IMG/VR virus record: IMGVR_UViG_3300023175_000028 | Span: 3,473 to 67,472 of that record | Reading direction: 5' to 3' (one strand) | From: a virus | Length of the DNA: 64,000 nt | Shown here: positions 1 through 64,000 of the stretch, in pieces | Layout: each line of letters opens with the position of its first letter | Position numbering within the stretch: the first letter of the stretch is position 1 | Made by a program: the position numbers and the translations under genes | The notes under the pieces: model-generated | The model's input: only the letters and a program-made list of their open reading frames with translations | Told to the model about the DNA's origin: nothing | Databases searched by the model: none

Positions 1-112
1 GGACAAGCATAACATTGTTGCTGTCTACAATTACTTGATCGTCTATATCGTACTTAACACCTTTTCCGTAAATGTTACGTAGATTTGTATTTTGCGCTTT
101 AATAAGTCTCAT
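1..112 (-). CDS. Hypothetical protein, N-terminal part only (runs off the window), probably virion-associated
   Basis: ATG at 112-110 directly follows the stop of 113..454; reads MRLIKAQNTNLRNIYGKGVKYDIDDQVIVDSNNVMLV without a stop. Not in the ORF track. Confidence 0.7.
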   Translation of the reverse strand, partial: MRLIKAQNTNLRNIYGKGVKYDIDDQVIVDSNNVMLV

Positions 113-454
113 TTATACTTCCAAATAGCTTACTGTTGCTACTAAGTTTGTTGCGCCGCCACCAATATCTGGTTCTGCAACAAAACTTACTTTGTCACCA
201 GGTTCTAAAATAATTTTTTCACTGTCAAATGTAAATGTTTCACCGGCTGGTAAATCAAGTTCTTTAACAATTATTGTTTTAGTATTGCTTAAGGCTTCGC
301 CACTTTTAATCAAATGCATGTCAAAAGATGCCGAGTCTGTTGCGTGTGTATTACAAACCATAACTGTAGTAATAGCGTATCCGTTTTGTACACCGCCTGG
401 GACTGTTAAAAGATCTAATTGTGTTGTGTTTAATTGTGCGTTTTCTATTGCCAT
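113..454 (-). CDS. Hypothetical small beta-rich protein, probably virion structural
   Basis: 113-aa ORF with AAAGG RBS, in an operon with structural-looking neighbours. Confidence 0.6.
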   Translation of the reverse strand: MAIENAQLNTTQLDLLTVPGGVQNGYAITTVMVCNTHATDSASFDMHLIKSGEALSNTKTIIVKELDLPAGETFTFDSEKIILEPGDKVSFVAEPDIGGGATNLVATVSYLEV

Positions 455-465
455 CTTTTATACCT

Positions 466-1746
466 TTAAAATATCATACTAAACAACAAAGATCTATTTC
501 TACTTACAATCTCGTCGCTTGTATTGTTACTATTTACATAATATAGCCCTGTTTGGCCTGGTCCTTCGACTTTAGCATACATTTTAATACCTTCTACTGG
601 TGCTAAAGGATCAATTGCTAAATCGTTTTCATAAGGCGAAAAAGGTATTTCTAAATTATCATTAATTTTTACACTTCCAGTACCAGGTGCTCCTATTTCT
701 AAGTCTTGGTTACTTGAAGTTGTTGTAATTGCACTACCTTCAATTCTAATATCTTGCGTTTCAAATCTATCGTCATAAACATTAGTATTGTTTACACCGT
801 CTACAGTAATTTTAACCCTACTTGGTTCAAATCCTGTTTTTCTAACAGTACCTGAATTGATTACATAATTAGCAACATTTGCTCCTGTAGTATCAACATT
901 AACTCTAAATGCTGTAGCCGAAACAATTTCTGTTATTTGAATAGCTGTTCCATTCAAATTTTCAATTGCATCTCCGCTACTAACACCAAAGATATCTACA
1001 GTGTCAGCTGTATTAAATCCGTGCTGTCCTAATGTTTCTATTGTAGTTACACCATTTCCAGATGTTACAGAAACAATAGATCCTAAAGTATGCGTCTGGT
1101 CAATAATTTCTACACTTGTGTCACCTTCAGCAATCGTGTCATAAAATTCGTTAGCAAAAACATATTCAACGTAATCTTTAACTGCTTTAGCATTTGGAAT
1201 ATTATCATCATCGACAATAATTGCACCTGTAGTAGGATCTGGTGTAATAACACTATTTGCATAATTCCAAACTTTTTCTTCGTAGTTAACTGTGTTTGTA
1301 ACTGTAATTACGCCTGCACCTGTGTTTACATAAAGGTTACCTTGTGAAACAATTCCTGGAGTATTAATAGGAAGTTTTTGAGCACCAATTGTGCCTCTTC
1401 CTGTAATTGCATAAAATGTTCCTGTTCCTGAAGTACCGCCAAGGTCCCATGAAACTTGTTCATCGAATAACCATTCAGCATTTGGTAAATCACCACGATC
1501 AATTTCTATACCAGAAACATATCCTACACTTGCTGGTAATCCACTATCAGTTCCTGCGCTTAAAACAATTATGTTATCTGCAATAGTTACTACTGTTGAA
1601 TCAACTGTTGTAGTTGTACCTTTAACTTCTAAGTTACCTGTAATAACAGTATTTCCGACTAAGTCTCCGGTGTCAAGTTTTATTTCGCCGCCTGGTTGTA
1701 CAGCAACTTTGTAATTACTATTATATACTTTTACTACTCTTGACAT
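466..1746 (-). CDS. Virion structural / fibre-like protein
   Basis: 426 aa, Gly/Thr/Val/Asn-rich; ITGNLEVKGTTTTVDS and PNAKAVKDYV segments resemble those in the fibre protein at 47438. Confidence 0.6.
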   Translation of the reverse strand: MSRVVKVYNSNYKVAVQPGGEIKLDTGDLVGNTVITGNLEVKGTTTTVDSTVVTIADNIIVLSAGTDSGLPASVGYVSGIEIDRGDLPNAEWLFDEQVSWDLGGTSGTGTFYAITGRGTIGAQKLPINTPGIVSQGNLYVNTGAGVITVTNTVNYEEKVWNYANSVITPDPTTGAIIVDDDNIPNAKAVKDYVEYVFANEFYDTIAEGDTSVEIIDQTHTLGSIVSVTSGNGVTTIETLGQHGFNTADTVDIFGVSSGDAIENLNGTAIQITEIVSATAFRVNVDTTGANVANYVINSGTVRKTGFEPSRVKITVDGVNNTNVYDDRFETQDIRIEGSAITTTSSNQDLEIGAPGTGSVKINDNLEIPFSPYENDLAIDPLAPVEGIKMYAKVEGPGQTGLYYVNSNNTSDEIVSRNRSLLFSMIF

Positions 1747-1763
1747 TTAAAATTCCTTAGTAA

Positions 1764-1787
1764 ATTAGGGGAGTTGCCTCCCCTAAT
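1764..1787 (-). terminator. Intergenic hairpin (terminator or processing/stability stem)
   Basis: Perfect 10-bp stem ATTAGGGGAG/CTCCCCTAAT with GCAA loop on the minus strand; U-tract is weak. Confidence 0.55.
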
Positions 1788-1799
1788 ATATTTTTATCC

Positions 1800-2237
1800 T
1801 TACGGAGCGTCTACTGGATCGTCTGATTCAAAGTCGTCTGCATCTGGTGCGCCGTCAACGTTATCAATAGTTGCATCGTCACCTGCTTCTTCCATTTCAA
1901 CTGCGCCGTCAGATGTGCTGTCTGACATATTCCAAGCAATAGTTGCTCCTGTATCAAGCGTAACTTTACGTCCTGCAATTTTAGTTACTTGACGAGCAGT
2001 GCCGCCGTCGTCTTTAACTGTGATAGTCATTTCATCTGCACCTAAAGCGGCAGATGCTTTGTCTACTAAGAAACAATCCTTAGTTGTAGTACCGTCAGTT
2101 ACACGAAACTTTTTAGATCCTAACTGCTTTACGATCCATCCGTTTACTGATGCAGAACCATCATAGAATTGTACTTTGATTTCTTCGCCGCCTGCTGTAG
2201 GTGGTCCAAAATATCTTTTATTAAGTGGTCTTCCCAT
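1800..2237 (-). CDS. Hypothetical late protein with acidic C-terminus
   Basis: 145-aa ORF, AGGAGA RBS, GATAAATA late-promoter motif at 2341-2348. Confidence 0.7.
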   Translation of the reverse strand: MGRPLNKRYFGPPTAGGEEIKVQFYDGSASVNGWIVKQLGSKKFRVTDGTTTKDCFLVDKASAALGADEMTITVKDDGGTARQVTKIAGRKVTLDTGATIAWNMSDSTSDGAVEMEEAGDDATIDNVDGAPDADDFESDDPVDAP

Positions 2238-2340
2238 TTGTTTTCTCCTATATAAGTAGTCCTATCCGGGTTCTATCCGGTACGCTGTGGGTTAAACAGC
2301 ATAAGTCCGCCACATGATGCGGCTCGCTATCTGACATATG
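2238..2340 (-). promoter_or_regulatory. Structured 5' leader with three hairpins
   Basis: Stems CCGC/GCGG, GCTGT/ACAGC and CCGG/CCGG lie between the late promoter motif and the RBS; GC-rich relative to the genome. Confidence 0.5.
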
Positions 2341-2355
2341 TATTTATCAAAAGAG

Positions 2356-2390
2356 AAAAAAGGCTTACAAAGTTTCCCTTGTAAGCCTTT
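2356..2390 (-). terminator. Rho-independent terminator of the putative ncRNA
   Basis: AAAGGCTTACAA/TTGTAAGCCTTT stem followed by a T-run on the minus strand. Confidence 0.8.
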
Positions 2391-2397
2391 AATTGGA

Positions 2398-2615
2398 ATA
2401 AGCAAAATAGGGAGGATTCGGTTATACCTCCAACCCCTCGCCGCAGATACCATTCTGAAACCAGGGAGCCTGTTTCCGCTCGGTAGAGCGATGTGACACA
2501 GCGTATTTCTACTACCACGCCTGGGTACCACCCCTAAACAGCCAAGTTCGACGCTCTGGTAAACGCCTCTTCCTTGCACTATATACATTGGACCGCTAAA
2601 TCCTTTGTAGCTTAT
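2398..2615 (-). ncRNA. Putative ~218-nt structured non-coding RNA, family not recognised
   Basis: Own sigma70-type promoter and terminator; ends are complementary (AUAAGC/GCUUAU, AGGAUU/AAUCCU, CGGU/ACCG); nested stems ACCAG/CUGGU, CUGUUU/AAACAG, CGCUC/GAGCG, GCGU/ACGC; GC-rich; no ORF with a credible RBS. Confidence 0.65.
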
Positions 2616-2621
2616 GTATAC

Positions 2622-2649
2622 ACTATAACATCTTTTATAGTTATGTCAA
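2622..2649 (-). promoter_or_regulatory. Sigma70-type promoter for the putative ncRNA
   Basis: TTGACA-N16-TATAGT with a TGn extended -10; predicted start near 2615. Confidence 0.7.
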
Positions 2650-2747
2650 CCAGAAAAATACATTTTTTTTAAAAAAATGTCATTTATTTTTTTGATGTGG
2701 TGCTGTCTGATTAGTTGCTTGTAGCACCAAAGGGTATAGTTACTCAT
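2646..2747 (-). CDS. 33-aa peptide downstream of the glutamine riboswitch (MSNYTLWCYKQLIRQHHIKKINDIFLKKMYFSG)
   Basis: Strong RBS AGGAGGAG just before the ATG at 2747; stop TGA at 2648-2646; below the ORF-track size cutoff. Confidence 0.65.
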   Translation of the reverse strand: MSNYTLWCYKQLIRQHHIKKINDIFLKKMYFSG

Positions 2748-2774
2748 ACACTCCTCCTATTTAAAGGGTTAAAG

Positions 2775-2820
2775 TGCGTTCCTTCGCAATATGCTACTTC
2801 CGGCCGTTGGGCTGAACGTA
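2775..2820 (-). promoter_or_regulatory. Glutamine riboswitch (glnA RNA motif), minimal form
   Basis: UACGUUCA-GCC(CAAC)GGC-CGGAAGUA-GCA(UAU)UGC-GAAGGAACGCA: P1 CGUUC/GAACG, two short hairpins, and the GGAAGUA and GAAG E-loop strands of the glnA consensus. Confidence 0.85.
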
Positions 2821-2836
2821 ATATTATTTATCATTG

Positions 2837-2856
2837 AAAACCCGCCGAAGCGGGTT
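2837..2856 (-). terminator. Rho-independent terminator after pqqA
   Basis: AACCCGC-TTCG-GCGGGTT then TT on the minus strand (cUUCGg tetraloop). Confidence 0.8.
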
Positions 2857-2873
2857 ATTTGTAGTCTTGCGTT

Positions 2874-2945
2874 CTACTTGTTCATTACATACATTGTAAC
2901 TTCAAATCCAAAACGCATTTCTGTAAAAGTTGGTGTTGTCCACAT
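2874..2945 (-). CDS. pqqA: Coenzyme PQQ precursor peptide PqqA (MWTTPTFTEMRFGFEVTMYVMNK)
   Basis: 23-aa ORF with MW..P start and G-x-E-V-T-x-Y motif (E-x3-Y, the residues that form PQQ); RBS GAAAGGAGA; own terminator. Not in the ORF track. Confidence 0.93.
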   Translation of the reverse strand: MWTTPTFTEMRFGFEVTMYVMNK

Positions 2946-3019
2946 ATGCTTTCTCCTTTCACTTATTATTTAAACACAAATAAAAGCAAAAGTCATACGT
3001 ATAATCATTAAAAGGTCAT

Positions 3020-3049
3020 AAAAAAAGGGCAGTGTTGCCACTGCCCTTT
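3020..3049 (-). terminator. Rho-independent terminator of the major capsid gene
   Basis: AAAGGGCAGTG-GCAA-CACTGCCCTTT followed by a T-run on the minus strand. Confidence 0.85.
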
Positions 3050-3075
3050 AATTTTGTTATACTACTAAGTAGATC

Positions 3076-4236
3076 TTAGCTGAATGAAACGTTACCGTTA
3101 TCAATTCCAACAAGACCTAAGTAGTCAGCCGCGTTACCAAGTGAAGACGCAGTGTTTGACAACTCAACATAACCATAACGTGTCATAAATGATACGACTG
3201 GCTCGAATGATGATGGGTCAAGTACTGTTCCTGAGCTCATTAGCGGAATGTATGGGCAATAGAACGCTGCCGCATCTGATTCGCTTGAACCTTTGTAACC
3301 GATCAATACTGGTGCATTGTCTGCTGAGTAAGTATTAACGTATACTTTCATTGCGTTGTTTAAAGTACCAACCATCTTAGTGTTAGTAGGTGCTTCAAAT
3401 GTACCTTCAGTTGTACGAGCGAACGCTGAAGTAGTTGCTGACTGAAGAATTGTTAGCGCGAATGGCGAAACAACTGCCCAGTTACCAGCACCACGTCTTG
3501 TACGCTGTGCAATTAAGTTACTTACGCGGTTGATTTGAACTGCCAATGCGGCATGCTCGTCACCAACGAAAGTAGCTGTACCACTTACAGCCGCTTGGTC
3601 GTAAGTTTCAGCCGCTGTACCAGCAAGTGTTTGCAATGAAGCAAGTACTTCCTGATCAATTTCAGCAGTAATTTCTTGAGCAAGAGCAGCCATGATTTCT
3701 GCTTCAACATCAATACCGTGCATTGACTGAGCATCTTGTGCCGCTTCAAATGTCCAACGAGCACTCAACTTACGAGTTTTCGCTTCGACAGTTTGTTTCA
3801 AGATTTGAATTGACATTCTGTTACCAGCTTGTCCTTCAAGTGATGCAGTTGCATCTGCTTTACCGCTTGCGTTACCTGAATACGCTTCAGCAATTTTGAA
3901 TGGGCTTAGAGCCTCTTCACCTGCTGTAGCACCATTTGCTGTGTCGCTGTAACGAACACGTAGCGTATGGATCTGGCCCACAGGACCAGTCATTGGCTGT
4001 ACGCCTACCAACTCGTTAGCAATAACTGTTGGCATTACACGTCTGATCACTGGAAGGATCACACGATTTAGTGTTGCAACATTACCGGCAGAAGTAGCAC
4101 CTGCGGTTGCACTCTCTGACAAATACTTGCGTGTATTTTCAAGAGTTGTTTCCATTACCGCTTTTTTGTTACCTTGTAGGCCTTCAACAAGTGCTTGCTT
4201 AGTGTCCTGCCAGCGGCTTTCTAATAGTTCTGACAT
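3076..4236 (-). CDS. gp23: Major capsid protein, T4 gp23-like
   Basis: GVQPMTGPVGQI, KTRKLSARWTFEAAQD, EITAEIDQE, FYCPYIPL and MTRYG are gp23-family motifs. Confidence 0.96.
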   Translation of the reverse strand: MSELLESRWQDTKQALVEGLQGNKKAVMETTLENTRKYLSESATAGATSAGNVATLNRVILPVIRRVMPTVIANELVGVQPMTGPVGQIHTLRVRYSDTANGATAGEEALSPFKIAEAYSGNASGKADATASLEGQAGNRMSIQILKQTVEAKTRKLSARWTFEAAQDAQSMHGIDVEAEIMAALAQEITAEIDQEVLASLQTLAGTAAETYDQAAVSGTATFVGDEHAALAVQINRVSNLIAQRTRRGAGNWAVVSPFALTILQSATTSAFARTTEGTFEAPTNTKMVGTLNNAMKVYVNTYSADNAPVLIGYKGSSESDAAAFYCPYIPLMSSGTVLDPSSFEPVVSFMTRYGYVELSNTASSLGNAADYLGLVGIDNGNVSFS

Positions 4237-4255
4237 TTTGGTTTTCTCCTATATT

Positions 4256-5347
4256 TTATAAACCTGCTAATCGACGAAGCTCAACTACGTTTTCGTCTTT
4301 TGCGTTTTTTTCTGTGACACTTGCGTCACGATTGCCTGTTACTTCTTTTGCCTCTGATAGTATTGCCTTCTGCTTGGCTGGACCTTTACCGTCAATAACT
4401 GCCGGTAGATATTTGTCAAACGCAGATTGTAGTCTGCTTGTTTGTACTGATTCCAGTAAGTCTGTCATAATATCTTTTTGTTCCTTTGATAAAGGATCAA
4501 TTAGACTATTAATTGTTTCTTTGCGCTCAACTGATTCAATCAACTTCTGCTTTTCAGCTTCTTTTGATTCTGCTATTTTCTTAGCTTTTTCAGCAAGTAC
4601 TTTTGCTTCTGATAGTTGTTTTTCTTTAATGTCAACAACTTTCATTAGCTTCGCTACTTCTGATTTCTCATTTAAGTAGCTGTTTGCATATTCGTTGCTA
4701 AATGCTTCAAATAGTCTGCGACCAAAGTCGTTTTGACGAGCTGATTCGATATCTTCTTTCAGTGAGCTAATTTCTCTGTTAAGAGACTTGCTAACTGTTT
4801 CTGATACTGCTTCAGCACTGCGCTTAATGAAGTTCTTTTGAACTTCAGCAAATTTAGTTTTTGCTTCTCTGATAAGTCTAACTTTAGTTTCAGCTAAGTC
4901 TTTCTTATCTTCATAGAACTCTGCAATTTCTTTCGATAGTGCTTCTACAACAAATTCTTCAAGTTTAGCAAATTTATTTGCCATATCTTTCTGATCGTTG
5001 TGTAATTCTGAAACTTCTTCGCTTAATTGCTTAGTAACAAATTTCTGTAGTAACTTTGCATTTTCACGCATTGCTACTGCATATTTTGCTTTTGCTTCTG
5101 CAAGCTGTTTGCGATCATCTGCAAACTCAGCAATTTCTTCTGCAAGACGCTCGGAAAGCATAGTGTCAATTGCTTCAACCATAGTTTTTTTATCGTGCTC
5201 GTATTTTTGTGCAAATTCTTCACGAAGTTCAGCAGTTACCTGCTGTTTGTTTTCTTTGATTTTAGCATTCCAAGCTTCTTCAATTTCAGAACGCACTTCT
5301 TCGGAAACTACATCGTTTTCAAAAAGTGTTTTTAGTGCATCCAACAT
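4256..5347 (-). CDS. gp22: Prohead core scaffold protein, gp22-like
   Basis: Glu/Lys-rich coiled coil with many LxE/IxE sites, between protease and capsid genes. Confidence 0.8.
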   Translation of the reverse strand: MLDALKTLFENDVVSEEVRSEIEEAWNAKIKENKQQVTAELREEFAQKYEHDKKTMVEAIDTMLSERLAEEIAEFADDRKQLAEAKAKYAVAMRENAKLLQKFVTKQLSEEVSELHNDQKDMANKFAKLEEFVVEALSKEIAEFYEDKKDLAETKVRLIREAKTKFAEVQKNFIKRSAEAVSETVSKSLNREISSLKEDIESARQNDFGRRLFEAFSNEYANSYLNEKSEVAKLMKVVDIKEKQLSEAKVLAEKAKKIAESKEAEKQKLIESVERKETINSLIDPLSKEQKDIMTDLLESVQTSRLQSAFDKYLPAVIDGKGPAKQKAILSEAKEVTGNRDASVTEKNAKDENVVELRRLAGL

Positions 5348-5361
5348 GTTTATCTCTCCTT

Positions 5362-5997
5362 TTATTGGAGTCTACTGATTATATTAATCAGCGATTCTTT
5401 TAAATATTTTTGTGCCTTTGCGTCTTCTTTAGTCGCCTGTGCTAATTCGTATGCCTTATACCCACCACGAGTATTCATTAGATGCTCGTAAATAGGCGTA
5501 GGATACGCCCCCGGAGCACTTGGTTGAGCAACGACATCAACGGTGATAATTTCAAAATCTGAAACTTCACCGCTGCCGTCCTCTTTAACATTACCGCTAC
5601 CTCTTGAAGAGACGCCTAATTTAACACCACTTTGTATCATAGTGCTAACTAATTGCCCCATTGGGGTAGGTAAAATTTTTAACTTGCCGTAGCCGTTTGG
5701 GCCATCCATCCACATTTCTGTAATCATATGGCTTACACGATCTAAGTTAATGTTAAGTCCTTCTGGATGATCCACTTCGCCGAGAACACTATAACCTCCG
5801 CTTACTTGATCGTTGAGAGTTTTGACAGCCCTACCAATTTCATTTACAGGATATACACGTTGGTTTGCATTACGCACACCGCCTTGTATGCAAATACCTT
5901 TCATAAAAAGGTCTTTGCCACCTGTAGCATTATCGGTAGACTCTACGACCATTCCTGCTTGGTCAAATGTCAAATGCTCTCGTAAGAAATTATTCAT
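5362..5997 (-). CDS. gp21: Prohead protease, gp21-like
   Basis: NANQRVYP, GEVDHP, RVSH, LGVSSRGSG and DVVAQPSAPGAYP motifs. Confidence 0.95.
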   Translation of the reverse strand: MNNFLREHLTFDQAGMVVESTDNATGGKDLFMKGICIQGGVRNANQRVYPVNEIGRAVKTLNDQVSGGYSVLGEVDHPEGLNINLDRVSHMITEMWMDGPNGYGKLKILPTPMGQLVSTMIQSGVKLGVSSRGSGNVKEDGSGEVSDFEIITVDVVAQPSAPGAYPTPIYEHLMNTRGGYKAYELAQATKEDAKAQKYLKESLINIISRLQ

Positions 5998-6007
5998 CCT
6001 TTAGTCC

Positions 6008-7135
6008 TTACTTAGCGCGAGTGCTTACATTATTAAGTGTGCTACCTGCGCCTTTATCTGCAGATTCTGGCTTACCTTTTTTCTCAGCGCCATGTCCTGC
6101 TGGCTGGTTCTTCATCGACTTCGATGCTTTACCGCCTGGTACATTTACGTTACCAGCATTATCTTCTTTTGTTGAAGGTTGTGATAGTCCGCCTTGTGTA
6201 CCGCCACTGCCTCCGTCTGCACCTTGTGCAATATTGGAAGCTGTACCGCCCATGTCGTTAGCGCCTGCTACTGCTGACTTTGTGCTTTTATCGCCATCGT
6301 CACCCATTGAAGCATTTACTTTTTCGACATATTCTCTCATTGTTTCGCTTACAGATTTTTCAGCTTTTTTATCTGTGCTTTTATCTGCTTTTGGATCTGC
6401 AACTTTCTTTTCGTCTTTCTTTTTAGGATCAACTTTTTCTTTTGCTTCAAACGCAAATGACTCATCTTCTGATTCTTCATCATCGCCTTCGTCATCCATG
6501 TCCATGTCCATGTCCATGTCGTCGCCGCCTTCGTCGTCGCCGCCTTCTTTATCCATTAGCTCAGCAAATTCTTGTTGTAATTGGTCTAAAGCATCTTCAA
6601 GGTCTTCAATACGATCTTCTACGTCACCTTCGTCGCCGTCCATGTCATCCATGTCGTCGCCGCCCATGTCCATATCTAAATCGTCGCCTGCATCTCCGCC
6701 CATCATAGGATCTTCGTCACCCATGTCCATTGGATCTGCTTCAACTTCAAACTCATCAAGATCAAAGTCTTCTTCTAAGTCGTCATCGTCTGACTCATCA
6801 ACTTCGTCTTCGTCTTCTTTTACTTTAGCTGGCTTTTTAGCCATTGCTGGAGGTGCTTTTTTACCTTTTACACCAGTTGCTTTTCCGCCAGTAGCATCGC
6901 CCACTTCGCCTTCGTCTTCGCCGTCAGCATTTTTTTGTGGTTTACCGTCGCTACCGCGTGTTCCATCATCTGGACCAGCTTCATCAATATCTTCATCTTC
7001 CTCTTCAGCAAGTAGATTTTCGTAAATATCACGTGATTTTTCTACCACGATTTCGTGGAAAAGCTCTTCAGCGCCTTCCTTGTCTTCGTTAACAAGACGC
7101 TCGAGCATTTCTTCAAATTTGGTTAGATCTGCCAT
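6008..7135 (-). CDS. Highly acidic low-complexity prohead core-like protein
   Basis: 375 aa, Asp/Glu/Met/Gly-rich; sits where T4 has its small core proteins, between portal and protease; CTAAATA late motif at 7181-7187. Confidence 0.65.
   Translation of the reverse strand: MADLTKFEEMLERLVNEDKEGAEELFHEIVVEKSRDIYENLLAEEEDEDIDEAGPDDGTRGSDGKPQKNADGEDEGEVGDATGGKATGVKGKKAPPAMAKKPAKVKEDEDEVDESDDDDLEEDFDLDEFEVEADPMDMGDEDPMMGGDAGDDLDMDMGGDDMDDMDGDEGDVEDRIEDLEDALDQLQQEFAELMDKEGGDDEGGDDMDMDMDMDDEGDDEESEDESFAFEAKEKVDPKKKDEKKVADPKADKSTDKKAEKSVSETMREYVEKVNASMGDDGDKSTKSAVAGANDMGGTASNIAQGADGGSGGTQGGLSQPSTKEDNAGNVNVPGGKASKSMKNQPAGHGAEKKGKPESADKGAGSTLNNVSTRAK
6494..6520. repeat. Coding hexamer tandem repeat (TCCATG)n giving DMDMDMDM
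   Basis: About four direct copies of TCCATG inside the acidic ORF. Confidence 0.8.
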
Positions 7136-7241
7136 TTTTTTCTCCTATAAATGTTTTACCTATGGTAAGGCTGTCAATATTATTTAGTTATATGAAGAAA
7201 ATATGCGTAGATATAGGCTATTTTTACGCCGTTTTGATAAT

Positions 7242-7964
7242 TTATGTACAAAGATTAAACATTTGTTTAAATTCTTTGATTGTAATATGTTTTAAATTAC
7301 TAAATTTATTTAGTTCCGGAGGAATAATGTTATCTGGTAATATTACTCTATAAAATGTAATTTGTGGATTAGTTTTAAGTATTGTTGTAGTTTGTCTTAG
7401 CCAATTTCCGTAATAAGTAGCGCCATCGTTTTGCTTTTTATAGTTAGGTGATCCGGCATATATGTTGTTAACTTTCTTTAAATTGTCGCCTGTTCCTGCA
7501 TAATCAAAGCCTAAAATAAAGATTTTTTTGTAACTTGGTAAGTGTTGTGTTGCTAAAAATAGTGCTGTTGGACCTGAACTCCAGCCTTTAGATGGCTTAA
7601 AATAGTTCAAACCTTCAATATTTTTATAGGCTTTATTAAGGTTAGTCCACACATTTTTGTTCTTTTTTTGGTAGTTTTTACCTGTAATTTCTAATATCAT
7701 TTTAACATCTACAGCTACCAAATAGTCAGGATCCATCTCTCGATATATAGCATTACATCCGTAAACTTTGCCAAATTCTTTTAATTGTTCTGGATCTATA
7801 CCTTTACGTGATAGACCATTTCCTAAAACAAAACCGTATGTTTTGTTCGTATGATCATTTACAAGATTAGGCGTATAAGACTCTAACGCTTTTTGTCTTC
7901 TACGTTCTGCTAATAATGTTTGTATTTGTTGTTTTGTGTATTTAGACTTGTCTAACTTTGGCAC
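7242..7964 (-). CDS. Maf/MptE (DUF115)-like glycosyltransferase-fold protein
   Basis: VLGNGLSR, YGCNAIY, LVAVD, SSGPTA and IFILGFD follow the motif order of that fold. Confidence 0.55.
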   Translation of the reverse strand: MPKLDKSKYTKQQIQTLLAERRRQKALESYTPNLVNDHTNKTYGFVLGNGLSRKGIDPEQLKEFGKVYGCNAIYREMDPDYLVAVDVKMILEITGKNYQKKNKNVWTNLNKAYKNIEGLNYFKPSKGWSSGPTALFLATQHLPSYKKIFILGFDYAGTGDNLKKVNNIYAGSPNYKKQNDGATYYGNWLRQTTTILKTNPQITFYRVILPDNIIPPELNKFSNLKHITIKEFKQMFNLCT

Positions 7965-8212
7965 TACACCATTCCCGCTTCTGCTTGAGCCGCTATTCCA
8001 TACATTTGTCTAACAAACTCAAGTTCGTTTTGTTTTTCTCTATTATGAAGTTCTGCGGCTTTGCGAGCGCGGTTAATTTGTCTTAAAGACAAACGTGTTT
8101 TTCGTGTATCACTAAGGTCTACAACACTATCGTCGTAAACTGGATCGTAGCGATCATCTTCTGCAGGCAGAAGTGTTTCTTTATCGTAATAAAAAAGCTC
8201 TCTTAGTATCAT
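7964..8212 (-). CDS. Hypothetical protein in the head module
   Basis: 82-aa ORF with GATAAATA late motif at 8218-8225; stop overlaps the next start. Confidence 0.7.
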   Translation of the reverse strand: MILRELFYYDKETLLPAEDDRYDPVYDDSVVDLSDTRKTRLSLRQINRARKAAELHNREKQNELEFVRQMYGIAAQAEAGMV

Positions 8213-8225
8213 GTAAGTATTTATC

Positions 8226-9977
8226 TTATATCACTTGATCTGTTGTTGGAGGTGCTGTTCCTCCAGCATCGCCGCCTGTTGCTGTTTCTGGAGGTGTTCC
8301 TTCTCCTCCGTCAACTCCGCCTTCACCGGCAGGTACTTCTTCTTCACCGGCAGCTAAGTCTGATCCCATTCCTGCTGAACTTATTCCAACGCCTCTCATT
8401 TCTGCGGCAGCGTCAGCTGAATTAGGTTCTATATCTTCGTCGTTTTCTTCTCGCCACAGTCTTTCGTTTTCTGCAATTTCTTCTGCACTCATTCCTAAGA
8501 ATCGTTTTAATGCAAATCTATTTGATACGTAAGGTATTGCACTCATTTGAGTAAATGTTGGTACACGAGCATTGTCAAGTTCTGATTGTCTATAAGCCGC
8601 AAAGTTTTGCGGAGGTTCAAAACTAATATCAAACATATTAGTATCAACATTAATGCCTTTTTCTAATAGATATCTTTTAAACTCTTGATTAAGTTCTTCA
8701 ATTAGTAGACCTTGTAAACGTTCACAGTAAGTATTAAAACGTAGTTCTTGAATATATGCAGTACCTACTCTACCATCATTGTAGGATGTTGCTCCATCAT
8801 CAGCGCCTGTAGGGAGATAGCTGGAAGGTATTCGTAAGCCGCGTACGAGCTTATTAGTAAAATATCTAAGATCATCAATTTCTCCAAGATTAGTTCCTCC
8901 TGGCAATGTTTCCACTTTTGAGCCGCGGCCTTCTGCTGTTTGTGGGAAGAAGTAATCTTCGTTGATTGACAGTGGATTATAACTCGAGTCTATGACATTC
9001 TGACCGCCACCTGTCGCGGATGGGATACGTCTTTGATGTATTTCCGTTTTAACACGCTCCACAAATTGCATAGCAAGGTGTGATGGCATGTTGCCCACAT
9101 CAACGTAGAATACTCTTCTTTCTGGAGCTCTTTGAACACGATATATAATAATCGCATCTTCAAGCAATTCTTTTTGTTTGTAAACTTTAAAAATTGTTTC
9201 TAATAATGAATTACCAAACGGAAAATTATTGTCTAAACCTTCTGATAAACTTAAATGTACAACATGCTTTGCATCAACAGCAACTTCTCCGTCGTCTAAA
9301 GTAAATCTACTTTTTCCAATGTTAGCAGTGCCGCCAACCATGCCAGTTGCTCCGCCTGTTGGAGTGTATGCTCCGCCTGTAGGTCCATTAATGTTTCCAT
9401 TAGTTTGATGAGGAGTGGTAGCTACTAAATCTTTAAAGTTAAAGTTTACATTTTTAATAATGTATTGTTCAGGCGTCTTGCCTTCACTTTCGTTAACAAT
9501 AATTCTAATAACATTAGCAGGATCAATATGAAACAGTTTTTTAGTTTCTGGATCTCTTAAGAAAAATTGATCTCCATATTTAAATGTATTTCGTAATACA
9601 CGAAACATTCTTGTATCAAAATTTTGAAGTTTAGTCCATTGTTTTAAGTATTGACCAAGAATCTGTACTTCGGCATTTGTTGATTTTTTATTAAAATTAA
9701 ATTTAAAGTTGGTTCCGTTAGAATCATTTTTTTGTGTACAAAATTCAGCAAGAATATCAAGTGCGGCATTAACTTCGCTGTCCATATCCATAGTATTGTA
9801 TTGACCGTAACGTTCAACACGATTAGGAGTACCAACATAAACATCAGGTAAAAAAGAACTATAATTTGATCTTGCAGGGCCAGCTTGAGATCCGTTGTTT
9901 GAATTACTTAATACACTATATGAACCTGCTGGGTTATCGCTTGTTCCAACTGGTGTGAAATATTTTTTCCAACTCAT
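8226..9977 (-). CDS. gp20: Portal protein, gp20-like
   Basis: LEDAIIIYRVQRAPERRVFYVDVGNMP, EDYFFP and GSKVETLPGGTNLGEIDD motifs. Confidence 0.96.
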   Translation of the reverse strand: MSWKKYFTPVGTSDNPAGSYSVLSNSNNGSQAGPARSNYSSFLPDVYVGTPNRVERYGQYNTMDMDSEVNAALDILAEFCTQKNDSNGTNFKFNFNKKSTNAEVQILGQYLKQWTKLQNFDTRMFRVLRNTFKYGDQFFLRDPETKKLFHIDPANVIRIIVNESEGKTPEQYIIKNVNFNFKDLVATTPHQTNGNINGPTGGAYTPTGGATGMVGGTANIGKSRFTLDDGEVAVDAKHVVHLSLSEGLDNNFPFGNSLLETIFKVYKQKELLEDAIIIYRVQRAPERRVFYVDVGNMPSHLAMQFVERVKTEIHQRRIPSATGGGQNVIDSSYNPLSINEDYFFPQTAEGRGSKVETLPGGTNLGEIDDLRYFTNKLVRGLRIPSSYLPTGADDGATSYNDGRVGTAYIQELRFNTYCERLQGLLIEELNQEFKRYLLEKGINVDTNMFDISFEPPQNFAAYRQSELDNARVPTFTQMSAIPYVSNRFALKRFLGMSAEEIAENERLWREENDEDIEPNSADAAAEMRGVGISSAGMGSDLAAGEEEVPAGEGGVDGGEGTPPETATGGDAGGTAPPTTDQVI

Positions 9978-9981
9978 CTTT

Positions 9982-12420
9982 TTATACCTGTCTCATTAAA
10001 TTACCACTAAGTCCGCCTAACGACCTTAATTGTTTTGAGGCAATTTTGTGACCCTTCTCGGCAATTTGAGCCATTCTGTCGTTACTATTACTTATTAATT
10101 CTGCAACTTGTTGCAGTCCGTCTTGAGTTTGTGGTGAATTCATCATACCATTTATATCTGTACCTACCTTTTCAAAAGCAGTTTTTAATCCTGTAAATGA
10201 CGCAGTTAGTTGTCTTCCTAAATCGTCACCTTGTACATTTTGCATTACACTACCTATAGCACTTGGTAATTGTTCTGTTAATTGCGCAATTTGTGGTCCT
10301 GCCGCACTAACCATATTACCTACACCTGTAGCAAGGTTCATTATTTGTTCTTCATTAAGAACTGCTTCTTTATTATGAAGCATTGTTAATGTTCCCTTAC
10401 CAAAATCTTGCATCAGTGACCCAAATGCAGGTGTCCCTCCATTAAACGATGCTCCGTTCATATTAGCAACTGTCATATTTTGTACTACAAAATCTGAACC
10501 ATCAATAAGAGCATCTAATGGTACTGCTGAAAGACCTGCCATAGACTGCTGGAAAAGGTCTTTATCAATTTGATTATTAGGATCATTTCCTTGGTTTAAC
10601 TGATCTATAATATCAAAGGCAGCATCTCTAATCTGTGTCGAACTGCCTTGTGTTAGTCTGTCATTTACAACTTCAGTTATTGTTTTGCCTTCTGCCTCAG
10701 CTACTGCCATAAACTTTTCAGCCAGTATTGGTCCAATATCAGTTCCTAAAATATGCGCTAAATCTTTTGCTTCGCCTAATTGCATACCATTTCTTGGAGC
10801 ATTTTTTAGATGATCAAGAATTTGTTGCATTGCTTGTTGAGTATTTTGTTGAACTTGAATATCATCTGGTGTAGTAGTTGGAGCTGTAGTATCTCCGCCA
10901 ACAACTAAACTTGACGCGGCATTAAATACGTCTTCTGCACTTCGTGACTCGACATTTGCGGCTGCGCCTCCTCGATTCATTCCGCCTAATTGTTCTGCTA
11001 ATGGTAGCATTGCATCACTAAGTTTTGTAAATGCTCCGTTTGGTCCAATTAGTTTATCATTAACAACAGCACCAAGATCTCTCAATGCTTTTTCACCGTT
11101 TATTACTGTTGACGTAATTCCGTCTCTATTTTCCTGTTCAGTTTGTGCGGCGGCATTTAACCTTCGTATTGCTTCTTCACGTGTAACATTTTCTCGTTGC
11201 ATTAATCGTTGAACATTATCAGAATAAGTTCCTGCCCCTGTAATTATTTGTGCGGCCGCATCAGCTGTTGCATTTCCCATACCACCTAATGTTGCCATTT
11301 GTAAAAAGTTTGGATCTCGTACTCTTGCCGCAATAGCACTGTTAAAGCTGTCAATACTGTTGGTCATTCCTTCGATGCCTCCAGGACCTTGTGCGTAATT
11401 GACCATATTTTGTAAATCGTTAAATGCTGGTCCAAGTGCTACTGCCGCTTGTCTACCTTCTTCAGATACAACAGCACCTTTGGTGAATAGATCTTCTACA
11501 GCTGCCAATGCTCCAGGGCCGGCTTTTTCTGCTTCAGCAAGAGCTCTACGCATTTTATCAGCGGCTTCTTTGTTACCGCTTGCTTCAAGCATACGTATCT
11601 TAGCGTCAACTTGTCCTTTACGCATACGGTCTTGTATTTCTTTTTCCATCTCTTTGCGGTTTTTACCAGTAAGTTTTGCAATTTTATCCATTTCGGTACT
11701 CATTGCAATCATATTTTTTGCCGCAGTGCCGTTGCGCATTTCTTCTTCCGTGTATCGACGTCTGTTGCTTATCATGTATTCTGCTAAGTCTTCGTTAACT
11801 TCTTCAAACGTCATACCCATGTTTAGTAATGGTGTTGCAAGTCCTTGATCAAACATATTTTGACTTGCCATTGTAAACTGTTTAGCACCTTGCGTTACTG
11901 TGCCACCAAAGGCTGCAAATCCTTGAGTATTACTTGATACGATGCCAGCAAATTCGTCTAAAGTTAGTCTTGACTGTGCCGCTGAGTTTTTCATTTCTAA
12001 TATGTTATTATTAAATGACGCACCACTTGTTGATAGTGTTCTAAATGTGTCAACGCCAGTTTCAGCAGCCTTAATAAGGGCACCGCCACCTTCAGTAACC
12101 ATTTGTCCAAACATTTTTAGATTTTTGTTATCGCCAGCAAGCTCGCTACCAAATGCTCCTACAATGTTTGTTAATGAAGTGTACGAATCAGATATTCTGG
12201 CATTACTACCAAAAACAGTTGATCCAAATTTTGCAACTTCTTTAGTAGCAGTTAAAGAGGCGGCGGTAAAATCCATTTGATTTTTACCAGCTTCGTCGCC
12301 ACTTTTACCAAGATTGTCAAGACCTTGTTGAACACCACTGAAGTCAAGATTAAGTCCTCTAAGGGTACTATCCTGTGCTACGTTTTCTAAGGCGTCTATT
12401 GCCTTTTGTGTAAGTTCCAA
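9982..12420 (-). CDS. Tape-measure / baseplate hub (gp29-like) protein
   Basis: 812 aa, Ala/Gly/Gln/Met-rich and helical-looking; adjacent to the gp26-like gene; LHNKEAVLN motif near the C-terminus. Confidence 0.65.
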   Translation of the reverse strand: MELTQKAIDALENVAQDSTLRGLNLDFSGVQQGLDNLGKSGDEAGKNQMDFTAASLTATKEVAKFGSTVFGSNARISDSYTSLTNIVGAFGSELAGDNKNLKMFGQMVTEGGGALIKAAETGVDTFRTLSTSGASFNNNILEMKNSAAQSRLTLDEFAGIVSSNTQGFAAFGGTVTQGAKQFTMASQNMFDQGLATPLLNMGMTFEEVNEDLAEYMISNRRRYTEEEMRNGTAAKNMIAMSTEMDKIAKLTGKNRKEMEKEIQDRMRKGQVDAKIRMLEASGNKEAADKMRRALAEAEKAGPGALAAVEDLFTKGAVVSEEGRQAAVALGPAFNDLQNMVNYAQGPGGIEGMTNSIDSFNSAIAARVRDPNFLQMATLGGMGNATADAAAQIITGAGTYSDNVQRLMQRENVTREEAIRRLNAAAQTEQENRDGITSTVINGEKALRDLGAVVNDKLIGPNGAFTKLSDAMLPLAEQLGGMNRGGAAANVESRSAEDVFNAASSLVVGGDTTAPTTTPDDIQVQQNTQQAMQQILDHLKNAPRNGMQLGEAKDLAHILGTDIGPILAEKFMAVAEAEGKTITEVVNDRLTQGSSTQIRDAAFDIIDQLNQGNDPNNQIDKDLFQQSMAGLSAVPLDALIDGSDFVVQNMTVANMNGASFNGGTPAFGSLMQDFGKGTLTMLHNKEAVLNEEQIMNLATGVGNMVSAAGPQIAQLTEQLPSAIGSVMQNVQGDDLGRQLTASFTGLKTAFEKVGTDINGMMNSPQTQDGLQQVAELISNSNDRMAQIAEKGHKIASKQLRSLGGLSGNLMRQV

Positions 12421-12445
12421 ATCTAATCTCCAGCAATTTTAGTTT

Positions 12446-12475
12446 TATAAATAAAACTATATGAAAGTATTTATC
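12446..12475. promoter_or_regulatory. Pair of oppositely oriented late promoter motifs
   Basis: TATAAATA on + at 12446-12453 and GATAAATA on - at 12468-12475, in the 68-bp gap between divergent genes. Confidence 0.7.
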
Positions 12476-12488
12476 GGAAAGAATAAAC

Positions 12489-13319
12489 ATGTCAGATAAT
12501 CCATTACAGAAATATTTTAGACAACCTAAAATATATCTAAGTTTGCCTACTGGTGGTAAATTTTACCCGCCTGGGCTTATTAAAGGTGATCCATCTAATC
12601 TTCCAGTTTTTGGAATGACGGCTATGGACGAAATTGTTTTTAAAACTCCTGATGCTCTATTCAGTGGTGAAGCTACAGTTCAAGTAATTAAAAGTTGTAT
12701 TCCGGCTATTGAGCAACCTTGGTTGATGCCGCAGTTAGATGTTGATGCTTGCTTAATTGCTATAAGAATTGCAACTTATGGGCAGACATTAGAAACAGCA
12801 TTTACTTGTAAAGAATGCGGTGAAGATAATAAATTTGACCTTGATCTTTCTAAAACATTAGATTATTTTACTGATCTTAAATACGATGATAGTCTTATTG
12901 TTGGTCCTTTAATGGTAAAACTTAAACCATTAAACTATAGAGAAGTTACAGAATTAAATATGGACATATACAATTTACGTAAACAACTGTATAATTCTAC
13001 GTCAACAAGCAATGATGATAAAGAATCCAGTAAAAAATTAAACGAAGTATACAAAAAAATTGCAGAATATACAGCATCTGGATATAAAAAATCTATTCAA
13101 TCGGTTGAAACTGACGAAACGCAAGTTAACGATCCTACACAAATTGAAGAATGGCTTAAAGAAAGCGACAAAGAGTTTTTTGATAAAATTAAAGAACACT
13201 TAGAAAAACTTTCTAAGAAATGGACAATACAACCACAAACGTGTAATTGTGTAGAGTGTGAAGCTGAAAATACTGTTGCAGTAGGAATGGATAACTCAAA
13301 TTTTTTCGTGAAAGTTTAA
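12489..13319 (+). CDS. gp26: Baseplate hub assembly protein, gp26-like (probable tape-measure chaperone)
   Basis: YLSLPTGG, MTAMDE, DACLIAIRIATYG and two CxxC motifs (CKEC, CVEC). Confidence 0.75.
   Translation: MSDNPLQKYFRQPKIYLSLPTGGKFYPPGLIKGDPSNLPVFGMTAMDEIVFKTPDALFSGEATVQVIKSCIPAIEQPWLMPQLDVDACLIAIRIATYGQTLETAFTCKECGEDNKFDLDLSKTLDYFTDLKYDDSLIVGPLMVKLKPLNYREVTELNMDIYNLRKQLYNSTSTSNDDKESSKKLNEVYKKIAEYTASGYKKSIQSVETDETQVNDPTQIEEWLKESDKEFFDKIKEHLEKLSKKWTIQPQTCNCVECEAENTVAVGMDNSNFFVKV
13298..13307 (+). other. Candidate programmed -1 frameshift site
   Basis: A AAT TTT TTC gives two overlapping, in-phase X XXY YYZ heptamers; the -1 frame is open into ORF 13343..13540. Confidence 0.7.
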
Positions 13320-13342
13320 TTCCACTCTCGGAGTCTGACATA

Positions 13343-13540
13343 ATGGCTCAAGTTGAAAAACTTGAAGGTCAAACCAAACAAATCAAAGACGAGTGTTATA
13401 GAATAGCATGGCATATGCGTGGAGGAGTATCAGCTCATGAGCTCCTGTGGCGTTATTCGCAAGATGATAGAGAAATTTTAAATAAAATTATTATGGAACA
13501 TATAGAGACAACTAATAAAACTGGAATGCCTCTAATTTAA
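13343..13540 (+). CDS. Small hub/tail assembly protein (gp51-like position), probable frameshift extension of the gp26-like protein
   Basis: 65-aa ORF in the -1 frame of the upstream gene, open from the slippery site. Confidence 0.65.
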   Translation: MAQVEKLEGQTKQIKDECYRIAWHMRGGVSAHELLWRYSQDDREILNKIIMEHIETTNKTGMPLI

Positions 13541-14550
13541 AGATCTATTTTGTCAAGATCAACTTTACCAGAACTATCAAGATTTGGACCGTCATCAACA
13601 TCAGTATTATTTCCAGAACTACTACTTGTAGAACTATCACCTGCAGAGTTTGAATTTCTATCTCTCATATTTGGATCTCGAGCCATTCTCTGAAGAATTT
13701 CTTGTTTAGTTGGTGCAGAATCAATATCTTCAGGTCTGTCACTTGCTTTATTTGTTCCAAATATTGCATCTTCTAAAGTTTCAAGCTCCCAAGTTATAAC
13801 TTTTTCAAACAGTTGAGGACCATATTCTTGAATTGCCCAACCAGCAACAAAAATTGCGCCTTCTGTTAATACAAATATTAAAATTCTTAGTAGCCAGCCA
13901 ACTCCAGGAATTAATAATAGACCATTTGACATTAGTCTAAATGCTCTTATAAACTTATAAAGTTGTCTTGCTTTTTTAGCTCTTTTAAGCTCTGCAACAA
14001 GTACTGTGGCAATTGCTGTTGCGGCAGCAATTCTCATAGGAAGTAAGACTCTATCAAATGCATCTTCAGCATACGGACTGCCTTGTGCTAACGGATGACC
14101 TGCTGGATACATCTCAGCCCAAAATTCTTGTAATGTTAACACATTGTCAGTATACACTCCCCACTGAGCTATAGCTTGACCAGTCATTAACAGGCCTTTC
14201 CAGCCGCCGCCTACGACTCTTTTTGTTAACAGTTTACTTCTTTGTAATGCTCTTTGAAATTTTGTTTTTATTTTAGGATCAGTCTTGGCTGCTTCCTTCA
14301 TAACTTCTTTTGGAGTGCCAGTAATTTTTTTACCATCACTTGTAGTGTACTGAAGTTTATTTCCTTGAACTTTTAATCTTGCATTATCAAGTTGTTTAGC
14401 AATATCTCTTGCTTTTTGTGCATTTCGTTCTGTGCCAACTACTTGACCAGACTGAGTACTAACAATATTCCAACCATTTTGACCAGCACGTACAGCTCTA
14501 AAGCCGTCATTTTCAAAGATTGTTGTTTCAAAGATTTCTGATGCAAACAT
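13537..14550 (-). CDS. Hypothetical protein with hydrophobic, possibly membrane, segments
   Basis: 337 aa; LLLIPGVGWLLRILIFVLTEGAIFVAGWAI; Ser/Asp-rich tail; CATAAATA motif at 14579-14586. Confidence 0.65.
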   Translation of the reverse strand: MFASEIFETTIFENDGFRAVRAGQNGWNIVSTQSGQVVGTERNAQKARDIAKQLDNARLKVQGNKLQYTTSDGKKITGTPKEVMKEAAKTDPKIKTKFQRALQRSKLLTKRVVGGGWKGLLMTGQAIAQWGVYTDNVLTLQEFWAEMYPAGHPLAQGSPYAEDAFDRVLLPMRIAAATAIATVLVAELKRAKKARQLYKFIRAFRLMSNGLLLIPGVGWLLRILIFVLTEGAIFVAGWAIQEYGPQLFEKVITWELETLEDAIFGTNKASDRPEDIDSAPTKQEILQRMARDPNMRDRNSNSAGDSSTSSSSGNNTDVDDGPNLDSSGKVDLDKIDL

Positions 14551-14586
14551 TTAAATTATTCCTAAATTATATACAATGTATTTATG

Positions 14587-15074
14587 TTATTCGCTACGCG
14601 AATAAAGTTTTCGCTAACGCTCAAACTAAACACTTCGTTTGTATGATATAATTTATTTATGAAGATCATTATCACGTAAGTGATAATGTTTAAGCTTCAT
14701 GTAGATTGTTTCAGTCAGACGGAACCACTTACGGTTCCATCTAATCTCAAAACTTCATGTGAGTTCGTCACAGCCGAGACTTGGAAGTAGGTATTTGTTA
14801 TACTGCTACACAATGGGCTCTGACCTTTCCCAACCTACGTCGACATATGTAACATAAAGAGTGCATAAAACGCTTTTATGCTTTCTTTATAATACATTAC
14901 CCGTTGCTTCGTTCCTGTGCATACGGTTTTTGTGTGTAATGTGCAGTTTTTCGACAGCCAACAATCAGTCTATGCCAATCAAACACCCTACTACCGGATG
15001 CCGCTCAGCATGTTACGTGTGCTCCTATACGGATGCTTTTTCCACAGCGGTATTTTTAAACTGGCCCGCTAACC
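14587..15074 (-). ncRNA. Putative large (~490-nt) structured RNA or structured DNA element behind a GIY-YIG nuclease
   Basis: Long gap in a gene-dense genome with many nested stems: 14587-14605, 14667-14688, 14715-14744, 14787-14838, 14854-14890 and 14894-14942. Several need G-U pairs on the minus strand. Confidence 0.6.
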
Positions 15075-15524
15075 TTATGTGTTGGATTGTTTTGCCTTAA
15101 TGCTATGTTCTAATAGAGCTTGTTTTAATTTGTCTGATCCGCCAACTCTTACGTTAATAATACCGTTATAATAATCATCTGTTTCTAATACACGGCGGTC
15201 AAATTGCTCTCTTGCCTCAATGTAGGACATTTCGCCCCTGCCTTTACATAGGTATAGGATTTCTCTTGTGAAATTTTCTTCGCCTAACTTTGCTACGTCT
15301 GCGTTTAATCTATCGGACGAACCCCAATAGGTTTTCCAGTCTGACTCTTTGTAGCCTCTACGTTTATTTTTTTTGCCTTTGAGTGGTGGCTTTGTTGTTT
15401 TAAATTTGGCTAATTTTTTGCCTATGTATTTTTGCCCAGTGGTAAGATTGGTTATGAGATATACAAAGCCTTCGTATTCATCTGGTATAGTTTCTATTAC
15501 TTTGCCTTCATAAGTCCACTGCAT
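15075..15524 (-). CDS. GIY-YIG family endonuclease (Seg-like, catalytic domain only)
   Basis: GFVYLITN...KYIGKK, YWGSS, FTREIL, YIEAREQ and YYN motifs. Confidence 0.8.
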   Translation of the reverse strand: MQWTYEGKVIETIPDEYEGFVYLITNLTTGQKYIGKKLAKFKTTKPPLKGKKNKRRGYKESDWKTYWGSSDRLNADVAKLGEENFTREILYLCKGRGEMSYIEAREQFDRRVLETDDYYNGIINVRVGGSDKLKQALLEHSIKAKQSNT

Positions 15525-15532
15525 AGTGATAC

Positions 15533-15745
15533 TTATTTTTTACTTTTTTTGTTAGCCTCTTTCTTGGCATTATAATCGTTGTGTATCTCAGACATGCGCT
15601 GATGTGCAAGTTCACGAATTTTTCGCAACCAACGTCTACTGGCGGCGTGTGTTCTATGAGACCTGCGAGATTCAAATGCCTCGTTTGCCTTATAATATTC
15701 TAAATAAGCCTTAGTTAATTTGTCATGTGTATCGTCATCTATCAT
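15533..15745 (-). CDS. Hypothetical small basic helical protein
   Basis: 70-aa ORF whose start overlaps the gp46 stop. Confidence 0.7.
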   Translation of the reverse strand: MIDDDTHDKLTKAYLEYYKANEAFESRRSHRTHAASRRWLRKIRELAHQRMSEIHNDYNAKKEANKKSKK

Positions 15746-17511
15746 TCTACTACTTCTATGTCGTTTTCATAACTTGTAAACCCATTTTCTTTAACAACTT
15801 TTAAAATATGATTAACACGACCAATAAGTTCGTCTTTGTGAGAAATAAGATATACATTTTTATCTCTTTCTCGAGTCATTTTCTTAAGTACACCAAGCGA
15901 GTTTTCAACACCTGCTGTATCCATACCACTATCAATCAACTCGTCAATGAATAGCAAGTTGATATTTTGATATAGACTTTCCCAAACATCGCGGAATGCA
16001 AAACTTAAACCTAAAATAAGTCTGTTACGTTCGCCTCGTGACAAGTTATCAAAGTCTAAATCTTGACCTAATTGTGTAATTTCAACAGCTAAGTCATTTT
16101 GGAACACAACTTGATGCGGCAAACCTAATTTATCGAGATAATATGTAAGTCTGTTGTTAAGATATGCAAGATTTTGCTCAATAATTTTCTTACGAATAAA
16201 ACTATCTTTGTTCGTAAGTAGTTTTAATAAGAATTCTTGGTGATCTTTAAGATTGGTAAGCTCATTAACTGGAGTCCAATTAATTTCTTGAAGTGCTTCA
16301 TTTTTTAAATCATCAATTTGTGATTGATATGGATCTTCCTCGTCTTTTTTGTTGTTAAGTGTTTGTTTTAAGTTCTCAACATTGTTTCTATGTTCATATG
16401 CTTCTTTAGCTGTGTCATAAAATGTAACTGGTTTAACATCTAACTCGCCAATATTATCAAGTCCTTTTAACACTTCTTCTAATTTACCGTTAATGTCGGC
16501 TTGATAAGCCATTGCTTCTTCTAATTCTTTGGCCTTTTCTAATAGAATTTCTTGCTTTTTATCTTCATGTAACGGTTGATTACATGCATAACACATTGCA
16601 TTATCGAGCTCTAAAACATCTTTTTCTACCTTGGTTACACGTTTATCGGCTTGTATAAGTGCAGAGTCTAAAGTACTTTTTTCTTTGTTTAGTGCAGTCT
16701 TTGCCTTGTCTAATTCAGACCAATTTTGTAATTTTTCATGTAATTCGAGCTCTTGATCAATGTCTAAATGCTCTAATTCGTCAACTGCTTGCTGTAATTT
16801 GCTTAGATCTTGCTGTTTTTTAGTATTCCAAGCACTTTGTTTGGTTTTTAAACTTTTAATTGTATCTTCAATATGTGAATTAGCATTTTGTACTGCTTCA
16901 ATCTTAACAGTTTCTTCTGTAATTTGATCTTTAGTCTGACGAACTTGATCTTTTAATGATTCTGCCTTTTCAGATAAGATAGTAATACCAAGCAACTGCT
17001 CAATAATAGCACGTTGATCATTTTGACGCATTGATAAGAACGGTTCTGAGTATGTATTAAGTGCAACGATGTGTTTAAACATATCGTGCGACATACCTAA
17101 CAAGTCATTTAAGTATTCTTGCGTTTTGCGACTATCGCCTTGCGATTCGTCTTCTACTTGTTCTTCGTTATTGATATAAAATTTAAAGAAAGTAGGAGAT
17201 CTGCCTCTTTCAATCCGATATTCACTACCGTCTTTTTCAAAATCAAGCGAAACAACCATACCTTTAGAATTTGTCTTGTTGATAAGATTGTTTCGCTTGA
17301 TGTTTGTTAGTGCTTGGCCGTACAAGGCGTAGGATAATGCGTTAATTATCGTAGTTTTACCTGTACCGTTTCGTGAGCCTGAGTCGTCACCTCCTTGATC
17401 GAGATTTTCACCAAGCACTAAGGTCAGTTTTTCTTTGTTAAAGTCTACAGCCTGGGTTTGATTGCCCACACTCATAAAGTTTTTTACTGTTAAATCTTTA
17501 ATTTTAATCAT
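15742..17511 (-). CDS. gp46: Recombination endonuclease ATPase subunit (gp46, Rad50/SbcC-like)
   Basis: Walker A NGTGKTT, coiled coil with CYAC zinc hook, LSRGE signature, Walker B LLFIDE, ISH loop. Confidence 0.95.
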   Translation of the reverse strand: MIKIKDLTVKNFMSVGNQTQAVDFNKEKLTLVLGENLDQGGDDSGSRNGTGKTTIINALSYALYGQALTNIKRNNLINKTNSKGMVVSLDFEKDGSEYRIERGRSPTFFKFYINNEEQVEDESQGDSRKTQEYLNDLLGMSHDMFKHIVALNTYSEPFLSMRQNDQRAIIEQLLGITILSEKAESLKDQVRQTKDQITEETVKIEAVQNANSHIEDTIKSLKTKQSAWNTKKQQDLSKLQQAVDELEHLDIDQELELHEKLQNWSELDKAKTALNKEKSTLDSALIQADKRVTKVEKDVLELDNAMCYACNQPLHEDKKQEILLEKAKELEEAMAYQADINGKLEEVLKGLDNIGELDVKPVTFYDTAKEAYEHRNNVENLKQTLNNKKDEEDPYQSQIDDLKNEALQEINWTPVNELTNLKDHQEFLLKLLTNKDSFIRKKIIEQNLAYLNNRLTYYLDKLGLPHQVVFQNDLAVEITQLGQDLDFDNLSRGERNRLILGLSFAFRDVWESLYQNINLLFIDELIDSGMDTAGVENSLGVLKKMTRERDKNVYLISHKDELIGRVNHILKVVKENGFTSYENDIEVVE

Positions 17512-18518
17512 AATTCGTTATAAATGTCCAATAGCATTTTTTTATTGAAGTTGTCGCTGTCGATTGCGGCAATTTCTTTGGATACAATTTCATCTACACT
17601 TTCAAACTGTGTAATATCTAAGTCTGTAGAAATTTCTTCAATTTGTTTTTGCGGAATTAGTGTAATTTCACGACAGTTATGCTTACTAATGTATGTTTCT
17701 TTAATAAACTGTGCTTCTTCGTAACTAATAGGTAAGTCAAGTGTAACTCGAAGGTACATTTTAGGTTTAATAATGTCACTTTCTGGATCAAGTAACTTGC
17801 TTAGTGTAGTTGTACGATACTTAGGACAGTTCCACCAGTTGATATACTCGGGTTCTTTACCATTTTCTTTGTCAAGGATCATCATTCCGCGTTCGTCATC
17901 CCATGCATCTGCATAGTTGTGTGGAAATGCGTTACCAATGTAATGAATTTTACCTTGCACCTGTCGCTTGTGGAAGTGACCACTAAACACATACTCTTGA
18001 TTTTTAAAATGTTGCGGGCGTAGATCACCGTGGTCTGGCATTTGCACCATAGCATTCATATAAAAACTTGGAAGTTCAAAATGACCAAACATATATTTGG
18101 CTTTAATGTTTTCAATTTTCTTCCATTCGTCGCCTACAAGCCACGGAACAAGTGCTACATCATCTTCTTCGTAGATTTCATCTACAAAAGTAACACCTTC
18201 GATGTGTTTGCCAAATATAGTTGAACTTACATCACGTTTGTCTTTGTAGTACAAATCGTGATTGCCTACAAACATATAAAAATTGTCAAATGCTTTGCCT
18301 AACTTTTCTAAACTACGAATAGTAGCATCCATAGTTGTTAGGTTAAGCGAATTACGATTGTGATGCCAGTCACCGCAAAAGATAGCGGTCTCGCAATCGT
18401 TTGCTTTTGCTTGTTCAATAAACCAATCTATAAATTCTTCGCAATCGTCGTTGTGTGCTCTACTGTTACCTTTTAAACCAAAATGTATATCTGTAAAGAC
18501 AGCCGCTTTTTTAAACAA
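17508..18518 (-). CDS. gp47: Recombination endonuclease nuclease subunit (gp47, Mre11/SbcD-like)
   Basis: Metallophosphoesterase motifs DIHFG, GD, GNHD, GHFE and SGHFH; adjacent to gp46. Confidence 0.95.
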   Translation of the reverse strand: MFKKAAVFTDIHFGLKGNSRAHNDDCEEFIDWFIEQAKANDCETAIFCGDWHHNRNSLNLTTMDATIRSLEKLGKAFDNFYMFVGNHDLYYKDKRDVSSTIFGKHIEGVTFVDEIYEEDDVALVPWLVGDEWKKIENIKAKYMFGHFELPSFYMNAMVQMPDHGDLRPQHFKNQEYVFSGHFHKRQVQGKIHYIGNAFPHNYADAWDDERGMMILDKENGKEPEYINWWNCPKYRTTTLSKLLDPESDIIKPKMYLRVTLDLPISYEEAQFIKETYISKHNCREITLIPQKQIEEISTDLDITQFESVDEIVSKEIAAIDSDNFNKKMLLDIYNEL

Positions 18519-18545
18519 AATTTATTCTCCGTACTAAGTTATTGT

Positions 18546-18574
18546 ATTTTAAAGTCTTTTTGTTAAGAAGTCAA
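18546..18574 (-). promoter_or_regulatory. Sigma70-type promoter for the gp47-gp46 operon
   Basis: TTGACT-N17-TAAAAT. Confidence 0.7.
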
Positions 18575-18581
18575 CCATAAA

Positions 18582-19403
18582 TTACTTGCCTTCTTTTTCT
18601 CGCTTCATTGCGGCTTCCCATTCGCCTTGATGCTGTCTTGTATAACTTGGAGATAAGTCATTCATTTCAAGGATGTCGTCTCTAATGTTTTGATTGCGTT
18701 TTTCAATGTTGATAATACGTACAAATGAGTTTGTAACTGCCGCTGTGTAGTAAGCAAACGGGTTGTTTGATTTAGATTCATCAAATTGCAAACCGATTTG
18801 AGCAAGTTGTAGTATTGCTTGTCCTCGCATTTCGTCATTATAGGTATATCCTCTCACATTTCCTCGTGTTGCGTATCTTTCACACAGTTTCATCCACATT
18901 TTTGCAAGTTCATTAGTTGCTTTACCTGCTTTTGGATTAAATGCTCCATTTTCCATGCCGCCTTCCCAGTGACTTTTTCCTACAAGCACTAATTCTCCTT
19001 CTTCATTAAATTTATAGTGTTGAAAAGGCGGAAAATTTAGTTTTACTTTGGTGTCTGCAACGGTTTTTGGATTCTTTTTACGTCCTGGCTCATCTGGAAT
19101 ATGGTCAAACGTCATAATACGGAAGATTAGCTCTTCTTTTGTAATCTTTGTGTATGGAATTTCACAATCTGCTTGTTTTACTTTTTCGCCATTGGCTTTT
19201 CTGGTTGCATAATCTGCTTGTGAAAGTCTTTTTGCTTTGTTTCTTTTTGCTTCTGCAATAGTTCTAATGTTAATTTTTTTAACATCGTCTAAAATAATAT
19301 CAAATTGATGATAATCAGGATCAACAAAACTGCAAAATGAGCTCTTAGATTTGTGTATCTCGGCTAAGAGGTCTTTGTTGTTCAAATAGTTTATTTTTCT
19401 CAT
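18582..19403 (-). CDS. gp55: Late-transcription sigma factor, gp55-like
   Basis: NYLNNKDL, GYTYNDEM, FDESKSNNPFAYYT and FVRIINIEK motifs; next to gp47 as in T4-like genomes. Confidence 0.88.
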   Translation of the reverse strand: MRKINYLNNKDLLAEIHKSKSSFCSFVDPDYHQFDIILDDVKKINIRTIAEAKRNKAKRLSQADYATRKANGEKVKQADCEIPYTKITKEELIFRIMTFDHIPDEPGRKKNPKTVADTKVKLNFPPFQHYKFNEEGELVLVGKSHWEGGMENGAFNPKAGKATNELAKMWMKLCERYATRGNVRGYTYNDEMRGQAILQLAQIGLQFDESKSNNPFAYYTAAVTNSFVRIINIEKRNQNIRDDILEMNDLSPSYTRQHQGEWEAAMKREKEGK

Positions 19404-19425
19404 AATTTCTCCATAATACTCGTAT

Positions 19426-19454
19426 ATTATAATATACGTACATTAAAAAGTCAA
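19426..19454 (-). promoter_or_regulatory. Sigma70-type promoter for gp55 overlapped by an 18-bp palindrome
   Basis: TTGACT-N17-TATAAT; perfect palindrome CGTATATTATAATATACG at 19421-19438. Confidence 0.75.
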
Positions 19455-19482
19455 CTAAATAATAACACAGGAGAAGAAAAAA

Positions 19483-20247
19483 ATGTCATTTTTAGAAAAC
19501 GTAGTTCAAAAAGTTGGTAACAACATAACAAATAACATAAAGCGTGAAATTGAAGACACCAATTTTGGCCGCGCACTAAGAATGGTTGGTATCTTAGACG
19601 GCGCCGAGCCTCAAGACAATAATTTTTCAGTAGCACGAGCGTTTGATCAAAATTCAAAAGGTGACTGGCGTGTAAGACTGTCTTTACCTCCAACAGGAAC
19701 ATTTAAAAGTAGTAATGTTTTAAATCCTTTACTTGAAACCAACGGCTTAGTTTTTCCATATACTCCGAGCGTGTTTGTTACTCATAGTGCAAATTATAAC
19801 CAATTGCAACCGACTCATAGTAATTATCCCTTCCACATTTATTCTGGATCACAAGTGGATCAGTTTACAATTACAGGAGATTTTACAGTTGAAAATGCAA
19901 AAGAAGCAGAATATTGGGTTGCCGCAATTCACTATTTAAGATCTGTAACAAAAATGGCATATGGTGAAAGTTCTAACAAAGGCTCACCACCTCCAGTACT
20001 AAAATTAAACGGATACGGTTCTTTTGTGTTTAATAATATTCCGGTTGTTGTACAAAACTTTAACGTAACATTACCTAACGATGTAGATTATATTCCAACC
20101 AGAATGGCAGGCGAAGCATATGCTCCAACCAGATCAGAAATTGCAGTAGCTCTTGTTCCACAATACAGCAGAGATAAAGTTAATAAATTTAGTCTTGATA
20201 AATTTGTTGACGGCGGCTACATTGGAACAGGACAAGGATACTTATAA
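19483..20247 (+). CDS. Baseplate / tail-tube initiator protein (gp48/gp54-like)
   Basis: LVFPYTP and PPPVLKLNGYG motifs; first gene of the baseplate block; CTAAATA motif at 19455-19461. Confidence 0.65.
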   Translation: MSFLENVVQKVGNNITNNIKREIEDTNFGRALRMVGILDGAEPQDNNFSVARAFDQNSKGDWRVRLSLPPTGTFKSSNVLNPLLETNGLVFPYTPSVFVTHSANYNQLQPTHSNYPFHIYSGSQVDQFTITGDFTVENAKEAEYWVAAIHYLRSVTKMAYGESSNKGSPPPVLKLNGYGSFVFNNIPVVVQNFNVTLPNDVDYIPTRMAGEAYAPTRSEIAVALVPQYSRDKVNKFSLDKFVDGGYIGTGQGYL

Positions 20248-20549
20248 TGGCAAAATATTCAGAATCAAGTCCTTGGAAAGATACAAGAGAAATAAGCGGA
20301 CAATATCTTGGCATATTAAGCATTAGACCAGTTCCGTCTGAATCAGATGACATCGAATATGAAATTGGTCCGCAGTATACATATAGACCAGATCTATTAG
20401 CATACGACTTATATGATGATCGTAATCTGTGGTGGGTATTTGCTCAAAGAAATATGGATGTTCTTAAAGATCCAGTGTATGACTTTATTGCAGGTACAAA
20501 AATTTATCTACCTAAAAAATCAAATCTAATAACAGAATTCGGAGTTTAA
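20247..20549 (+). CDS. gp53: Baseplate wedge protein, gp53-like (LysM-like)
   Basis: RPDLLAYDLYDDRNLWWVFAQRN and GTKIYLP. Confidence 0.8.
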   Translation: MAKYSESSPWKDTREISGQYLGILSIRPVPSESDDIEYEIGPQYTYRPDLLAYDLYDDRNLWWVFAQRNMDVLKDPVYDFIAGTKIYLPKKSNLITEFGV

Positions 20550-20550
20550 T

Positions 20551-23334
20551 ATGCCCGAACCTCAAAATCAACAAGAACGTTTAAGACTCGCAGGGATAGA
20601 TTCAGAAGACGTAGCCGAGCAAGGCGGCCTAAGTGAAGCATTGGCTCAGCCAGTTGTTCAATCGGCTAATATTACTCTTGATGGTTTAGGACAAGCACTT
20701 TCGGGACCTATGGCAGACGTTAAAGGTGCAATTAAATCTTTAGATAGACTTGGAGATGTAGTTAAAAATCCAGGAGCAGCCTTAGGAAATGCTATTGGCG
20801 GCGAATTTGGAAATATAGTAAGTGGACTATTAAGCGGTTCTGGGATAGCGTTTGGCGGCGGGATACAAAAAAATCCTTTGAGCAGATTTGCAAGTTATAA
20901 TAATATTTTTACATTAGGAGTTTTGTCTACAGCAGAAGTTAATAACCCAGATTTAACTTATAGAAAAAGAGGCCCAAGCATTGTTATTTTAAAATCTGGC
21001 GGTACTGGAGGAAATCAAGTTAAAACACCTTTAGAAAAGGCAGCAGGAATTACAGGTGAATACTTTATTGATGATGTTGAAATTGGTTGCTTAATAGCTC
21101 CTAATCCAAAAACTAAACAAACAAATGCTACTAATATTAGTTTTAGAGTAATGGAACCTTATTCAATGGGTCAATTTTTAAAAGCAATGCATTCCGCGGC
21201 AATCCAAGGCGGATACAAAAATTACTTAGATGCACCATACCTTTTACAAATTGAATTTATTGGCTGGGACGATAATGGAAGACCTGTAAACGACTCTCGT
21301 TCTCGCCGAATGTTTCCTCTTAAATTTTCTAACGTAACATTTGATGTTGACGAAAACGGAAGTAACTACGAAGTTACTGCTATACCTTGGCATGAGCAAG
21401 CACTTACTGACGAAAGACAGCAAACTCCTAATGATACTGATATAAAAGGAACAACACTCCTTGAGCTTTTACAAACAGGACCTGAAAGTTTATCAACAAT
21501 ACTTAATACAAGAGAGCAAGAACAAGTTCAAGCAGGTAACAAAAAAGTTGCAGACGAATATGTTATTATGTTTCCTAAAGAATTAGCTTCAGCAACATCT
21601 CCAGGAGCAGAACAAACTGAGTCTAATCAAGGTGCAACTACATCAAGCACTCCGGCAAACGGCAGTGCAAGCGGTAATGCATCATCTGAAGAAAGAAATC
21701 AAGAATTATTTGATCAATTAACAGGTACGACTGGCGGCGATGTACCAGAAGATTTTGATGCTGAAGTTAGTAAAATTTTAGGCATTGTTGTTCGTCGAAG
21801 TCAGTTAGGAGAATCTATTAGAGAATCAGCTGAAAAAGAAGAAAACGTTAATGCTATTGGCAAAAGTAAAATTGTAAAAAGTTTCTTAGATGAAGGAACA
21901 CAGTTTTTTGGTAAACCGGCATTTGTAGAAAACGAGGAAAATCCTGGAAATCTTAATAGAGCATTAATTCAAACTTCGGATGAAGGTCGACGAATAAACT
22001 TTAAACAAGGTACACGAGTACAAGATATTATTGAAGAAGCAATACTTATTTCAGAATACGGAAGACAATTTCCAACACAATCACCTGACTCTAATGGCAT
22101 GAAACAATGGTTTAGAATAGAAAGTGATGTTTTTGCAATACCGGGAAATGACAATGTTGCACAAACAGGAACACAAGCAAAAATTTATGTTTATAAAGTT
22201 GTTCCGTTTCAAGTGCAAACATCAAGACTTACTTCGCCAACTCAGTCTCCAGCAGGATTTGCAGGATTACGAAATCAGGCTGTAAAAAAATATGATTACA
22301 TCTATACTGGCGAAAATGACGACATTATAAATTTTGATATCAATATTAATACAGCATTCTTTAATGCTCTTAATGGCGATTTTGGTCAGTTAACACAGTC
22401 ACAAAAAACACAAGGTTCTGGCGGAACTGTTGCATCACCGGATGCGCCTGTACACGGAGCCGCAGACGGCGACGAATCTAATTCTTCTTCTGCTGGCGTT
22501 TCTGGAGCACAATCTGTTCCAAGTACAAATACAGGAGAATCAGGTTCAGGACCGCAAAATCATCCAGAAACGCAAGTTGCAAGATCTTTTAATGATTCAA
22601 TTGTAAATTCTAATACAGATTTAGTTAGTGTAGAATTAGAAATTTGGGGCGATCCTTACTATATTGCAGACAGCGGAATGGGAAATTATAGTGCAGGCAA
22701 CGATTTAGGAAAAATTAATTTAACCACTGATGGCACTATGAATTATCAAAATGGTGAAGTTGATATAGAATTAAACTTTAGAACTCCAATTGATATAAGA
22801 GATCACGGGTCAATGAAATTTCCAGCAGGCGCTACAAAAGCGATCGGCGCTTTTAGTGGATTATATCAAGTAACACAGGTTACAAATAGTTGGAGTGGTA
22901 ATCAATTTAAACAAACATTAAAAACAATTAGAAGAAGGAACCAGCCTGAAGACACTGGTGTTGTACCTCTTGATATTGCAATTGAAGCAGTAATTGAAAA
23001 AGGTATTGATGCAATTATTTCGCCTTTGGCTTCAGCTCCGGTAGCCGCGTTTAATGGTGCACTTCAAGATATTCAAGGTGAAATTGATGCGGCAGCGGCA
23101 ACATTATCAACTGGTTTAGGAGGTGCTCTTGCTAATGGAGCAGTAGCACTTGACGCAGGAATTAACGAAGTAACTGGAAACTTAGCCGCAGCCTTAAAAG
23201 AAAATATTCCCACTATTCCTTCTCTTGATGTAGAAGGTTCGTTAAGTAGTGCATTAAGTGAAACACCTGTAAATGTTACAAATACTACAACAGATGCTCA
23301 GGGCGAAATTGATGATTTTGCAGAAGGACTATAA
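20551..23334 (+). CDS. Baseplate hub protein (gp27-like position)
   Basis: 927 aa between gp53-like and gp5-like genes; ELEIWGDPYY and FSGLYQVTQVTNSWSGNQFKQTL segments. Confidence 0.6.
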   Translation: MPEPQNQQERLRLAGIDSEDVAEQGGLSEALAQPVVQSANITLDGLGQALSGPMADVKGAIKSLDRLGDVVKNPGAALGNAIGGEFGNIVSGLLSGSGIAFGGGIQKNPLSRFASYNNIFTLGVLSTAEVNNPDLTYRKRGPSIVILKSGGTGGNQVKTPLEKAAGITGEYFIDDVEIGCLIAPNPKTKQTNATNISFRVMEPYSMGQFLKAMHSAAIQGGYKNYLDAPYLLQIEFIGWDDNGRPVNDSRSRRMFPLKFSNVTFDVDENGSNYEVTAIPWHEQALTDERQQTPNDTDIKGTTLLELLQTGPESLSTILNTREQEQVQAGNKKVADEYVIMFPKELASATSPGAEQTESNQGATTSSTPANGSASGNASSEERNQELFDQLTGTTGGDVPEDFDAEVSKILGIVVRRSQLGESIRESAEKEENVNAIGKSKIVKSFLDEGTQFFGKPAFVENEENPGNLNRALIQTSDEGRRINFKQGTRVQDIIEEAILISEYGRQFPTQSPDSNGMKQWFRIESDVFAIPGNDNVAQTGTQAKIYVYKVVPFQVQTSRLTSPTQSPAGFAGLRNQAVKKYDYIYTGENDDIINFDININTAFFNALNGDFGQLTQSQKTQGSGGTVASPDAPVHGAADGDESNSSSAGVSGAQSVPSTNTGESGSGPQNHPETQVARSFNDSIVNSNTDLVSVELEIWGDPYYIADSGMGNYSAGNDLGKINLTTDGTMNYQNGEVDIELNFRTPIDIRDHGSMKFPAGATKAIGAFSGLYQVTQVTNSWSGNQFKQTLKTIRRRNQPEDTGVVPLDIAIEAVIEKGIDAIISPLASAPVAAFNGALQDIQGEIDAAAATLSTGLGGALANGAVALDAGINEVTGNLAAALKENIPTIPSLDVEGSLSSALSETPVNVTNTTTDAQGEIDDFAEGL

Positions 23335-23337
23335 TAT

Positions 23338-25209
23338 ATGGTAGATAAGGTTAATACTAATCAACAAGAACGTACATCCAGTGCTGGGTTTAAAGAAAAA
23401 TTCCCTTCGCAACCTTGTATTGCTATTGTAAGAAATCATTTAGATAGCACATTTATGGGAAGTTTAGAAGTTGAACTATTAACAAAAAGTAATTCTGGTA
23501 ACTCTACTAATGCCCCAGGACAATTATTAGTAGTCAAATATTTAAGTCCTTTTATGGGTGTTACATCACTTAATGGTACAACTGCAAACGAAGGAGCACA
23601 AAATAGTCAACGTAGTTATGGTTTCTGGGGAGTACCACCAGACATTAATTCAAAAGTTCTTGTAGTATTTGCAGAAGGCGGACAAGGATTTTGGATAGGA
23701 TGTATTCCCGAAGAACATGTTAATATAATGACGCCAGATAGTTATGTTTCAAGTACATACAACGATACTGATCGTACTAAAAAATTACCTGTTGTAGAAT
23801 ATAACAAAAAGGTAGAAACAGGTCAAGGGCGTAACAGTACTAAATTTATAAAACCTGTAAACAAAGATGTATTAGATATTCTAACAGCACAAGGCCTTAA
23901 CAGCGACGAAGTTAGAGGAACAACAAGTTCAAGTTCGAGAAGAGAACTACCGAGCAATGTTGTTGGACTAAGCAGTCCTGGACCAGCAGATCGCCGTCCA
24001 GGTGCACCAAGGGTGCAATATGGGGAAAACTTTGCACAAACACCAATGCCGCAAAACCGTTTAGGTGGAACAAGTTTAGTAATGGATGACGGAGATACAA
24101 CTTTACTAAGAACAGTACCAGCAAAGGATGGCGCACCTGTATATAAGAATGTAGAAGCCGGCGAAACTGGAGGTGATCCTACACTACCTCATAATGAACT
24201 TTTTAGAATTCGAACAAGAACAGGTCATCAAATATTAATGCATAATACTGAAGATTTGATTTATATTGCAAATGCAAGAGGAACAACTTGGGTAGAATTA
24301 ACAGCAAATGGAAAAATTGATATCTATGCAAAGGATAGTGTCAATGTTCATAGTGAAACAGATATAAACATTAAAGCTGATAAAAATATTAATATTGAAG
24401 CAGGTGAAGACATTAACTTAAAAGCAGGTAAAAACGGAAATCTTACAGCCGCTGAAAATACAAATATACGATCAAAACATCATTATGAAACAGCCGATCG
24501 TATTGATATGAACGGACCAGAAGCAACAGAAGCTCAAGCATCTCAGAGAGTTCCAGAACACGAACCTTGGGCAGGACACGAAAATTTACATAATTCTACA
24601 GTAACTACTCCAGATACATTTAGTCAAAGTAGTACAAGACCTGCTGATTCACAGCCTAATCAGCAAACACCAGATCAAGAACAAGATGAAATTGATGCAG
24701 CCGCAGATGATCTTGACGGAGACGGAGTTGAAGCAACTGAAACAACTACAGGAGTGCCAGCAGAAGTTACTTCTGCCGCAGAAGCAGTTCAAGAAAGTTT
24801 AAGTATTTCTTCTGTAGGTGATTTAGTAAATGCAGTAGTAAGCACTGCTGAAAAAATTACACACGGAATTGGACAAGCAATAGTTGGAACTATTGATGCA
24901 ATAGCAGGACCAAGTTTTTTAACAAACATTAAAAATGTTGGCGGCGAAATAATTCAAGATGTATCAACAGCGGCCGGAGATTTATTAAATTTAAGAACAA
25001 CACTTGCTAAAGGACAGTTACCTACACCTATAAATCCAGCCAATAGTGCTGAAAGTTTATTTGGCGGACCTGAAGATAGACAATTAATAGCCGATGTTGG
25101 AGCAGGAAAATATAGCAATGGCGAAACAGTTACTATGTCTAATGGTGATAGATTGCGTGTAACAGAAGAAGATGGAAAATTTAGTTTAGTGAATTTTAAT
25201 GTAGGTTAA
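23338..25209 (+). CDS. gp5: Baseplate central spike, gp5/VgrG-like, no visible lysozyme domain
   Basis: OB-fold-type PPDINSKVLVVFAEG...FWIGC, RIRTRTGHQI, and beta-helix repeats INIKADKNINIEAGEDINLKAG. Confidence 0.7.
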   Translation: MVDKVNTNQQERTSSAGFKEKFPSQPCIAIVRNHLDSTFMGSLEVELLTKSNSGNSTNAPGQLLVVKYLSPFMGVTSLNGTTANEGAQNSQRSYGFWGVPPDINSKVLVVFAEGGQGFWIGCIPEEHVNIMTPDSYVSSTYNDTDRTKKLPVVEYNKKVETGQGRNSTKFIKPVNKDVLDILTAQGLNSDEVRGTTSSSSRRELPSNVVGLSSPGPADRRPGAPRVQYGENFAQTPMPQNRLGGTSLVMDDGDTTLLRTVPAKDGAPVYKNVEAGETGGDPTLPHNELFRIRTRTGHQILMHNTEDLIYIANARGTTWVELTANGKIDIYAKDSVNVHSETDINIKADKNINIEAGEDINLKAGKNGNLTAAENTNIRSKHHYETADRIDMNGPEATEAQASQRVPEHEPWAGHENLHNSTVTTPDTFSQSSTRPADSQPNQQTPDQEQDEIDAAADDLDGDGVEATETTTGVPAEVTSAAEAVQESLSISSVGDLVNAVVSTAEKITHGIGQAIVGTIDAIAGPSFLTNIKNVGGEIIQDVSTAAGDLLNLRTTLAKGQLPTPINPANSAESLFGGPEDRQLIADVGAGKYSNGETVTMSNGDRLRVTEEDGKFSLVNFNVG

Positions 25210-25216
25210 ATACAAT

Positions 25217-25669
25217 ATGAGCACAACAGAAAAAAATATTTACAAGCAAATAGTAGTACCGGGTAATCAGTCACAAAACGAAGTTCCGGAGCAGAGAGCA
25301 TATAGAGGAATTAGTACTGTTGATCCTGATGCTTCTGATTTTGTGCTTTATGATATTGCTTTAATAAAACAAGATATTATTAATCATTTTCATATTAGAC
25401 AAGGTGAAAAATTAAGTGATCCGGGATTTGGTACAATTATTTGGGACGTTTTGTTCGAGCCATTAACAGATCAATTAAAAGAAGCAATAGCTAATAACGT
25501 TACTCGAATAATTAACTACGATCCTCGAGTATCTGTTGAAGAAGTAGTAGTAGATAGTTATGAAAGCGGAATACAAATAGAGTGTACATTAACTTATAAA
25601 CCATATAATATTTCTGAAAGTATGAAAATGAAGTTTGATGAAGATGCAGGCTTTGCAGTTAGAAATTAA
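25217..25669 (+). CDS. gp25: Baseplate wedge / sheath initiator, gp25-like
   Basis: GEKLSDPGFGTIIWDVLFEP and YDPRV motifs. Confidence 0.9.
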   Translation: MSTTEKNIYKQIVVPGNQSQNEVPEQRAYRGISTVDPDASDFVLYDIALIKQDIINHFHIRQGEKLSDPGFGTIIWDVLFEPLTDQLKEAIANNVTRIINYDPRVSVEEVVVDSYESGIQIECTLTYKPYNISESMKMKFDEDAGFAVRN

Positions 25670-25718
25670 GTGCGTATATAATTTAAAAAAATAAATACAC
25701 TATAACGAGGAAAGCAAC

Positions 25719-28700
25719 ATGTCATCAACAGATAGACAAAACAGATTATTATTAGCGGAAGATTGGAAAAGAATCTATCAGTCATTTCGCAATGCAGATT
25801 TTAAGTCTTATGATTTTGATAATCTAAGACGCACAATGATTTCTTACTTACGTGAGAATTACCCAGAAGATTTTAACGATTATATTGAAAGTTCAGAATA
25901 TCTGGCACTTATTGATATGATTGCTTTCTTAGGTCAAAATATTGCTTTCCGTATTGACCTAAATGCCCGTGAAAACTACTTAGAATTAGCAGAGCGCCGT
26001 GAGAGTGTACTACGTTTAGCAAGATTGCTTTCCTACAATGCTAAACGTAATAGAGCAGCCAACGGCTTACTAAGAATTGAAGCAGTAAGTACTACAGAAG
26101 AATTAACAGATTCTAACAATATTAATTTAGAAAACCAAACAATTCAATGGAACGACCCTTCTAATCCAGATTGGTACGAACAGTTTATTAGAGTTATAAA
26201 TGCTTCGCTGCCAGTTAACGGAACATACGGTAGACCTATTAAAAAAGGTACTGTAAATGGTATTCCTACAGAACAATATAGAATGAATAGTACAAATACT
26301 GACGTTCCTGCTTATAGTTTTACTAAAACAGTTGACGGCAAATCAGTACCATTTGAAATTGTTTCTACAGATATTAACGACGGATCTATTGCAGAAGAAG
26401 CACCTTTTCCAGGAAATAATTTTGCATTTCTTTATAGAGAAGATGGCCGAGGAGTAGCAAGCTCTAATACAGGATTTTTTGCACACTTTAGACAAGGTAA
26501 AATGGATCAAGGACAATTTAATGTTTCTAATCCTTCTACAAGTCAAGTTGTTGCTATTGATGCAAGAAATATTAATGAAACAGACGTTTGGCTTTATAAG
26601 TTAGATAGTTTAGGTAATGAACAAGAGTTATGGTCTAAAGTTGATACAGTTGAAGGCAATAATGTTATCTATAATAGCCTTAATAAAAATATAAGAAATA
26701 TTTACAGTGTTCTTACACGAATTGAAGACCGAATTAGTTTAATTTTTAGTGACGGTGTTTTTGGAAATTTACCGCAAGGAAATTTCCGAGTATTTTATCG
26801 TACAAGTAAAAATCAAAGACTTATTATTACTCCAGATAATTTAAAAGGAATTGCAGTTCGTATTCCTTACATATCCAGAGCAGGTAAAACAGAAACTGTT
26901 ACACTAACATTTGCATTGAAATATACAGTTGACAATTCGTCAATTTCAGAGTCTAATGCAAGTATTAAAAGAAATGCACCATCAACTTATTATACACAAA
27001 ATAGAATGGTTACGGGAGAAGACTATCAATTAGGACCTTTAACTGTAAGCCAAGAAATTGTAAAAGCAAAAAGTGTAAATAGAACTTCCAGTGGAATTAG
27101 TAGATTTTTTGATCTTGTTGATGCAACCGGAAAATATTCTACAACTAATCTATTTGGCACAGACGGTGCAGTATATAAAGATTACCTATCAATAAAAAAC
27201 AGTTTTACATTTGATAATTTAACAGATATTGAAGGACAAATAGTAAACACAGTACAACCTATTTTATCAAGTATTAATATAAGAAATTATTACTATGATC
27301 AATTTCCAAAAATTTTAATTGAAGATTTAGGAGCAACATGGGTTCCATTAAGTAGCGATACTAATTATTTTACAGGACGTTTAGAAAACGCCGCAGGAGT
27401 ATTAGTTAAAGTAGGCACATTTACAGGTTCTAATATGAAATTTGTAAAAGCAAATTCGTTACTTAAATTTGTTCCACGTGACGGTTATCATTTTCTTAAT
27501 GGTAAAGAAGAACCAGGAGAACCAGATTATAGAGGCGGCACAAATTATAAATGGGTTAAAGTTGTTAGCGTTATTGGAGATGGAACAGAACAGCAATTAG
27601 ACGGCACTGGACCAATTCTATTTAATGATGAAATTCCAGCTAATTCAAAATTAGTTGAAATACGAACAGCATTACCTTCAACACTTACAGATGATGTACA
27701 ATCTCAAGTAACAAATCAAATTTTTGCATATAAAACCTTTGGCTTAAGATATTCAAGAAACGACGGAGAGTGGAGAGTTATAACAGAAAATAACTTAGAC
27801 GCAAGCGGTAATTTTAGCACAGGTAAAACTGGAGATACAACAAACCAGCAATTAGACGCCAGTTGGCTATTAAAGTTTAACACAGACGGCGAAAAATATA
27901 CAATAACTCATAGAGCTATGAGATATGTTTTTGAAAGTGATAAAGATATACGTTTTTATTATGATTCAAGCGACAAAATTTTTAATAACAAAACTGGAAA
28001 AATTGTAAAAGATAAAATTAATGTTTTAAACATAAACACTAAGCCTGATAGTAGTGAACCGTTTAACTTAGATTATACTTGGGAAATTGTCGAGGAATAT
28101 CGTGATGCAGAAGGCTATGTAGATAGTAAAAAAATTCAAGTTAGTTTCTTTGATGATGATTCCGACGGTGTTGTTGATAATCCAGAAATTTTTGATGACA
28201 TTGTAGATGAAACTACAAATCCAATAGATAAAGTTGTAGTACAAAAGAAAATTACAACAACCGACGGCGTAGAAGATTATGTTTATATTGACAAAAACAG
28301 TATTAATTTAAAAATACTTGAAACTAAAGAAAGTCTCGGAGCATTAAGTGCGTATGATGATCAAACGGTATTTTATTATATTAAGGAAGATATTTTTGAA
28401 GTACTTAACGGAACTACCAGCACATTGTCAATAACAACTGATTATAAAGCAAACATTGGCAGAGACGGATTAAAATTTCAATATATACATGCCGCAGATC
28501 AAAATAGTAGAATTGACCCAAGTGCAAGTAATATAATAGATACATATCTTTTAACCAGAGGTTATGATACAGAATTCCGTAAATGGATTGATGATGCTAT
28601 AGCAGAAAAACCACTTCCTCCAAGTAGTGACACTTTATATTTGACCTATGCATCAGATCTTAATAAAATTAAATCACTTAGTGACGAAGTTATCTATCAT

Positions 28701-29174
28701 CCAGTTAAGTACAAAGTACTATTTGGAAATAAGGCGTCTACAGATTTGCAAGCTACATTTAAAGTTGTTAAAAACCCAGACTTAGTGTTAAACGATAACG
28801 AAATTAAATCAGAAGTTATCAGTGCAATTAATAAATTCTTTGCATTAGATAATTGGGACTTTGGAGAAAGATTCTACTTTAGCGAATTATCAACATATGT
28901 AATGAATCAACTGGCGCCAAAAGTTGTTACTTTTGTAATTGTTCCGGTACAAGAAGATCAAACATATGGTTCTTTACAAGAAATTAAATCTGAATCAGAT
29001 GAAATTTTTATCAGCGGTGCAACAGTGCAGGATATTGAAATGATTGATGCTATTACAGCAGGAAGATTAAAGGCATCAGGTGCCTTAACTACAGGAATAG
29101 AAAATTCTACTACTGGAATACAGAGTAGTACATCTATTATTAGTACAGACAACAGTGGAGGTCTTAGTTACTAA
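25719..29174 (+). CDS. gp6: Baseplate wedge subunit, gp6-like
   Basis: DFDNLR, ENYLELAERRESVLRLARLLSY and QNRMVTGEDY; follows gp25. Confidence 0.85.
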   Translation: MSSTDRQNRLLLAEDWKRIYQSFRNADFKSYDFDNLRRTMISYLRENYPEDFNDYIESSEYLALIDMIAFLGQNIAFRIDLNARENYLELAERRESVLRLARLLSYNAKRNRAANGLLRIEAVSTTEELTDSNNINLENQTIQWNDPSNPDWYEQFIRVINASLPVNGTYGRPIKKGTVNGIPTEQYRMNSTNTDVPAYSFTKTVDGKSVPFEIVSTDINDGSIAEEAPFPGNNFAFLYREDGRGVASSNTGFFAHFRQGKMDQGQFNVSNPSTSQVVAIDARNINETDVWLYKLDSLGNEQELWSKVDTVEGNNVIYNSLNKNIRNIYSVLTRIEDRISLIFSDGVFGNLPQGNFRVFYRTSKNQRLIITPDNLKGIAVRIPYISRAGKTETVTLTFALKYTVDNSSISESNASIKRNAPSTYYTQNRMVTGEDYQLGPLTVSQEIVKAKSVNRTSSGISRFFDLVDATGKYSTTNLFGTDGAVYKDYLSIKNSFTFDNLTDIEGQIVNTVQPILSSINIRNYYYDQFPKILIEDLGATWVPLSSDTNYFTGRLENAAGVLVKVGTFTGSNMKFVKANSLLKFVPRDGYHFLNGKEEPGEPDYRGGTNYKWVKVVSVIGDGTEQQLDGTGPILFNDEIPANSKLVEIRTALPSTLTDDVQSQVTNQIFAYKTFGLRYSRNDGEWRVITENNLDASGNFSTGKTGDTTNQQLDASWLLKFNTDGEKYTITHRAMRYVFESDKDIRFYYDSSDKIFNNKTGKIVKDKINVLNINTKPDSSEPFNLDYTWEIVEEYRDAEGYVDSKKIQVSFFDDDSDGVVDNPEIFDDIVDETTNPIDKVVVQKKITTTDGVEDYVYIDKNSINLKILETKESLGALSAYDDQTVFYYIKEDIFEVLNGTTSTLSITTDYKANIGRDGLKFQYIHAADQNSRIDPSASNIIDTYLLTRGYDTEFRKWIDDAIAEKPLPPSSDTLYLTYASDLNKIKSLSDEVIYHPVKYKVLFGNKASTDLQATFKVVKNPDLVLNDNEIKSEVISAINKFFALDNWDFGERFYFSELSTYVMNQLAPKVVTFVIVPVQEDQTYGSLQEIKSESDEIFISGATVQDIEMIDAITAGRLKASGALTTGIENSTTGIQSSTSIISTDNSGGLSY

Positions 29175-32100
29175 TGGCTTATAATGATGATCAAAAACCG
29201 CAAAATTTACCAGCAGGAAACACTACTCCTCGTAGAAAAAGTGCTGATCACTTACCTCGATATTTTAGAACAAATGTAAACAATAAGTTTTTATCGGCTA
29301 CAGTTGATCAATTAATTCAGCCTGGTGTTGCTGAAAAACTAAACGGATATTATGGTCAAAAAAATGCTAAAGGATACCAAAAAGGCGACTTTTATATAGG
29401 TGATGTTTCTAAATCAAGAGAAGATTATCAACTTGAGCCAGTATCACTTGTTAAAGACGATCTTAATAATATAGATTTTTATGCAGATTATAACGATTAT
29501 ATTAATCAATTAAATTCGTTAGGATCTGCAATTGATGATCATAGTGTTTTAAATAGACAAGAATATTATGCATGGAATCCACATATTGATTGGGATAAAT
29601 TTGTAAATTTTCGAGAATATTATTGGCTACCTAATGGTCCGCAAACTATACAAATTGCTGGAGAAACTGACGAGGTAACTAAAACATATCAAGTAACCAG
29701 TGTTAACAACGGTGAACATTATGGATATGTATTCAATCCAGACGGTCAAACTCAAAATCCAACATTAACGTTATATAGAGGTGTTACTTATAGATTTGAA
29801 ATTGATGCATCAGGAAATCCGCTATCTTTTAGAACAAGAAAAGAAACAGCACCAATATTTAGACCAAACATAAGTTATTTTAGAGGAGACAAAGTACAAT
29901 ATGAAGGCTCAATATATTTGTGTACTGATAATCACAATGCAGGTAATGAGCTTGACATAGAATTTTGGGATTTAGACACTACATTTAATTTAACTACTAA
30001 TGTTTCTGCACAAAGTATTGATAATGGAGTTATTGAATTAACTTTAGATGCAAGTACGCCTAATTTAATTTACTATATGTCAGATAATGATGTATTTGCC
30101 AGTGGAACAATTAATGTATTAGACTTAGTAGAAGCATCGTCTATTAATGTTGAACAAGAAATTTTAAAATTAAAAACTTATACTACAGGAACTGGAGTAT
30201 CGTTGTCAAATGGTATGAAAGTAGAATTTGTAGGAAATGTAACACCTGAAAAGTATGCAGAAGGTGCATGGTATGTAGAAGGAGTAGGTTCTGAAATTGA
30301 TTTAATATCAGAAGTTGATTTAAGTACACCGAGTGCATATACTGATGATATAGAAATAGGATTTGATAATGACGAAAACGGCTTTGGAGTTTTACCGTTT
30401 TCCGAAGCAGTTGGATATCCATTAAACAAAGATTACCTTACTATAAACAGAGGAAGTCGAGACGGAAACTTATGGTCTAAATATAATAGATGGTTTCACA
30501 AAGATGTTATTGAAAAATCAGCAGAAGCAAACAAACAAGTATCTAACATTGATCAAAGTCAACGTGCAACACGACCTATTATTGAGTTTAACGCTAATTT
30601 AAAATTATATAATTTTGGAACTAAAAGAAAACTAACAATAGACTTAGTTGACTCTTTTACTAAAGATGTTTTTAGTACTATTGAAGGCTCTGTAGGTTAT
30701 AATATTGACGATGTTGATGTTACTAACGGAATGAGAATTCTGTTTACAGCAGATCCAGATCCACGAGTTTACGGAAAAATATTTGAAGTTAAATTTATAA
30801 CTTTCCAAAACAAGAGACAAATTACATTACAAGAAACTGAAGACACAGACCCATTACTTAACGAAGTATTATTATGTAATCAAGGTACTGTTAATAGAGG
30901 TAGAATGTTATGGTTCGATGGAAGTGTTTGGAAATTAGCACAACAAAAAACTGAGATTAACCAAGCACCTCTTTTTGACGTGTTTGACGAAAACGGAAAT
31001 AGTTATTCAGATACAGAAGTATTTGATTCTACAACATTTGCTGGAACAAAAATATTTTCTTATGCACAAGGGTATGGAGCAAATGATACAGAGTTAGGAT
31101 TTCCGTTAGAATACAGATCAATAGAAAATGTAGGCGATATAGTTTTTAAATTTAACTTACTTGATGATGTTATTAATTGTGCTTATATTGGTGAAGATGT
31201 AATAACTAAACCTTTGTCAGTTGGATATATTAGACAATATCCTAAAAGAAATACTTGGAAAACATTAAGTGGTTGGACTAAGGCAAGTTTATTAAGTAAT
31301 CAGCCCGTCATTAGACAATATATTAATGATAACACAAGAACATTTTTTACACTTGATGTTTATGAAAATAGTGCTTTGTTAGATGACTTATGGTTAAGAG
31401 TTTTTGTTAACAATAATTTAAAATTTGAAAATACAGATTTTACTATAGGATCAGACAATAATAATAATTTAACAATTACATTTAACTATGAATTATCTGA
31501 AGGTGATGTAATTATTCTTAAAACAAGATCGTCTGCGGAAAAAACACAATACGGCAAATATGAAATTGCAAGTAATTTAGAACGAAATCCGTTAAACCAA
31601 GATATTACAGAATTTACATTAGGTGAAGTTAACGACCATGTTGGTACTATTATAGAAGAATTGACTACGTTTTCAGGAGTGTATCCTGGATTTAGTAACC
31701 TAAGAGATTTAGGCGAAGTGTCTCAATATGGTAAAAGAATTGTAAAACATTCGTGTCCAATAAATTTACCTTTATATCATATAGTTGATAAAGAAGCTAA
31801 TATAGTTAAATCATTAAAATTTGCACGTAGAGAATACGGAAAATTTAAAAGATCCTTTTTACAAAAAGCAAATGATCTTGGATTTAGCGGCCCTGTTAAA
31901 GATCATGTTGATTTAATTTTAAACGAATTAACAAAAGATAAAATAAAAACAATGCCGTTTTATTTTAGTGATATGGTTCCTTTTACAGGATCTGTAAGAT
32001 CAACAACAGAAGTTTTAGATGAAGAAAATAACTTCTTTGCATTAAACAAAATTTATAATTTTTCACAACCAAGTTCAGATGCAGTACAAGTGTATCTTAA

Positions 32101-35100
32101 CGGAATTCAATTAATATTAAACAAAGATTATACATTTAATGATCAAGGGTTTGTAATTATCACAGCAAATAAATCGCCAGGCGATATTATTGATATTTAC
32201 GAATACGAATCAACTAACGGAAGTTATGTTCCACCGACTCCTACAAAATTAGGAATTTATCCAAAGTATGAGCCTAAAAAATATATTGATAACACATACT
32301 TAGAACCTCAAGAAGTAATACAAGGACATGATGGAAGTATTACTGTTGCATATGATGATTTTAGAGATGACTTAATATTAGAACTTGAAAAAAGAATTTA
32401 TAATAATATTAAAGTTGACTATGACCCTGATATGTTTGACATCTATGATTACATACCAGGACATAGTAGAAATACAGGAATAGAACAATCACAAATTAAC
32501 GATTCAATGATTAGTGATTTTATTCAATGGATTCAATTAGTTGACGAAGATTATACAAACAATACATTTTTTGAAAGAGAAAACTCGTTTACATTTAATT
32601 ATACAGGAGTGTTTGATCCGCAAGATAGACCGTTAAACGGTTGGTGGAGAGCAGTTTACAAATACGCTTTTGATACAGACCGTCCTCATACACATCCTTG
32701 GGAAATGCAAGGGTTTAGTATTAAACCAGATTGGTGGGAAGACCAATATGGGTCTGCACCTTACACAAGCAATAACCTATTAATGTGGGAAGATATTGAA
32801 AAAGGCATTGTGCGTTTTCCAGATACTCCAGGGGTAAGTGTTCCTAAATTTGCAAGGAATAATATAACAAATAATATACCAGTAGACGAAGACGGAAATC
32901 TACTAAGTCCAGTTTATAGTAGTTTTGTTAAAAGTTATAACACAACTGAGTTAAATCGTAATTTTGTTTTTGGAGATCATAGTCCAATTGAAACAGCTTG
33001 GAGGAAAGGTTCTGAATACCCATTTTCATTAATTACTGCTTTGGTTTTAAACCAGCCAGCAAGAACATTTGCGTCAATATTTGATAGAGTTAGACAGACA
33101 AAAAATTTATTAGGTCAAAGAAATTATCTTGGTCCTAATGAACATATTACTTTACAGAAACTTGTTTTTCCAAATGACGTTAATGAAACTAACAGAGTAT
33201 TTACATCTGGTTTAATTAATTATGTTTACGATTATTTGGCAAGTAGTGTTACTACTACTTTTAATAATTATAAAAATCGTTTATCAACAATTAATAACCA
33301 ACTTGGATTTAAAATTGGTGGTTTTACTACCAAAGATAAATTTAAACTAATATTAGATTCAAGAACACCTTTAAATAAAGGTAATGTTTTTGTACCAGAA
33401 GAAAACTATAATATTTTCTTAAACAAAAGTTCACCTGTAAAAAGTATTACATATAGCGGTGTAATTATAGAAAAACAAAGTTTTGGTTTTATTGTAAGAG
33501 GCTACGATCAAGTAGCGCCGTATTTTACATATAATCCTGCAATACCCTTACAAAATGATCCTCTTATTAATATTGGAGGAATAAATGCAAGTTTTGTTGA
33601 ATGGGATAGTAGAAAAACTTATGTTGCAGGTGCAATAGTACAGCATCAAAATAGTTTTTATAGAGTTGTAGAAACACACGACAGCGGTCAAGAATTTGAC
33701 GAAACTAAATTTGTAAAAATTCCTGAATTACCAGTACAAGGCGGCCGCGAAGCGTATTTTAGAAAAGCATTTAAAAACAACTCAGAAAGATTGCCATACG
33801 GTACTGTGTTTAAAAATATACAAGATTTAGTTGACTTTTTATTAGGATACGGTTATTGGTTAGAAAAACAAGGTTTTGTATTTGATTTTTATTCAGCAAA
33901 AGACGAATTTGTTTCTAATTGGCAAACAAGTGCAAAAGAATTTATGTTTTGGACTACACAGAATTGGAATGCTGGTAGTGTAATTACATTAAGTCCGGGA
34001 GCATTTCAAATTAAATTTATTAGTGAATATTCTGTAGTTGATGATATTTACGATACATTTTATGGATATAGTTTATTAAAAGCTGACGGCAAAAAGTTAC
34101 AACCAGAAAATGTTACGTTAACAAGAGAAAATCCAAAAGAATTTATTATTAAACCTAAAGCAACAGAAGACGGAATTTATTCTGTTCGCTTGTCGTTAGT
34201 ACAAAAAGAACATGCTTTGATTATAGATAATAAAACAGTATTTGGCGATATTATTTACGATCAAGAACCTGGTTATAGACAACAAAGACTTAAAGTTTTA
34301 GGATATAGAACAGATAATTGGGACGGAAGTTTAAATATTCCTGGGTTTGTTTTTGATGACGCCAAAATAACTGAATGGAAACCATGGCAGGATTATGCAA
34401 TTGGAGACCTTGTAAAGTATAAAGAATTTTATTATAGTGCAAAAAATAAAGTAACAGGAACAGAAGTATTTGTAGCTTCGGAATGGGTTAGGTTGTCTGA
34501 AAAACCCGAAATGGGTCTAATTCCAAACTTTGAATATAAAACTAATCAGTTTGCTGATTTTTATGACTTAGATACAGATAATTTTGATGTTGAACAACAA
34601 AAATTTGCACAGCATCTAATTGGATATCAAAACCGTGACTATTTGGCAAACATTATTAATGATGATGTTAGTCAGTACAAATTCTATCAAGGAATGATCC
34701 AAGATAAAGGTTCAAAGAACGCTCTTACTAAACTTTTTGATGTTCTTGGCAGTGCAGACAAAGACAGTTTAGAGTTTTATGAAGAATGGGCAATTAAACA
34801 AGGTCAATACGGTGCGGCACAAGGGTTTGAAGAAGTTGAATTTATTTTAGATGAAGATCAGTTTAAATTACAGCCTCAAAGTGTAGAGTTAGTAAATCAA
34901 ATTCGAGGTGACGAAACAGACTTAGTTTATAGAATACGTCCGTTTGAAGTATTTTTACGTCCAACCGATTATGATCATAAACCGTTCCCAACAACATATG
35001 TTGATAAAACATATACAAAAAATAGCGGCTATGTTAATCCAGAAGACGTTGACTTTACAGTTTCAACATTTGATAATATTACAAACATTGATTATACTAA

Positions 35101-38100
35101 ATTATCATACGGAGATATTGTTTGGGCAGGAAATGTTGGATTAGGATGGGATGTCTATCTGTATACAAGTGCAGACATTGTTTTAGAATCTGTAAGTGCA
35201 GAAAAAGAATTTGTATTTAAAACATTGCCTACAATGTTTAGCGAAGGCGACATTATTGGTATAGAATATACCGATGCTGAAGGAGTAGAAGTTAAAGAAC
35301 TTGCAAAAGTTACTCAAGTTCTTAATAATAAAATTAAAGTTAATAATACATCTGCTCAAGAGTCAGAAACAATAACTAATCCGATTATTTCAAGGTTTAT
35401 TAGTGTGCGTGTAAAAGACTTTGACGAAGCTTCTAAATTAGTCCAAACTTTTAAAACAAATATTGGAAAGATTTGGATTGATGAAGATTTAGATAAAAAA
35501 TGGAGAGTTATAGAGCAGAAAGCCTCATTTGAAGAGCATCAAGTTATATCAAATACTGAGTCTGGATTACGTAATCAATATGGGATTTCAATAGACGCAA
35601 GTGATAATAATACACTTTTAGTAGTTGGCTCGCCAGATGACGATGACGGAAAAGTTTTTGTTTATGTTAGAGCTGGTAACTCAGGTGCTTACTCGCTAAA
35701 TCAAGTTGTAGAACCAGAGTTAGGAATTGCAGATTCTAATCAAAAATTTGGAGCATCAGTTGCAGTTACTGATAATGGAAGATATTTAATAGTTGGTTCT
35801 CCTGAAGCATCAAATGTTCGTAGTACATTTAAAGGCGATTATGATAGCTCTCAAGATTATAGCCAATTTGATATTGTTACTTACAAAGATAATAATTGGC
35901 AAGCAACAAAAGACATCGAAGGCGCCGAAGTAAACATTAATTTTGGCAGTTTTGAATCAGTACCTGAAATATTAAGAGACTTGGGCCAAATAGAAAGTAA
36001 CGCCGATATTAAACCTGCGCTACTCACAGGTGATTATCCTTTCACAAATATTAATACAGATCACTTTTTAATTAAAGCACCGTTTGATATGTATGAAGGG
36101 TCTGGAATTGGCGATACAGTAAAATTAGTTTGGAATAAATTAACCCAAGCAAACCAAGATATTGACACATTGCAAGAAGTTTTACCTTTTGCTGATCAAG
36201 TACCTGATTTAAGTGCTGAATTTTTAACTGCTGGACATATTATTTCTGAAAAAATTGATAGTATTCTTTATGTTGAAAATAGTAATACTATTCCATTAGT
36301 AGGTCAAATTGTAGAAACACAAACTGGATTTGGTGAAGTTTCTTATACGTTTAATGACGGTGCAAAAGCAACAATTTATATTAAAAATCAAAACGGTACA
36401 TTTGGATTCTTTGGATCGTTAACTACAAGCATTGGTGAATTTGTTGGTGAGTATGTTACTGTTGCACCAAATGATACTGTAGCCGATGCAGACGAAAAAT
36501 GGGGCGGTTACTGGAGAGTTGAAAAAGCACCTTATCTTGTAAGTTCTATAAATTCTGATGTAGGACGAGGTTTAGTTTACACTGATGTTATTCCGTCTGG
36601 TAATCCTGATCCAAATAGATTTTACTATAATATTTTAAATTATCAAACTGATATATCTTCAAGTTTAGATTCAATTCATAGTCAAATTACTACATTAAGT
36701 TATCGAGGTAATCCTGGCCCAGGCGGGGTAACAGATGACTTTGAATCGTCTTTATGGGTAGCAAGAGCACCTAAGCCGTTAACGGATGTGTTAAATGTAG
36801 TTGCTCCAGGAGATCAAAGTAATGATACTGTTGATTTCTTCTATAATGATTTGCCTAATTATAATACAGGTAATTTTAATAATCCAGAAGATATTGGTCT
36901 TGGCGTTGAGCAAATGAATAAAACGCACACAATATATGATGTGTGGGATGGATACATTGATTTTAGAATAACTAAAAACTTAGGCGGAATTCCAATTGAA
37001 CCTAAAGTTGGACTTACTGTTAGAGATGTTACTAATCTTGGAACAGCCGAAGTTATGTTTTATCAAAGATTTGATACAAATAATGGTAGAATATATGTTA
37101 AAAATGTTACAGGTAACTGGGCAGTTGGTAATTTATTTGGCGAAAACAGAGAAATTGAGTTTTTAGCAGATGGTTCTGGAGATGCACTTTATGATCCAAT
37201 TTCGGGATCTCGTGTTTTTGGTCAGATTGAACAAAGAGCATTTCCGTTAGATGAAGCAAATATTGGTAAACTTGTGGTGTTTGATAACTCTGCAACTATT
37301 AATGTTCAAGATGTTGATGCTGATGTAACCACAAAAGAAGACACTATTTTAGATAACGAATATTGGTTCTATAGAGAAGAAACAGTATTAGGTATTGCTC
37401 GTCCTGCAAACATTCCTACTATAGCCAATAACGATTGGGAATTAATTTATAACATTCCTGCATCTATTGACGGTGTGCAAAGTGGACTTACAAAAGAAGG
37501 AATGTTTTCTATCTACGAAAGAAAAGGTATTGGAGCATTTGTAAAACTTAATTCGTTTACAGTTACAGAACGCGGCAACAATCAATATTTAGGTAGTGAA
37601 TTAAAAGTTTCAAATAATAACGAATTCTATAGACTAATTGTTAAACAAACAGGTGACGGAACAAATACAAATCCTGGCAGACTTTATATGTTTAACAATG
37701 GTGAATTTAACGGTATTGACTACGGCTGGGAATCAGCAAGAGATAAAAATTATAGAGGCCCATTTGACGATACAACATTATATTATCCACAAGAAATTGT
37801 TTATTATAATAACAAGTTATATCAGGCAGAGATACTAAATGGACCCGGAACATTTGATGTAAGAGATTGGAATGAATTAGATCAAAATGTTAATTACTTA
37901 GGATTTATTCCAAATAGATCAGCAAACATTGTAACAGATGCAGATCAAATTATTGAAGACGAAAATTTATTAGAATTTGCAAGAGCTTATGATATAAGCA
38001 AAGACGGTGAAGTAATTGTTATAACAACAACATACAATGAAAATGCTGAAAATACTGTAGAAATTTATCGTAATATAAATGGACTATTTTATAGAGATCA

Positions 38101-41100
38101 AACAATATTATCACCAAGTAAATTAACTCAATATGGAAGTAATATTGCATTAAGTAATGATGGAAAATTAATTGCAGTAGGCGCACCATACAATGATGAT
38201 GAAGGATTAGACCATGGTACTGTTTATGTTTATAAACAACAAGATGGATCTTTCTTAGAGTCACAAAAACTTTATAGTCCAAAAGATGATAAAACAGAAT
38301 TGTTTGGATGGTCAGTTGACTTTGATGGTGATAGACTTATTATTGGTTCTGCTAACGGAGATTCGTTAATTACAACTACTTTTGACGGAAGCAGTGTTGG
38401 AAATGAAAAACCAGTTACTACATTTGACAAAGAATTTACTACTTTTAAAAATATAACTCAAGATACAGGAAACATTAGAGTATATGAAAGACTAAATGAC
38501 TATATGTTATATTCACAAACTATTGATTTTGATAGAGATAACGTTAGTTTATTTGGACGTAGTGTATTATTAAGAAAAAACCATGTTTATGCAGGACTAC
38601 CAACATTTAAGTCAGGCATATATACTGGCGCAGTAGTTGATTATAGATTAGACGATAATACTACAATATGGGAAAATCTTCGTGTAACTAAAAATCCTGT
38701 AGATGTTAGCAAAATTAAACGTGCTGTATTATACAATACAAAAACAAATACTATTCTTCAGTATATTGATTATATAGATGTACTACAAGGAAAAATTGCA
38801 GGACCAGCAGAACAAGAGTTGACATATAAAACACCATATGATCCTGCAACATATAATACTGGTATTGCTCCAAATACTGACAAAACAAATAGCTGGGGAG
38901 AAGCCCAAGAAGGTCAACTATGGTGGGATTTAACAAATGCTAAGTTTAGAAATCCTTATCAAGGAAATGTAATCTTTAGTTCAAATAATTGGAATTCAAG
39001 TTTTTCAAATCAAAATTCTATCGATGTTTATGAATGGGTAAAATCAAAATATCTTCCAAGTGAATGGGATGAAAAATCTGGTACAAATGAAGGTTTGAAG
39101 CAAGGTATAACTGGCAAAACAAGATCAGGCGACGATGCTTATGTTCTTAAACGTGTATATGATACTGCATCAGGTACCTTTACTAATTATTATTATTACT
39201 GGGTAAGAAATAAAACTACATTACCTGCTATTGAAGATAGAAAAACAACTGCAAGAGATGTTGCAAGATTAATTAGAGACCCAGCAAATGAAGGCTATAA
39301 GTTTATTGCACTAATTACTGAAAATGAATTTGCCGTATTTAACTGCGAAAACATATTAAGTGATAGAGATATTGCATTAAGTATACAATATTGGACCATT
39401 GAAGATCAAAATATTAATATACATAATCAATATCAAATTATTACCGAAGGATTAGAGACAAGTCTTCCAAGTACTGACATTCAAAGAAAATGGTTTGATA
39501 GTTTAGTTGGCTACGATGAGAAAAATAGACAAGTACCTGCTCCGGAATTAAGTGCAAAAGAAAAATATGGTATTTTAAATAAACCAAGACAAGGATGGTT
39601 TATAAATAGAGAAGAAGCACTTAAAGAAACAATTGAAAGAATTAATAGTGTTTTAAAAGACAACCTAATTAGTGATGATAAAGATATTACTAATCTTACA
39701 GACATAGATCCAGAGCCAACTAAGTCATCTAAGGTCTGGGATAGAAGTGTAGATACAAAGATTGAATTACAATTTGTTGGTGTTGCTAAAGCAGAACAAG
39801 CAACACTGGAACCTGTTGTCGAAAACGGAAAAATTGTTCGTGTAAACATTACTAACGGCGGTCGAGGCTATTTGCAAGAACCAACAGTTACAGTTTTAGG
39901 AACAGGTAAAGATGCAGAAATTAAAACAGTAATTAACAATCAAGGCACTGTTACAGATGTTATTATTGAAAATGCTGGAACTAACTATGCACAAGATAAT
40001 ACAAGATTAGCAGTTAGACGTTATACGGTATTAGTTAAAGCAGACGAATCATTAAATAACAAATGGGCATTATACGAAAGAGATACTGTTGCTAAAGAAT
40101 GGATTTTAGTTGAAAGTCAAGCATACGATGTAACTAAGTATTGGGATTATATTGACTGGTATGCTCCGGGGTACAATTCATTTACAAAAATTGATACAGT
40201 AATTGAACAATCATATGATTTAAGTAGACTAAATGATAGTATCGGTGATATTGTAAAAATACAAACAGTAGGTACAGGCGGCTGGCTACTGCTTGAAAAG
40301 ATTAATAATCAAGAAGGCGAAGACTATTCAGTAAATTATAAAACTATTGGTAGAGAAAACGGTACTATACAATTTAAAGAAACTTTATATAATGTTGAAG
40401 ATTCTAAAGTTGGATTTGACACTACTAATTATGATGCCTTAACTTTTGATAGTCTACCAACAACAGAAACAAGAATTATTTTAAACACTATTAAAGACAA
40501 TGTCTTTATTGAAGAATTAGCATTAGAATATAATAAATTGTTTTTTGCAAGTTTGCGTTATGTTTTTGCAGAACAAAATTATGTTGATTGGGCATTTAAA
40601 TCGTCGTTTATAAAAGCAAAACATAATGTTGGTGAATTAGAACAAAAAGTAAACTTCCAGAACGATAATCTTCCAAGTTATGAAGAATATATTAAAGAAG
40701 TTAAACCATTTAAGACTAAAATTAGAGAATATCTAAGCTCTTACGAAAGTACTGACGTTGCAGGAAATAATGTATCAGATTTTGATTTACCTGCAAGATA
40801 CGTTTTAACATCAGACGGAATTGAACCATTAAGAGTTAAATCTTATAATACAGGAATTGTTGCAGACAATCCTGAAGAACTTGAAAATTATCCAAATAAA
40901 AACTGGATTGATAATTCTGGATATAAAGTTGTTAAAATTGAATTAGATGATCCAGGTCAAGGATATACATCACCACCTACTGTTACAATTGAAGGAAATA
41001 AAGGTGCAGTAGCAAAAGCGTCATTAGGTAAAAATGGTTCTATTAGCGGAATTCGAGTATTTGATCAAGGAGAAGGATATCTTGAGTCGCCAAAGATTAC

Positions 41101-44100
41101 ACTAAATGGTTCTATTTCTCCTGGAGGAAGAGAAGCAAGTGCATATGCTATTATAGGAAATAGTCCTGTAAGAAGTATAAAAACAATCATAAAATTTGAT
41201 AGAGTATCTGGAACATATGAATTTGTAAATTTAGACACAATACAAAACTTTGTAGCATCTGGATCTATAATTACATTTGATTTAGATTGGCCTATGGATT
41301 TAAGAACAACAACTGTTCGTGTTTTTGAAAATGACGACGAAGTCCTTGCAAGACGTTATACATATTCTAACCAACTTGATAAATCTAAAGGATATGATAG
41401 ATACTTGGGTCAATTAAAGTTTGTTGATCCACCAGTTGCAAATTCAAACATTAGAATTGAATATTCTAAAGATATAAATTTATTAAAAGCACAAGATCGT
41501 ATTAATTTAGCATATCAACCAACTGGCGATAACTTTGGTAAAACATTAGGACAACTAATGGACGGCGTTGACTACGGCGGAGTTCAAGTAAGATCTTTTG
41601 ATTTTGGCGGAACAACTGGCTGGAATACAGCACCGTGGATGACACAGGGTTGGGACGTATTTGACACTGCATTTGAAGATGAAATATTCTTATTTAAAAC
41701 AGTAATAATAGAATTTGATTCGCCAATTAGTGTTAGACCTAATGAAGTACTAACACAAAACAATACACTTGCATCAGGTAAAGTAATTGGATCTACCGAA
41801 ACAACTGTAACATTGCAAGCAGACTTTGATTCTAATTTTTCAACAGAAGATGAAATATATGGAGAAGATAGTACGCTAATTGGCGCAGATAGCTCTGTTA
41901 GAACACCAATTAATGTTAGTAATACATTACCTTTAAACACTCCGCTTGAAGAAGGAATAGAATATAATGTTTACAGAACAGCATATGATGCTAATGGGCA
42001 AGTCTTAACAAATTATAGAGTTGATGATTCTGAATGGGACGGCTCTACAGTAGGTACACAGGATAATCCGTATGCAAATATGCTACCAATACAAGGAAAT
42101 CAAGAAACTGAACTTGATGTTAATGATTTAGGTGTAGATACTGAATTACAAACAGGAGAAGTAAGACTTGCAATAGTAATTCGTAAAGTTACTTCAGACG
42201 GATCGTTTATTCCTGATCCAGATAGTTTTGACACATCAATTGATGGCGGCAATTTAATATATGGAACAGCTACAGGATTAGATTCTGCAGATATTAATAT
42301 TGACGGCGACGGATTTGTTACGCCAACAACATCTAAAGGTCCTGAAGAAATTGTTCCAGGACAAACATTAGACACTGTAGATATCCAAGTTTACGAAAAA
42401 CCATCTGGTGGTAGTAGTCAAATTACTTGTAGAAATTATATTGGTAATGGAGTAAAATCTAATTTTGACATAGGAACACCAATAGGTCAATTTGCCAACT
42501 TGTTTGTTAAAGTTGATTACACAGTAATGAACACAAATGATTATACAGTAGACGTTGCAACTAATCAAGTAATTTTCTTTAATCCGCCTGCAGATAATTC
42601 AAGAATTAATATTATTAATCTTGGAGTTAGTGCAACAACAATTTTAGATATTGATACATTTATTGGTAACGGAACTACAATAGATTTCTTAACTAATGCA
42701 AGATTTGAAGATAATGCAAACGGATTAGTAACTGTAGATGGCGAAGTTGTAGACATAACTTTAGTTGAGTCCGATGACACATACGAAAATAGTGGTAATT
42801 TTGTAGTAAGATTTGCTACGCCGCCTAAAGATGGCGCAATTATACAAATGATGTTAGCAGTAGGCGGCGTTGAAATATTCCAGCAATACAGTACTGTAAA
42901 TATTGATACATTTACTGCCGATGGAAGCACAACACAATACGAATTGTCTCAAGCACCATTTGAACAACAGCCAGAAAGTGCTTATGTGTTAGTTAAAGTA
43001 AACAATAAGATTTTAGATCCTGGTTACAGTCAAAAATTTGAAGTTACTACTGCACTAAGAGAATACCAATTAGATTTAACACAAATTCCAACTGCAACAG
43101 TTAACTCTTTTGACTTGGCAGTATACCTAAACGGTATTGAACTTGAGTATTTACAAAACTGGACATTTGAAGGCGCAGGATCGTTTAATCCAAATGTACC
43201 TCCTCAATCGCAGCCAGGTAGCACTGTTACACTTGCCGCAGGTATTGGCGAAGATGGTGATGAATTAACAGTATATGTTCTTACTTCGGGTGAATACAGA
43301 ATGGGGTATTATGAACAAGATAATACATATGTTAAAACGCCAAAAGTATTAAACTTAGATAATGCATTTAGCGAAGATGATACTATTACAGTTTACCAAT
43401 TTAGTAATCACGATAGTCAAGGTTTTGAAAGACAAAGTTTTGAAGTTACAGAAAAAACTGAAACTACACCTGGTACTAAATTATATTACGATTTTAAACT
43501 ACTTGAAAAAGGCTATATTACATTACGTAAACCTGCAAGAGACGCAGAATATGTTTGGGTAGTTAAAAACGGCGATTTACTATCTCCAAGTGTTGATTAT
43601 AGTATTACTTCAAATAGACGTTATGTTAAATTAGTTCAACAACCAAACGAAGGTGACAAACTACAAGTATTACATTTTTCTGATAATACAGTAGTTGATA
43701 AGTTTGGCTGGCGTCAGTTTAAAGACATTCTTAATAGAACTCATTATAAACGTCTTGAAGAAATTTATCATTTAGAAGAGCCATTAAATTGGTATGATAA
43801 GACAATTAAAGTTGTTGACGGTAACGGATTACCGGAGCCTGAAGTTGGAGCAAAATATCCAGGCGTTATCTTTATTGAGGGTGAGAGAATTGAATACTTT
43901 AGGAAAGTAGGTAACGAACTATTACAACTTCGCAGAGGAACACTTGGAACAGGTGTTAAAGATGTTTATGACGCTGGCACAATGCTTATGGAACAAGGTG
44001 TTGATACTACATTACCATACAAAGACGAAGAAGAAATAATTACAGTTACATCTTCTGGATTTAGTACTGGAAGCGACAGTTATGAAAACAGCCCAGGAAT

Positions 44101-44764
44101 GGGCGTAACCAGTATTACATATGACTTTAATAATAATACGGCATTTCCATTAGGCGGACAAGTAACAACAGTTATTGGAACAGGATTTACAGATAGGGTA
44201 GAAATTTACGTTGGAACAACAAAATGCGAAGCAACATTTATTTCAGAAAATGAATTAACCTTTGTAACTCCTGCACTACCTGTTGGATCATATGACTTGA
44301 TTGTTGTAAATCCGTTTACAACTGTACCTATTGATACTCCACAAACAAGTTTTGTTGTTCCTGGAGGTATTAAATATGTTCAAATTTTATTACCATTTGC
44401 ACCTATTCCTAACCCAGCAAGTGCAACAGATTGGTATAAAGACACTATTCCAGAAGAATATTGGGAAGCACAGGATATTGAAGTTTTCGTAGCTGGTAGG
44501 CGTTTACGTAAAACTCCGATAAGTAAGTATAATTACGATGCACAAGATAGTCCAGAAGGGGACATAATCTTAGAGGCAGAGTATGCTGTAAATAAAAATA
44601 TAGGAGCATATGTGCGTTTAACAACTCCACCACCAGAAGGGACAACAGTAACTATTATTAGAAAGATCGGTACAACATGGTCTGACAGAGGAACTACTAT
44701 AGCAAATAGCGATTCTAACATTGCTAAGTTCTTACGTGCTAAGACAACTGAGCTACCACGATAA
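29174..44764 (+). CDS. Giant multidomain baseplate/virion protein (gp7-like position), 5196 aa
   Basis: Uninterrupted 15.6-kb ORF after gp6; FG-GAP-like propeller repeats, Y..GD.V.Y....Y modules, G.GY repeats and an IPT/TIG-like C-terminal domain. Confidence 0.8.
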   Translation: MAYNDDQKPQNLPAGNTTPRRKSADHLPRYFRTNVNNKFLSATVDQLIQPGVAEKLNGYYGQKNAKGYQKGDFYIGDVSKSREDYQLEPVSLVKDDLNNIDFYADYNDYINQLNSLGSAIDDHSVLNRQEYYAWNPHIDWDKFVNFREYYWLPNGPQTIQIAGETDEVTKTYQVTSVNNGEHYGYVFNPDGQTQNPTLTLYRGVTYRFEIDASGNPLSFRTRKETAPIFRPNISYFRGDKVQYEGSIYLCTDNHNAGNELDIEFWDLDTTFNLTTNVSAQSIDNGVIELTLDASTPNLIYYMSDNDVFASGTINVLDLVEASSINVEQEILKLKTYTTGTGVSLSNGMKVEFVGNVTPEKYAEGAWYVEGVGSEIDLISEVDLSTPSAYTDDIEIGFDNDENGFGVLPFSEAVGYPLNKDYLTINRGSRDGNLWSKYNRWFHKDVIEKSAEANKQVSNIDQSQRATRPIIEFNANLKLYNFGTKRKLTIDLVDSFTKDVFSTIEGSVGYNIDDVDVTNGMRILFTADPDPRVYGKIFEVKFITFQNKRQITLQETEDTDPLLNEVLLCNQGTVNRGRMLWFDGSVWKLAQQKTEINQAPLFDVFDENGNSYSDTEVFDSTTFAGTKIFSYAQGYGANDTELGFPLEYRSIENVGDIVFKFNLLDDVINCAYIGEDVITKPLSVGYIRQYPKRNTWKTLSGWTKASLLSNQPVIRQYINDNTRTFFTLDVYENSALLDDLWLRVFVNNNLKFENTDFTIGSDNNNNLTITFNYELSEGDVIILKTRSSAEKTQYGKYEIASNLERNPLNQDITEFTLGEVNDHVGTIIEELTTFSGVYPGFSNLRDLGEVSQYGKRIVKHSCPINLPLYHIVDKEANIVKSLKFARREYGKFKRSFLQKANDLGFSGPVKDHVDLILNELTKDKIKTMPFYFSDMVPFTGSVRSTTEVLDEENNFFALNKIYNFSQPSSDAVQVYLNGIQLILNKDYTFNDQGFVIITANKSPGDIIDIYEYESTNGSYVPPTPTKLGIYPKYEPKKYIDNTYLEPQEVIQGHDGSITVAYDDFRDDLILELEKRIYNNIKVDYDPDMFDIYDYIPGHSRNTGIEQSQINDSMISDFIQWIQLVDEDYTNNTFFERENSFTFNYTGVFDPQDRPLNGWWRAVYKYAFDTDRPHTHPWEMQGFSIKPDWWEDQYGSAPYTSNNLLMWEDIEKGIVRFPDTPGVSVPKFARNNITNNIPVDEDGNLLSPVYSSFVKSYNTTELNRNFVFGDHSPIETAWRKGSEYPFSLITALVLNQPARTFASIFDRVRQTKNLLGQRNYLGPNEHITLQKLVFPNDVNETNRVFTSGLINYVYDYLASSVTTTFNNYKNRLSTINNQLGFKIGGFTTKDKFKLILDSRTPLNKGNVFVPEENYNIFLNKSSPVKSITYSGVIIEKQSFGFIVRGYDQVAPYFTYNPAIPLQNDPLINIGGINASFVEWDSRKTYVAGAIVQHQNSFYRVVETHDSGQEFDETKFVKIPELPVQGGREAYFRKAFKNNSERLPYGTVFKNIQDLVDFLLGYGYWLEKQGFVFDFYSAKDEFVSNWQTSAKEFMFWTTQNWNAGSVITLSPGAFQIKFISEYSVVDDIYDTFYGYSLLKADGKKLQPENVTLTRENPKEFIIKPKATEDGIYSVRLSLVQKEHALIIDNKTVFGDIIYDQEPGYRQQRLKVLGYRTDNWDGSLNIPGFVFDDAKITEWKPWQDYAIGDLVKYKEFYYSAKNKVTGTEVFVASEWVRLSEKPEMGLIPNFEYKTNQFADFYDLDTDNFDVEQQKFAQHLIGYQNRDYLANIINDDVSQYKFYQGMIQDKGSKNALTKLFDVLGSADKDSLEFYEEWAIKQGQYGAAQGFEEVEFILDEDQFKLQPQSVELVNQIRGDETDLVYRIRPFEVFLRPTDYDHKPFPTTYVDKTYTKNSGYVNPEDVDFTVSTFDNITNIDYTKLSYGDIVWAGNVGLGWDVYLYTSADIVLESVSAEKEFVFKTLPTMFSEGDIIGIEYTDAEGVEVKELAKVTQVLNNKIKVNNTSAQESETITNPIISRFISVRVKDFDEASKLVQTFKTNIGKIWIDEDLDKKWRVIEQKASFEEHQVISNTESGLRNQYGISIDASDNNTLLVVGSPDDDDGKVFVYVRAGNSGAYSLNQVVEPELGIADSNQKFGASVAVTDNGRYLIVGSPEASNVRSTFKGDYDSSQDYSQFDIVTYKDNNWQATKDIEGAEVNINFGSFESVPEILRDLGQIESNADIKPALLTGDYPFTNINTDHFLIKAPFDMYEGSGIGDTVKLVWNKLTQANQDIDTLQEVLPFADQVPDLSAEFLTAGHIISEKIDSILYVENSNTIPLVGQIVETQTGFGEVSYTFNDGAKATIYIKNQNGTFGFFGSLTTSIGEFVGEYVTVAPNDTVADADEKWGGYWRVEKAPYLVSSINSDVGRGLVYTDVIPSGNPDPNRFYYNILNYQTDISSSLDSIHSQITTLSYRGNPGPGGVTDDFESSLWVARAPKPLTDVLNVVAPGDQSNDTVDFFYNDLPNYNTGNFNNPEDIGLGVEQMNKTHTIYDVWDGYIDFRITKNLGGIPIEPKVGLTVRDVTNLGTAEVMFYQRFDTNNGRIYVKNVTGNWAVGNLFGENREIEFLADGSGDALYDPISGSRVFGQIEQRAFPLDEANIGKLVVFDNSATINVQDVDADVTTKEDTILDNEYWFYREETVLGIARPANIPTIANNDWELIYNIPASIDGVQSGLTKEGMFSIYERKGIGAFVKLNSFTVTERGNNQYLGSELKVSNNNEFYRLIVKQTGDGTNTNPGRLYMFNNGEFNGIDYGWESARDKNYRGPFDDTTLYYPQEIVYYNNKLYQAEILNGPGTFDVRDWNELDQNVNYLGFIPNRSANIVTDADQIIEDENLLEFARAYDISKDGEVIVITTTYNENAENTVEIYRNINGLFYRDQTILSPSKLTQYGSNIALSNDGKLIAVGAPYNDDEGLDHGTVYVYKQQDGSFLESQKLYSPKDDKTELFGWSVDFDGDRLIIGSANGDSLITTTFDGSSVGNEKPVTTFDKEFTTFKNITQDTGNIRVYERLNDYMLYSQTIDFDRDNVSLFGRSVLLRKNHVYAGLPTFKSGIYTGAVVDYRLDDNTTIWENLRVTKNPVDVSKIKRAVLYNTKTNTILQYIDYIDVLQGKIAGPAEQELTYKTPYDPATYNTGIAPNTDKTNSWGEAQEGQLWWDLTNAKFRNPYQGNVIFSSNNWNSSFSNQNSIDVYEWVKSKYLPSEWDEKSGTNEGLKQGITGKTRSGDDAYVLKRVYDTASGTFTNYYYYWVRNKTTLPAIEDRKTTARDVARLIRDPANEGYKFIALITENEFAVFNCENILSDRDIALSIQYWTIEDQNINIHNQYQIITEGLETSLPSTDIQRKWFDSLVGYDEKNRQVPAPELSAKEKYGILNKPRQGWFINREEALKETIERINSVLKDNLISDDKDITNLTDIDPEPTKSSKVWDRSVDTKIELQFVGVAKAEQATLEPVVENGKIVRVNITNGGRGYLQEPTVTVLGTGKDAEIKTVINNQGTVTDVIIENAGTNYAQDNTRLAVRRYTVLVKADESLNNKWALYERDTVAKEWILVESQAYDVTKYWDYIDWYAPGYNSFTKIDTVIEQSYDLSRLNDSIGDIVKIQTVGTGGWLLLEKINNQEGEDYSVNYKTIGRENGTIQFKETLYNVEDSKVGFDTTNYDALTFDSLPTTETRIILNTIKDNVFIEELALEYNKLFFASLRYVFAEQNYVDWAFKSSFIKAKHNVGELEQKVNFQNDNLPSYEEYIKEVKPFKTKIREYLSSYESTDVAGNNVSDFDLPARYVLTSDGIEPLRVKSYNTGIVADNPEELENYPNKNWIDNSGYKVVKIELDDPGQGYTSPPTVTIEGNKGAVAKASLGKNGSISGIRVFDQGEGYLESPKITLNGSISPGGREASAYAIIGNSPVRSIKTIIKFDRVSGTYEFVNLDTIQNFVASGSIITFDLDWPMDLRTTTVRVFENDDEVLARRYTYSNQLDKSKGYDRYLGQLKFVDPPVANSNIRIEYSKDINLLKAQDRINLAYQPTGDNFGKTLGQLMDGVDYGGVQVRSFDFGGTTGWNTAPWMTQGWDVFDTAFEDEIFLFKTVIIEFDSPISVRPNEVLTQNNTLASGKVIGSTETTVTLQADFDSNFSTEDEIYGEDSTLIGADSSVRTPINVSNTLPLNTPLEEGIEYNVYRTAYDANGQVLTNYRVDDSEWDGSTVGTQDNPYANMLPIQGNQETELDVNDLGVDTELQTGEVRLAIVIRKVTSDGSFIPDPDSFDTSIDGGNLIYGTATGLDSADINIDGDGFVTPTTSKGPEEIVPGQTLDTVDIQVYEKPSGGSSQITCRNYIGNGVKSNFDIGTPIGQFANLFVKVDYTVMNTNDYTVDVATNQVIFFNPPADNSRINIINLGVSATTILDIDTFIGNGTTIDFLTNARFEDNANGLVTVDGEVVDITLVESDDTYENSGNFVVRFATPPKDGAIIQMMLAVGGVEIFQQYSTVNIDTFTADGSTTQYELSQAPFEQQPESAYVLVKVNNKILDPGYSQKFEVTTALREYQLDLTQIPTATVNSFDLAVYLNGIELEYLQNWTFEGAGSFNPNVPPQSQPGSTVTLAAGIGEDGDELTVYVLTSGEYRMGYYEQDNTYVKTPKVLNLDNAFSEDDTITVYQFSNHDSQGFERQSFEVTEKTETTPGTKLYYDFKLLEKGYITLRKPARDAEYVWVVKNGDLLSPSVDYSITSNRRYVKLVQQPNEGDKLQVLHFSDNTVVDKFGWRQFKDILNRTHYKRLEEIYHLEEPLNWYDKTIKVVDGNGLPEPEVGAKYPGVIFIEGERIEYFRKVGNELLQLRRGTLGTGVKDVYDAGTMLMEQGVDTTLPYKDEEEIITVTSSGFSTGSDSYENSPGMGVTSITYDFNNNTAFPLGGQVTTVIGTGFTDRVEIYVGTTKCEATFISENELTFVTPALPVGSYDLIVVNPFTTVPIDTPQTSFVVPGGIKYVQILLPFAPIPNPASATDWYKDTIPEEYWEAQDIEVFVAGRRLRKTPISKYNYDAQDSPEGDIILEAEYAVNKNIGAYVRLTTPPPEGTTVTIIRKIGTTWSDRGTTIANSDSNIAKFLRAKTTELPR

Positions 44765-44785
44765 ATAGTATAGCAGGAAAATAAA

Positions 44786-45400
44786 ATGGCAGACAAATTT
44801 AAAGATTTTAATGGAACACTGATACAAGGTCATATTAAGATAACTGACCCAGAATCAGGAAAAGTTATTGTAGATAAGCGTAATGCTATCCACTACGAAA
44901 ACATGAGTATTTCGTTAGCTGAATCATTAGCTAATAATGGTAGCGGCTGGATATACGAAATGAGCTTTGGTAATGGAGGAACATCAGTGGATCCTACAGG
45001 TATTATTACGTACCTTACTCCTAACAGTACTGGAACAAATGCAAGTTTGTATAATCAAACTTATACAAAAGTTGTAGATGACAGAAGTGTTAACAATATT
45101 GATCCAATTAGAAATAAAATTGAAACAAGACACATTAGCGGTACTAACTACACAGATATTGTTGTTACTTGTTTATTAGACTACGGAGAGCCAGCAGGTC
45201 AAGATGCATTTGATAATGCAACTGACGAAGCAAGTTCATTTATTTTTGATGAACTGGGACTAAGGGCTTATTCAACACAAGGTACAGGACGTCTGCTTAC
45301 ACATGTTATTTTCCATCCTGTGCAAAAATCATTGAATAGATTAATCCAAGTAGATTATACCGTAAGAATTCAATCATTATCAGGTTTTAACGAGGTTTAA
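44786..45400 (+). CDS. Virion structural protein (baseplate/fibre attachment)
   Basis: 204 aa with FDELGL and HVIFHPVQKS; GATAAATA motif at 44760-44767. Confidence 0.65.
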   Translation: MADKFKDFNGTLIQGHIKITDPESGKVIVDKRNAIHYENMSISLAESLANNGSGWIYEMSFGNGGTSVDPTGIITYLTPNSTGTNASLYNQTYTKVVDDRSVNNIDPIRNKIETRHISGTNYTDIVVTCLLDYGEPAGQDAFDNATDEASSFIFDELGLRAYSTQGTGRLLTHVIFHPVQKSLNRLIQVDYTVRIQSLSGFNEV

Positions 45401-45403
45401 TAA

Positions 45404-47434
45404 ATGCCATATACTATTCCATATACAGATGAAGCAAACAATGGTACTATTACTGTAATTGATAATACTATTGATCAAAGTACTTCAATTAAATTTCCTG
45501 GTAAAAACGTAACATCATATGGTAGTGCTATTGCTGAAAACTTCCTGCATATGCTTGAAAACTTTGCAAGTGCAACAGAACCTCCAAGAGCAACAGAAGG
45601 TCAGTTATGGTATAATACTACTCCGGGAGCAGAACAACTTAAAGTATATGACGGAACAGTTTGGGTTCCAGCAGGCGGTTTAAATAGAGCTCCGACAGCA
45701 CCAGATGTTGCATTTTCTCAAACTGGTGATCTTTGGGTTGACACAGATAATCAGCAACTTTATTTAAACTCAGGTTCTGGTTGGGTACTTGTTGGTCCTA
45801 CATTTAGTGATGGTTTAGCAACAGGTGCAACACCTCTAACATTAACAGGTGTTGATAATCAGGATTATACAGTTTTACAGGTAGAAGTTGAAGCACAACC
45901 TGTAGCAATTATTTCTGCAGATACCTTTACACCTAAAGTAGTTATACCAGGATTTACAGTTATTAATCCAGGTATAAATTTATCCACAAGAGATTTTACA
46001 GGAGAAGGCGGATCTCCTAAATTTTATGGCACAGCAGAAAAAGCAGAAAACTTAATTGTTAATAATACTCCTGTTGACGCTGGTAACTTTTTACGTGGTG
46101 ATGTAAGTAGTACTACGCTATTTCCTGTAACAGTACAAAATAATACAGGTTTAATTATTGGTACAGATGCGGCACTAAACGTAGGTGTTGACGGCCAAGC
46201 TGGTGTTATTAGACACCAAATTGAAGGCTCTAATATTGACTTACAAGTTAAAAATTCTGGTTCAACTCGTACAGTTTTGCGTGTTGATTCTAATTTGCGT
46301 GTAGGTATTAACAATCTTGCTCCAGACGAAGCACTTGATGTTATTGGAAATATTCAAACAGATTCAGACTTATTTGTAAATGGCACTACACAGAGTTCTA
46401 CAATTAATACAGGAAGTGTTATTGTTAAAGGCGGCGTAGGTATTGCAAGAAATTTAAATGTTGGCGGCAATACACAAGTATTAGGAATTACTACATTAGG
46501 ACCAACAATTCCAGATGGCAATAACACAAGAGATTTAGGAGCACCTGCTTCTAAATGGCGTAACATTTATTCAACTACATTTATTGGTAACTTAACTGGT
46601 AATGTTAACGGTACTGTATCAGGTATTGCAGGTTCAGCAAATAAATTAACATCTGCAAGTTCGTTTAGAATTGCAGGTGACGTTGCAACAACAGAAGATG
46701 TAGTATTTGACGGACAAACCGGCGGATCGTTAAAAACATTCCAAACAATTATTTCAAATGAGATTGTTTCTGGTAAGGATGAAACGTTTGAATCTCAAAT
46801 TGACGACGAATTACTTATTAACAGAACTACAGGTAATACTGGATTATATAAAATTTCAAGACGTAACTTATTAGATTCAGTGCCAACTAATCCGCCAGGG
46901 GTTGTATTGCCATATGCAGGTTCAGCAGTTCCACAGGGTTGGTTACTATGTGACGGAAGTGAAGTAAGAATTTCAGAATACGGATTACTATTTGAAGCTA
47001 TTGGATATTCTTTTGGAGCTCGTGCTACAATTACAGCAGGATTTTTTAAAGTCCCAGACTTAAGAGGTAGATTGCCTCTTGGTGCAGATAACATGGGTGG
47101 CCAAAGTGCAGATACTGTTACCGCAGATTATGCAGACGGTGTTGGACAGATTGGCGGATCAGAAACAGAAAATATTGCAGTTGAAAATTTACCAGAACAC
47201 AAGCATGATATGAGAGGCGACAGCGGCGATCAGTACTATGGCATTAGAGATATTAGCGGCACACCAAATGATAACGAAGCTATCGTTTATGACGCACCTA
47301 ATGCAAGCGGCAACGGCCAGGCTCTACCAAACAGTGGTGGTATTTTAACTGATGCAGAAGAATTAGGTATTCCGTTGAATATTATGAATCCAACATTAAC
47401 GATGAATTATATTATTTGGACAGGCAGGGTATAA
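45404..47434 (+). CDS. Tail fibre protein with tail-collar domain
   Basis: PPGVVLPYAGSAVPQGWLLCDG...FKVPDLRGR collar motif; shared ENF..MLENFA...GQLWY N-terminus. Confidence 0.85.
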   Translation: MPYTIPYTDEANNGTITVIDNTIDQSTSIKFPGKNVTSYGSAIAENFLHMLENFASATEPPRATEGQLWYNTTPGAEQLKVYDGTVWVPAGGLNRAPTAPDVAFSQTGDLWVDTDNQQLYLNSGSGWVLVGPTFSDGLATGATPLTLTGVDNQDYTVLQVEVEAQPVAIISADTFTPKVVIPGFTVINPGINLSTRDFTGEGGSPKFYGTAEKAENLIVNNTPVDAGNFLRGDVSSTTLFPVTVQNNTGLIIGTDAALNVGVDGQAGVIRHQIEGSNIDLQVKNSGSTRTVLRVDSNLRVGINNLAPDEALDVIGNIQTDSDLFVNGTTQSSTINTGSVIVKGGVGIARNLNVGGNTQVLGITTLGPTIPDGNNTRDLGAPASKWRNIYSTTFIGNLTGNVNGTVSGIAGSANKLTSASSFRIAGDVATTEDVVFDGQTGGSLKTFQTIISNEIVSGKDETFESQIDDELLINRTTGNTGLYKISRRNLLDSVPTNPPGVVLPYAGSAVPQGWLLCDGSEVRISEYGLLFEAIGYSFGARATITAGFFKVPDLRGRLPLGADNMGGQSADTVTADYADGVGQIGGSETENIAVENLPEHKHDMRGDSGDQYYGIRDISGTPNDNEAIVYDAPNASGNGQALPNSGGILTDAEELGIPLNIMNPTLTMNYIIWTGRV

Positions 47435-47437
47435 TCA

Positions 47438-49294
47438 ATGAGCTATAAATTAAATAAAACTGATGGCGAACTTTTAGTAGAATTAGCAGATGGTATCATT
47501 GATAATTCCACTACTGACATAACGTTAGTTGGTAAAAATTATAAAGGTTTTGGCGAGTTTATAAACGAAAACTTTATTAAAATGGTAGAAAATTTTGCCG
47601 GAACTAATACTCCAGGCAAACCATTAGTAGGTCAATTATGGTATGATACTGGCCAAGCACGATTGAAATTATATGATGGAAGTACTTTTAGAACTGCTGG
47701 CGGACCAATAGTATCAAATACTCAACCAGATATGGTTGCAGGTGATATTTGGATTGACAACGAAAACAATAAAATGTATTTCTTTGACGGTACAGATTTA
47801 GTACTTGTAGGTCCTGAATATGATGCGGCACAAGGACAAACTGGATTTGAAGTAGCATCAGTTATTGATATTTCAGCACGTGAACGTGTTGTTCTTAAAA
47901 TATGGATTGGTGGTACATTATTTGGTGTAATTACAAAAGAAGAATTTTTACTTGCAGGTGAAAACAAAATACCTGGATTTCCTGATGATGAAGATGATAT
48001 TGTTATACCAAAAAGACAAAAGTACAGTCAAGGATTTAATTTAGTAGATTCAAATTTTTGGTATAGAGGAACAGCTTCAGAAGCAAGATCTCTTGTTGAT
48101 ACAGACGGAACTGCATACTCATCAGCTGACTTTTTACCTACAGGCGAAAATGGTGAGACAACTGGTTCTATAAAAATTAAAAATAGTGCAGGTTTAAGTA
48201 TTGGTATTGCTGATACTGAATATATGACACTTAAAATTGTAGGTACAACTACTACACTTGAAACACAACAAAGTGGAACTGATGTTGCTATTAGAACAAG
48301 AAGCGGAAACCAGTTTACTGATGCTTTAAAAATTGATGCAATTAATAGTCGTATGGGCATTTTTAAAAGTGAGCCAGAATATACACTTGATGTTGCAGGA
48401 ACAATGCACACATCGTCAAGTGTAATAATTGATGGCGACTTAACAGTAAACGGTGATGCCACATATGTTAATGTACAAAACTTACAAGTTGAAGATATTA
48501 ATATTGAATTAGGAGTGTCAGACGGTTCAATAGAGAATGATGCAGGAGTAGACGGCGCAGGCATTATTATTAAATCATCAGAAGGAGACAAGACGTTTGT
48601 TTACGATAATAGTACAACGTCATTTGATTCAAATTTAAATTTTAATCTTGAAGCTGGAAATGAGTTTAGAATTAATGATACACTTATAGCAAGTTCTACT
48701 GAATTAGGATCAGGTATAACATTAGCAAGTGGTCTTTCACAAATTGGCACATTAGTTAATCTTAATGTAGACAACATTAACTTAGATGGAAATACTATTA
48801 GTACATCAGTTACTGGTCTAACATTTGATTTATCTGGTCCAATGAACGTATCAAATACACAAATTAAAGATGTTAATGATCCAACAGATCCACAAGATTC
48901 TGCAACTAAGGCATATGTTGATAGGGTTGTTGACTCAGAACCTGTAGTAATGGCATTAGATACTACTGGATTAGCATCTCCAAGTGCTGGAAATCCTTAT
49001 ACAGATGTAATTGGTATTTTAGAGACACTTTTCCCAGCATCAGAGAAAGAAGAAAATACTGTTGCAAGAATTCATTGTACATCATATACAGGTGTTGAAG
49101 TTACAGGTATTGATGTACAATCTGCTATGAGTAAAAGCTATTTGTCAGTGCTGACAGACGATTCAACAGCACAGTCGGTAGTACAAGACGTTAACTTTAG
49201 TCCAGTTGATGCACTTGCAAATTTAACACCATCCAGACAAACTATGACATTTAGGGTAACAGGTGGTGTTTGGTCTTGGATCGGAACAGCGTAA
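47438..49294 (+). CDS. Tail fibre / baseplate-attached fibre protein
   Basis: Shared LVGKNYKGFGEFINENF N-terminus; DPTDPQDSATKAYVD neck motif. Confidence 0.75.
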   Translation: MSYKLNKTDGELLVELADGIIDNSTTDITLVGKNYKGFGEFINENFIKMVENFAGTNTPGKPLVGQLWYDTGQARLKLYDGSTFRTAGGPIVSNTQPDMVAGDIWIDNENNKMYFFDGTDLVLVGPEYDAAQGQTGFEVASVIDISARERVVLKIWIGGTLFGVITKEEFLLAGENKIPGFPDDEDDIVIPKRQKYSQGFNLVDSNFWYRGTASEARSLVDTDGTAYSSADFLPTGENGETTGSIKIKNSAGLSIGIADTEYMTLKIVGTTTTLETQQSGTDVAIRTRSGNQFTDALKIDAINSRMGIFKSEPEYTLDVAGTMHTSSSVIIDGDLTVNGDATYVNVQNLQVEDINIELGVSDGSIENDAGVDGAGIIIKSSEGDKTFVYDNSTTSFDSNLNFNLEAGNEFRINDTLIASSTELGSGITLASGLSQIGTLVNLNVDNINLDGNTISTSVTGLTFDLSGPMNVSNTQIKDVNDPTDPQDSATKAYVDRVVDSEPVVMALDTTGLASPSAGNPYTDVIGILETLFPASEKEENTVARIHCTSYTGVEVTGIDVQSAMSKSYLSVLTDDSTAQSVVQDVNFSPVDALANLTPSRQTMTFRVTGGVWSWIGTA

Positions 49295-49340
49295 TATTTA
49301 CAAAAGCGATAAATATTAAATATAACAGGGGTTAGAACAG

Positions 49341-50855
49341 ATGGCATATACTATCGACAGATACAATAGAACGGTCTTAACAGTAGTTGAGGACGGGACA
49401 TTAGACCAGACTACTGACATTAAATTAGTTGGTAAAAACTATGCTGGTTACGGTGAAATACAAAATGAAAATTTTGTTTTCTTATTAGAAAATTTTGCAG
49501 GATCAACAGCACCACCTAAAGCAATTAGCGGTCAAGTTTGGTTTGATACAAGTACAAGTAAACTTAAATTCTTTGACGGCACAAAATGGCGTACTACAGG
49601 CGGCGCAGAAGTCCTTAACACTGCACCATCGGGCTTAACACAAGGCGACTTTTGGTGGGATACTACAAACGAGCAATTATATGCATATAATGGTTCAGAC
49701 TTTGTTCTTGTAGGTCCACAAGATGCTGGCGACGGCGTAACTCAAATGCAGTCAAGAACTGTTCGTGACACAAACGATATAAATCACCCTGTTATTGTTT
49801 CTGTTATCAACGATACTGTTGTTCATATTATTTCTAATGAAACGTTTACTATTGATAGTTCGGATGCAGAGAACAGAATTCCTGGATTTACTCTTGTTAA
49901 AAAAGGTATTACATTAATTAATACTTCTGCTACTACTGGTGTTACATCTACAGATCATATATTCTGGGGAACAGCATCTAACGCTAAAAAACTTAACGGA
50001 ATTGACGCAGACAAATATGTTGTTTCGTCAGTTGGTTCGCCTACAGTATTTTCAGAAATTGTAGAATTTTCCGATAACGGTTTTGCAGTTGGTGATGCAA
50101 ACGATTTACGTGTGTTTGTTGACAATGATAATGAAGTTAAAATTGAAAATACAGCTACAAAAATTTTCCTTAGAGCACTTACTTTAAATACTGATGATGC
50201 TAACAGACCGTCAGATACTCCAGGATCTTTAGTTGTTAAATCAAATAGTTTTGAACCTGGATTTACTGGTGACGGAGCAACAATAGCAACAATGGACTTA
50301 GGTGCAGAAACTGCTCAATTTAATAGAGTGTATGCAAGTAACTTTATAGGTACTTCAGAAAAAGCAACTGCTCTTGTTGTTAACGGTGATTCACGAACAG
50401 GTGACACTGCAATTTCTGCAAATACTGTAGCAGTTCGCGATGCAAGTGGCGATTTACGTGCAAACTTGTTTAGAGGTACTGCATTAACTGCAAAATTTGC
50501 TGACTTAGCAGAAAAATATACAACTCCAGGTGATTTAACTCCAGGAACTGTTGTATCAGTTTGCGAGCACGAAGATCATGAAGTTGATGTTGCAAATGTA
50601 GGAAACATTGCAATGGGCGTTGTTTCAACACAACCTGCACTTATTATGAATGAAGATTTAGACGGACAGTCAATTGCACTTAAAGGGCGTGTTCCTGTAC
50701 GTGTATTAGGCGCAGTTAAGAAAGGTGATGCAGTATACGTTGACAAAGATGGTTGTGCAAGCACAGCAATTAACGGTGGAAGCATTGTAGGTGTAGCATT
50801 AGAATCAAACGACAACGAATCAGAAAAATTAGTTGAATGCGTATTAAAGGTATAA
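49341..50855 (+). CDS. Tail fibre with C-terminal intramolecular chaperone (autocleaving) domain
   Basis: Shared N-terminal module; AKFADLAEKY, GVVST and ALKGRVPVRV in the C-terminal domain. Confidence 0.75.
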   Translation: MAYTIDRYNRTVLTVVEDGTLDQTTDIKLVGKNYAGYGEIQNENFVFLLENFAGSTAPPKAISGQVWFDTSTSKLKFFDGTKWRTTGGAEVLNTAPSGLTQGDFWWDTTNEQLYAYNGSDFVLVGPQDAGDGVTQMQSRTVRDTNDINHPVIVSVINDTVVHIISNETFTIDSSDAENRIPGFTLVKKGITLINTSATTGVTSTDHIFWGTASNAKKLNGIDADKYVVSSVGSPTVFSEIVEFSDNGFAVGDANDLRVFVDNDNEVKIENTATKIFLRALTLNTDDANRPSDTPGSLVVKSNSFEPGFTGDGATIATMDLGAETAQFNRVYASNFIGTSEKATALVVNGDSRTGDTAISANTVAVRDASGDLRANLFRGTALTAKFADLAEKYTTPGDLTPGTVVSVCEHEDHEVDVANVGNIAMGVVSTQPALIMNEDLDGQSIALKGRVPVRVLGAVKKGDAVYVDKDGCASTAINGGSIVGVALESNDNESEKLVECVLKV

Positions 50856-50899
50856 ATACTTGAAGTATAAATGTACGCATATTATAAGGAACACAAATT

Positions 50900-51913
50900 A
50901 TGGCAGTTAACGTAGGTGATGCAATTACCGCCGCTCAATATAACGGTTTACAAAGTAGAATTGAACAAGTTTTAGGAAACGGATCTGGTAATTTTGGTTA
51001 TGGTCAAGCTGTAACCAGTTCACAAGTCGCTAACCCATCCTCGCCAGGCGCCGGAGACGGTGATTCAGTCACAGCACAACAGATGATTGACTTAAGAATA
51101 GATATGAATAAAGCCTGGACACACCAAACTGGTCAAAATATTCCAGTAAAAAATATTGCTCAAGGTGATGTTATTGGTGCTGATCAAACAGGCGATGATT
51201 TAATTTTTGCAACAGACGGCAGTTATACATTTGATAATCCTGATATTACAGGCGGATTTAATGATTATCTATCTAAAATGGACGAGCTTGAATTAAATAG
51301 ATTTGATATTGACGACGGTGAAGACGACATATCGGATATTGCAACAAGTACTCGTACAAGTTCGTGGAATGGTAATATCAACTGTACTTTTACTTGTACA
51401 TTTACAGATGCTGATCATAGACGACACTTTTTTAACTCTGGCGGACAAATAAGAATATCTACTACAGGATCAAACGGAAGTGGTTCTAAAGATTCTGACT
51501 GGATTACAATGATTACTAACCCTGGTCAAATACAATTTGGATATAACTATACTACATTATCAGGTTCGACTTCTGGTGTTACATTAACTTCAGATGGAAA
51601 TTATGATTTATCTGGAACTGGATTTACTGAAATAATGGTAAAAGAAGGCCAGGCAGCAGTTTATTCTGAAAATAGATATCGTGTTGAAGTTCGTCAACCA
51701 GACGGCGACAACGGAGCCAGACTCCAATTTAGAGTTCAACTTGAAGACAACGATACTGGTGACAGACCAAATCCAAGTCCACCGTCACCATTTGGTCCAT
51801 TAGAAGATGAAGATGTCACTGCTGACATTACAGTTACTATTGGAACAAGAAGAGCATTTGGAAGTAATGTTCAAGTTGCAAATCCTTCTATTGCAGTAAC
51901 AGATCAACTTTAA
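50900..51913 (+). CDS. Virion structural protein
   Basis: 337 aa, Gly/Ser/Thr/Asp-rich with RHFFNSGGQIRI; TATAAATA at 50851-50858. Confidence 0.65.
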   Translation: MAVNVGDAITAAQYNGLQSRIEQVLGNGSGNFGYGQAVTSSQVANPSSPGAGDGDSVTAQQMIDLRIDMNKAWTHQTGQNIPVKNIAQGDVIGADQTGDDLIFATDGSYTFDNPDITGGFNDYLSKMDELELNRFDIDDGEDDISDIATSTRTSSWNGNINCTFTCTFTDADHRRHFFNSGGQIRISTTGSNGSGSKDSDWITMITNPGQIQFGYNYTTLSGSTSGVTLTSDGNYDLSGTGFTEIMVKEGQAAVYSENRYRVEVRQPDGDNGARLQFRVQLEDNDTGDRPNPSPPSPFGPLEDEDVTADITVTIGTRRAFGSNVQVANPSIAVTDQL

Positions 51914-51920
51914 ATATCTC

Positions 51921-51949
51921 TTGACATAGCCTACCTATTCATGTATAAT
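51921..51949 (+). promoter_or_regulatory. Consensus sigma70 promoter for the modification cluster
   Basis: Exact TTGACA-N17-TATAAT. Confidence 0.85.
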
Positions 51950-51972
51950 ATACAAAAGAATAGAGGTTTCTT

Positions 51973-52326
51973 ATGGACGAAAGATTAAGTAAAGCATTAG
52001 ACTTTTCTAACTACATGGTAACGCTAAACAATCAAAAGCGTGTACTAAAAGAACGTTATCGTGAACAAACTGTTTTCTATCATCAAGGCGGACAGTTTAC
52101 AATTACTAAAGAATTAATTACATTTGTCAACATGTTAGTTGAAAGAGATAATTCTGAAGATATTGTATTAATTGACGATAATGAAACTCCGATTATGATT
52201 AAGAACTTAGAAGAATTTTTAAGTGATCTTGTTGACAGTTATTTTTCTGCGGCAAATGAATATCATGCAGAGTATACAAAATTAAAAACAAATCGAAGTG
52301 TAGAGAAGTTAGTAGAGTATGAGTAA
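51973..52326 (+). CDS. Hypothetical protein
   Basis: 117-aa ORF with GAGG RBS; first gene of the overlapping operon. Confidence 0.7.
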   Translation: MDERLSKALDFSNYMVTLNNQKRVLKERYREQTVFYHQGGQFTITKELITFVNMLVERDNSEDIVLIDDNETPIMIKNLEEFLSDLVDSYFSAANEYHAEYTKLKTNRSVEKLVEYE

Positions 52327-53209
52327 AGGTGTATTATTATTTGCTCGTAATAATGCACAGATTGATTATTGCAAGCAAGCATATTTTCTTGCAAAACGTA
52401 TACGCAAATACTTAAATTTGCCTACTACTATTGTAACAGATAGTACAGCATTTTTATTGTCTGAATATCCGGATGCAACAGATGTATTTGATAATATTGT
52501 TAGTATTGTTTGGAAAGAAGAGGATTTAAAAAATAATACAACTTTATCAAAGACAGAAAAGCATGGGATTAGAACTTTTAATGATGGCACATTAATTGAG
52601 AAAAAGTTAGAGTTTAAAAATGAAACACGAACACTTGCATATGATATCTCTCCATATGACGAAACATTAATTTTAGATACAGATGTTGTAATTTGCAATG
52701 ACATTTTTACTAAGTGCTTTGATCAAGAACACAACTTTTTAATTTATAAAACTTCATATGATCTTGCACAACAAGATCGATCTAATGTTTTTGAAAGAAT
52801 TTCAGATACAAGTGTAGATTTTTACTGGGCAACTTGTGTCTTTTTTAGAAAGACAAAAGAAAATAAAATTTTCTTTGATCTGCTTCAACATATACAAGAA
52901 AATTGGACACACTATAATAACATATTCCAAATTAATACTCCGTATTATAGAAATGATTATAGTTTTGCAATCGCTATTCATATTATGAACGGATACCAAA
53001 AAGGCGACTTTGCAAAACCAATGCCGGGTACATTATATTATACAACAGATAAAAGTATATTATGGACATTAAATGATACTTCTATGTTGCTGTTATTAGA
53101 AAAACAAGAACATAAAGGAGAATATACCCCAATGCGTGTTAAAAACGCCAATGTTCACGTTATGAATAAATTTAGTTTAAATAGGTGCATAGATGAAATT
53201 ACCGAATAG
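52319..53209 (+). CDS. GT-A fold glycosyltransferase-like protein
   Basis: SPYDETLILDTD (DxD motif). Confidence 0.65.
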   Translation: MSKGVLLFARNNAQIDYCKQAYFLAKRIRKYLNLPTTIVTDSTAFLLSEYPDATDVFDNIVSIVWKEEDLKNNTTLSKTEKHGIRTFNDGTLIEKKLEFKNETRTLAYDISPYDETLILDTDVVICNDIFTKCFDQEHNFLIYKTSYDLAQQDRSNVFERISDTSVDFYWATCVFFRKTKENKIFFDLLQHIQENWTHYNNIFQINTPYYRNDYSFAIAIHIMNGYQKGDFAKPMPGTLYYTTDKSILWTLNDTSMLLLLEKQEHKGEYTPMRVKNANVHVMNKFSLNRCIDEITE

Positions 53210-54029
53210 AGGCTTTTTAGTATATGCATCAGGCGAAACATATGTAAAGCAAGCATATTTGTGTGCATTAAGTCTTAAAGCCAGCGGAAATCAATATCCT
53301 ATAAGTATTGTTTCTAACGATAATATCTCAGACACTTATAAAAAGGTGTTTGATAAGGTAATTGACATTCCTTGGTATAAGAAAACTAACAGCAGATTTC
53401 AAGTAGAAAATCGTTGGAAGTTGTATCACGTAAGTCCTTATGAAGAAACCATAGTTTTAGACACTGATATTCTTGTACAACAAGACTTAGAGCACTTTTG
53501 GTCTTTAATGGAAAACTATGATCTTTACTATCCAACCAGAGTTTTTACATATAGACAAGAATTAGTTACCAGTAATTTCTATCGCAAGGCATTTGTTGCA
53601 AATAATTTACCAAATGTATATAATACTTTACATTTCTTTAAAAAATGCGATAAAAGTAAACAATACTTTACATGGGTAGAACTTATTTCAAATAACTGGG
53701 AGTTATTTTACGGTAATTTCTGTAAAAACTTTTATCCTAAAATGCCAAGTATGGATGTTACTTGTGCTATTGCCGCAAAAATTTTAGATATTGATACAGA
53801 AATAACCAATGCTAAACACGATATGCCATTAATAGTACATATGAAACCTGCCATTCAAGGATGGAAAAATAGTGTTTCTGAATGGCAAAGCAGAGTTGGC
53901 GTTTATGTTTCTAATGATTTAAAGTTAAAAATTGGTAATCATTTACAAGATTCAATTTTTCATTACACTGAAAACAATTTTGTTACTGATGATATAATAA
54001 GGAAGTATGAAAAATGTCTGACAGAGTAG
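53193..54029 (+). CDS. GT-A fold glycosyltransferase-like protein, paralog of the previous gene
   Basis: SPYEETIVLDTD (DxD motif); same overall layout as 52319..53209. Confidence 0.65.
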   Translation: MKLPNRGFLVYASGETYVKQAYLCALSLKASGNQYPISIVSNDNISDTYKKVFDKVIDIPWYKKTNSRFQVENRWKLYHVSPYEETIVLDTDILVQQDLEHFWSLMENYDLYYPTRVFTYRQELVTSNFYRKAFVANNLPNVYNTLHFFKKCDKSKQYFTWVELISNNWELFYGNFCKNFYPKMPSMDVTCAIAAKILDIDTEITNAKHDMPLIVHMKPAIQGWKNSVSEWQSRVGVYVSNDLKLKIGNHLQDSIFHYTENNFVTDDIIRKYEKCLTE

Positions 54030-54598
54030 CTTATGTAGTTTTTAATAAAGAAAACGGAAAAATAATTAGTATATCAAATATAGTTACTAAAGAAGATACT
54101 TATATTACTGTACCTTTGTCAGATGTTATGTCTTTAAAGAAAGGTATAGAACCATTAAGTAACTATAGTGTTCAGTATAATCCTAAAACAAAGGAATTAG
54201 AACTGCAAAGTAAATATGAACACTTTTTAGATTCGATATCAGTTAAAGATTTTATATACGAAATACCAGAAAATGAAATTGACGATGCTGATATACAGTT
54301 AGTACAAGACATACCAAATACTTGTTGGAAAATTAAAGTAGGAAATCAGCTTAAAAAGAATATTAGAGCAAAAGGTGTTAATTTAAATTCTTCAATATTG
54401 TTTAGTGTAACAGCTAAAGGTGATCCTAACATACTTTATAAAACTCTTTCTGTCCATGTCGGCCAAGCAATGAGCGATAACTATTATGTAGTACCGTTTA
54501 GTATGCCTTTTGAAACAGAAAAACAGGTATTAAGTGTTTATACTGCAAGAAAGTTTGACACTTACAGTTTAACAAGGATATTTAATGAGCAAGATTAG
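54014..54598 (+). CDS. Hypothetical protein
   Basis: 194-aa ORF overlapping both neighbours. Confidence 0.7.
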   Translation: MSDRVAYVVFNKENGKIISISNIVTKEDTYITVPLSDVMSLKKGIEPLSNYSVQYNPKTKELELQSKYEHFLDSISVKDFIYEIPENEIDDADIQLVQDIPNTCWKIKVGNQLKKNIRAKGVNLNSSILFSVTAKGDPNILYKTLSVHVGQAMSDNYYVVPFSMPFETEKQVLSVYTARKFDTYSLTRIFNEQD

Positions 54599-55478
54599 AG
54601 TTGTTGACCAAGATATAGTTTTTTTAAGTTATGATGAACCTAACGCAGAAAAGAACTATGCTGATTTGTGTCAAAAAGTTCCTTGGGCTAAACGTGTACA
54701 TGGTGTACACGGAAGTGATGCCGCACACAAAGCGTGTGCAGACATAAGTGAAACTGAATATTTTGTTACTGTAGACGCAGACAATATTATTAATCCTGAG
54801 TTTTTAAATCAGGAGATAGATTTAGATGAATTAGGCGTTACACCTGAGCATGTTTTTAGTTGGTGTGGCAAAGTACATGTTAATGGACTAATGTACGGCA
54901 ACGGCGGACTTAAAATGTGGACACGTAAATTTGTTCACAACATGAAAACGCACGAAGCAAGTGAAGATGGCGACGATAAAGGACAAGTGGAGTTTTGTTT
55001 TGATGACAAGTATTACCAGTTTAACGAGAACTACAGCGTTTCTTATACTAATGCGACACCTTGGCAGGCTTGGCGGGCGGGTTTTCGTGAAGGTGTTAAG
55101 ATGTGTTTGGATCAAGGGACTAAAGTAGAAGATCTTCGCAAAACTTGGTGGCAAAACTTTGACCGTTTGCGTATTTGGTGCTCAGTAGGTGCAGATGTAG
55201 AACACGGACTTTGGAGCATTTTAGGTGCTCGTCAAGGATTATATAAAACAATGTGTACTGATTGGAACCATGCAGAAGTAAGAGACTTTAAATGGTTAAA
55301 TGATTATTGGTCAAACAACGTTGAAGGCATTAATGACATCAATAACGAAATTAAAGAGTTAGGCGATAAACTTAGAGAATCTTTAGGCATAGAAATTGGA
55401 GAGTTAGACGCAGAGTCGAGTCATTTTTTTAAGTCAATTTATAGAAATACTCCTCGTGTAGTTAGGACTTATAAATGA
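54585..55478 (+). CDS. Glycosyltransferase-like protein (DAD motif)
   Basis: DIVFLSYDE, AHKAC, VTVDAD, YGNGGLK and AWRAGFRE. Confidence 0.6.
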   Translation: MSKIRVVDQDIVFLSYDEPNAEKNYADLCQKVPWAKRVHGVHGSDAAHKACADISETEYFVTVDADNIINPEFLNQEIDLDELGVTPEHVFSWCGKVHVNGLMYGNGGLKMWTRKFVHNMKTHEASEDGDDKGQVEFCFDDKYYQFNENYSVSYTNATPWQAWRAGFREGVKMCLDQGTKVEDLRKTWWQNFDRLRIWCSVGADVEHGLWSILGARQGLYKTMCTDWNHAEVRDFKWLNDYWSNNVEGINDINNEIKELGDKLRESLGIEIGELDAESSHFFKSIYRNTPRVVRTYK

Positions 55479-56857
55479 ATAACGAATTAATTAAAATTAA
55501 AAACATTTTGCCAATTACAGATAAAGAAATAAGTCCTACATTCTGTATGGCTAAATGGCATCACACAACAATATATTTACAAACAGGCGAAACGCATTCG
55601 TGTTATCATCCTGCACCTCATCCTATTCCTTTAGAAGAGATTGCAGATAACCCAAGTGCATTACATAATACAAAAGAGAAAAAAGATCAACGCAGGCAAA
55701 TGATAGAAGGCCAAAAGCCTACTGGTTGTAACTATTGCTGGAAAATTGAAGCAATGGGTAAAGACTATGTAAGTGATAGACATATTAAAACAGCGAGTAT
55801 ATATACTCCTGAAAGATTAACTGAGATTAAAGAAAACGGATTTAATTATGATATCAACCCTGAATATATTGAAATATCTTTCTCGAATGAATGTAACTTT
55901 AAGTGCGGTTACTGTCACCCGAAAGCCTCCAGCAGATACTGGAACGAAATCAAACAACACGGTCCTTACGAAAAAAGCACCGACCACAGACAAGACATAG
56001 ATTGGTTTAAAGTATATCAACGTGAAGAAGACAACCCCTATGTAGATGCCTGGTGGAAATGGTGGCCTGAAGTAAGCAAGACACTTAACATTTTGCGTAT
56101 TACAGGAGGTGAACCTCTTATGCACAAAAGCACATGGGAGCTTTTTGAACGGTTAGATAATGATCCTAAGCCGCATATTCAAATAGAACTTAATAGTAAT
56201 TTAGGTGTCAAACATAAATTAGTACAAAAACTTACTGATACAGTAAGACGTTTAAAAGACGAAAATAAAATTCGTAGTTTTAAATTGTATACAAGTATTG
56301 ACACTTGGACAAAACGTGCAGAATATACACGCACAGGTTTAGATATTGGTCTTTGGGAAAAGAATTTAGATTATTATTTGTCTAATACAGGTTGGCCAGT
56401 AACATTTATGATTACTTTTAATTTGTTTAGTGTAACAAGTTTTGATACATTGCTTGCTAAGATTTTAGAATGGCGTAAGAAATATAACGGAGATAAAAAT
56501 GAAACACAATGGCAACGTGTAAGATTTGATACTCCGCATTTAAAAGAGCCTACAATTTATGATATGAATATTCTTCCAAAAGAGGAATATATGCCATATA
56601 TGCATAAACATTTGCAATTTATTAAAGATAATGTAAATGATTCTGATCGTACTAAATTTACATCTTTAGAATACGAAAAATTTAAAAGAGTTGTTGATTA
56701 CATGGAGTCGACACATTATGAAGAATCTAATTTAAAATTAGCAAGAAAAAATTTTTATAATTGGTTTACAGAACATGATCGTAGACGTAACACTAATTTG
56801 ATAGACACATTTCCAGAATTAGAAAATTTTTGGAAATTAACACAGGAAGAACTATGA
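55475..56857 (+). CDS. Radical SAM protein with auxiliary Cys-rich N-terminal region
   Basis: CNFKCGYC (CxxxCxxC) and TGGEP; N-terminal CMAKW, SCYH and GCNYCW. Confidence 0.85.
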   Translation: MNNELIKIKNILPITDKEISPTFCMAKWHHTTIYLQTGETHSCYHPAPHPIPLEEIADNPSALHNTKEKKDQRRQMIEGQKPTGCNYCWKIEAMGKDYVSDRHIKTASIYTPERLTEIKENGFNYDINPEYIEISFSNECNFKCGYCHPKASSRYWNEIKQHGPYEKSTDHRQDIDWFKVYQREEDNPYVDAWWKWWPEVSKTLNILRITGGEPLMHKSTWELFERLDNDPKPHIQIELNSNLGVKHKLVQKLTDTVRRLKDENKIRSFKLYTSIDTWTKRAEYTRTGLDIGLWEKNLDYYLSNTGWPVTFMITFNLFSVTSFDTLLAKILEWRKKYNGDKNETQWQRVRFDTPHLKEPTIYDMNILPKEEYMPYMHKHLQFIKDNVNDSDRTKFTSLEYEKFKRVVDYMESTHYEESNLKLARKNFYNWFTEHDRRRNTNLIDTFPELENFWKLTQEEL

Positions 56858-57882
56858 GTAAAACAGTATTAGTAACCGGCGGAGCAGGATTTATTGCACA
56901 TCATTTGATAGATAAAATTCTATCAGAAACTGATTGGAGAATTGTTACATTAGACAGATTAGATTACAGCGGCAACTTAAATAGGTTGCATGAAGTAATG
57001 ATGACATATCCAGAACAAGAACGTAAACGTGTTCGCATAGTACATCATGATTTAAAGGCAGAACTAAATCCGCAAATTCGTGCAATGATAGGCAAAGTAG
57101 ATCTTATTGCTCACTTAGCCGCAGGATCACACGTTGATCGCAGTATTTCATATCCAATGGAATTTGTGTTAGATAATGTAGTTGGAACAACAAATTTGTT
57201 AGACTATGCTCGAAACTTAGATAGTTTAGATATGTTTGCCTACTTTAGTACAGATGAAATTTTTGGCCCTGCACCGGCCGGTATTAGTTATAAAGAGAAT
57301 GATAGATATAATAGCACAAATCCTTATAGTGCTACAAAAGCGGCAGGCAACGAATTAGTTGTTGCTTACGAAAACACTTACGGCCTACCTGCTATTATTA
57401 CACATACTATGAATGTATTTGGTGAAAGACAAAATGCAGAAAAGTATATTCCTATGTGTATTAAACGAGTAAGAGATAACGAATTAGTAACAGTGCATTC
57501 AAACGCAGAAAAAACAGTTGCAGGAAGTCGACATTATATTCATGCAAAAGATGTTGCAGATGCATTATTATTTTTATACCAGTATGATTTAAGCAAGTTA
57601 AAGCCAGACGAAACAGGAGCTAAGTGTCAAAAGTTTAATATTGTAGGTAGTACAGAAATTAACAATCTTGAACTTGCACAGTTTATTGCAGATACACAAG
57701 GTAAGCCTTTAAATTATGAAATGGTCGATTTCCATAGCAGTCGTCCGGGGCATGATTTACGTTATGCACTTGATGGAACAAAGATGGCAGATATGGGATG
57801 GAAGCCAAGTAGTGCATTTGATAAACTTGAAAAAGTAATTCATTGGACTTTAGATAATAATAGGTGGCTGGTTAATGGTTAA
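56854..57882 (+). CDS. rfbB: dTDP-glucose 4,6-dehydratase-like NAD-dependent enzyme
   Basis: VLVTGGAGFI, SHVDRSI, STDE, YSATK and RPGHDLRYALD. Start moved to the ATG at 56854, which overlaps the upstream stop. Confidence 0.85.
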   Translation: MSKTVLVTGGAGFIAHHLIDKILSETDWRIVTLDRLDYSGNLNRLHEVMMTYPEQERKRVRIVHHDLKAELNPQIRAMIGKVDLIAHLAAGSHVDRSISYPMEFVLDNVVGTTNLLDYARNLDSLDMFAYFSTDEIFGPAPAGISYKENDRYNSTNPYSATKAAGNELVVAYENTYGLPAIITHTMNVFGERQNAEKYIPMCIKRVRDNELVTVHSNAEKTVAGSRHYIHAKDVADALLFLYQYDLSKLKPDETGAKCQKFNIVGSTEINNLELAQFIADTQGKPLNYEMVDFHSSRPGHDLRYALDGTKMADMGWKPSSAFDKLEKVIHWTLDNNRWLVNG

Positions 57883-58642
57883 TGTGTGCAGTCTGGAAAC
57901 ACAATTTAAAGATTTTTCTAAAAAAAAGCCTTTTAATTATTGTGTTATAGACAACTTTTTAGATCAAACAGTTGCTGATAAGGTAGCACAAGAATTTCCT
58001 AATTTTAATTCTAAAAGTTATAACGGTAATTATGATAACGAAATTGAATTAAAGAAGACATGTAATGTTTGGGATAAATTTTTGCCTAATACTTATAAAT
58101 TATTACACGAATTAAATTCTCCTGAATTTATTAAAATTATTTCAGAACTTACAGGATGCAATGATTTATATTCTGATCCAGGATTACATGGCGGTGGTTG
58201 GCATACACATCCTGCAGGCGGAAAGTTAAATCCTCATTTAGATTATAGTATACATCCAAAGTTAGGACTACAAAGAAAATTTAATTTGTTAATTTATCTA
58301 ACACCTGATTGGCAAGAAGAATGGGGCGGACACTTTGGACTTTGGGATAAAGACAAAAATTTAAAAGAAAAAATTGCTCCTTTATTTAATAGAGCAATCT
58401 TTTTTGATACTACGCAGGATAGCTGGCATGGCCTTGCAACAGAAGTTAATTGCCCAGTTGATAAAACACGTAATAGTATTGCAGTATATTATCTAACACA
58501 TCCTGATAAAGATGCAGACAAAAGACAGCGAGCATTATTTTTGCCAACAGATGCTCAAAAAAATGATAAAACAATATTAGACTTAATTGAACGTAGAAGT
58601 AAAGTTACTGGTACTAATGTTGAGGAATGGGTAAGGAAATGA
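57875..58642 (+). CDS. 2OG-Fe(II) oxygenase
   Basis: HLD (HxD), SWHG and RNS motifs; YLTPDWQEEWGG. Confidence 0.85.
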   Translation: MVNVCSLETQFKDFSKKKPFNYCVIDNFLDQTVADKVAQEFPNFNSKSYNGNYDNEIELKKTCNVWDKFLPNTYKLLHELNSPEFIKIISELTGCNDLYSDPGLHGGGWHTHPAGGKLNPHLDYSIHPKLGLQRKFNLLIYLTPDWQEEWGGHFGLWDKDKNLKEKIAPLFNRAIFFDTTQDSWHGLATEVNCPVDKTRNSIAVYYLTHPDKDADKRQRALFLPTDAQKNDKTILDLIERRSKVTGTNVEEWVRK

Positions 58643-59964
58643 ATTTTATTTTTGAAGATCTTTCACAAAAATTAAATGTACAAAATTGTAAAGATGTTAA
58701 TCCGTCTACAATTAAAAGATTTCCAGCAAGTCCTCTTATTGGCACACTTGCAAGATATAAAACTTTAAAATGGAAATTTAATAATTTTTCTCCAGGAGAA
58801 GTTGTTTTTGATACATTTAACAACAGAAAAAAATATAAAAAATATGTAATTCCGGTTGGAGTAACACATGCTCCTTGGGACTGGTGTGGGTTTAAAGATT
58901 TAGATAAATTATATGATAGATCAATGGTAGATCGTTATACTATTTTTTATTATCTGCATCCTAAAATTTTAGGTGCAATGAGAAAACAAAAAGCCTTTTT
59001 ATTATTAGATCAGTCTCACGAAGGATATCATACTGACTGGTTGTTTGATTGGTTTCATGATGCATGTAAAAAATACAATTTGCCACCATCACAAATTATA
59101 TATGTTACGGGTAATATGGCAGTTGAAGCACAATATAAAGAATATTGTAATTTAAACAATATTACAGAACAAATGTGTGTAATTCCTAATATTCAATTTG
59201 AATCCTTTATACAAGATAGTGCTAAAAAACAACAAGATGTATTACCAACAGTTGATGATCATATTGAATACAAGTCTGCTAATTTAGACAATATCAAAAC
59301 ATATAACTGTTTTCAAAAAAGAAATAGACCACATCGTATTTGGATGTTTCATAAGTTAGTAGAAAATAATTTGTTAGATGATGGCATAAACAGTATGAAT
59401 TTTTTTGTTCGAGGAAATTCTCATTATGAAGGCAAGGTTCTTACAGTTGATGAGTATAATAAATTAGCGCCTTTACTTCCAATGTATCCAAGAAAAGATT
59501 TAAACGATCTAAAAAGAAAAGAATTTGAAGGGCCTATGGGAGGACTTTTTGAAAGAGATTTGTATCATCAAGAAACACGAGATAGTTGGATAAGTGTTGT
59601 AAGCGAAGCATCTTTTGCTGAGAATACCTGTTTTATTAGTGAAAAAAGTTTTAAACCTGTTGCGGCTCGACATCCGTTTATAACATACGGAAATAAACAT
59701 AGTCTTAAATATTTACATGAATTAGGATACAAAACATTTAGCGATTATTTTGACGAAAGTTACGACGAACTCGATACATGGGATAGATTAGAAGCAATTA
59801 TTAAATTAATCAAAGAAATAAAAGAAATGCCAAACGATAAAAAATTAACATGGTTTAAATCAATGAAACCGGTATTAGACTATAATTATGAAGTACTTAT
59901 TGATAATACAACTAAAAAACTTCCATCGTCGGTTTTAAAAATACAAGATCACGTAGGAGACTAA
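58639..59964 (+). CDS. Hypothetical protein, glycosyltransferase-like C-terminus
   Basis: VVSEASF, FISEKSFKP, LGYKTFSDYFDESYD and RPHR. Start moved to the ATGA overlap at 58639. Confidence 0.55.
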   Translation: MNFIFEDLSQKLNVQNCKDVNPSTIKRFPASPLIGTLARYKTLKWKFNNFSPGEVVFDTFNNRKKYKKYVIPVGVTHAPWDWCGFKDLDKLYDRSMVDRYTIFYYLHPKILGAMRKQKAFLLLDQSHEGYHTDWLFDWFHDACKKYNLPPSQIIYVTGNMAVEAQYKEYCNLNNITEQMCVIPNIQFESFIQDSAKKQQDVLPTVDDHIEYKSANLDNIKTYNCFQKRNRPHRIWMFHKLVENNLLDDGINSMNFFVRGNSHYEGKVLTVDEYNKLAPLLPMYPRKDLNDLKRKEFEGPMGGLFERDLYHQETRDSWISVVSEASFAENTCFISEKSFKPVAARHPFITYGNKHSLKYLHELGYKTFSDYFDESYDELDTWDRLEAIIKLIKEIKEMPNDKKLTWFKSMKPVLDYNYEVLIDNTTKKLPSSVLKIQDHVGD

Positions 59965-59965
59965 C

Positions 59966-61009
59966 ATGTATTTTAAATATATAGATAAAATAAACAAAGA
60001 TTTAAAACGTACAAAAAAAGCAGTTATTAGTTTAGGTTGTTCTTTTGTTGAAGGACAAGGAGCAGTTGATCAAGACTTGTATGAAAGTTACGATTGGCAT
60101 ATGGATAAAACAGGTATTCCAATGGCTCCAAAACTTGATAGTAATGCTAAGAAACAATTAGTTAAAGATTATCCAGAGCTTGAACTTAAAGGAGATCAGA
60201 TTGATTGGACAAACATGGAATATAAAAATTCTTTTGTAAATGTTTTATGTAAAAAATATTTAAAGAAAGAATATACGCCAATTAATTTTGGCTTAAGAGG
60301 AAGAGGAAATAGAGCATCAATTAGATCTTTATATCTTTGGCCTGATATTGATTGGCATCATGCTAAAGAAATTATAGTAATTTATATGCCAAGCGGACAA
60401 GAAAGATTTGATCTTGCAAATGATGAGTTTAATGAACATGGACAATTTCATTGTATGTGGCCACATTATAGGGATCAACCTTCGGGCTCTAAAAGAACTC
60501 TATGGCAAGGTTATGCTGAAGCAGTATATTCTGAAAAGTCTGCTGTTTTAGAACAAATTGGAAATGTTATTGAGTTAAAAAATTGGTGTATAGCGAATGA
60601 TGCAAAATTAATTATTACTCCAGGGTTTGATAAAAATTATACAAAAGAAAAATTTAATTTAATCCTACAAGATTACAGTGTTCGAGACGGAGGACAAAAT
60701 ATAACTTATTATCAGTCAGCCTCTGATAGTAAAGCCGCTGTAGAAAAATTAAAAGCTAATCGTCACGAAGGTCATTTAGAAACACTTAAAAAACTTGTAG
60801 ATCAATGGCCTTGGGATAAAATGTTCTATCCTGATGGTTGCGAAACTTTTATGGATCTGTGTTTAAAGAAAGAAGGCATCTTTAATAAAGGTTTTTGGGA
60901 TTATAACGGTAAAGGAACAAAGAATCATTGGGTAACAGTTTGTTGCCATCCAAGTGCAAAAGCACACGATTTGTATGCAAAATTACTTGGAGAACATATT
61001 AATGCATGA
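59966..61009 (+). CDS. SGNH/GDSL-like hypothetical protein
   Basis: LGCSFVEG, NFG..G.GN and C-terminal HPSAKAH. Confidence 0.55.
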   Translation: MYFKYIDKINKDLKRTKKAVISLGCSFVEGQGAVDQDLYESYDWHMDKTGIPMAPKLDSNAKKQLVKDYPELELKGDQIDWTNMEYKNSFVNVLCKKYLKKEYTPINFGLRGRGNRASIRSLYLWPDIDWHHAKEIIVIYMPSGQERFDLANDEFNEHGQFHCMWPHYRDQPSGSKRTLWQGYAEAVYSEKSAVLEQIGNVIELKNWCIANDAKLIITPGFDKNYTKEKFNLILQDYSVRDGGQNITYYQSASDSKAAVEKLKANRHEGHLETLKKLVDQWPWDKMFYPDGCETFMDLCLKKEGIFNKGFWDYNGKGTKNHWVTVCCHPSAKAHDLYAKLLGEHINA

Positions 61010-61790
61010 ATGGCCGCAAGCCCCTGTAGAGGTTCCTGAGTATTATACTGATAAAGAGCTGTTAACTTATAAATGGTTAACGTTGTTTGATCACGATAAC
61101 CCTAATGTCCTTACTAATAAATTTTCGTCAGGTGACACATACGAATTGTTTCAACAAAATCTACAAACACAGCCTGAAGATTGGCACTATAGAACTAAAA
61201 AAGTTGAATACATAGTAAATTCTAAAGGATACCGAGCACCAGAATTTGATAATATACCTTGGAGAGATTCTATAGTTGTATTTGGGTGTTCAATGACTGC
61301 TGGTATTGGAGTAGCAGAAGATGAAACAATTACTCACTATCTAAGTAAAAAAGCAGATCGGCCTGTTATTAATTTAGGTGTTCCAGGCGCGGCATTAGAC
61401 TTTACATTAACTAATAATTATCTATTAAGAAAAAATTATCCTAAGCCGTGGGCAGTTATTAATTTGTTTACAAATACACACCGACTAACACGTTACAAAA
61501 AAATGCATCCAGAGTTTTTAGGATTATGGTCTAAAGATGATCCGTATTGGTCTGGATTTTTTGAAAACGAATATAATCCTATTATGTCAGCAATGTTCAA
61601 GATAGATCAAATTAAATGGATGTGGAGTAGTACAAAAACTTTTAATGCATCGTATTTTGATGATGCGGCATACTACGGAAAATGCCACAAATTAGAGTTT
61701 GGTAATACTGCAAGAGATTTAACACATTGCGGCCGTCTTGACAATAAAAGAAATGCTTCTTTAATTTGGTCATACTTACGAAACACTTGA
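61002..61790 (+). CDS. SGNH/GDSL-like hypothetical protein
   Basis: NSKGYR, FGCSMTAG, NLGVPG and ARDLTHCG; likely start is the ATG at 61002. Confidence 0.55.
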   Translation: MHEWPQAPVEVPEYYTDKELLTYKWLTLFDHDNPNVLTNKFSSGDTYELFQQNLQTQPEDWHYRTKKVEYIVNSKGYRAPEFDNIPWRDSIVVFGCSMTAGIGVAEDETITHYLSKKADRPVINLGVPGAALDFTLTNNYLLRKNYPKPWAVINLFTNTHRLTRYKKMHPEFLGLWSKDDPYWSGFFENEYNPIMSAMFKIDQIKWMWSSTKTFNASYFDDAAYYGKCHKLEFGNTARDLTHCGRLDNKRNASLIWSYLRNT

Positions 61791-61815
61791 CAAAAATAAG
61801 GAAAGATGTTAAAGT
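61787..61815 (+). promoter_or_regulatory. Internal sigma70-type promoter
   Basis: TTGACA-N17-TAAAGT with TGn; the ATG at 61822 lies about 7 nt downstream. Confidence 0.6.
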
Positions 61816-61821
61816 AGTAAA

Positions 61822-62496
61822 ATGTACGATATTGTCTTTATTAGTTATGGCGAAGCATATGCAGAAGATAATTGGAATTTGCTAAAAAGTAAGTTTCCAA
61901 CAGCAAAACGTGTTGACGGCGTAAAAGGTATACACCAAGCACACATTAAAGCGGCTAAAAAATGTTTTACTAAAATGTTTTGGGTTGTTGATGCTGACGC
62001 ACAATTAGTAAACGACTTTAACTTTGACTATGAAGTAGACGAATATAATTTAGAAACTGTGCATGTTTGGCGTAGTATTAACCCTATTAACAATTTAGAA
62101 TACGGTTATGGTGGAGTAAAATTACTTCCACGCAAACTTACTATCAATATGGATTTAAGTAAACCTGATATGACTACAAGCATATCAGATAAATTTTGTG
62201 CTGTAAATCAAATATCAAATATTACTGCTTTTAATGCAGATCCGTACAGTACATGGCGCAGTGCATTTAGAGAATGTGCTAAACTATCAAGCAAAACGAT
62301 ACAAGGACAAGTAAATGAAGAAACAGACGCAAGGCTTAACACATGGACTACAGTCAGCAATGGAAACTTTGGTGAATATGCGATACGAGGTGCTCGGGCT
62401 GGTATGGAGTTTGGCATTTCTAACAGCGATAATCTTCAGTTAATTAACGATTACGATTGGCTATATGAACAATTTCGAAAACATACCATGGAATAA
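61822..62496 (+). CDS. Glycosyltransferase-like protein, paralog of 54585..55478
   Basis: DIVFISYGE, AHIKAA, VVDAD, YGYGGVK and TWRSAFRE. Confidence 0.6.
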   Translation: MYDIVFISYGEAYAEDNWNLLKSKFPTAKRVDGVKGIHQAHIKAAKKCFTKMFWVVDADAQLVNDFNFDYEVDEYNLETVHVWRSINPINNLEYGYGGVKLLPRKLTINMDLSKPDMTTSISDKFCAVNQISNITAFNADPYSTWRSAFRECAKLSSKTIQGQVNEETDARLNTWTTVSNGNFGEYAIRGARAGMEFGISNSDNLQLINDYDWLYEQFRKHTME

Positions 62497-63463
62497 TATA
62501 ACAAAGTTTGGTCAAAAAACTTTATTAGATACTGACTTGTTTACAGTATCTTGGATTCTTGCGAGATTTTGTAACTATAATTGTAGTTACTGCTGGCCTT
62601 ATGCAAGATCAAGTACTCCTGATCATCAAGATTTAGAATTATATAAACGATCTCTTACTGAAATAAAAATGCAAGCAAGAGAAAACGGATTTAATAACTT
62701 TCATTTCAGTTTCAGCGGAGGTGAGCCAACAGCCTATAAATACTTTGGGGAGCTCATAGAGCATTACTGTAGTGATACAGCACCTGAATATCAAAGTATA
62801 CATATGACTACTAACCTAAGTCCAGGAAGTAAATGGTGGAACAAATGGTTAGAAACAACTAAGACTCTGCAACGCAGAAGTATAACTGCAAGTTACCATG
62901 CAGAGTTTGCTAACGAGCAAGAGTTTGGAGACAAATGCTTGCAATTAATGAAAGGAGGAACCTATGTTACAATCAATCAAGTTATGGTTCCTGAAATTTT
63001 TGAAGATCTTTACGAAAGGCTTGAACGATTTGCCGCCAGAGGTATTAACGTCACTCTCAAGCCACAGTCCGATCCTACCGCCAGCTACGTGGTACATGGA
63101 TACACTGATGAACAAATACAAAAAATGCGAACCGGATTCCCACAACAAGTCGGAAAAGTCCAAGTCGCCCAAGTTGCGCTCTACGACGATAAAGGAATAG
63201 AGTACGAATTAGATCAAGCAGAACGTTTTAATGCGTTTGGCTTTAATAAGTTTCAAGGGTGGACTTGCAATGCAGGTTACCAAGGAATAGTTATACGTGA
63301 AAACGAAGTAAAACGTAGTTACAGTTGTCACGAAGAACCTTTGGGTACATTATCTGAAGGATTTGAAATATTTAAAGAGCCCCAAGCATGTGTTACACCA
63401 AGTTGTGTAAGTTCAGCAGACAGTAAACTACCAAAGGTAAAAGAAAATGTTAAAATTAGTTAA
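62465..63463 (+). CDS. Radical SAM protein with C-terminal Cys cluster
   Basis: CNYNCSYC, SGGEP, and CNAG...SC...C....C at the C-terminus. Confidence 0.85.
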   Translation: MNNFENIPWNNITKFGQKTLLDTDLFTVSWILARFCNYNCSYCWPYARSSTPDHQDLELYKRSLTEIKMQARENGFNNFHFSFSGGEPTAYKYFGELIEHYCSDTAPEYQSIHMTTNLSPGSKWWNKWLETTKTLQRRSITASYHAEFANEQEFGDKCLQLMKGGTYVTINQVMVPEIFEDLYERLERFAARGINVTLKPQSDPTASYVVHGYTDEQIQKMRTGFPQQVGKVQVAQVALYDDKGIEYELDQAERFNAFGFNKFQGWTCNAGYQGIVIRENEVKRSYSCHEEPLGTLSEGFEIFKEPQACVTPSCVSSADSKLPKVKENVKIS

Positions 63464-63878
63464 TGACGATTGGACATTAGGTTATGTAAAAGACGATCCA
63501 GTACGTCCTCATTTGCCAATGCATTGGCGGACAGTAAACGGTAGAGAAGTTTACTGTTTAATAGACGACGAAGAGTTTGTTGCTCGTGCAGTTGTTTGTG
63601 TTGCATATACTAACGGTGTTGTTATTACAGAAGAAGAACTAAACAACACTGATAATCCTAATACAGCAATGTTTTATACTGTATGGAGTTATGATAAAGG
63701 TGCCGGCAGAGAAATTATTTTTAGTACAGCAGAAAAAATACAACAAGAAAAGCCTCACATCAAAAGATTTTGCACACTAAGTCCGTTAACTGAAATGGCA
63801 GAAAAGTTTCATTTGCGTAATGGTGCAAAATTTTTACGTAAAGGCAAAACCTGTCAAAATTTTGAATATAAATTATGA
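63447..63878 (+). CDS. Hypothetical protein, possibly GNAT-like
   Basis: FYTVWSYDKGAGR, TLSP and FHLRNGA. Confidence 0.5.
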   Translation: MLKLVNDDWTLGYVKDDPVRPHLPMHWRTVNGREVYCLIDDEEFVARAVVCVAYTNGVVITEEELNNTDNPNTAMFYTVWSYDKGAGREIIFSTAEKIQQEKPHIKRFCTLSPLTEMAEKFHLRNGAKFLRKGKTCQNFEYKL

Positions 63879-64000
63879 AAATTGAAATAGAAGATATATT
63901 GTTTTGGATGGACGCTATCCGCGATAGCGAAGATAGGTATCGTACATTAGAAAGTTTTTGGAAAGGCCAAATAAAAAGTAAAGTCTGGCTTACAGAAGCA
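63875..64000 (+). CDS. N-terminus of a further cluster gene, truncated by the window edge
   Basis: ATGA overlap at 63875; MKIEIEDILFWMDAIRDSEDRYRTLESFWKGQIKSKVWLTEA is open to the end. Confidence 0.65.
   Translation, partial: MKIEIEDILFWMDAIRDSEDRYRTLESFWKGQIKSKVWLTEA

What the first reader, a model, noticed from the sequence alone, without database searches (positions are those of the whole stretch)
2238..3050. Compact cassette of small transcription units behind the capsid gene
Seen: about 810 bp with no long ORF hold, all on the minus strand, pqqA with its terminator, a glutamine riboswitch with a peptide ORF, a promoter-and-terminator-bounded RNA, and a structured leader. Each has its own promoter motif. 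Inference: a host-takeover island linking cofactor supply (PQQ), nitrogen sensing (Gln) and an RNA effector, invisible to gene callers with a size cutoff.
Basis: partly seen in the sequence, partly recalled or inferred. Interest (0 to 1): 0.85.

Follow-up and report, generated by a model that had tools for sequence, protein, structure and literature searches.

The report
Small-gene cargo slot behind capsid gene
Between the capsid gene and the next late gene of an uncultured giant phage lies a 0.8-kb slot holding four separate small units (a PQQ-precursor peptide gene, a glutamine riboswitch with a tiny peptide gene, a free-standing manA-type RNA gene and a structured leader); all are known kinds, and related phages swap them in and out.

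Summary
All elements lie on the minus strand of 2238-3050:
- pqqA (2945-2874), which passes both curated HMM cut-offs.
- A glutamine riboswitch (RF01739, 2820-2773) followed by a Shine-Dalgarno (SD) site and a 33-codon ORF.
- An RNA bounded by a sigma70-type promoter and a terminator. It is a manA-family RNA (RF01745, 2607-2401; 49.6 bits, below the gathering score of 55.2).
- The freshwater-2 leader (RF02980, 2324-2235) of the 145-aa gene after the capsid gene.

The window is a fragment of a jumbo phage with a gp23-type capsid protein.

In relatives, freshwater-2 plus the 145-aa gene is the fixed core (55 of 80 loci, single copy). The stretch between the capsid gene and this leader is a variable slot. 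It is empty in 17 of 56 loci and otherwise holds unrelated ORFs or the same small modules in several orders and orientations. So this is a modular cargo hotspot, not one integrated island, although the window's exact order recurs in at least five other contigs.

New points:
- manA is here an autonomous gene with its own promoter and terminator.
- The riboswitch drives a conserved 27-41-aa "WC" micropeptide (92 of 92 viral hits), which is also present but unannotated in phage Melnitz.
- Viral pqqA forms its own lineage.

The parts
3076..4236 (-). Major capsid protein gene (gp23-type, 386 aa). It forms the upstream border of the slot.
   Evidence: Pfam Gp23 PF07068 at 335.9 bits and phrog_138. 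About 69% nt identity to capsid genes of 350-kb jumbo phages.
3024..3049 (-). Intrinsic terminator of the capsid gene. The hairpin is symmetric and was flagged on both strands.
   Evidence: 11-bp stem with a T run. Folding energy -20.7 kcal/mol, z -6.3.
2966..2974 (-). Late-type box TTTAAATAA, 21 nt before the pqqA ATG. Inferred promoter.
   Evidence: The box class is 9-fold denser in non-coding DNA of the window. The same GTTTAAATAAT box precedes pqqA in L081, L136, L023, L138, L139 and L133.
2874..2945 (-). pqqA, the 23-codon PQQ precursor peptide gene. AGGAG lies at 2957-2953.
   Evidence: The viral-lineage C-terminus [VI]MNK is shared with 9 of 9 other viral copies and with phage Venkman.
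2839..2856 (-). GC hairpin (UUCG loop) after pqqA. It is a weak terminator or 3' stabiliser, and the next promoter-like box abuts it.
   Evidence: The same hairpin follows pqqA in L081 and L136 with a longer T run.
2824..2832 (-). Late-type box GATAAATAA, ending 3 nt before the Rfam aptamer match and 5 nt before its first paired base. Inferred promoter.
   Evidence: A (C/G)(T/A)TAAATA box stands at this place in 9 of 9 aligned riboswitch loci. Enrichment is shown.
2773..2820 (-). Glutamine riboswitch aptamer (glnA type, RF01739).
   Evidence: 47.5 bits against a gathering score of 35. Homologs score 43-55 bits in L007, L008, L021, L036, L038, L048 and L081.
2748..2772 (-). Expression platform. 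The aptamer's 3' tail GCACUU(U) pairs with (G/A)AGUG, which overlaps the SD AGGAGGAG (2758-2751).
   Evidence: The helix appears in the centroid fold of 5 of 5 leaders folded. This matches the RBS-masking model for gifB (PMC6212724, passages).
2646..2747 (-). 33-codon ORF for a basic micropeptide with the motif M-x-x-[YF]-x-x-W-C-[YFW]. Its stop TGA lies inside the -35 box of the next unit.
   Evidence: In 92 of 92 viral pattern hits there is an in-frame ATG with an SD; these give 46 distinct peptides. A homolog follows the Melnitz riboswitch.
2622..2649 (-). Sigma70-type promoter of the manA unit: an A-tract, GGTTGACA, a 16-nt spacer and TG-TATAGT.
   Evidence: It is conserved in 9 of 9 aligned units. 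The pattern has 27 matches in 1.36 Mb, and 25 loci carry it in this slot.
2401..2607 (-). manA-family structured RNA. The predicted transcript runs from about 2614 to 2353, roughly 260 nt.
   Evidence: RF01745 at 49.6 bits over model positions 1-192. It is 92% identical to copies that reach the gathering score. Of 35 consensus pairs, 26 show compensatory change.
2359..2390 (-). Intrinsic terminator of the manA unit.
   Evidence: 14-bp stem with a T run; -19.7 kcal/mol, z -5.7. The hairpin sequence differs between relatives but the structure is kept, and it forms in the MFE of 17 of 17 units folded.
2340..2348 (-). Late-type box GATAAATAC in front of the leader. Inferred late promoter of the 145-aa gene.
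   Evidence: TAAATA lies 18-44 nt upstream of the leader's TTATGC anchor in 56 of 56 loci; the consensus is GATAAATAC.
2235..2324 (-). freshwater-2 RNA (RF02980). It is the three-hairpin 5' leader, including the SD and ATG, of the 145-aa gene.
   Evidence: 70.7 bits. It hits at gathering score in 31 of 60 relatives scanned and by nhmmer in 55 of 80. Covariation is seen in hairpins 2 and 3. It is single-copy in five records of 98-210 kb.
1800..2237 (-). Conserved 145-aa late gene (p145), the downstream border of the slot. Its function is unknown.
   Evidence: Synteny capsid gene - slot - p145 - 426-aa gene. 1318 metagenome homologs at E <= 0.001; no source name other than 'hypothetical protein' among the 120 listed. 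Beta-rich model with an acidic disordered tail, pLDDT 77. It is like uncharacterised jumbo-phage proteins.

Best explanation
The interval is the variable cargo slot between two conserved late genes of a clade of uncultured aquatic jumbo phages. The two genes are the gp23-type capsid gene and a 145-aa gene with a freshwater-2 leader. In this phage the slot holds three self-contained accessory modules in front of the fixed leader.

(a) pqqA. The module is a TAAATA box, an SD site, 23 codons and a hairpin. The inferred role is extra precursor peptide for the host's PqqBCDE enzymes. That would raise PQQ supply for PQQ-dependent (methanol or alcohol) dehydrogenases during infection.

(b) A glutamine riboswitch that masks the SD site of a 33-aa basic 'WC' micropeptide gene. 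The inferred mode is a translational ON switch at high glutamine. The peptide's target is unknown.

(c) A manA-family RNA made as its own roughly 260-nt transcript. It starts at a near-consensus sigma70 promoter, so it is probably read early by host RNA polymerase, and it ends at a strong intrinsic terminator. It therefore most likely acts in trans, not as a 5' UTR.

After these modules a TAAATA box (a T4-late-type promoter, inferred) starts the mRNA of the 145-aa gene. Its three-hairpin freshwater-2 leader is gene-specific.

The junctions between modules are composite hairpin-plus-promoter sequences. Modules are gained, lost, reordered and inverted among relatives, and they also occur in unrelated phages of streamlined aquatic bacteria.

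Shown: the identity of the elements, their structures, their conservation and their assortment. Inferred: promoter classes, timing, ligand response, PQQ effect, host.
For: Identities.

Fixed core:
- freshwater-2 occurs in 55 of 80 relatives. Of the 25 without it, 23 have at most 524 nt after the capsid gene, L078 is a fold-back assembly, and only L034 truly lacks it.
- It is always next to the p145 ATG and occurs once per record in 5 of 5 large records.

Variable slot:
- The gap is 75-132 nt in 17 of 56 loci and 311-1978 nt in the rest, which carry ORFs of 63-576 aa or the RNA modules.
- At gathering score only three Rfam families hit 60 relatives (571.8 kb). All hits lie in this slot on the capsid strand: freshwater-2 31, manA 5, Glutamine 7.
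- manA is present in 21 of 58 complete loci and needs at least 12 changes on the capsid tree, 7 of them forced by well-supported branches. The riboswitch (6 loci) and pqqA (5 loci) each need 3 changes.
- Observed orders are pqqA>Gln>manA, Gln>pqqA(>manA), Gln>manA, pqqA(reverse)>manA, manA alone and Gln alone.

Autonomy of manA:
- The promoter is conserved in 9 of 9 aligned units. Its pattern is almost confined to this slot (25 loci; 27 matches in 1.36 Mb).
- The terminators differ in sequence but are kept in structure, in 17 of 17 units folded.
- The late box and leader follow even where manA is absent.
- manA occurs at most once per record, and only here, in 5 large records.
- RNA-library contigs of 3 runs cover 2332-2572. 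This is compatible with transcription but is not proof.

Riboswitch platform: the masking helix appears in 5 of 5 folds, and the aptamer-to-ATG spacing is 22-26 nt in 10 of 10 loci.

Micropeptide: 92 of 92 pattern hits, of which 32 have no clade-type capsid gene in the fetched DNA, plus Melnitz.

pqqA lineage: viral copies are 83-93% nt identical and carry the MNK tail. Bacterial copies are 58-74% identical and carry the NR tail.

Late box: 11 in 3.1 kb of non-coding DNA against 24 in 60.9 kb of coding DNA; the shuffle mean is 3.2.
Against: - No transcript ends were measured. The sequencing runs are held as contigs, which cannot show starts, ends or strand.
- The TAAATA box is a promoter only by analogy to the T4 late promoter TATAAATA (established knowledge). 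No late sigma factor was looked for, and the record is only 17% complete.
- Linkage is not nil. The riboswitch unit has no terminator of its own and is followed by manA in 28 of 34 complete loci and in 6 of 6 loci of the capsid-based sample. Late transcripts may therefore run riboswitch-peptide-manA as one RNA.
- The window's full order recurs in at least 5 contigs.
- In Mosig and L013 manA sits directly before an ORF, like a 5' UTR.
- The window's manA copy is below Rfam's gathering score.
- The host and its PQQ pathway are unknown. The record has no PqqD or PQQ-enzyme match, but it is a fragment.
Confidence: 0.7

Rival explanations
1. Integrated host-takeover island. pqqA, the glutamine switch and the RNA are functionally coupled and selected as one unit, linking cofactor supply, nitrogen sensing and an RNA effector.
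For: - All three lie within 0.7 kb on one strand.
- The same order occurs in L149, L199, L150, L182 and L188, whose capsid proteins are 87-91% identical.
- The riboswitch is followed by manA in 28 of 34 complete loci.
Against: - Every sub-combination exists, as do both orders and both orientations of pqqA.
- The slot is empty in 17 of 56 loci.
- Each module also occurs alone in unrelated phages: pqqA in Venkman and other Methylophilales phages, manA in Mosig, and the riboswitch plus peptide in Melnitz.
- Promoter types differ between modules.
- The only test of coupling had 2-3 independent pairs and therefore no power.
Confidence: 0.12
2. manA plus its terminator is a ligand-sensing transcription attenuator (a riboswitch) that gates read-through from the sigma70 promoter into the 145-aa gene. 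On this view it is cis-regulatory, as Rfam types the family.
For: - The promoter-aptamer-terminator-gene layout fits. When present, manA is the last module, ending about 65-105 nt before the leader, in 8 of the 9 relatives first detected.
- Weinberg 2010 lists manA as a riboswitch candidate in 5' UTRs (PMC2864571, passages).
- In Mosig, manA lies 23 nt before an ORF with no terminator between.
Against: - The terminator is separated from the fold by 4-25 unpaired nt and forms in the MFE of 17 of 17 units. Its sequence changes freely while the manA 3' end is conserved, so no alternative pairing is apparent.
- A conserved promoter-like box lies between the terminator and the leader, and it is present in 56 of 56 loci with or without manA.
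- In L025 a tRNA-Gly follows manA after 5 nt.
- manA RNAs self-assemble into decamers and 60-mers in vitro (bioRxiv 10.64898/2026.07.01.735769, passages).
Confidence: 0.12
3. The glutamine aptamer controls a neighbouring RNA or gene rather than the 33-codon ORF, which would then be fortuitous. The neighbour could be manA or pqqA downstream, or, as proposed for Melnitz, a tmRNA.
For: - The Melnitz paper reads its riboswitch as controlling ssrA or downstream genes (PMC9004378, passages).
- There is no terminator between the ORF and manA.
- The peptide has no family match.
- Codon-position variation is only mildly skewed, at 8/11/16.
Against: - An SD site and ATG stand at a fixed 22-26 nt after the aptamer in 10 of 10 loci.
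- The SD-masking helix is conserved.
- An ORF of 27-41 aa with the same motif occurs in 92 of 92 hits, giving 46 distinct peptides in two phage groups.
- In L021 and L048 a different ORF takes the same place.
- What lies further downstream varies: manA, pqqA or the leader.
Confidence: 0.08

Closest known systems
Hyperplastic regions and PeSL (promoter-early stem-loop) cassettes of T4-like phages (PMC4122927, abstract read; PMC2839356, search listing only)
   Same: Variable small genes sit between conserved core genes. Composite terminator/promoter sequences lie at module borders. Content is swapped among close relatives.
   Different: - Most border boxes here are of the late (TAAATA) type, not early promoters.
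- The cargo is mainly RNA elements and micropeptide genes.
- Recombination at the borders was not tested.
- The phage is a jumbo phage, not a Tquatrovirinae member.
Glutamine riboswitch upstream of gifB/IF17 and of short DUF4278 ORFs in cyanobacteria (PMC6212724, passages)
   Same: A glnA-type aptamer stands directly before a very short ORF. Yfr6 of Prochlorococcus also has 33 codons. An RBS-masking helix is proposed to open on glutamine binding, giving an ON switch.
   Different: - The peptide here has no DUF4278 or other Pfam match at E <= 1.
- It is phage-borne.
- The reported host of the related Melnitz module lacks glutamine synthesis (PMC9004378), so inhibition of glutamine synthetase is not an obvious role.
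Melnitz / Mosig riboswitch and manA loci (PMC9004378; records MZ577097 and MT647606)
   Same: - The aptamer is homologous (52.8 bits) and is followed by a homologous 32-aa WC peptide ORF in Melnitz.
- Mosig has a homologous manA RNA (64.0 bits) with a TTGACA/TATATT promoter.
   Different: - In those T4-like myophages the elements lie in the replication-gene region, not behind the capsid gene.
- Melnitz's riboswitch abuts a two-piece tmRNA.
- Mosig's manA has no terminator and directly precedes a rubrerythrin gene.
- The peptide and manA are not annotated in those records.
manA RNA motif RF01745 (Weinberg 2010, PMC2864571; cryo-EM preprint 10.64898/2026.07.01.735769)
   Same: - The fold is supported by covariation.
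- The loop-loop complementarity UGGU/ACCG is kept and covaries: G-C in 8 sequences, A-U in 10. It may correspond to the L5-L7' kissing loop of the preprint. That mapping is my inference, because the figures were not visible.
   Different: The family is described as a 5'-UTR element and riboswitch candidate. Here it is a promoter- and terminator-bounded gene. The window's copy scores below the gathering score.
Viral pqqA as an auxiliary metabolic gene (Lake Baikal viromes, PMC7678222, passages)
   Same: A phage-borne PqqA is proposed to boost PQQ-dependent methanol oxidation in methylotroph hosts.
   Different: - Here pqqA stands alone as a mini-module in a jumbo phage.
- Together with unannotated copies in isolated Methylophilales phages it belongs to a distinct viral lineage.
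- No viral methanol dehydrogenase was seen in this 67-kb fragment.
ncRNA cluster of cyanophage S-CREM1 (PMC9964418, Table 4 seen)
   Same: wcaG, manA and abiF RNAs lie within about 820 bp (9745-10567), which is another compact phage cluster of small RNA elements that includes manA.
   Different: The partner elements, the phage group and the genome location all differ. I did not read its sequence.

Membership tests
PqqA (PF08042 / TIGR02107) | Score above the curated HMM cut-offs | tested here: met
   42.3 bits against a cut-off of 21.1, and 45.2 bits against 20. 42.8 bits in the six-frame search of the record.
PqqA (PF08042 / TIGR02107) | Conserved Glu-x-x-x-Tyr from which PQQ is built (established knowledge) | tested here: met
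   The peptide ends ...FGFEVTMYVMNK, so E and Y are spaced as required.
PqqA (PF08042 / TIGR02107) | Works with PqqB-E, usually as the first gene of that operon | tested here: inconclusive
   There is no PqqD match in the 67-kb record, but the record is 17% complete. The enzymes would have to be the host's.
Glutamine riboswitch RF01739 | Covariance-model score at or above the gathering score | tested here: met
   47.5 bits against 35, over model positions 1-53.
Glutamine riboswitch RF01739 | Sits in a 5' leader with an expression platform | tested here: met
   The SD and ATG lie 25 nt downstream. The SD-masking helix appears in 5 of 5 folds.
Glutamine riboswitch RF01739 | Selective glutamine binding | not testable with these tools
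   This needs in-line probing or ITC.
Glutamine riboswitch RF01739 | Downstream gene in nitrogen metabolism or of the DUF4278 (IF17-like) family | tested here: not met
   The 33-aa peptide has no Pfam family at E <= 1. This is a usual association, not part of the RNA family's definition.
manA RNA RF01745 | Covariance-model score at or above the gathering score | tested here: inconclusive
   The window's copy scores 49.6 against 55.2, but full length and with E 2.5e-11. It is 92% identical to the L013, L021 and L048 copies, which score 55.5-56.4. L036 scores 79.9, L069 78.6 and Mosig 64.0.
manA RNA RF01745 | Conserved multi-stem fold with covariation | tested here: met
   Over 20 sequences there are 35 consensus pairs, 26 of them with compensatory change. 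These include the closing helix (columns 32-36 with 219-223), which I take to be Rfam's pseudoknot.
manA RNA RF01745 | Located in the 5' UTR of a gene (typed Cis-reg) | tested here: not met
   A strong terminator follows, and a separate promoter-like box precedes the next gene. I therefore file it as a homolog of the family that is used differently.
freshwater-2 RNA RF02980 | Covariance-model score at or above the gathering score | tested here: met
   70.7 bits against 49.9.
freshwater-2 RNA RF02980 | Hairpins supported by covariation, ending in the SD and start codon | tested here: met
   Hairpins 2 and 3 have 10 pairs, 5 with compensatory change, over 47 sequences. For hairpin 1, covariation is visible in the alignment but MAFFT did not align it well.
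PeSL-type modular shuffling | Composite terminator/promoter motifs at the borders of variable modules between core genes | tested here: inconclusive
   Hairpin-plus-box junctions lie at 2856-2824 and 2390-2340 and in relatives. Recombination at these junctions was not tested, and the boxes are of the late type.

The most novel reading that the evidence does not exclude
manA is not a riboswitch here. It is a free-standing phage gene, read from one of the strongest host-type promoters in the region, and its roughly 260-nt product acts in trans as a self-assembling multimeric RNA particle. The loop-loop complementarity that could build such assemblies is conserved and covaries. A recent preprint shows manA RNAs forming decamers and a 60-mer cage in vitro. 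If so, a clade of jumbo phages, and perhaps pelagiphages and cyanophages, would deploy an RNA nanostructure during infection. This would re-class an 'orphan riboswitch' as a structural or sequestering RNA in the manner of ROOL and GOLLD.
Probability: 0.25. Interest if true: 0.85.

Novelty: new variant of a known kind. Interest (0 to 1): 0.55.

Why it matters
Every element belongs to a described family, so nothing here is categorically new. The locus does settle or sharpen several open points.
1. It gives freshwater-2, an Rfam motif known only from metagenomes, a concrete home. It is the single-copy leader of the gene after the capsid gene in a large clade of uncultured jumbo phages, directly behind a conserved late-type box.
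2. It shows manA, long listed as a riboswitch candidate, as an autonomous gene bounded by a promoter and a terminator in over twenty phage contigs. This fits the recent finding that manA RNAs self-assemble and makes a trans function testable.
3. It identifies a conserved 27-41-aa micropeptide as the likely regulated product of phage glutamine riboswitches. This includes Melnitz, where the published reading is control of a tmRNA.
4. It shows that pqqA circulates among aquatic phages as its own lineage and is missed by annotation.
5. It is a clean example of how size cut-offs in gene calling hide phage cargo.

Tried and rejected
- tRNA or tmRNA identity of the bounded RNA: ARAGORN found none in the window.
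- The 98-aa and 63-aa mechanical ORFs across manA as real genes: rejected. The frame is not kept in relatives, where the longest sense ORF is 17-85 aa in 22 relatives.
- Function of the 145-aa protein:
  - No Pfam family above cut-off, and no NCBIfam or PHROG family.
  - 1318 homologs at E <= 0.001; no source name other than 'hypothetical protein' among the 120 listed.
  - AF2 model with pLDDT 77.
  - Foldseek against PDB gave nothing at E <= 0.001, only weak tandem-Tudor-like rows.
  - BFVD gave only uncharacterised phage proteins, including Atu_ph07.
- Micropeptide family: no Pfam or PHROG family; the only NCBIfam row is far below cut-off (13.3 against 50 bits). The protein atlas gave no usable hit. 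A link to IF17/DUF4278 is not supported.
- Host identification from pqqA:
  - The peptide core occurs in 47 bacterial stretches, mostly Burkholderiales or 'beta proteobacterium' MAGs, at only 58-74% nt identity. No donor or host can be named.
  - The 80-87% nt likeness to pqqA of Methylophilales phages is a hint of a methylotroph host, no more.
- PQQ pathway or PQQ enzymes in the record: none found, but the record is a 17% fragment.
- Generic promoter scan: not above chance (4 found, 3.4 expected).
- Test of riboswitch-manA coupling by independent pairs: only 2-3 pairs, so no power.
- RNA libraries:
  - In three RNA-library contig sets the stretch 2657-3091 (peptide ORF, riboswitch, pqqA) had next to no cover, while a DNA run covered it.
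Contigs also cannot rank expression.
- freshwater-2 in print: a full-text search for 'freshwater-2' returned 14 papers; the 10 listed are all unrelated. The word 'freshwater' does not occur in the main text of PMC5737381.
- Viral pqqA in print: two searches. I read passages only of the Lake Baikal paper, which reports a viral PqqA. Another listed paper (PMC13188868) holds 'pqqA', 'phage' and 'auxiliary metabolic' but was not opened.

Full report
**What the window is.** The window is bases 3473-67472 of a 67,472-bp IMG/VR virus record that CheckV rates 17% complete. ORF 4236-3076 (minus strand) is a gp23-type major capsid protein: Pfam Gp23 at 335.9 bits, and phrog_138. Its DNA is about 69% identical to the capsid genes of 310-370-kb jumbo phages such as Vibrio phage 2.275.O, Yersinia fHe-Yen9-04 and Escherichia PBECO4. 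It matched 96 phage records, and none covers 80% of the 2.6-kb query. The phage is therefore an uncultured jumbo phage. Public runs that hold the stretch are labelled salt marsh metagenome.

**The observation.** Reading the minus strand from 3050 down to 2235, the order is as follows.
- The capsid gene's terminator lies at 3049-3024.
- pqqA lies at 2945-2874 and has 23 codons. It scores 42.3 bits against Pfam (cut-off 21.1) and 45.2 bits against TIGR02107 (cut-off 20).
- A GC hairpin lies at 2856-2839.
- The glutamine riboswitch RF01739 lies at 2820-2773, at 47.5 bits against a gathering score of 35.
- AGGAGGAG and a 33-codon ORF follow at 2747-2646.
- A TTGACA-16-TG-TATAGT promoter lies at 2649-2622.
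- A structured RNA lies at 2607-2401. It aligns over the whole manA model RF01745 at 49.6 bits, below the gathering score of 55.2, with E 2.5e-11 for 1.5 kb.
- A 14-bp terminator lies at 2390-2359.
- freshwater-2 RF02980 lies at 2324-2235, at 70.7 bits against 49.9. Its last bases are the SD and ATG of a 145-aa ORF at 2237-1800.

The 'bounded RNA' and the 'structured leader' both have Rfam names. These are the only two gathering-level Rfam hits in the 64 kb. The mechanical 98-aa ORF across manA is not conserved.

**Relatives.** A capsid-protein search of IMG/VR found 599 stretches that encode a relative. The best 80 were kept (83-92% aa identity), each oriented with the capsid gene on the plus strand. 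The synteny capsid gene - gap - 145-aa gene - 426-aa gene is conserved.
- Rfam gathering scans of 60 of the 80 loci (571.8 kb) hit only three families: freshwater-2 in 31 loci, manA in 5 and Glutamine in 7. Every hit lies on the capsid strand just downstream of the capsid gene.
- With nhmmer profiles, freshwater-2 is found in 55 of the 80 loci.
- Of the 25 loci without it, 23 have at most 524 nt after the capsid gene. L078 is a fold-back assembly, and only L034 truly lacks it.
- The motif is single-copy in each of five records of 98-210 kb.
- In 56 of 56 loci a TAAATA box (consensus GATAAATAC) lies 18-44 nt upstream of the motif's TTATGC anchor.

freshwater-2 is therefore the gene-specific 5' leader of the gene after the capsid gene. 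Hairpins 2 and 3 covary.

**The slot.** The distance from the capsid stop to the leader is 75-132 nt in 17 of 56 loci (55 relatives plus the window). In the rest it is 311-1978 nt, filled with unrelated ORFs of 63-576 aa or with the small modules.
- On a capsid-gene tree of 58 complete loci, manA (21 loci) needs at least 12 gains or losses, 7 of them forced by well-supported branches.
- The riboswitch (6 loci) needs 3 changes and pqqA (5 loci) needs 3.
- L138 and L139 have identical capsid genes, yet only L138 gives a manA hit.
- pqqA occurs before the riboswitch (window, L149, L199), after it (L081, L136, L192, L196, L214), on the opposite strand (L023/L024), or without the riboswitch (L138, L139).
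- It also lies behind a capsid gene that is only 33% identical (L140).

Two qualifications apply. Among 34 complete riboswitch-bearing clade loci from a pattern scan, 28 have manA after the riboswitch (26 as Gln>manA and 2 as pqqA>Gln>manA), 5 have pqqA without manA, and 1 has neither. The window's full order also recurs in at least five contigs. The one formal coupling test had only 2-3 independent pairs.

**The manA unit.** An alignment of nine units shows four features:
- an A-tract, an invariant GGTTGAC, a 16-18-nt spacer and an extended -10 (TGnTATAnT in 8 of 9);
- the RNA itself;
- a hairpin whose sequence differs between relatives but whose structure and T run are kept;
- the GATAAATAC box.

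The promoter pattern has 27 matches in 1.36 Mb of loci (both strands), and 25 loci carry it in this slot. Of these 25, 22 drive a manA-like RNA, two contigs end just after the promoter, and one (L049) drives an ORF. Divergent copies give sub-threshold, full-length Rfam hits of 29.7-46.3 bits.

Over 20 sequences, including Mosig, RNAalifold finds 35 pairs, 26 of them with compensatory change. A four-base loop-loop pairing (columns 85-88 with 137-140) is kept and covaries: G-C in 8 sequences and A-U in 10.

The terminator forms independently in the MFE of 17 of 17 units. There are four exceptions to the standard layout.
- L025 has a tRNA-Gly 5 nt after manA.
- L034 has no terminator.
- L013 has a 356-aa ORF after manA.
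- Mosig has a rubrerythrin gene 23 nt after manA.

In five large records manA occurs at most once, and only at this slot. RNA-library contigs from three runs cover 2332-2572. This is compatible with transcription, but contigs prove neither ends nor strand.

The literature frames the question. Weinberg 2010 lists manA as a 5'-UTR riboswitch candidate of marine metagenomes and cyanophages. A 2026 preprint reports that manA RNAs form decamers and a 60-mer cage through kissing loops. The gene-like layout here favours a trans-acting RNA.

**The riboswitch unit.** In 9 of 9 aligned loci the aptamer is preceded by a terminator hairpin and a (C/G)(T/A)TAAATA box that ends a few nt before the aptamer. 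The SD and ATG follow at 22-26 nt in 10 of 10 loci. In 5 of 5 leaders folded, the aptamer's 3' tail pairs with the SD region. This is the arrangement proposed for the ON switch of gifB (PMC6212724).

The ORF encodes a basic peptide with the motif M-x-x-[YF]-x-x-W-C-[YFW]. L021 and L048 carry a different 50-aa ORF in the same place. A viral scan for the aptamer core, followed 25-50 nt later by TGGTGYT, returned 92 stretches. All 92 have an in-frame ATG with an SD. They give 46 distinct peptides, nearly all of 27-41 aa; the few shorter ones are cut off by contig ends. Sixty stretches lie next to a clade-type capsid gene and 32 do not.

Melnitz, an OM43 myophage, has the same peptide ORF right after its riboswitch. 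Its record instead annotates a CDS on the other strand, and the paper reads the switch as controlling a tmRNA. The unit has no terminator of its own, and in the window the ORF's stop codon lies inside the manA -35 box. The peptide has no family match.

**pqqA.** The module is a GTTTAAATAAT box, an SD site, 23 codons and a hairpin, and it is conserved as a block between the window, L081/L136 and L023. Nine other viral copies and the Venkman copy end in [VI]MNK. The nine are 83-93% nt identical to the window's copy. Forty-seven bacterial stretches with the same core end in NR and are 58-74% identical.

Isolated Methylophilales phages carry pqqA unannotated. A viral PqqA was reported from Lake Baikal viromes. 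The record holds one pqqA and no PqqD or PQQ-enzyme match. A methylotroph host is a reasonable guess, not a result.

**Promoter classes.** The box [GCT][ACT]TAAATA[ACT] occurs 11 times in 3.1 kb of non-coding DNA and 24 times in 60.9 kb of coding DNA of the window. That is 1.78 against 0.20 per kb-strand. The shuffle mean is 3.2 with sd 1.7, and the maximum in 500 shuffles was 11. Three of these boxes stand before pqqA, the riboswitch and the leader. The likeness to the T4 late promoter TATAAATA is established knowledge. Its use here is inference.

**Verdict.** The region is a modular cargo slot whose parts are members or variants of known families. The points of most interest are manA as an autonomous gene and the riboswitch-controlled micropeptide.

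Noticed in passing
L133, L134/L135, L137, L138/L139 (about 65 nt upstream of pqqA): Other viral pqqA copies carry a conserved nested-hairpin leader between the promoter-like box and the SD site, with apparent compensatory changes. The window, L081/L136 and L023 lack it. It may be an undescribed cis element of phage pqqA.
   Followed up: no
L082 (Melnitz MZ577097) 2571-2669 plus strand: An unannotated 32-codon ORF homologous to the window's micropeptide follows the Melnitz glutamine riboswitch. The record annotates a CDS on the opposite strand there.
   Followed up: partly
L025:5834-6121: A manA-like RNA is followed after 5 nt by tRNA-Gly (tcc) instead of a terminator, which suggests co-transcription.
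   Followed up: partly
L216: About 9.7 kb lies between manA and the freshwater-2 leader, so the slot can take a large insertion.
   Followed up: no
L140:5957-7462: pqqA also lies just downstream of a capsid gene that is only 33% identical to the window's. A distant phage lineage therefore uses the same position.
   Followed up: no
window 29174-44764 (+): A single ORF of 5196 aa, a giant protein typical of jumbo phages. It was not analysed.
   Followed up: no
window 19403-19483, 51921-51950 and 61787-61815: Further near-consensus sigma70-type promoters, one of them a divergent pair. The phage evidently uses host-type promoters elsewhere as well.
   Followed up: no
L078: The contig continues after the capsid gene into that gene's own reverse complement. 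This is probably a fold-back assembly artefact.
   Followed up: partly
L169, L213: The order is pqqA>riboswitch, then about 400 nt before the leader with no manA hit. This stretch may hold a divergent or different RNA.
   Followed up: no

Follow-up and report, generated by a model that had tools for sequence, protein, structure and literature searches.

Which RNA, if any, is encoded by the 218 nt that separate a glutamine riboswitch from a freshwater-2 RNA behind the major capsid gene of a virus, and does it serve as a gene in its own right or as a leader of its neighbour? The DNA analysed here, hereafter the window, is a stretch of 64,000 nt from IMG/VR record IMGVR_UViG_3300023175_000028 (positions 3,473 to 67,472). 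Its minus strand carries, in this order, the 3' end of a gp23 gene, a terminator, a PqqA mini-gene, the glutamine riboswitch with a 33-aa open reading frame (ORF), the RNA under study, and the freshwater-2 RNA with a 145-aa gene. A preliminary description, made from the letters of the window, had taken the 218 nt for an unrecognised RNA with paired ends and its own promoter and terminator, possibly the first of a new family, and had considered a 6S-like function. The two features that frame the question are the following.

2398-2615, minus strand: manA-family RNA core, 218 nt, from the P0 5' strand to the P0 3' strand (RF01745 match and covariation)
3076-4236, minus strand: gp23-type major capsid gene (Pfam Gp23, 335.9 bits)

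A divergent member of the manA family

The manA family has been known since 2010 (PMC2864571). Its Rfam model, RF01745, matched the RNA at 2401-2607 on the minus strand and over the full length of the model (1-192 of 192), with 49.6 bits and an E-value of 1.6e-11. This score is 5.6 bits under the curated gathering score of 55.2, and the RNA is absent from the Rfam scan in gathering mode: at curated thresholds, only freshwater-2 and the glutamine riboswitch were reported. In E-value mode (2150-3100), manA came second by bit score among the 23 matches with E up to 10, and no 6S model was found among these 23.

Homologues were sought in 151 listed loci, of which L003-L151 had been retrieved from IMG/VR via two short words of the RNA, so that their number is to be read as an "at least". 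With the window RNA as query, nhmmer detected homologues at 118 of the 151 loci listed. Twenty loci were then sampled over the whole range of scores, and in 7 of these 20 the manA cut-off was exceeded at the very position of the homologue (57.5-62.4 bits). When ten of the loci below the cut-off were rechecked, eight showed full-length manA matches of 34.7-53.8 bits and two showed none at E up to 0.001. Among cultured phages, blastn returned one relative, Pelagibacter phage Mosig, with 77% identity. The Mosig copy occupies an unannotated gap just upstream of the rubrerythrin gene and scores 64 bits, above the manA cut-off. Much higher scores were obtained for P-SSM4 (184 bits) and P-SSM2 (182 bits); in all, 3 of 5 phage records had manA matches, and the covariance-model scan gave none in Syn9 and S-RSM4.

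Since the sampled homologues grade without break into accepted manA members, the window RNA falls within a divergent manA clade. On this comparison of sequences, it belongs, as a divergent copy, to a family already known, and the view that it was unrecognised and might found a family of its own did not survive the full-length RF01745 match.

Two observations on annotation came along with this survey. The manA gathering score of Rfam misses most of the sampled clade, as 13 of the 20 loci lie below it. In P-SSM4 (L159), the annotated CDS PSSM4_169.1 (164884-165057) overlaps the 184-bit manA RNA (164829-165014); it is probably an artefact of gene calling.

A covarying fold with an additional terminal helix

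We aligned 80 distinct homologues with MAFFT, using hits with 4 nt of flank on both sides and dropping partial hits and exact duplicates; the alignment was not fitted to structure. Of the 37 pairs that RNAalifold predicted, 29 showed compensatory changes; the terminal helix accounted for three. A structure drawn by hand, with helices P0-P9 and 57 pairs, had 94.3% of its cells paired vs 76.8% in column shuffles. Both sides had changed at 44 of the 57 pairs, as against 31.1 expected, and on each of the five measures used, all 500 shuffles fell short. As a control, sliding the 3' partners by 1-3 columns left only 35-52% of the cells paired. A few P7 and inner P8 pairs were left out of the tested structure because MAFFT had misaligned them between subgroups.

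The layout consists of P0, the P1 hairpin, and P2, which closes a junction with P3, P4 (carrying P5, P6 and P7), P8 and P9. The earlier picture of an interrupted stem capped by a multi-hairpin junction was thus roughly right. The single-sequence fold had an MFE of -69.6 kcal/mol and a z-score of -0.97, and 34 of 200 shuffles folded as well, so it is not unusually stable. The case for structure therefore rests on the comparison with relatives, which bore out the discrete structured RNA put forward in the preliminary description. The same holds for the pairing of its ends.

2610-2615, minus strand: P0 5' strand, AUAAGC, pairs with 2398-2403 (covariation)
2398-2403, minus strand: P0 3' strand, GCUUAU (covariation)

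Indeed, among the 80 distinct homologues, five of the six P0 pairs change on both sides, and one column pair reads UA 38 times and AU 37 times. P0 lies outside the Rfam manA model, whose match begins at 2607, and it was not seen by eye in P-SSM4 or P-SSM2.

The fold bears on two other readings of the locus. The RNA could be a 6S-like decoy that would sequester the sigma70 holoenzyme and so aid the switch to late transcription, an idea of the preliminary description. By inference, such a role would suit its size, its paired ends, its early expression and the need of a phage to redirect RNA polymerase. However, the Rfam matches at E up to 10 included no 6S family, the fold is a branched junction of short hairpins with neither a long rod nor a central bubble, and the RNA also heads mRNAs in relatives (see below). 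We regard the idea as unsupported and a 6S-like function as highly improbable.

The conserved object could also be the overlapping 98-aa ORF (2292-2588) instead of the RNA, the alternative which the preliminary description had itself raised against its proposal. As a matter of fact, this frame is open in the window. Yet it has no Pfam match and runs through the terminator, an ATG-initiated ORF of at least 90 aa overlaps the RNA in only 5 of the 86 listed contexts described below, substitutions in the helices are compensatory, and single-base indels occur between homologues. The ORF was rejected as a gene for its lack of conservation and for the compensatory helix changes, and we give this reading practically no probability at all.

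Predicted promoter, terminator and transcript

On the minus strand, the RNA is flanked by the following elements.

2644-2649, minus strand: -35 hexamer TTGACA of the sigma70-type (early) promoter of the RNA (sequence scan)
2622-2627, minus strand: -10 hexamer TATAGT, with a TG upstream (sequence scan)
2349-2390, minus strand: intrinsic terminator, a 14-pair stem-loop (2390-2359) and a T run, 7 nt past P0 (sequence scan)
2341-2347, minus strand: ATAAATA, a T4-type late-promoter-like motif outside the RNA, at the start of the freshwater-2/145-aa late unit (sequence)

The two hexamers, 16 nt apart, have 11 of 12 matches, and the -10 ends 6 nt ahead of the predicted start at 2615. Taken alone, the site is not significant, since four promoter-like sites were found in 1700-3300 where shuffles led us to expect 4.4; the promoter carries weight because it is conserved in homologues, and not by its single-site score. 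For terminators, the scan found five sites as against 1.3 expected. The claim that the RNA has its own promoter was borne out by this near-consensus and conserved site, and the claim of its own terminator by the 14-bp stem and T run, which likewise found comparative support in the contexts below.

The motif TAAATA is the core of the late promoters of T4-like phages. At 2341-2347, ATAAATA would bound the RNA gene as the putative late promoter of the neighbouring unit. With this arrangement, the host sigma70 RNA polymerase would initiate at about 2615, the first base of P0, a start placed from the sequence. It would copy the 218-nt multi-hairpin core and then stop at 2390-2349. The primary transcript is predicted to span about 264 nt (2615 to about 2352), with ends and early timing that are predictions as well.

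Free-standing gene or mRNA leader

To describe genomic contexts, we kept the hits flanked by 80 nt on their upstream side and by 60 nt on their downstream side; these 98 hits gave 86 distinct contexts among the loci listed. A hexamer pair scoring at least 10 of 12 was present in 82 of the 86 listed contexts, and the -10 ended 3-8 nt ahead of the projected 5' end in 71 of them. P-SSM4 and P-SSM2 show TTGACA, a spacer of 16-17 nt and TATAAT, with the first helix 5-6 nt later. On the other side, a terminator began 1-10 nt past the RNA in 44 of the 86 listed contexts, window included. These 44 terminators have 29 distinct stems, even behind nearly identical RNAs, and the terminator formed in the MFE structure of RNA plus terminator in 42 of the 44. 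TAAATA followed within 60 nt of the terminator in 37 of the 44, at a median of 11 nt past the stem, as against 2.7% of control 60-nt windows from the same loci. The genes past the terminator vary and include the MGRPLN gene with its freshwater-2 leader and genes for a cold-shock protein, a TonB-dependent receptor and a mannose-6-phosphate-isomerase-like protein. In one locus (L051:7737-9306), manA is placed inside an array of five same-strand tRNA genes, as a stable-RNA gene would be.

The other 42 of the 86 listed contexts had no terminator within 12 nt, and there the RNA mostly heads an mRNA. A gene for the gp32 ssDNA-binding protein follows in 24 listed contexts, its start codon 61-87 nt downstream; in other leader contexts, a rubrerythrin or redoxin gene begins about 20 nt downstream. 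Incidentally, two contigs with a gp32-leader manA also encode a permuted tmRNA of the alphaproteobacterial type (L045:2105-2378 and L077:4554-4828; 89-96 bits). On another contig, a sub-threshold match to the cspA thermoregulator was noticed downstream of manA (L048:54-394; 41.3 bits, cut-off 78). A cold-shock-type ORF (MSNQGK...) starts 226 nt after the RNA on that contig; the cold-shock domain was confirmed only on the homologue in L134.

Collectively, these contexts show manA as a module at the 5' end of transcripts driven by sigma70, and in the class of the window the module makes up the whole transcript. About half of the distinct copies in this large marine phage clade (44 of the 86 listed contexts) are genes that stand free, between a consensus-type host promoter and a terminator of their own. 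This is new as far as the literature naming manA RNA or RF01745 goes: full-text searches yielded no description of manA as a gene that stands alone and ends in a terminator of its own, and supplements may say more. Since a terminator and a late-promoter-like motif stand before the next gene, the manA of the window reads as a stand-alone early sRNA gene and not as the cis-regulator of the Rfam entry.

A classical cis-regulator was the main alternative to be considered. In such a case, a riboswitch-like aptamer and the terminator would form an expression platform, and a ligand would gate read-on into the freshwater-2 leader and the 145-aa gene. Promoter, structured domain, terminator and gene are indeed in the usual order, and manA was rated a riboswitch candidate by Weinberg et al. 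2010 (PMC2864571). Moreover, the 42 of 86 listed relatives without a terminator within 12 nt are for the most part true 5' leaders, and some contigs from RNA libraries bridge the terminator. A switch of this kind would work by competition between aptamer and terminator, but we found no shared alternative pairing among the 29 terminator stems, and arm complementarity was no better than with shuffled arms. Duplex energies in the 44 listed contexts showed no excess complementarity between the RNA and the two arms of the terminator: z averaged -0.22 and -0.54, was 0.47 and 0.03 for the window, and fell under -2 in 2 and 4 of the 44, respectively. The predominance of the terminator in the MFE structures (42 of 44) and the late-promoter-like motif that the downstream gene, a different one from case to case, has of its own (37 of 44) also argue against gating. 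In the gp32 leaders, the distance of 61-87 nt between the RNA and the start codon leaves the ribosome-binding site outside the RNA. We conclude that a riboswitch-like function is unlikely. A full-text search of the literature naming manA RNA or RF01745 found no ligand reported.

A different cis role would be that of a 5'-end module of early transcripts, which would protect them from RNases or modify the polymerase so that it reads through terminators. There is a precedent in the put RNA of phage HK022, which modifies RNA polymerase to ignore terminators. The RNA always begins where a strong sigma70 promoter would start transcription, in P-SSM4 and P-SSM2 too, P0 pairs the very 5' bases, and terminator-bridging contigs exist, all of which would fit. 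However, a nine-helix fold with covarying loop partners far exceeds what a protective 5' hairpin needs, a strong terminator 1-10 nt behind an antiterminator, as in 44 listed contexts, would serve no evident purpose, and the RNA resembles no antiterminator RNA in Rfam. This second cis role seems to us quite improbable, more so than a riboswitch.

We thus return to a stand-alone early sRNA gene. Given that the downstream structural gene has its own late-promoter-like motif and a freshwater-2 leader, the most likely role of the RNA is one in trans, that of a folded particle, and not that of a leader controlling its neighbour. For the manA family as a whole, a cis role may still apply, given the 42 of 86 listed contexts without a near terminator.

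Loop complementarity and a possible self-assembly

How a trans-acting manA RNA might work is suggested by its hairpin loops, which in the window are the following.

2555-2562, minus strand: loop L3, UUACCAGA, holds UACCA complementary to UGGUA of L8 and L5 (sequence)
2526-2531, minus strand: loop L5, GUGGUA, candidate kissing partner of L7 (complementarity and co-variation)
2506-2509, minus strand: loop L6, GAAA, a GNRA tetraloop (sequence)
2482-2485, minus strand: loop L7, UACC, complementary to GGUA of L5 (sequence)
2448-2453, minus strand: loop L8, AUGGUA, candidate partner of L9 and L3 (complementarity)
2416-2426, minus strand: loop L9, UAUAACCGAAU, holds ACC complementary to GGU of L8 (sequence)

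Three loop pairings are possible in the window, namely L5/L7 (GGUA:UACC), L8/L9 (GGU:ACC) and L3/L8 (UACCA:UGGUA). Across homologues, the L5 and L7 partners change together, for example to UGU:ACA, UGC:GCA or UAU:AUA. In a permutation test, which ignores the relatedness of the sequences, none of 2000 permutations gave a complementarity as high as the loops' own for L5-L7, and none for L8-L9. Among eight control loop pairs, seven were equalled in 533-1898 of the 2000 permutations; the eighth, L3-L8, was equalled in 43. Loop co-variation would look the same for intramolecular and intermolecular kissing.

Recent cryo-EM work on other members of the family, a July 2026 preprint that is not peer reviewed, describes a pentameric manA building block from which closed decamers, an octamer or a T=1 cage with 60 subunits and a size of about 430 A are made (10.64898/2026.07.01.735769). 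The block is held by the intermolecular kissing loops L5-L7' and L8-L9', and another member uses L6-P6' (GNRA-receptor), L5-L7' and L3-L8' contacts (10.64898/2026.07.01.735769). Assembly was obtained in vitro only, at about 3 mg/mL RNA and 10 mM Mg2+. The same preprint (10.64898/2026.07.01.735769) terms manA a putative cis-regulatory element and, in its main text, gives no biological setting for the cages: there, neither "terminator" nor "in vivo" is used, and the single mention of a "promoter" concerns the T7 promoter on the templates for transcription in vitro. With our labels L3-L9 mapped onto those of the preprint by hairpin order, a mapping that is itself deduced, the loop complementarities of the window would match the named kissing contacts. 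Among the homologues compared here, the loops that would make these contacts co-vary.

A strong early promoter would raise the concentration of the RNA, which would then self-associate into closed multimers via L5/L7, L8/L9 and L3/L8. We infer that the window RNA would multimerise in cells. Taken as a whole, the reading of the locus as a divergent manA RNA, transcribed from its own early gene and associating with itself into a particle, is one that we consider likely. A bolder version of it would have the RNA form, in infected cells and via L5/L7 and L8/L9, pentamer-based closed particles, up to capsid-like 60-mers, serving as an RNA-only compartment or sponge; in relatives with gp32, redoxin or rubrerythrin, the module would cluster those mRNAs on the particle. 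We put this version forward tentatively and think it doubtful. If true, it would provide a natural setting for the manA cages seen in vitro and overturn the "cis-regulatory" label of the family.

Parts of the locus in RNA libraries

Parts of 2200-2900 occur in seventeen sequencing runs registered as RNA. Four salt-marsh metatranscriptome assemblies were considered (X1-X4, in this order below), and all four have contigs over the RNA body. Word depths were 402, 1269, 783 and 971 over the RNA body (2472-2559), 18-72 over the downstream gene (1900-2207) and 0, 0, 0 and 36 over 2604-2647; such contig depths cannot rank genes or give starts, ends or levels, and holes in them prove nothing. One contig extends 107 nt upstream through the promoter of a relative, and two others cross the terminator into the downstream sequence of a relative, so read-through or DNA carry-over exists. 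Many contigs stop at 2572, which is where relatives diverge; these ends are thus assembly breaks and not transcript ends. All in all, these contigs serve only as a hint of the presence of the element in RNA libraries.

Carrier phage and neighbouring elements

The whole 67-kb record holds a single manA copy. The gp23 of the carrier shares 72% identity with its counterparts in Sinorhizobium phage Phosso and Vibrio phage 2.275.O. The phages matched at this identity have genome sizes between 349 and 469 kb, and the completeness of the 67-kb record is rated at 17%. The window probably comes from a marine jumbo T4-like phage.

Several neighbours of the RNA deserve mention on their own account. A gene for a PqqA-family peptide of 23 aa lies at 2874-2945 on the minus strand (PF08042, 42.1 bits, cut-off 21.1), within the phage structural region and between a TAAATA motif upstream and the terminator at 2856-2839. 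PqqD was sought in the 67-kb record, about 17% complete, and was not found there. In the RNA libraries, contigs over the PqqA region (2868-2955) had word depths of 12577, 31, 6303 and 12504, very high in three of the four runs; at 90% likeness, they may include other organisms.

The glutamine riboswitch (RF01739, 47.5 bits; 2773-2820, minus strand) stands ahead of the 33-aa ORF (2646-2747, minus strand). This ORF has no Pfam match and runs at its 3' end into the manA promoter. A glutamine riboswitch, manA and freshwater-2 also follow one another in this order in two other loci (L005 and L070), and a glutamine riboswitch together with manA in two more (L020 and L139). On the other side, the freshwater-2 RNA (RF02980, 70.7 bits; 2235-2324, minus strand) forms the leader of the 145-aa gene (1800-2237, minus strand), whose product (MGRPLNKRYFG...) has no Pfam match. 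A freshwater-2 leader with an MGRPLN gene is found downstream of manA in many relatives.

Significance and comparison with known systems

For the window alone, the outcome is modest: one more member of manA. The stand-alone architecture has a wider bearing, as it touches on the function of a family that databases list as a putative cis-regulatory leader. A free and abundant RNA is what a concentration-dependent, self-assembling particle requires, and the architecture is therefore a pointer to an in-vivo role that can be tested.

Transcription-terminating riboswitches resemble the window RNA in their layout of promoter, structured domain and intrinsic terminator. They differ from it in that the window RNA shows no conserved competition between aptamer and terminator, and the gene downstream has its own promoter-like motif. 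The likeness to 6S RNA lies in the size range, the paired termini and the status of a small non-coding RNA; the window RNA has no covariance-model match to it, and its branched fold contrasts with the 6S rod and bubble.

ROOL and GOLLD are large phage-associated RNAs that have been reported to form RNA-only multimers via loop-loop contacts. They measure several hundred nt, belong to families unrelated to manA and have no known function. They have in common with the manA of the window that they are phage-borne, stand-alone and highly structured, whereas manA is under 220 nt.

The closest likeness is to the manA family itself. The window RNA agrees with it in full-length alignment, in the order of the helices, in conserved core sequences and in being carried by marine T4-like phages, and a consensus sigma70 promoter stands directly upstream, as in P-SSM4 and P-SSM2. 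It differs by its score, 49.6 bits vs about 180 for the cyanophage copies, and by the extra P0, which is absent from the Rfam model. Above all, Rfam gives the family the type "Cis-reg", whereas the copy of the window does not occupy a 5' UTR position and is followed instead by a terminator and a late-promoter-like motif.

What the first reader, a model, noticed from the sequence alone, without database searches (positions are those of the whole stretch)
14587..15524. Compact GIY-YIG nuclease immediately followed by a ~490-nt highly structured non-coding element
Seen: the element starts at the nuclease stop codon and is packed with nested stems: AGCGG/CCGCU, GGCAUCC/GGGUGUU, ACAUUAC/GUAAUGU enclosing CCGU/ACGG, a long AUAAAGA-GCAUAAAA hairpin, GUAGGU/ACCUAC enclosing UGGG/CCCA, UUAGAUGGAACC/GGUUCCGUCUGA and CAUUAUCAC/GUGAUAAUG, plus a repeated ACAUGAAG. 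G-U pairs favour a minus-strand RNA. The 149-aa nuclease lacks the DNA-binding tail usual in Seg homing enzymes but has a Lys/Arg-rich insert. Established: HNH and RuvC nucleases pair with adjacent large RNAs in HEARO/OMEGA systems. Inference: a candidate nuclease-RNA complex or new large phage RNA in the recombination operon; an origin or packaging site is the alternative.
Basis: partly seen in the sequence, partly recalled or inferred. Interest (0 to 1): 0.85.

Follow-up and report, generated by a model that had tools for sequence, protein, structure and literature searches.

The report
New large phage RNA beside nuclease
A roughly 510-base, intricately folded RNA that matches no catalogued RNA family sits directly after, and overlaps the end of, a small nuclease gene in hundreds of uncultured marine T4-like phages; what it does is unknown.

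Summary
Window 14588-15097 (minus strand) is a conserved, ORF-free, strongly structured element directly after a 149-aa SegE-type GIY-YIG gene (15075-15524).

- **Covariation:** 95.5% of cells pair against 34-41% in slid controls. 22 of 69 pairs change on both sides.
- **Strand:** G-U pairs place the fold on the gene strand.
- **Known families:** no Rfam match at E<=1, and no tRNA or tmRNA.
- **New here, a pseudoknot:** the last codons of the nuclease ORF (CCAACA) pair with a hairpin loop 115 nt downstream (UGUUGG). Four compensating variants occur in 94 distinct sequences, so the RNA starts about 21 nt inside the ORF.
- **New here, twin repeats:** two single-stranded 9-12-nt repeats change identically across lineages.
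- **New here, sister forms:** diverged forms keep the same architecture behind the same gene.

Linkage to the nuclease is complete in this gp47-gp46-orf70-GIY locus (98 of 98). Homologous nucleases elsewhere lack the RNA, and no guide-like segment exists.

Best reading: a new large non-coding RNA made as the 3' extension of the nuclease operon, function unknown. A nuclease-RNA complex is neither shown nor excluded.

The parts
14588..15097 (-). The whole structured RNA element (about 510 nt), from the conserved tail inside the nuclease ORF to the last hairpin H12
   Evidence: Conservation blocks and boundaries. Fold z=-5.64. Covariation. No Rfam hit at E<=1.
15075..15524 (-). 149-aa GIY-YIG nuclease gene (SegE-type catalytic domain only; phrog_447)
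   Evidence: Pfam PF19835 E=1.3e-35. phrog_447 E=1.7e-39. dN/dS 0.062 with dS 1.23 against 49 loci. Model pLDDT 81; best PDB fold hits are the I-TevI catalytic domain but weak, E=0.14.
15075..15097 (-). 5' tail of the RNA, AGGCAAAACAAUCCAACACAUAA, which doubles as the last 7 codons plus stop of the nuclease ORF
   Evidence: Kept as a non-coding remnant in 6 loci where another ORF is inserted. Third codon positions of codons 143-148 are 0.84-1.00 conserved against 0.64 gene-wide.
15080..15085 (-). Pseudoknot PK1, 5' strand CCAACA (ends 2 nt before the stop codon)
   Evidence: Pairs with 14958-14963. 94 distinct sequences: CCAACA/UGUUGG 72 plus L096, CUAACA/UGUUAG 11, ACAGCA/UGCUGU 7, GCAACA/UGUUGC 3. 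40 of 40 paired, with 3 of 6 pairs changed on both sides.
14953..14970 (-). Hairpin H4; its loop UGUUGG (14958-14963) is the 3' strand of PK1
15046..15070 (-). Hairpin H1 (AGCGG/CCGCU)
   Evidence: 100% paired; invariant apart from G-U/A-U at one pair.
15017..15045 (-). H2 (GUG/CAC) enclosing variable hairpin H2a
   Evidence: UA41/AU7 at the middle pair. H2a is kept as a hairpin in 28 distinct sequences.
14972..15011 (-). H3 (AUGCUGA/UUGGCAU) enclosing module H3a, which exists in a short and a long form
   Evidence: Three pairs with changes on both sides, for example UA33/CG15 and AU29/GC19. The two forms are seen.
14894..14942 (-). H5 (ACAUUAC/GUAAUGU around CCGU/ACGG) with the conserved loop AGGAACGAAGC
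   Evidence: UA28/CG18 and CG37/GC10.
14847..14893 (-). H6, a hairpin of variable length (from a 4-bp stem with a GAAA loop up to about 110 nt in relatives)
   Evidence: Three metatranscriptome assemblies hold a variant with 9 nt in its place.
14811..14846 (-). 36-nt block AUGUCGACGUAGGUUGGGAAAGGUCAGAGCCCAUUG, invariant or nearly so in 48 of 48 sequences found through the protein
   Evidence: The neighbouring genes have dS 1.2-1.7 in the same genomes.
14787..14838 (-). Core helices GUAGGU/ACCUAC and UGGG/CCCA. The alternative partner of GUAGGUUG is CAAUCUAC at 14701-14708.
   Evidence: Never vary on both sides, so they are unresolved.
14744..14780 (-). H7 (GUCUC/GAGAU) enclosing a small covarying helix that presents repeat R1
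   Evidence: Variants GUCUU/AAGAU, GUCUA/UAGAC and AUCU/AGAU.
14753..14764 (-). Repeat R1, ACUCACAUGAAG
   Evidence: Changes in step with R2.
14718..14741 (-). Hairpin H8 (GAUGGAACC/GGUUCCGUC)
   Evidence: 99.8% paired in form A. Across forms A, B and C, 95.8% paired with 6 of 9 pairs changed on both sides.
14713..14717 (-). UGACU, candidate pseudoknot PK2 with GGUCA at 14821-14825
   Evidence: 100% pairable; only one-sided change, GU41/GC7. Inferred.
14695..14706 (-). Repeat R2, AUCUACAUGAAG
14667..14688 (-). Hairpin H10 (CAUUAUCAC/GUGAUAAUG)
   Evidence: All 9 pairs show changes on both sides. Many distinct hairpins occur here.
14606..14627 (-). Hairpin H11 (AGUUU-GA-GC / GC-GA-AAACU) with tandem G-A
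   Evidence: CG39/UA8. Kept in forms A and B.
14588..14604 (-). Terminal hairpin H12
   Evidence: 75 distinct sequences, 96% with z<-1.5. Found as a hairpin.
14579..14585 (-). AUAAAUA, late-promoter-like motif before the next, lineage-variable ORF (13537-14550)
   Evidence: Seen in the alignment. Its meaning rests on the T4 late-promoter consensus, which I recalled. Not enriched as TATAAATA in the window.
15533..15745 (-). orf70, a small basic protein conserved between gp46 and the nuclease. Context only; a possible partner.
   Evidence: No Pfam or PHROG family. The Atlas lead is weak.

Best explanation
This is a previously uncatalogued family of large structured non-coding RNA, about 510 nt in this window. 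It belongs to an abundant, uncultured clade of marine T4-like phages.

Shown:
- It lies on the gene strand directly behind the gp47-gp46-orf70-GIY operon.
- It begins about 21 nt inside the nuclease ORF.
- It folds into at least 12 helices plus a pseudoknot that uses the last nuclease codons.
- It ends in a stable hairpin before the next gene's own late-promoter-like motif.

Inferred:
- It is made by read-through of the nuclease mRNA, as a 3'-UTR-type RNA that is possibly cut out.
- The ribosome finishing the nuclease ORF and the 5' pseudoknot exclude each other.
- The folded RNA acts as a stand-alone RNA or RNA-protein particle (scaffold, decoy or ribozyme).
- Its two identical single-stranded 9-12-nt elements (R1, R2) bind two copies of, or two sites on, one partner. 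The partner's specificity differs between phage lineages.

Its biological role is not known.
For: Conservation: the element follows the nuclease stop in 78 of 80 loci found through the protein. The other two have at most 24 nt downstream. It contains a 36-nt invariant block, while synonymous sites of the neighbouring genes are saturated (dS 1.2-1.7).

Structure:
- 95.5% of cells pair, against 34-41% in slid controls.
- 22 pairs and 168 cells change on both sides, against 14.9+-1.8 and 56.7+-6 in shuffles; 0 of 500 shuffles reach the observed values.
- Peripheral hairpins are kept with dozens of different sequences and lengths.
- PK1 has four compensating variants in 94 distinct sequences.

Strand: G-U pairs; fold z -5.64 against -3.18.

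Not coding: frameshifting 1-nt indels lie within the first 70 nt of the alignment, and ORF frames are not conserved.

Not a known family.

Independence of the flanks:
- The downstream ORF differs between lineages.
- Six loci have another ORF between nuclease and RNA, yet keep the 21-nt tail.
- There is no room for a conserved promoter upstream of the tail.

R1 and R2 co-change: 99 distinct cores in about 8 classes. In form C both carry G before CAUG.

Breadth:
- At least 600 IMG/VR stretches encode the nuclease.
- At least 120 stretches hold the exact 28-mer.
- Sister forms B and C share R1, R2, H8 and H11 (H12 in form B).
Against: - No transcript ends or levels could be measured. The four RNA runs laid are assembled contigs, which cannot show transcription, strand or ends.
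- The core helices never vary on both sides, so part of the fold is unproven.
- The tight and exclusive position behind one gene, the overlap with its ORF, and that gene's unusually strong conservation would also fit a direct partnership with the nuclease. The nuclease is more conserved than gp46 in 60 of 67 loci.
- No partner for R1 and R2 was found.
- The shuffle control of the count of structure pairs does not correct for relatedness of the sequences.
Confidence: 0.55

Rival explanations
1. The RNA is the working partner of the adjacent GIY-YIG nuclease, perhaps together with the small basic orf70 protein. The nuclease would bind its own mRNA's 3' extension as it is made. The RNA would then target, activate or restrain it, with R1 and R2 as short recognition elements.
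For: - 98 of 98 motif-bearing loci with enough upstream sequence have the nuclease gene upstream, also when extra genes separate it from gp46.
- The RNA overlaps the ORF end. From memory, this layout is known for TnpB and its omega RNA.
- The catalytic-domain-only nuclease has no DNA-binding domain.
- It is under stronger constraint than gp46 and gp47 in this clade.
- Diverged RNA forms B and C still follow the same gene.
- R1 and R2 are the only single-stranded elements that vary between lineages.
Against: - Linkage cannot be separated from fixed synteny.
- Homologues at 41-66% identity (alignment A4) in Melnitz, Bellamy, S-SRM01 and phiN3 have no such RNA.
- Six loci insert another ORF between the two.
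- No long variable single-stranded guide exists.
- 7-9 nt is too short for DNA targeting.
- To my knowledge, no RNA-dependent GIY-YIG enzyme is known.
Confidence: 0.2
2. It is a cis-acting 3' untranslated region. It would stabilise the gp47-gp46-orf70-GIY transcript, or tie nuclease output to translation termination through the pseudoknot at the stop codon.
For: - Position at the 3' end of the operon.
- The stop codon is embedded in the structure.
- Terminal hairpins H11 and H12.
- No separate promoter was found.
Against: - 510 nt with invariant loops and two identical recognition elements is far more than known 3' stabilisers need.
- In six loci the tail is no longer translated, yet it is kept.
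- The RNA core is more conserved than the proteins it would regulate.
Confidence: 0.13
3. It works as DNA: a replication origin, packaging signal or recombination hotspot at the border between the replication and structural modules.
For: - It lies at a module border next to a hypervariable gene slot. A hypervariable region between the replication and structural modules is described for pelagimyophages in PMC7029224 (passages seen).
- Many contigs break inside it.
Against: - Compensating changes keep pairing within one strand.
- G-U pairs would be A-C mismatches on the other strand.
- The long-range pseudoknot covaries.
- No iterons or tandem repeats were noted in the alignment.
Confidence: 0.03
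4. It is a degenerate or unusual member of a known ribozyme or intron class, for example a group I intron that once housed the GIY-YIG gene.
For: - GIY-YIG genes live in phage group I introns (recalled: I-TevI in the T4 td intron).
- The element is large and pseudoknotted.
Against: - No Rfam match at E<=1 with permissive filters.
- The flanks are complete, unrelated ORFs, and the downstream one varies.
- The nuclease gene lies upstream of the RNA, not inside it.
Confidence: 0.03

Closest known systems
OMEGA / HEARO systems (IscB or TnpB nucleases with omega RNA)
   Same: A compact nuclease gene directly abuts a large structured RNA on the same strand. The RNA overlaps the end of the nuclease ORF, as I recall for TnpB omega RNA.
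   Different: - The nuclease is GIY-YIG, not RuvC/HNH.
- No Rfam HEARO match.
- No variable guide at an RNA end.
- No transposon context was seen.
- The gene is a fixed, purifying-selected resident of one phage locus.
- The same nuclease family occurs without the RNA.
GOLLD, ROOL and OLE large 'ornate' RNAs
   Same: All are several hundred nucleotides long with many helices and pseudoknots, and their function is unknown. From memory, GOLLD and ROOL are often phage-borne. They form homo-oligomers according to the abstract of PMC12286853, seen in a search listing.
   Different: - No sequence or structure match in Rfam.
- This RNA is embedded in an operon's 3' end and overlaps an ORF.
- Oligomerisation is untested. 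R1xR2 pairing is only weakly favoured.
3'-UTR-derived bacterial small RNAs (recalled examples: CpxQ, SroC)
   Same: The RNA shares its 5' part with the end of a coding sequence and its 3' end with the operon. It probably has no promoter of its own.
   Different: - It is five to ten times larger.
- It has multiple domains.
- Processing is not shown.
- No seed-target pair is known.
Phage group I introns carrying GIY-YIG homing endonuclease genes (recalled: T4 td intron with I-TevI)
   Same: A GIY-YIG gene sits next to a large structured RNA in a T4-like phage.
   Different: - There is no interrupted host gene.
- The ORF lies upstream of the RNA, not inside it.
- No Rfam intron match.
- The nuclease has no DNA-binding domain and shows no sign of mobility.
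Free-standing Seg-type GIY-YIG endonucleases of T4-like phages / phrog_447 ('NAD synthetase', a misleading label)
   Same: The same catalytic domain (PF19835, phrog_447). Homologues occur in 824 phage records.
   Different: - It is the catalytic domain only.
- It has a fixed position after gp46-orf70.
- dN/dS is 0.06 with saturated dS.
- In this locus alone it is always followed by the RNA.

Membership tests
GIY-YIG nuclease superfamily, SegE-type domain | Profile match above the curated cut-off | tested here: met
   PF19835: 122.8 bits against a cut-off of 25, E=1.3e-35, profile positions 1-123 of 123.
GIY-YIG nuclease superfamily, SegE-type domain | Conserved GIY...YIG motifs and downstream Arg, Glu and Asn (catalytic roles recalled from I-TevI) | tested here: met
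   Y22, Y33, G35, R87, E103 and N120 are invariant in both alignments: 5 distant homologues and 36 clade members. I34 is invariant only among the 5 distant homologues.
GIY-YIG nuclease superfamily, SegE-type domain | GIY-YIG fold | tested here: inconclusive
   Model pLDDT 81.3. The three best Foldseek PDB hits are the I-TevI catalytic domain, but with E 0.14-0.52 and TM 0.30-0.60.
Mobile Seg-type homing endonuclease | C-terminal DNA-binding domain | tested here: not met
   149 aa; the domain profile ends at residue 123. The family profile phrog_447 is 148 aa. Tails are short and variable.
Mobile Seg-type homing endonuclease | Sporadic presence or signs of recent spread | tested here: not met
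   Same position in all loci examined. dS 1.23 is comparable with gp46 at 1.62, and dN/dS is 0.062.
OMEGA / HEARO nuclease-RNA systems | Match to the HEARO or omega RNA models | tested here: not met
   No Rfam match at E<=1 in 13000-17000.
OMEGA / HEARO nuclease-RNA systems | RuvC (with or without HNH) nuclease partner | tested here: not met
   The partner gene is GIY-YIG.
OMEGA / HEARO nuclease-RNA systems | Variable single-stranded guide at one end of the RNA | tested here: not met
   All variable segments (H2a, H3a, H6, H10, H12) are self-complementary hairpins. Only the 9-12-nt repeats R1 and R2 are single-stranded and variable between lineages.
OMEGA / HEARO nuclease-RNA systems | RNA-dependent nuclease activity | not testable with these tools
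   Needs biochemistry.
Group I intron | Match to the intron core model, and an interrupted host gene | tested here: not met
   No Rfam hit. Flanking ORFs are complete, and the downstream one differs between lineages.
GOLLD / ROOL / OLE and other catalogued large RNAs | Match to the family covariance model | tested here: not met
   None of 4227 Rfam families matched the element.
tRNA / tmRNA | Detection by ARAGORN | tested here: not met
   0 genes in the window.
3'-UTR-derived non-coding RNA | Discrete RNA with mapped 5' and 3' ends sharing the operon's 3' end | not testable with these tools
   Only assembled contigs of RNA libraries were available.

The most novel reading that the evidence does not exclude
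The RNA and the catalytic-domain-only GIY-YIG protein form a ribonucleoprotein. The RNA would supply the missing targeting or control function, making this the first RNA-dependent GIY-YIG nuclease. The twin lineage-specific elements R1 and R2 would read the target. It would be used by the phage in its recombination and DNA-processing programme.
Probability: 0.1. Interest if true: 0.95.

Novelty: categorically new. Interest (0 to 1): 0.75.

Why it matters
Large, highly conserved, pseudoknotted RNAs are rare. From memory, most that have been understood turned out to be ribozymes or cores of RNA-protein machines.

This one is abundant in marine viral metagenomes: at least 600 contigs carry the locus. 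It is more conserved than the recombination proteins beside it. It has features that invite direct experiments:
- a pseudoknot built from the last codons of a nuclease gene;
- two single-stranded elements that co-change between lineages;
- at least three diverged forms that keep one architecture.

It gives RNA biologists a new family to solve. It gives phage biologists a hint that the gp46/gp47 recombination operon of these phages carries an RNA component. If the RNA works with the nuclease, it would open a new class of RNA-dependent nucleases.

Caveat: a 2023 catalogue of over 10,000 candidate structured RNAs from IMG/VR (PMC10690425) may list it in supplements that I could not open.

Tried and rejected
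- **Known RNA families:** Rfam at E<=1 on 13000-17000 and at gathering score on the whole window. Nothing lies on the element. ARAGORN found nothing.
- **Cultured phages, DNA level:** blastn of the element against 50,697 phage records gave no match.
- **Loci through the downstream ORF:** 8 pattern hits, none confirmed.
- **Papers:** PMC7029224 and PMC10690425 were searched by passages only. They do not mention a nuclease-linked RNA. Other papers were seen only as listings. My claim that it is not in print rests on these four searches and two passage look-ups.
- **Expression:** four RNA runs were laid, but they are contigs, so they show neither transcription nor ends. The higher summed depth over 14744-15559 is not usable, because conserved parts draw relatives' contigs and the runs were chosen with this stretch.
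- **Promoters and terminators:** the scan was at chance level. TATAAATA is not enriched.
- **Partner of R1 and R2:**
  - no 7-mer complement lies inside the element;
  - R1xR2 duplexes are weak: native -4.7 against cross -2.9 kcal/mol, with two classes near zero;
  - pairing of R2 with the flank after H10 is weak;
  - a third UACAUGAAG inside gp46 (16563-16571) fits chance expectation and codes LHED.
- **Core fold:** GUAGGU/ACCUAC against GUAGGUUG/CAAUCUAC cannot be decided. Both are fully pairable with only one-sided changes. Part of the sample was found with the exact 28-mer, so variation there is censored.
- **Covariance model in cultured phages:** model R1 on the Melnitz, S-SRM01, Bellamy and phiN3 records gave only a 13.6-bit hit, antisense in a Melnitz CDS. 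The 148-nt gap after the Melnitz homologue shows no likeness.
- **Cellular genomes:** 4 hits to a 19-mer. About 4 are expected by chance by my own arithmetic. Three are real by the model, and all three are phage contigs binned in MAGs. I draw no host inference.
- **Nuclease structure search by sequence:** no PDB sequence hit at E<=1.
- **Fourth form:** a form behind the same gene (L257, L260, L273, L282, L285) was not resolved.
- **Not used:** Complex prediction, because it takes no RNA.
Full report
**What is there.** On the minus strand the window carries gp47 (17508-18518), gp46 (15742-17511), a 70-aa basic ORF (15533-15745) and a 149-aa ORF (15075-15524). A 524-nt stretch without a conserved ORF follows, and then a 337-aa ORF (13537-14550). 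The 149-aa protein is a SegE-type GIY-YIG domain (PF19835, E=1.3e-35) of the ~148-aa phage family phrog_447. The window is part of a 67,472-bp IMG/VR phage fragment and holds one copy of the element. The nearest cultured relatives are distant. The nuclease is 70.6% identical to a Methylophilales phage Melnitz protein by tblastn. gp46 is at most 48.7% identical to anything in the phage collection.

**Check of the observation.** The minus strand folds at -150.7 kcal/mol (z=-5.64, 0 of 100 shuffles as good). The plus strand gives z=-3.18. G+C rises to 0.41-0.46 against about 0.33 around it. Rfam gives no match at E<=1, and ARAGORN finds nothing.

**Conservation.** A search with the nuclease protein found at least 600 stretches in IMG/VR, of which the best 80 were kept. 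The element follows the stop codon in 78 of these 80. The other two have at most 24 nt downstream. The synteny gp47-gp46-orf70-GIY-element is constant, while the next ORF differs (157-492 aa). An alignment of 48 distinct elements shows long invariant blocks, among them 36 nt at 14811-14846. These are separated by hairpins of variable sequence and length. Frameshifting 1-nt indels rule out a conserved ORF. In the same genome pairs, synonymous sites are saturated: dS is 1.23 for the nuclease, 1.62 for gp46 and 1.68 for gp47. The nuclease has dN/dS 0.062. So the nuclease is an old, constrained resident and not a recently spread selfish gene. In loci found independently of the protein it is more conserved than gp46 in 60 of 67 and than gp47 in 58 of 67.

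**Structure.** I tested twelve helices (69 pairs) on the 48-sequence alignment.
- 95.5% of cells pair, against 34-41% when partners are slid.
- 22 pairs and 168 cells change on both sides, against 14.9+-1.8 and 56.7+-6 in shuffles. 0 of 500 shuffles reach the observed values; slid controls give 6-11 pairs and 14-30 cells.
- This control ignores relatedness of the sequences, so it overstates significance.
- G-U is the commonest pair at seven positions, which fixes the strand.
- Hairpins H2a, H6, H10 and H12 are kept with 28 to 75 distinct sequences.
- Helix GUCUC/GAGAU covaries.
- The core helices never vary on both sides. GUAGGUUG can pair with either ACCUAC or CAAUCUAC, and this stays open.

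**A pseudoknot into the ORF.**
- In 152 of 186 loci the 5' block GGUURGCGGGC starts at the base after the stop codon.
- Six loci have a 251-299-nt insert that encodes another 87-104-aa ORF. Two of four tested have sub-threshold PF12843 hits.
- Those six loci still keep a non-coding remnant of the usual ORF end, AGGCAAA.CAAUCCAACACAUAA, before the RNA.
- CCAACA in this tail pairs with the H4 loop UGUUGG. Among 94 distinct sequences, 72 show CCAACA/UGUUGG outright. L096 has the same tail, but only part of its loop was printed. A further 11 have CUAACA/UGUUAG, 7 have ACAGCA/UGCUGU and 3 have GCAACA/UGUUGC.
- I tested this on a 40-sequence alignment made of the window, the 20 distinct sequences outside the CCAACA class, and 19 of the other 74 CCAACA sequences. 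The six pairs are paired in 40 of 40, and three pairs change on both sides in 9, 11 and 6 sequences.
- Third codon positions of codons 143-148 are 0.84-1.00 conserved, against 0.64 gene-wide.
- The RNA therefore begins near 15097, and a terminating ribosome must open this pseudoknot.

**Twin repeats.** R1 (14753-14764) sits in a hairpin loop. R2 (14695-14706) lies 58 nt downstream. In 99 distinct cores they change together. The common form is CAUGAAG. Other classes are CAUAAUG/CAUAAUA (8), CAUGAUG (5), CGUGAAG (4-5), CAGGAA (2) and CGUAUG/UGUAUG (1). There are three exceptions. No internal complement was found.

**Linkage.** All 98 with at least 800 nt upstream have the nuclease gene upstream: 92 within 450 nt and 6 with the inserted ORF. 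This holds also where gp46 is only 54% identical, and where extra genes separate gp46 from orf70 and the nuclease. Conversely, homologues of the nuclease in Melnitz and Bellamy (after nrdB), and in S-SRM01 and phiN3, have no such gap or RNA. A covariance model of the core scores 199.8 bits on the window. It finds nothing real in those four genomes.

**Sister forms.** A second protein search started from a divergent clade member (L181) and returned 80 loci.
- 39 match the model.
- 10 are too short downstream.
- 31 have the same gp46-orf70-GIY synteny but no match.
- Their downstream 340-420 nt are again poor in ORFs and fold strongly.
- Of 57 distinct downstream regions of at least 430 nt, 45 carry two R cores 45-66 nt apart.
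- In form C both repeats carry G instead of A before CAUG.
- Across forms A, B and C the hairpin between the repeats (H8) is 95.8% paired, with 6 of 9 pairs changed on both sides.
- H11 is shared by forms A and B and by two of the five form-C sequences aligned. H12 is shared by forms A and B.
- A further form (five distinct sequences) was not resolved.

**Expression.** Seven RNA libraries of one habitat and year hold 0.24-0.54 of the sampled words. The four that I laid are contigs and cannot show transcription or ends.

**Reading.** The evidence shows a new family of large structured RNA on the gene strand, physically fused to the 3' end of the nuclease gene. I infer that it is made by read-through of the operon, and that it acts as an RNA or RNA-protein particle with two equal recognition elements. 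A direct partnership with the nuclease is the most interesting rival. It is favoured by the overlap, the exclusive position and the persistence through diverged forms. It is weakened by RNA-free homologues elsewhere, by the six loci with an intervening ORF and by the lack of any guide. Three other readings are unlikely: a purely cis-acting UTR, a DNA element and a degenerate intron.

**Limits.**
- There are no raw reads.
- No phylogeny-aware covariation test was possible.
- The core sample is censored by the exact-word search.
- Supplements of PMC10690425 are closed.

Noticed in passing
window 2235-2324 (-) and 2773-2820 (-): A freshwater-2 RNA (70.7 bits) and a glutamine riboswitch aptamer (47.5 bits) lie about 450 nt apart on the same strand.
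   Followed up: no
L089, L093, L096, L105, L127, L135 (between the nuclease gene and the RNA): These loci carry an extra 87-104-aa ORF that overlaps the nuclease gene's end. Three (L089, L093, L127) share the motif GIWPTGKH..K.S.L.E.YL.WAG. Two of four tested (L093 and L096) have sub-threshold PF12843 (QSregVF_b) hits.
   Followed up: partly
L206 (Crocinitomicaceae MAG contig), L208 and L209 (Neomarinimicrobiota MAG RS350 contigs of 335 kb and 153 kb): Phage contigs with the full gp47-gp46-orf70-GIY-RNA locus are binned in bacterial MAGs. L208 and L209 share the same nuclease sequence. I draw no host inference.
   Followed up: partly
L001-L080, contig ends: 16 of 80 IMG/VR contigs end 75-150 nt after the nuclease stop codon. 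That is inside module H3a, which exists in a short and a long form. The likely cause is assembly breaks from co-occurring variants.
   Followed up: partly
window 13537-14550 (-) and the same slot in relatives: The ORF after the RNA is different in nearly every lineage (157-492 aa). It is preceded by an AUAAAUA motif. The window's 337-aa ORF has a hydrophobic stretch and a Ser-rich tail, and belongs to no family.
   Followed up: no
window 15533-15745 (-): orf70 is a small Arg/Lys-rich protein conserved between gp46 and the nuclease. It has no Pfam or PHROG family. In the ESM Atlas, 10-18% of members of the nearest clusters carry PF07432 (Hc1). It could bind nucleic acid.
   Followed up: partly
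window 16563-16571 (within gp46, minus strand): A third copy of UACAUGAAG lies inside gp46 and codes for LHED. This is compatible with chance: 1.2 copies are expected and 3 were found including R1 and R2.
   Followed up: partly
L257, L260, L273, L282, L285 (downstream of the nuclease gene): These carry a fourth, unresolved form of the downstream non-coding region. It has a GC-rich hairpin followed by AUCUAGAUAAU, and no R core by my pattern.
   Followed up: partly
L081 (Melnitz) and L202 (Bellamy): In these cultured phages the homologous nuclease gene sits after nrdB plus a small ORF. In Bellamy a tRNA cluster follows it.
   Followed up: no
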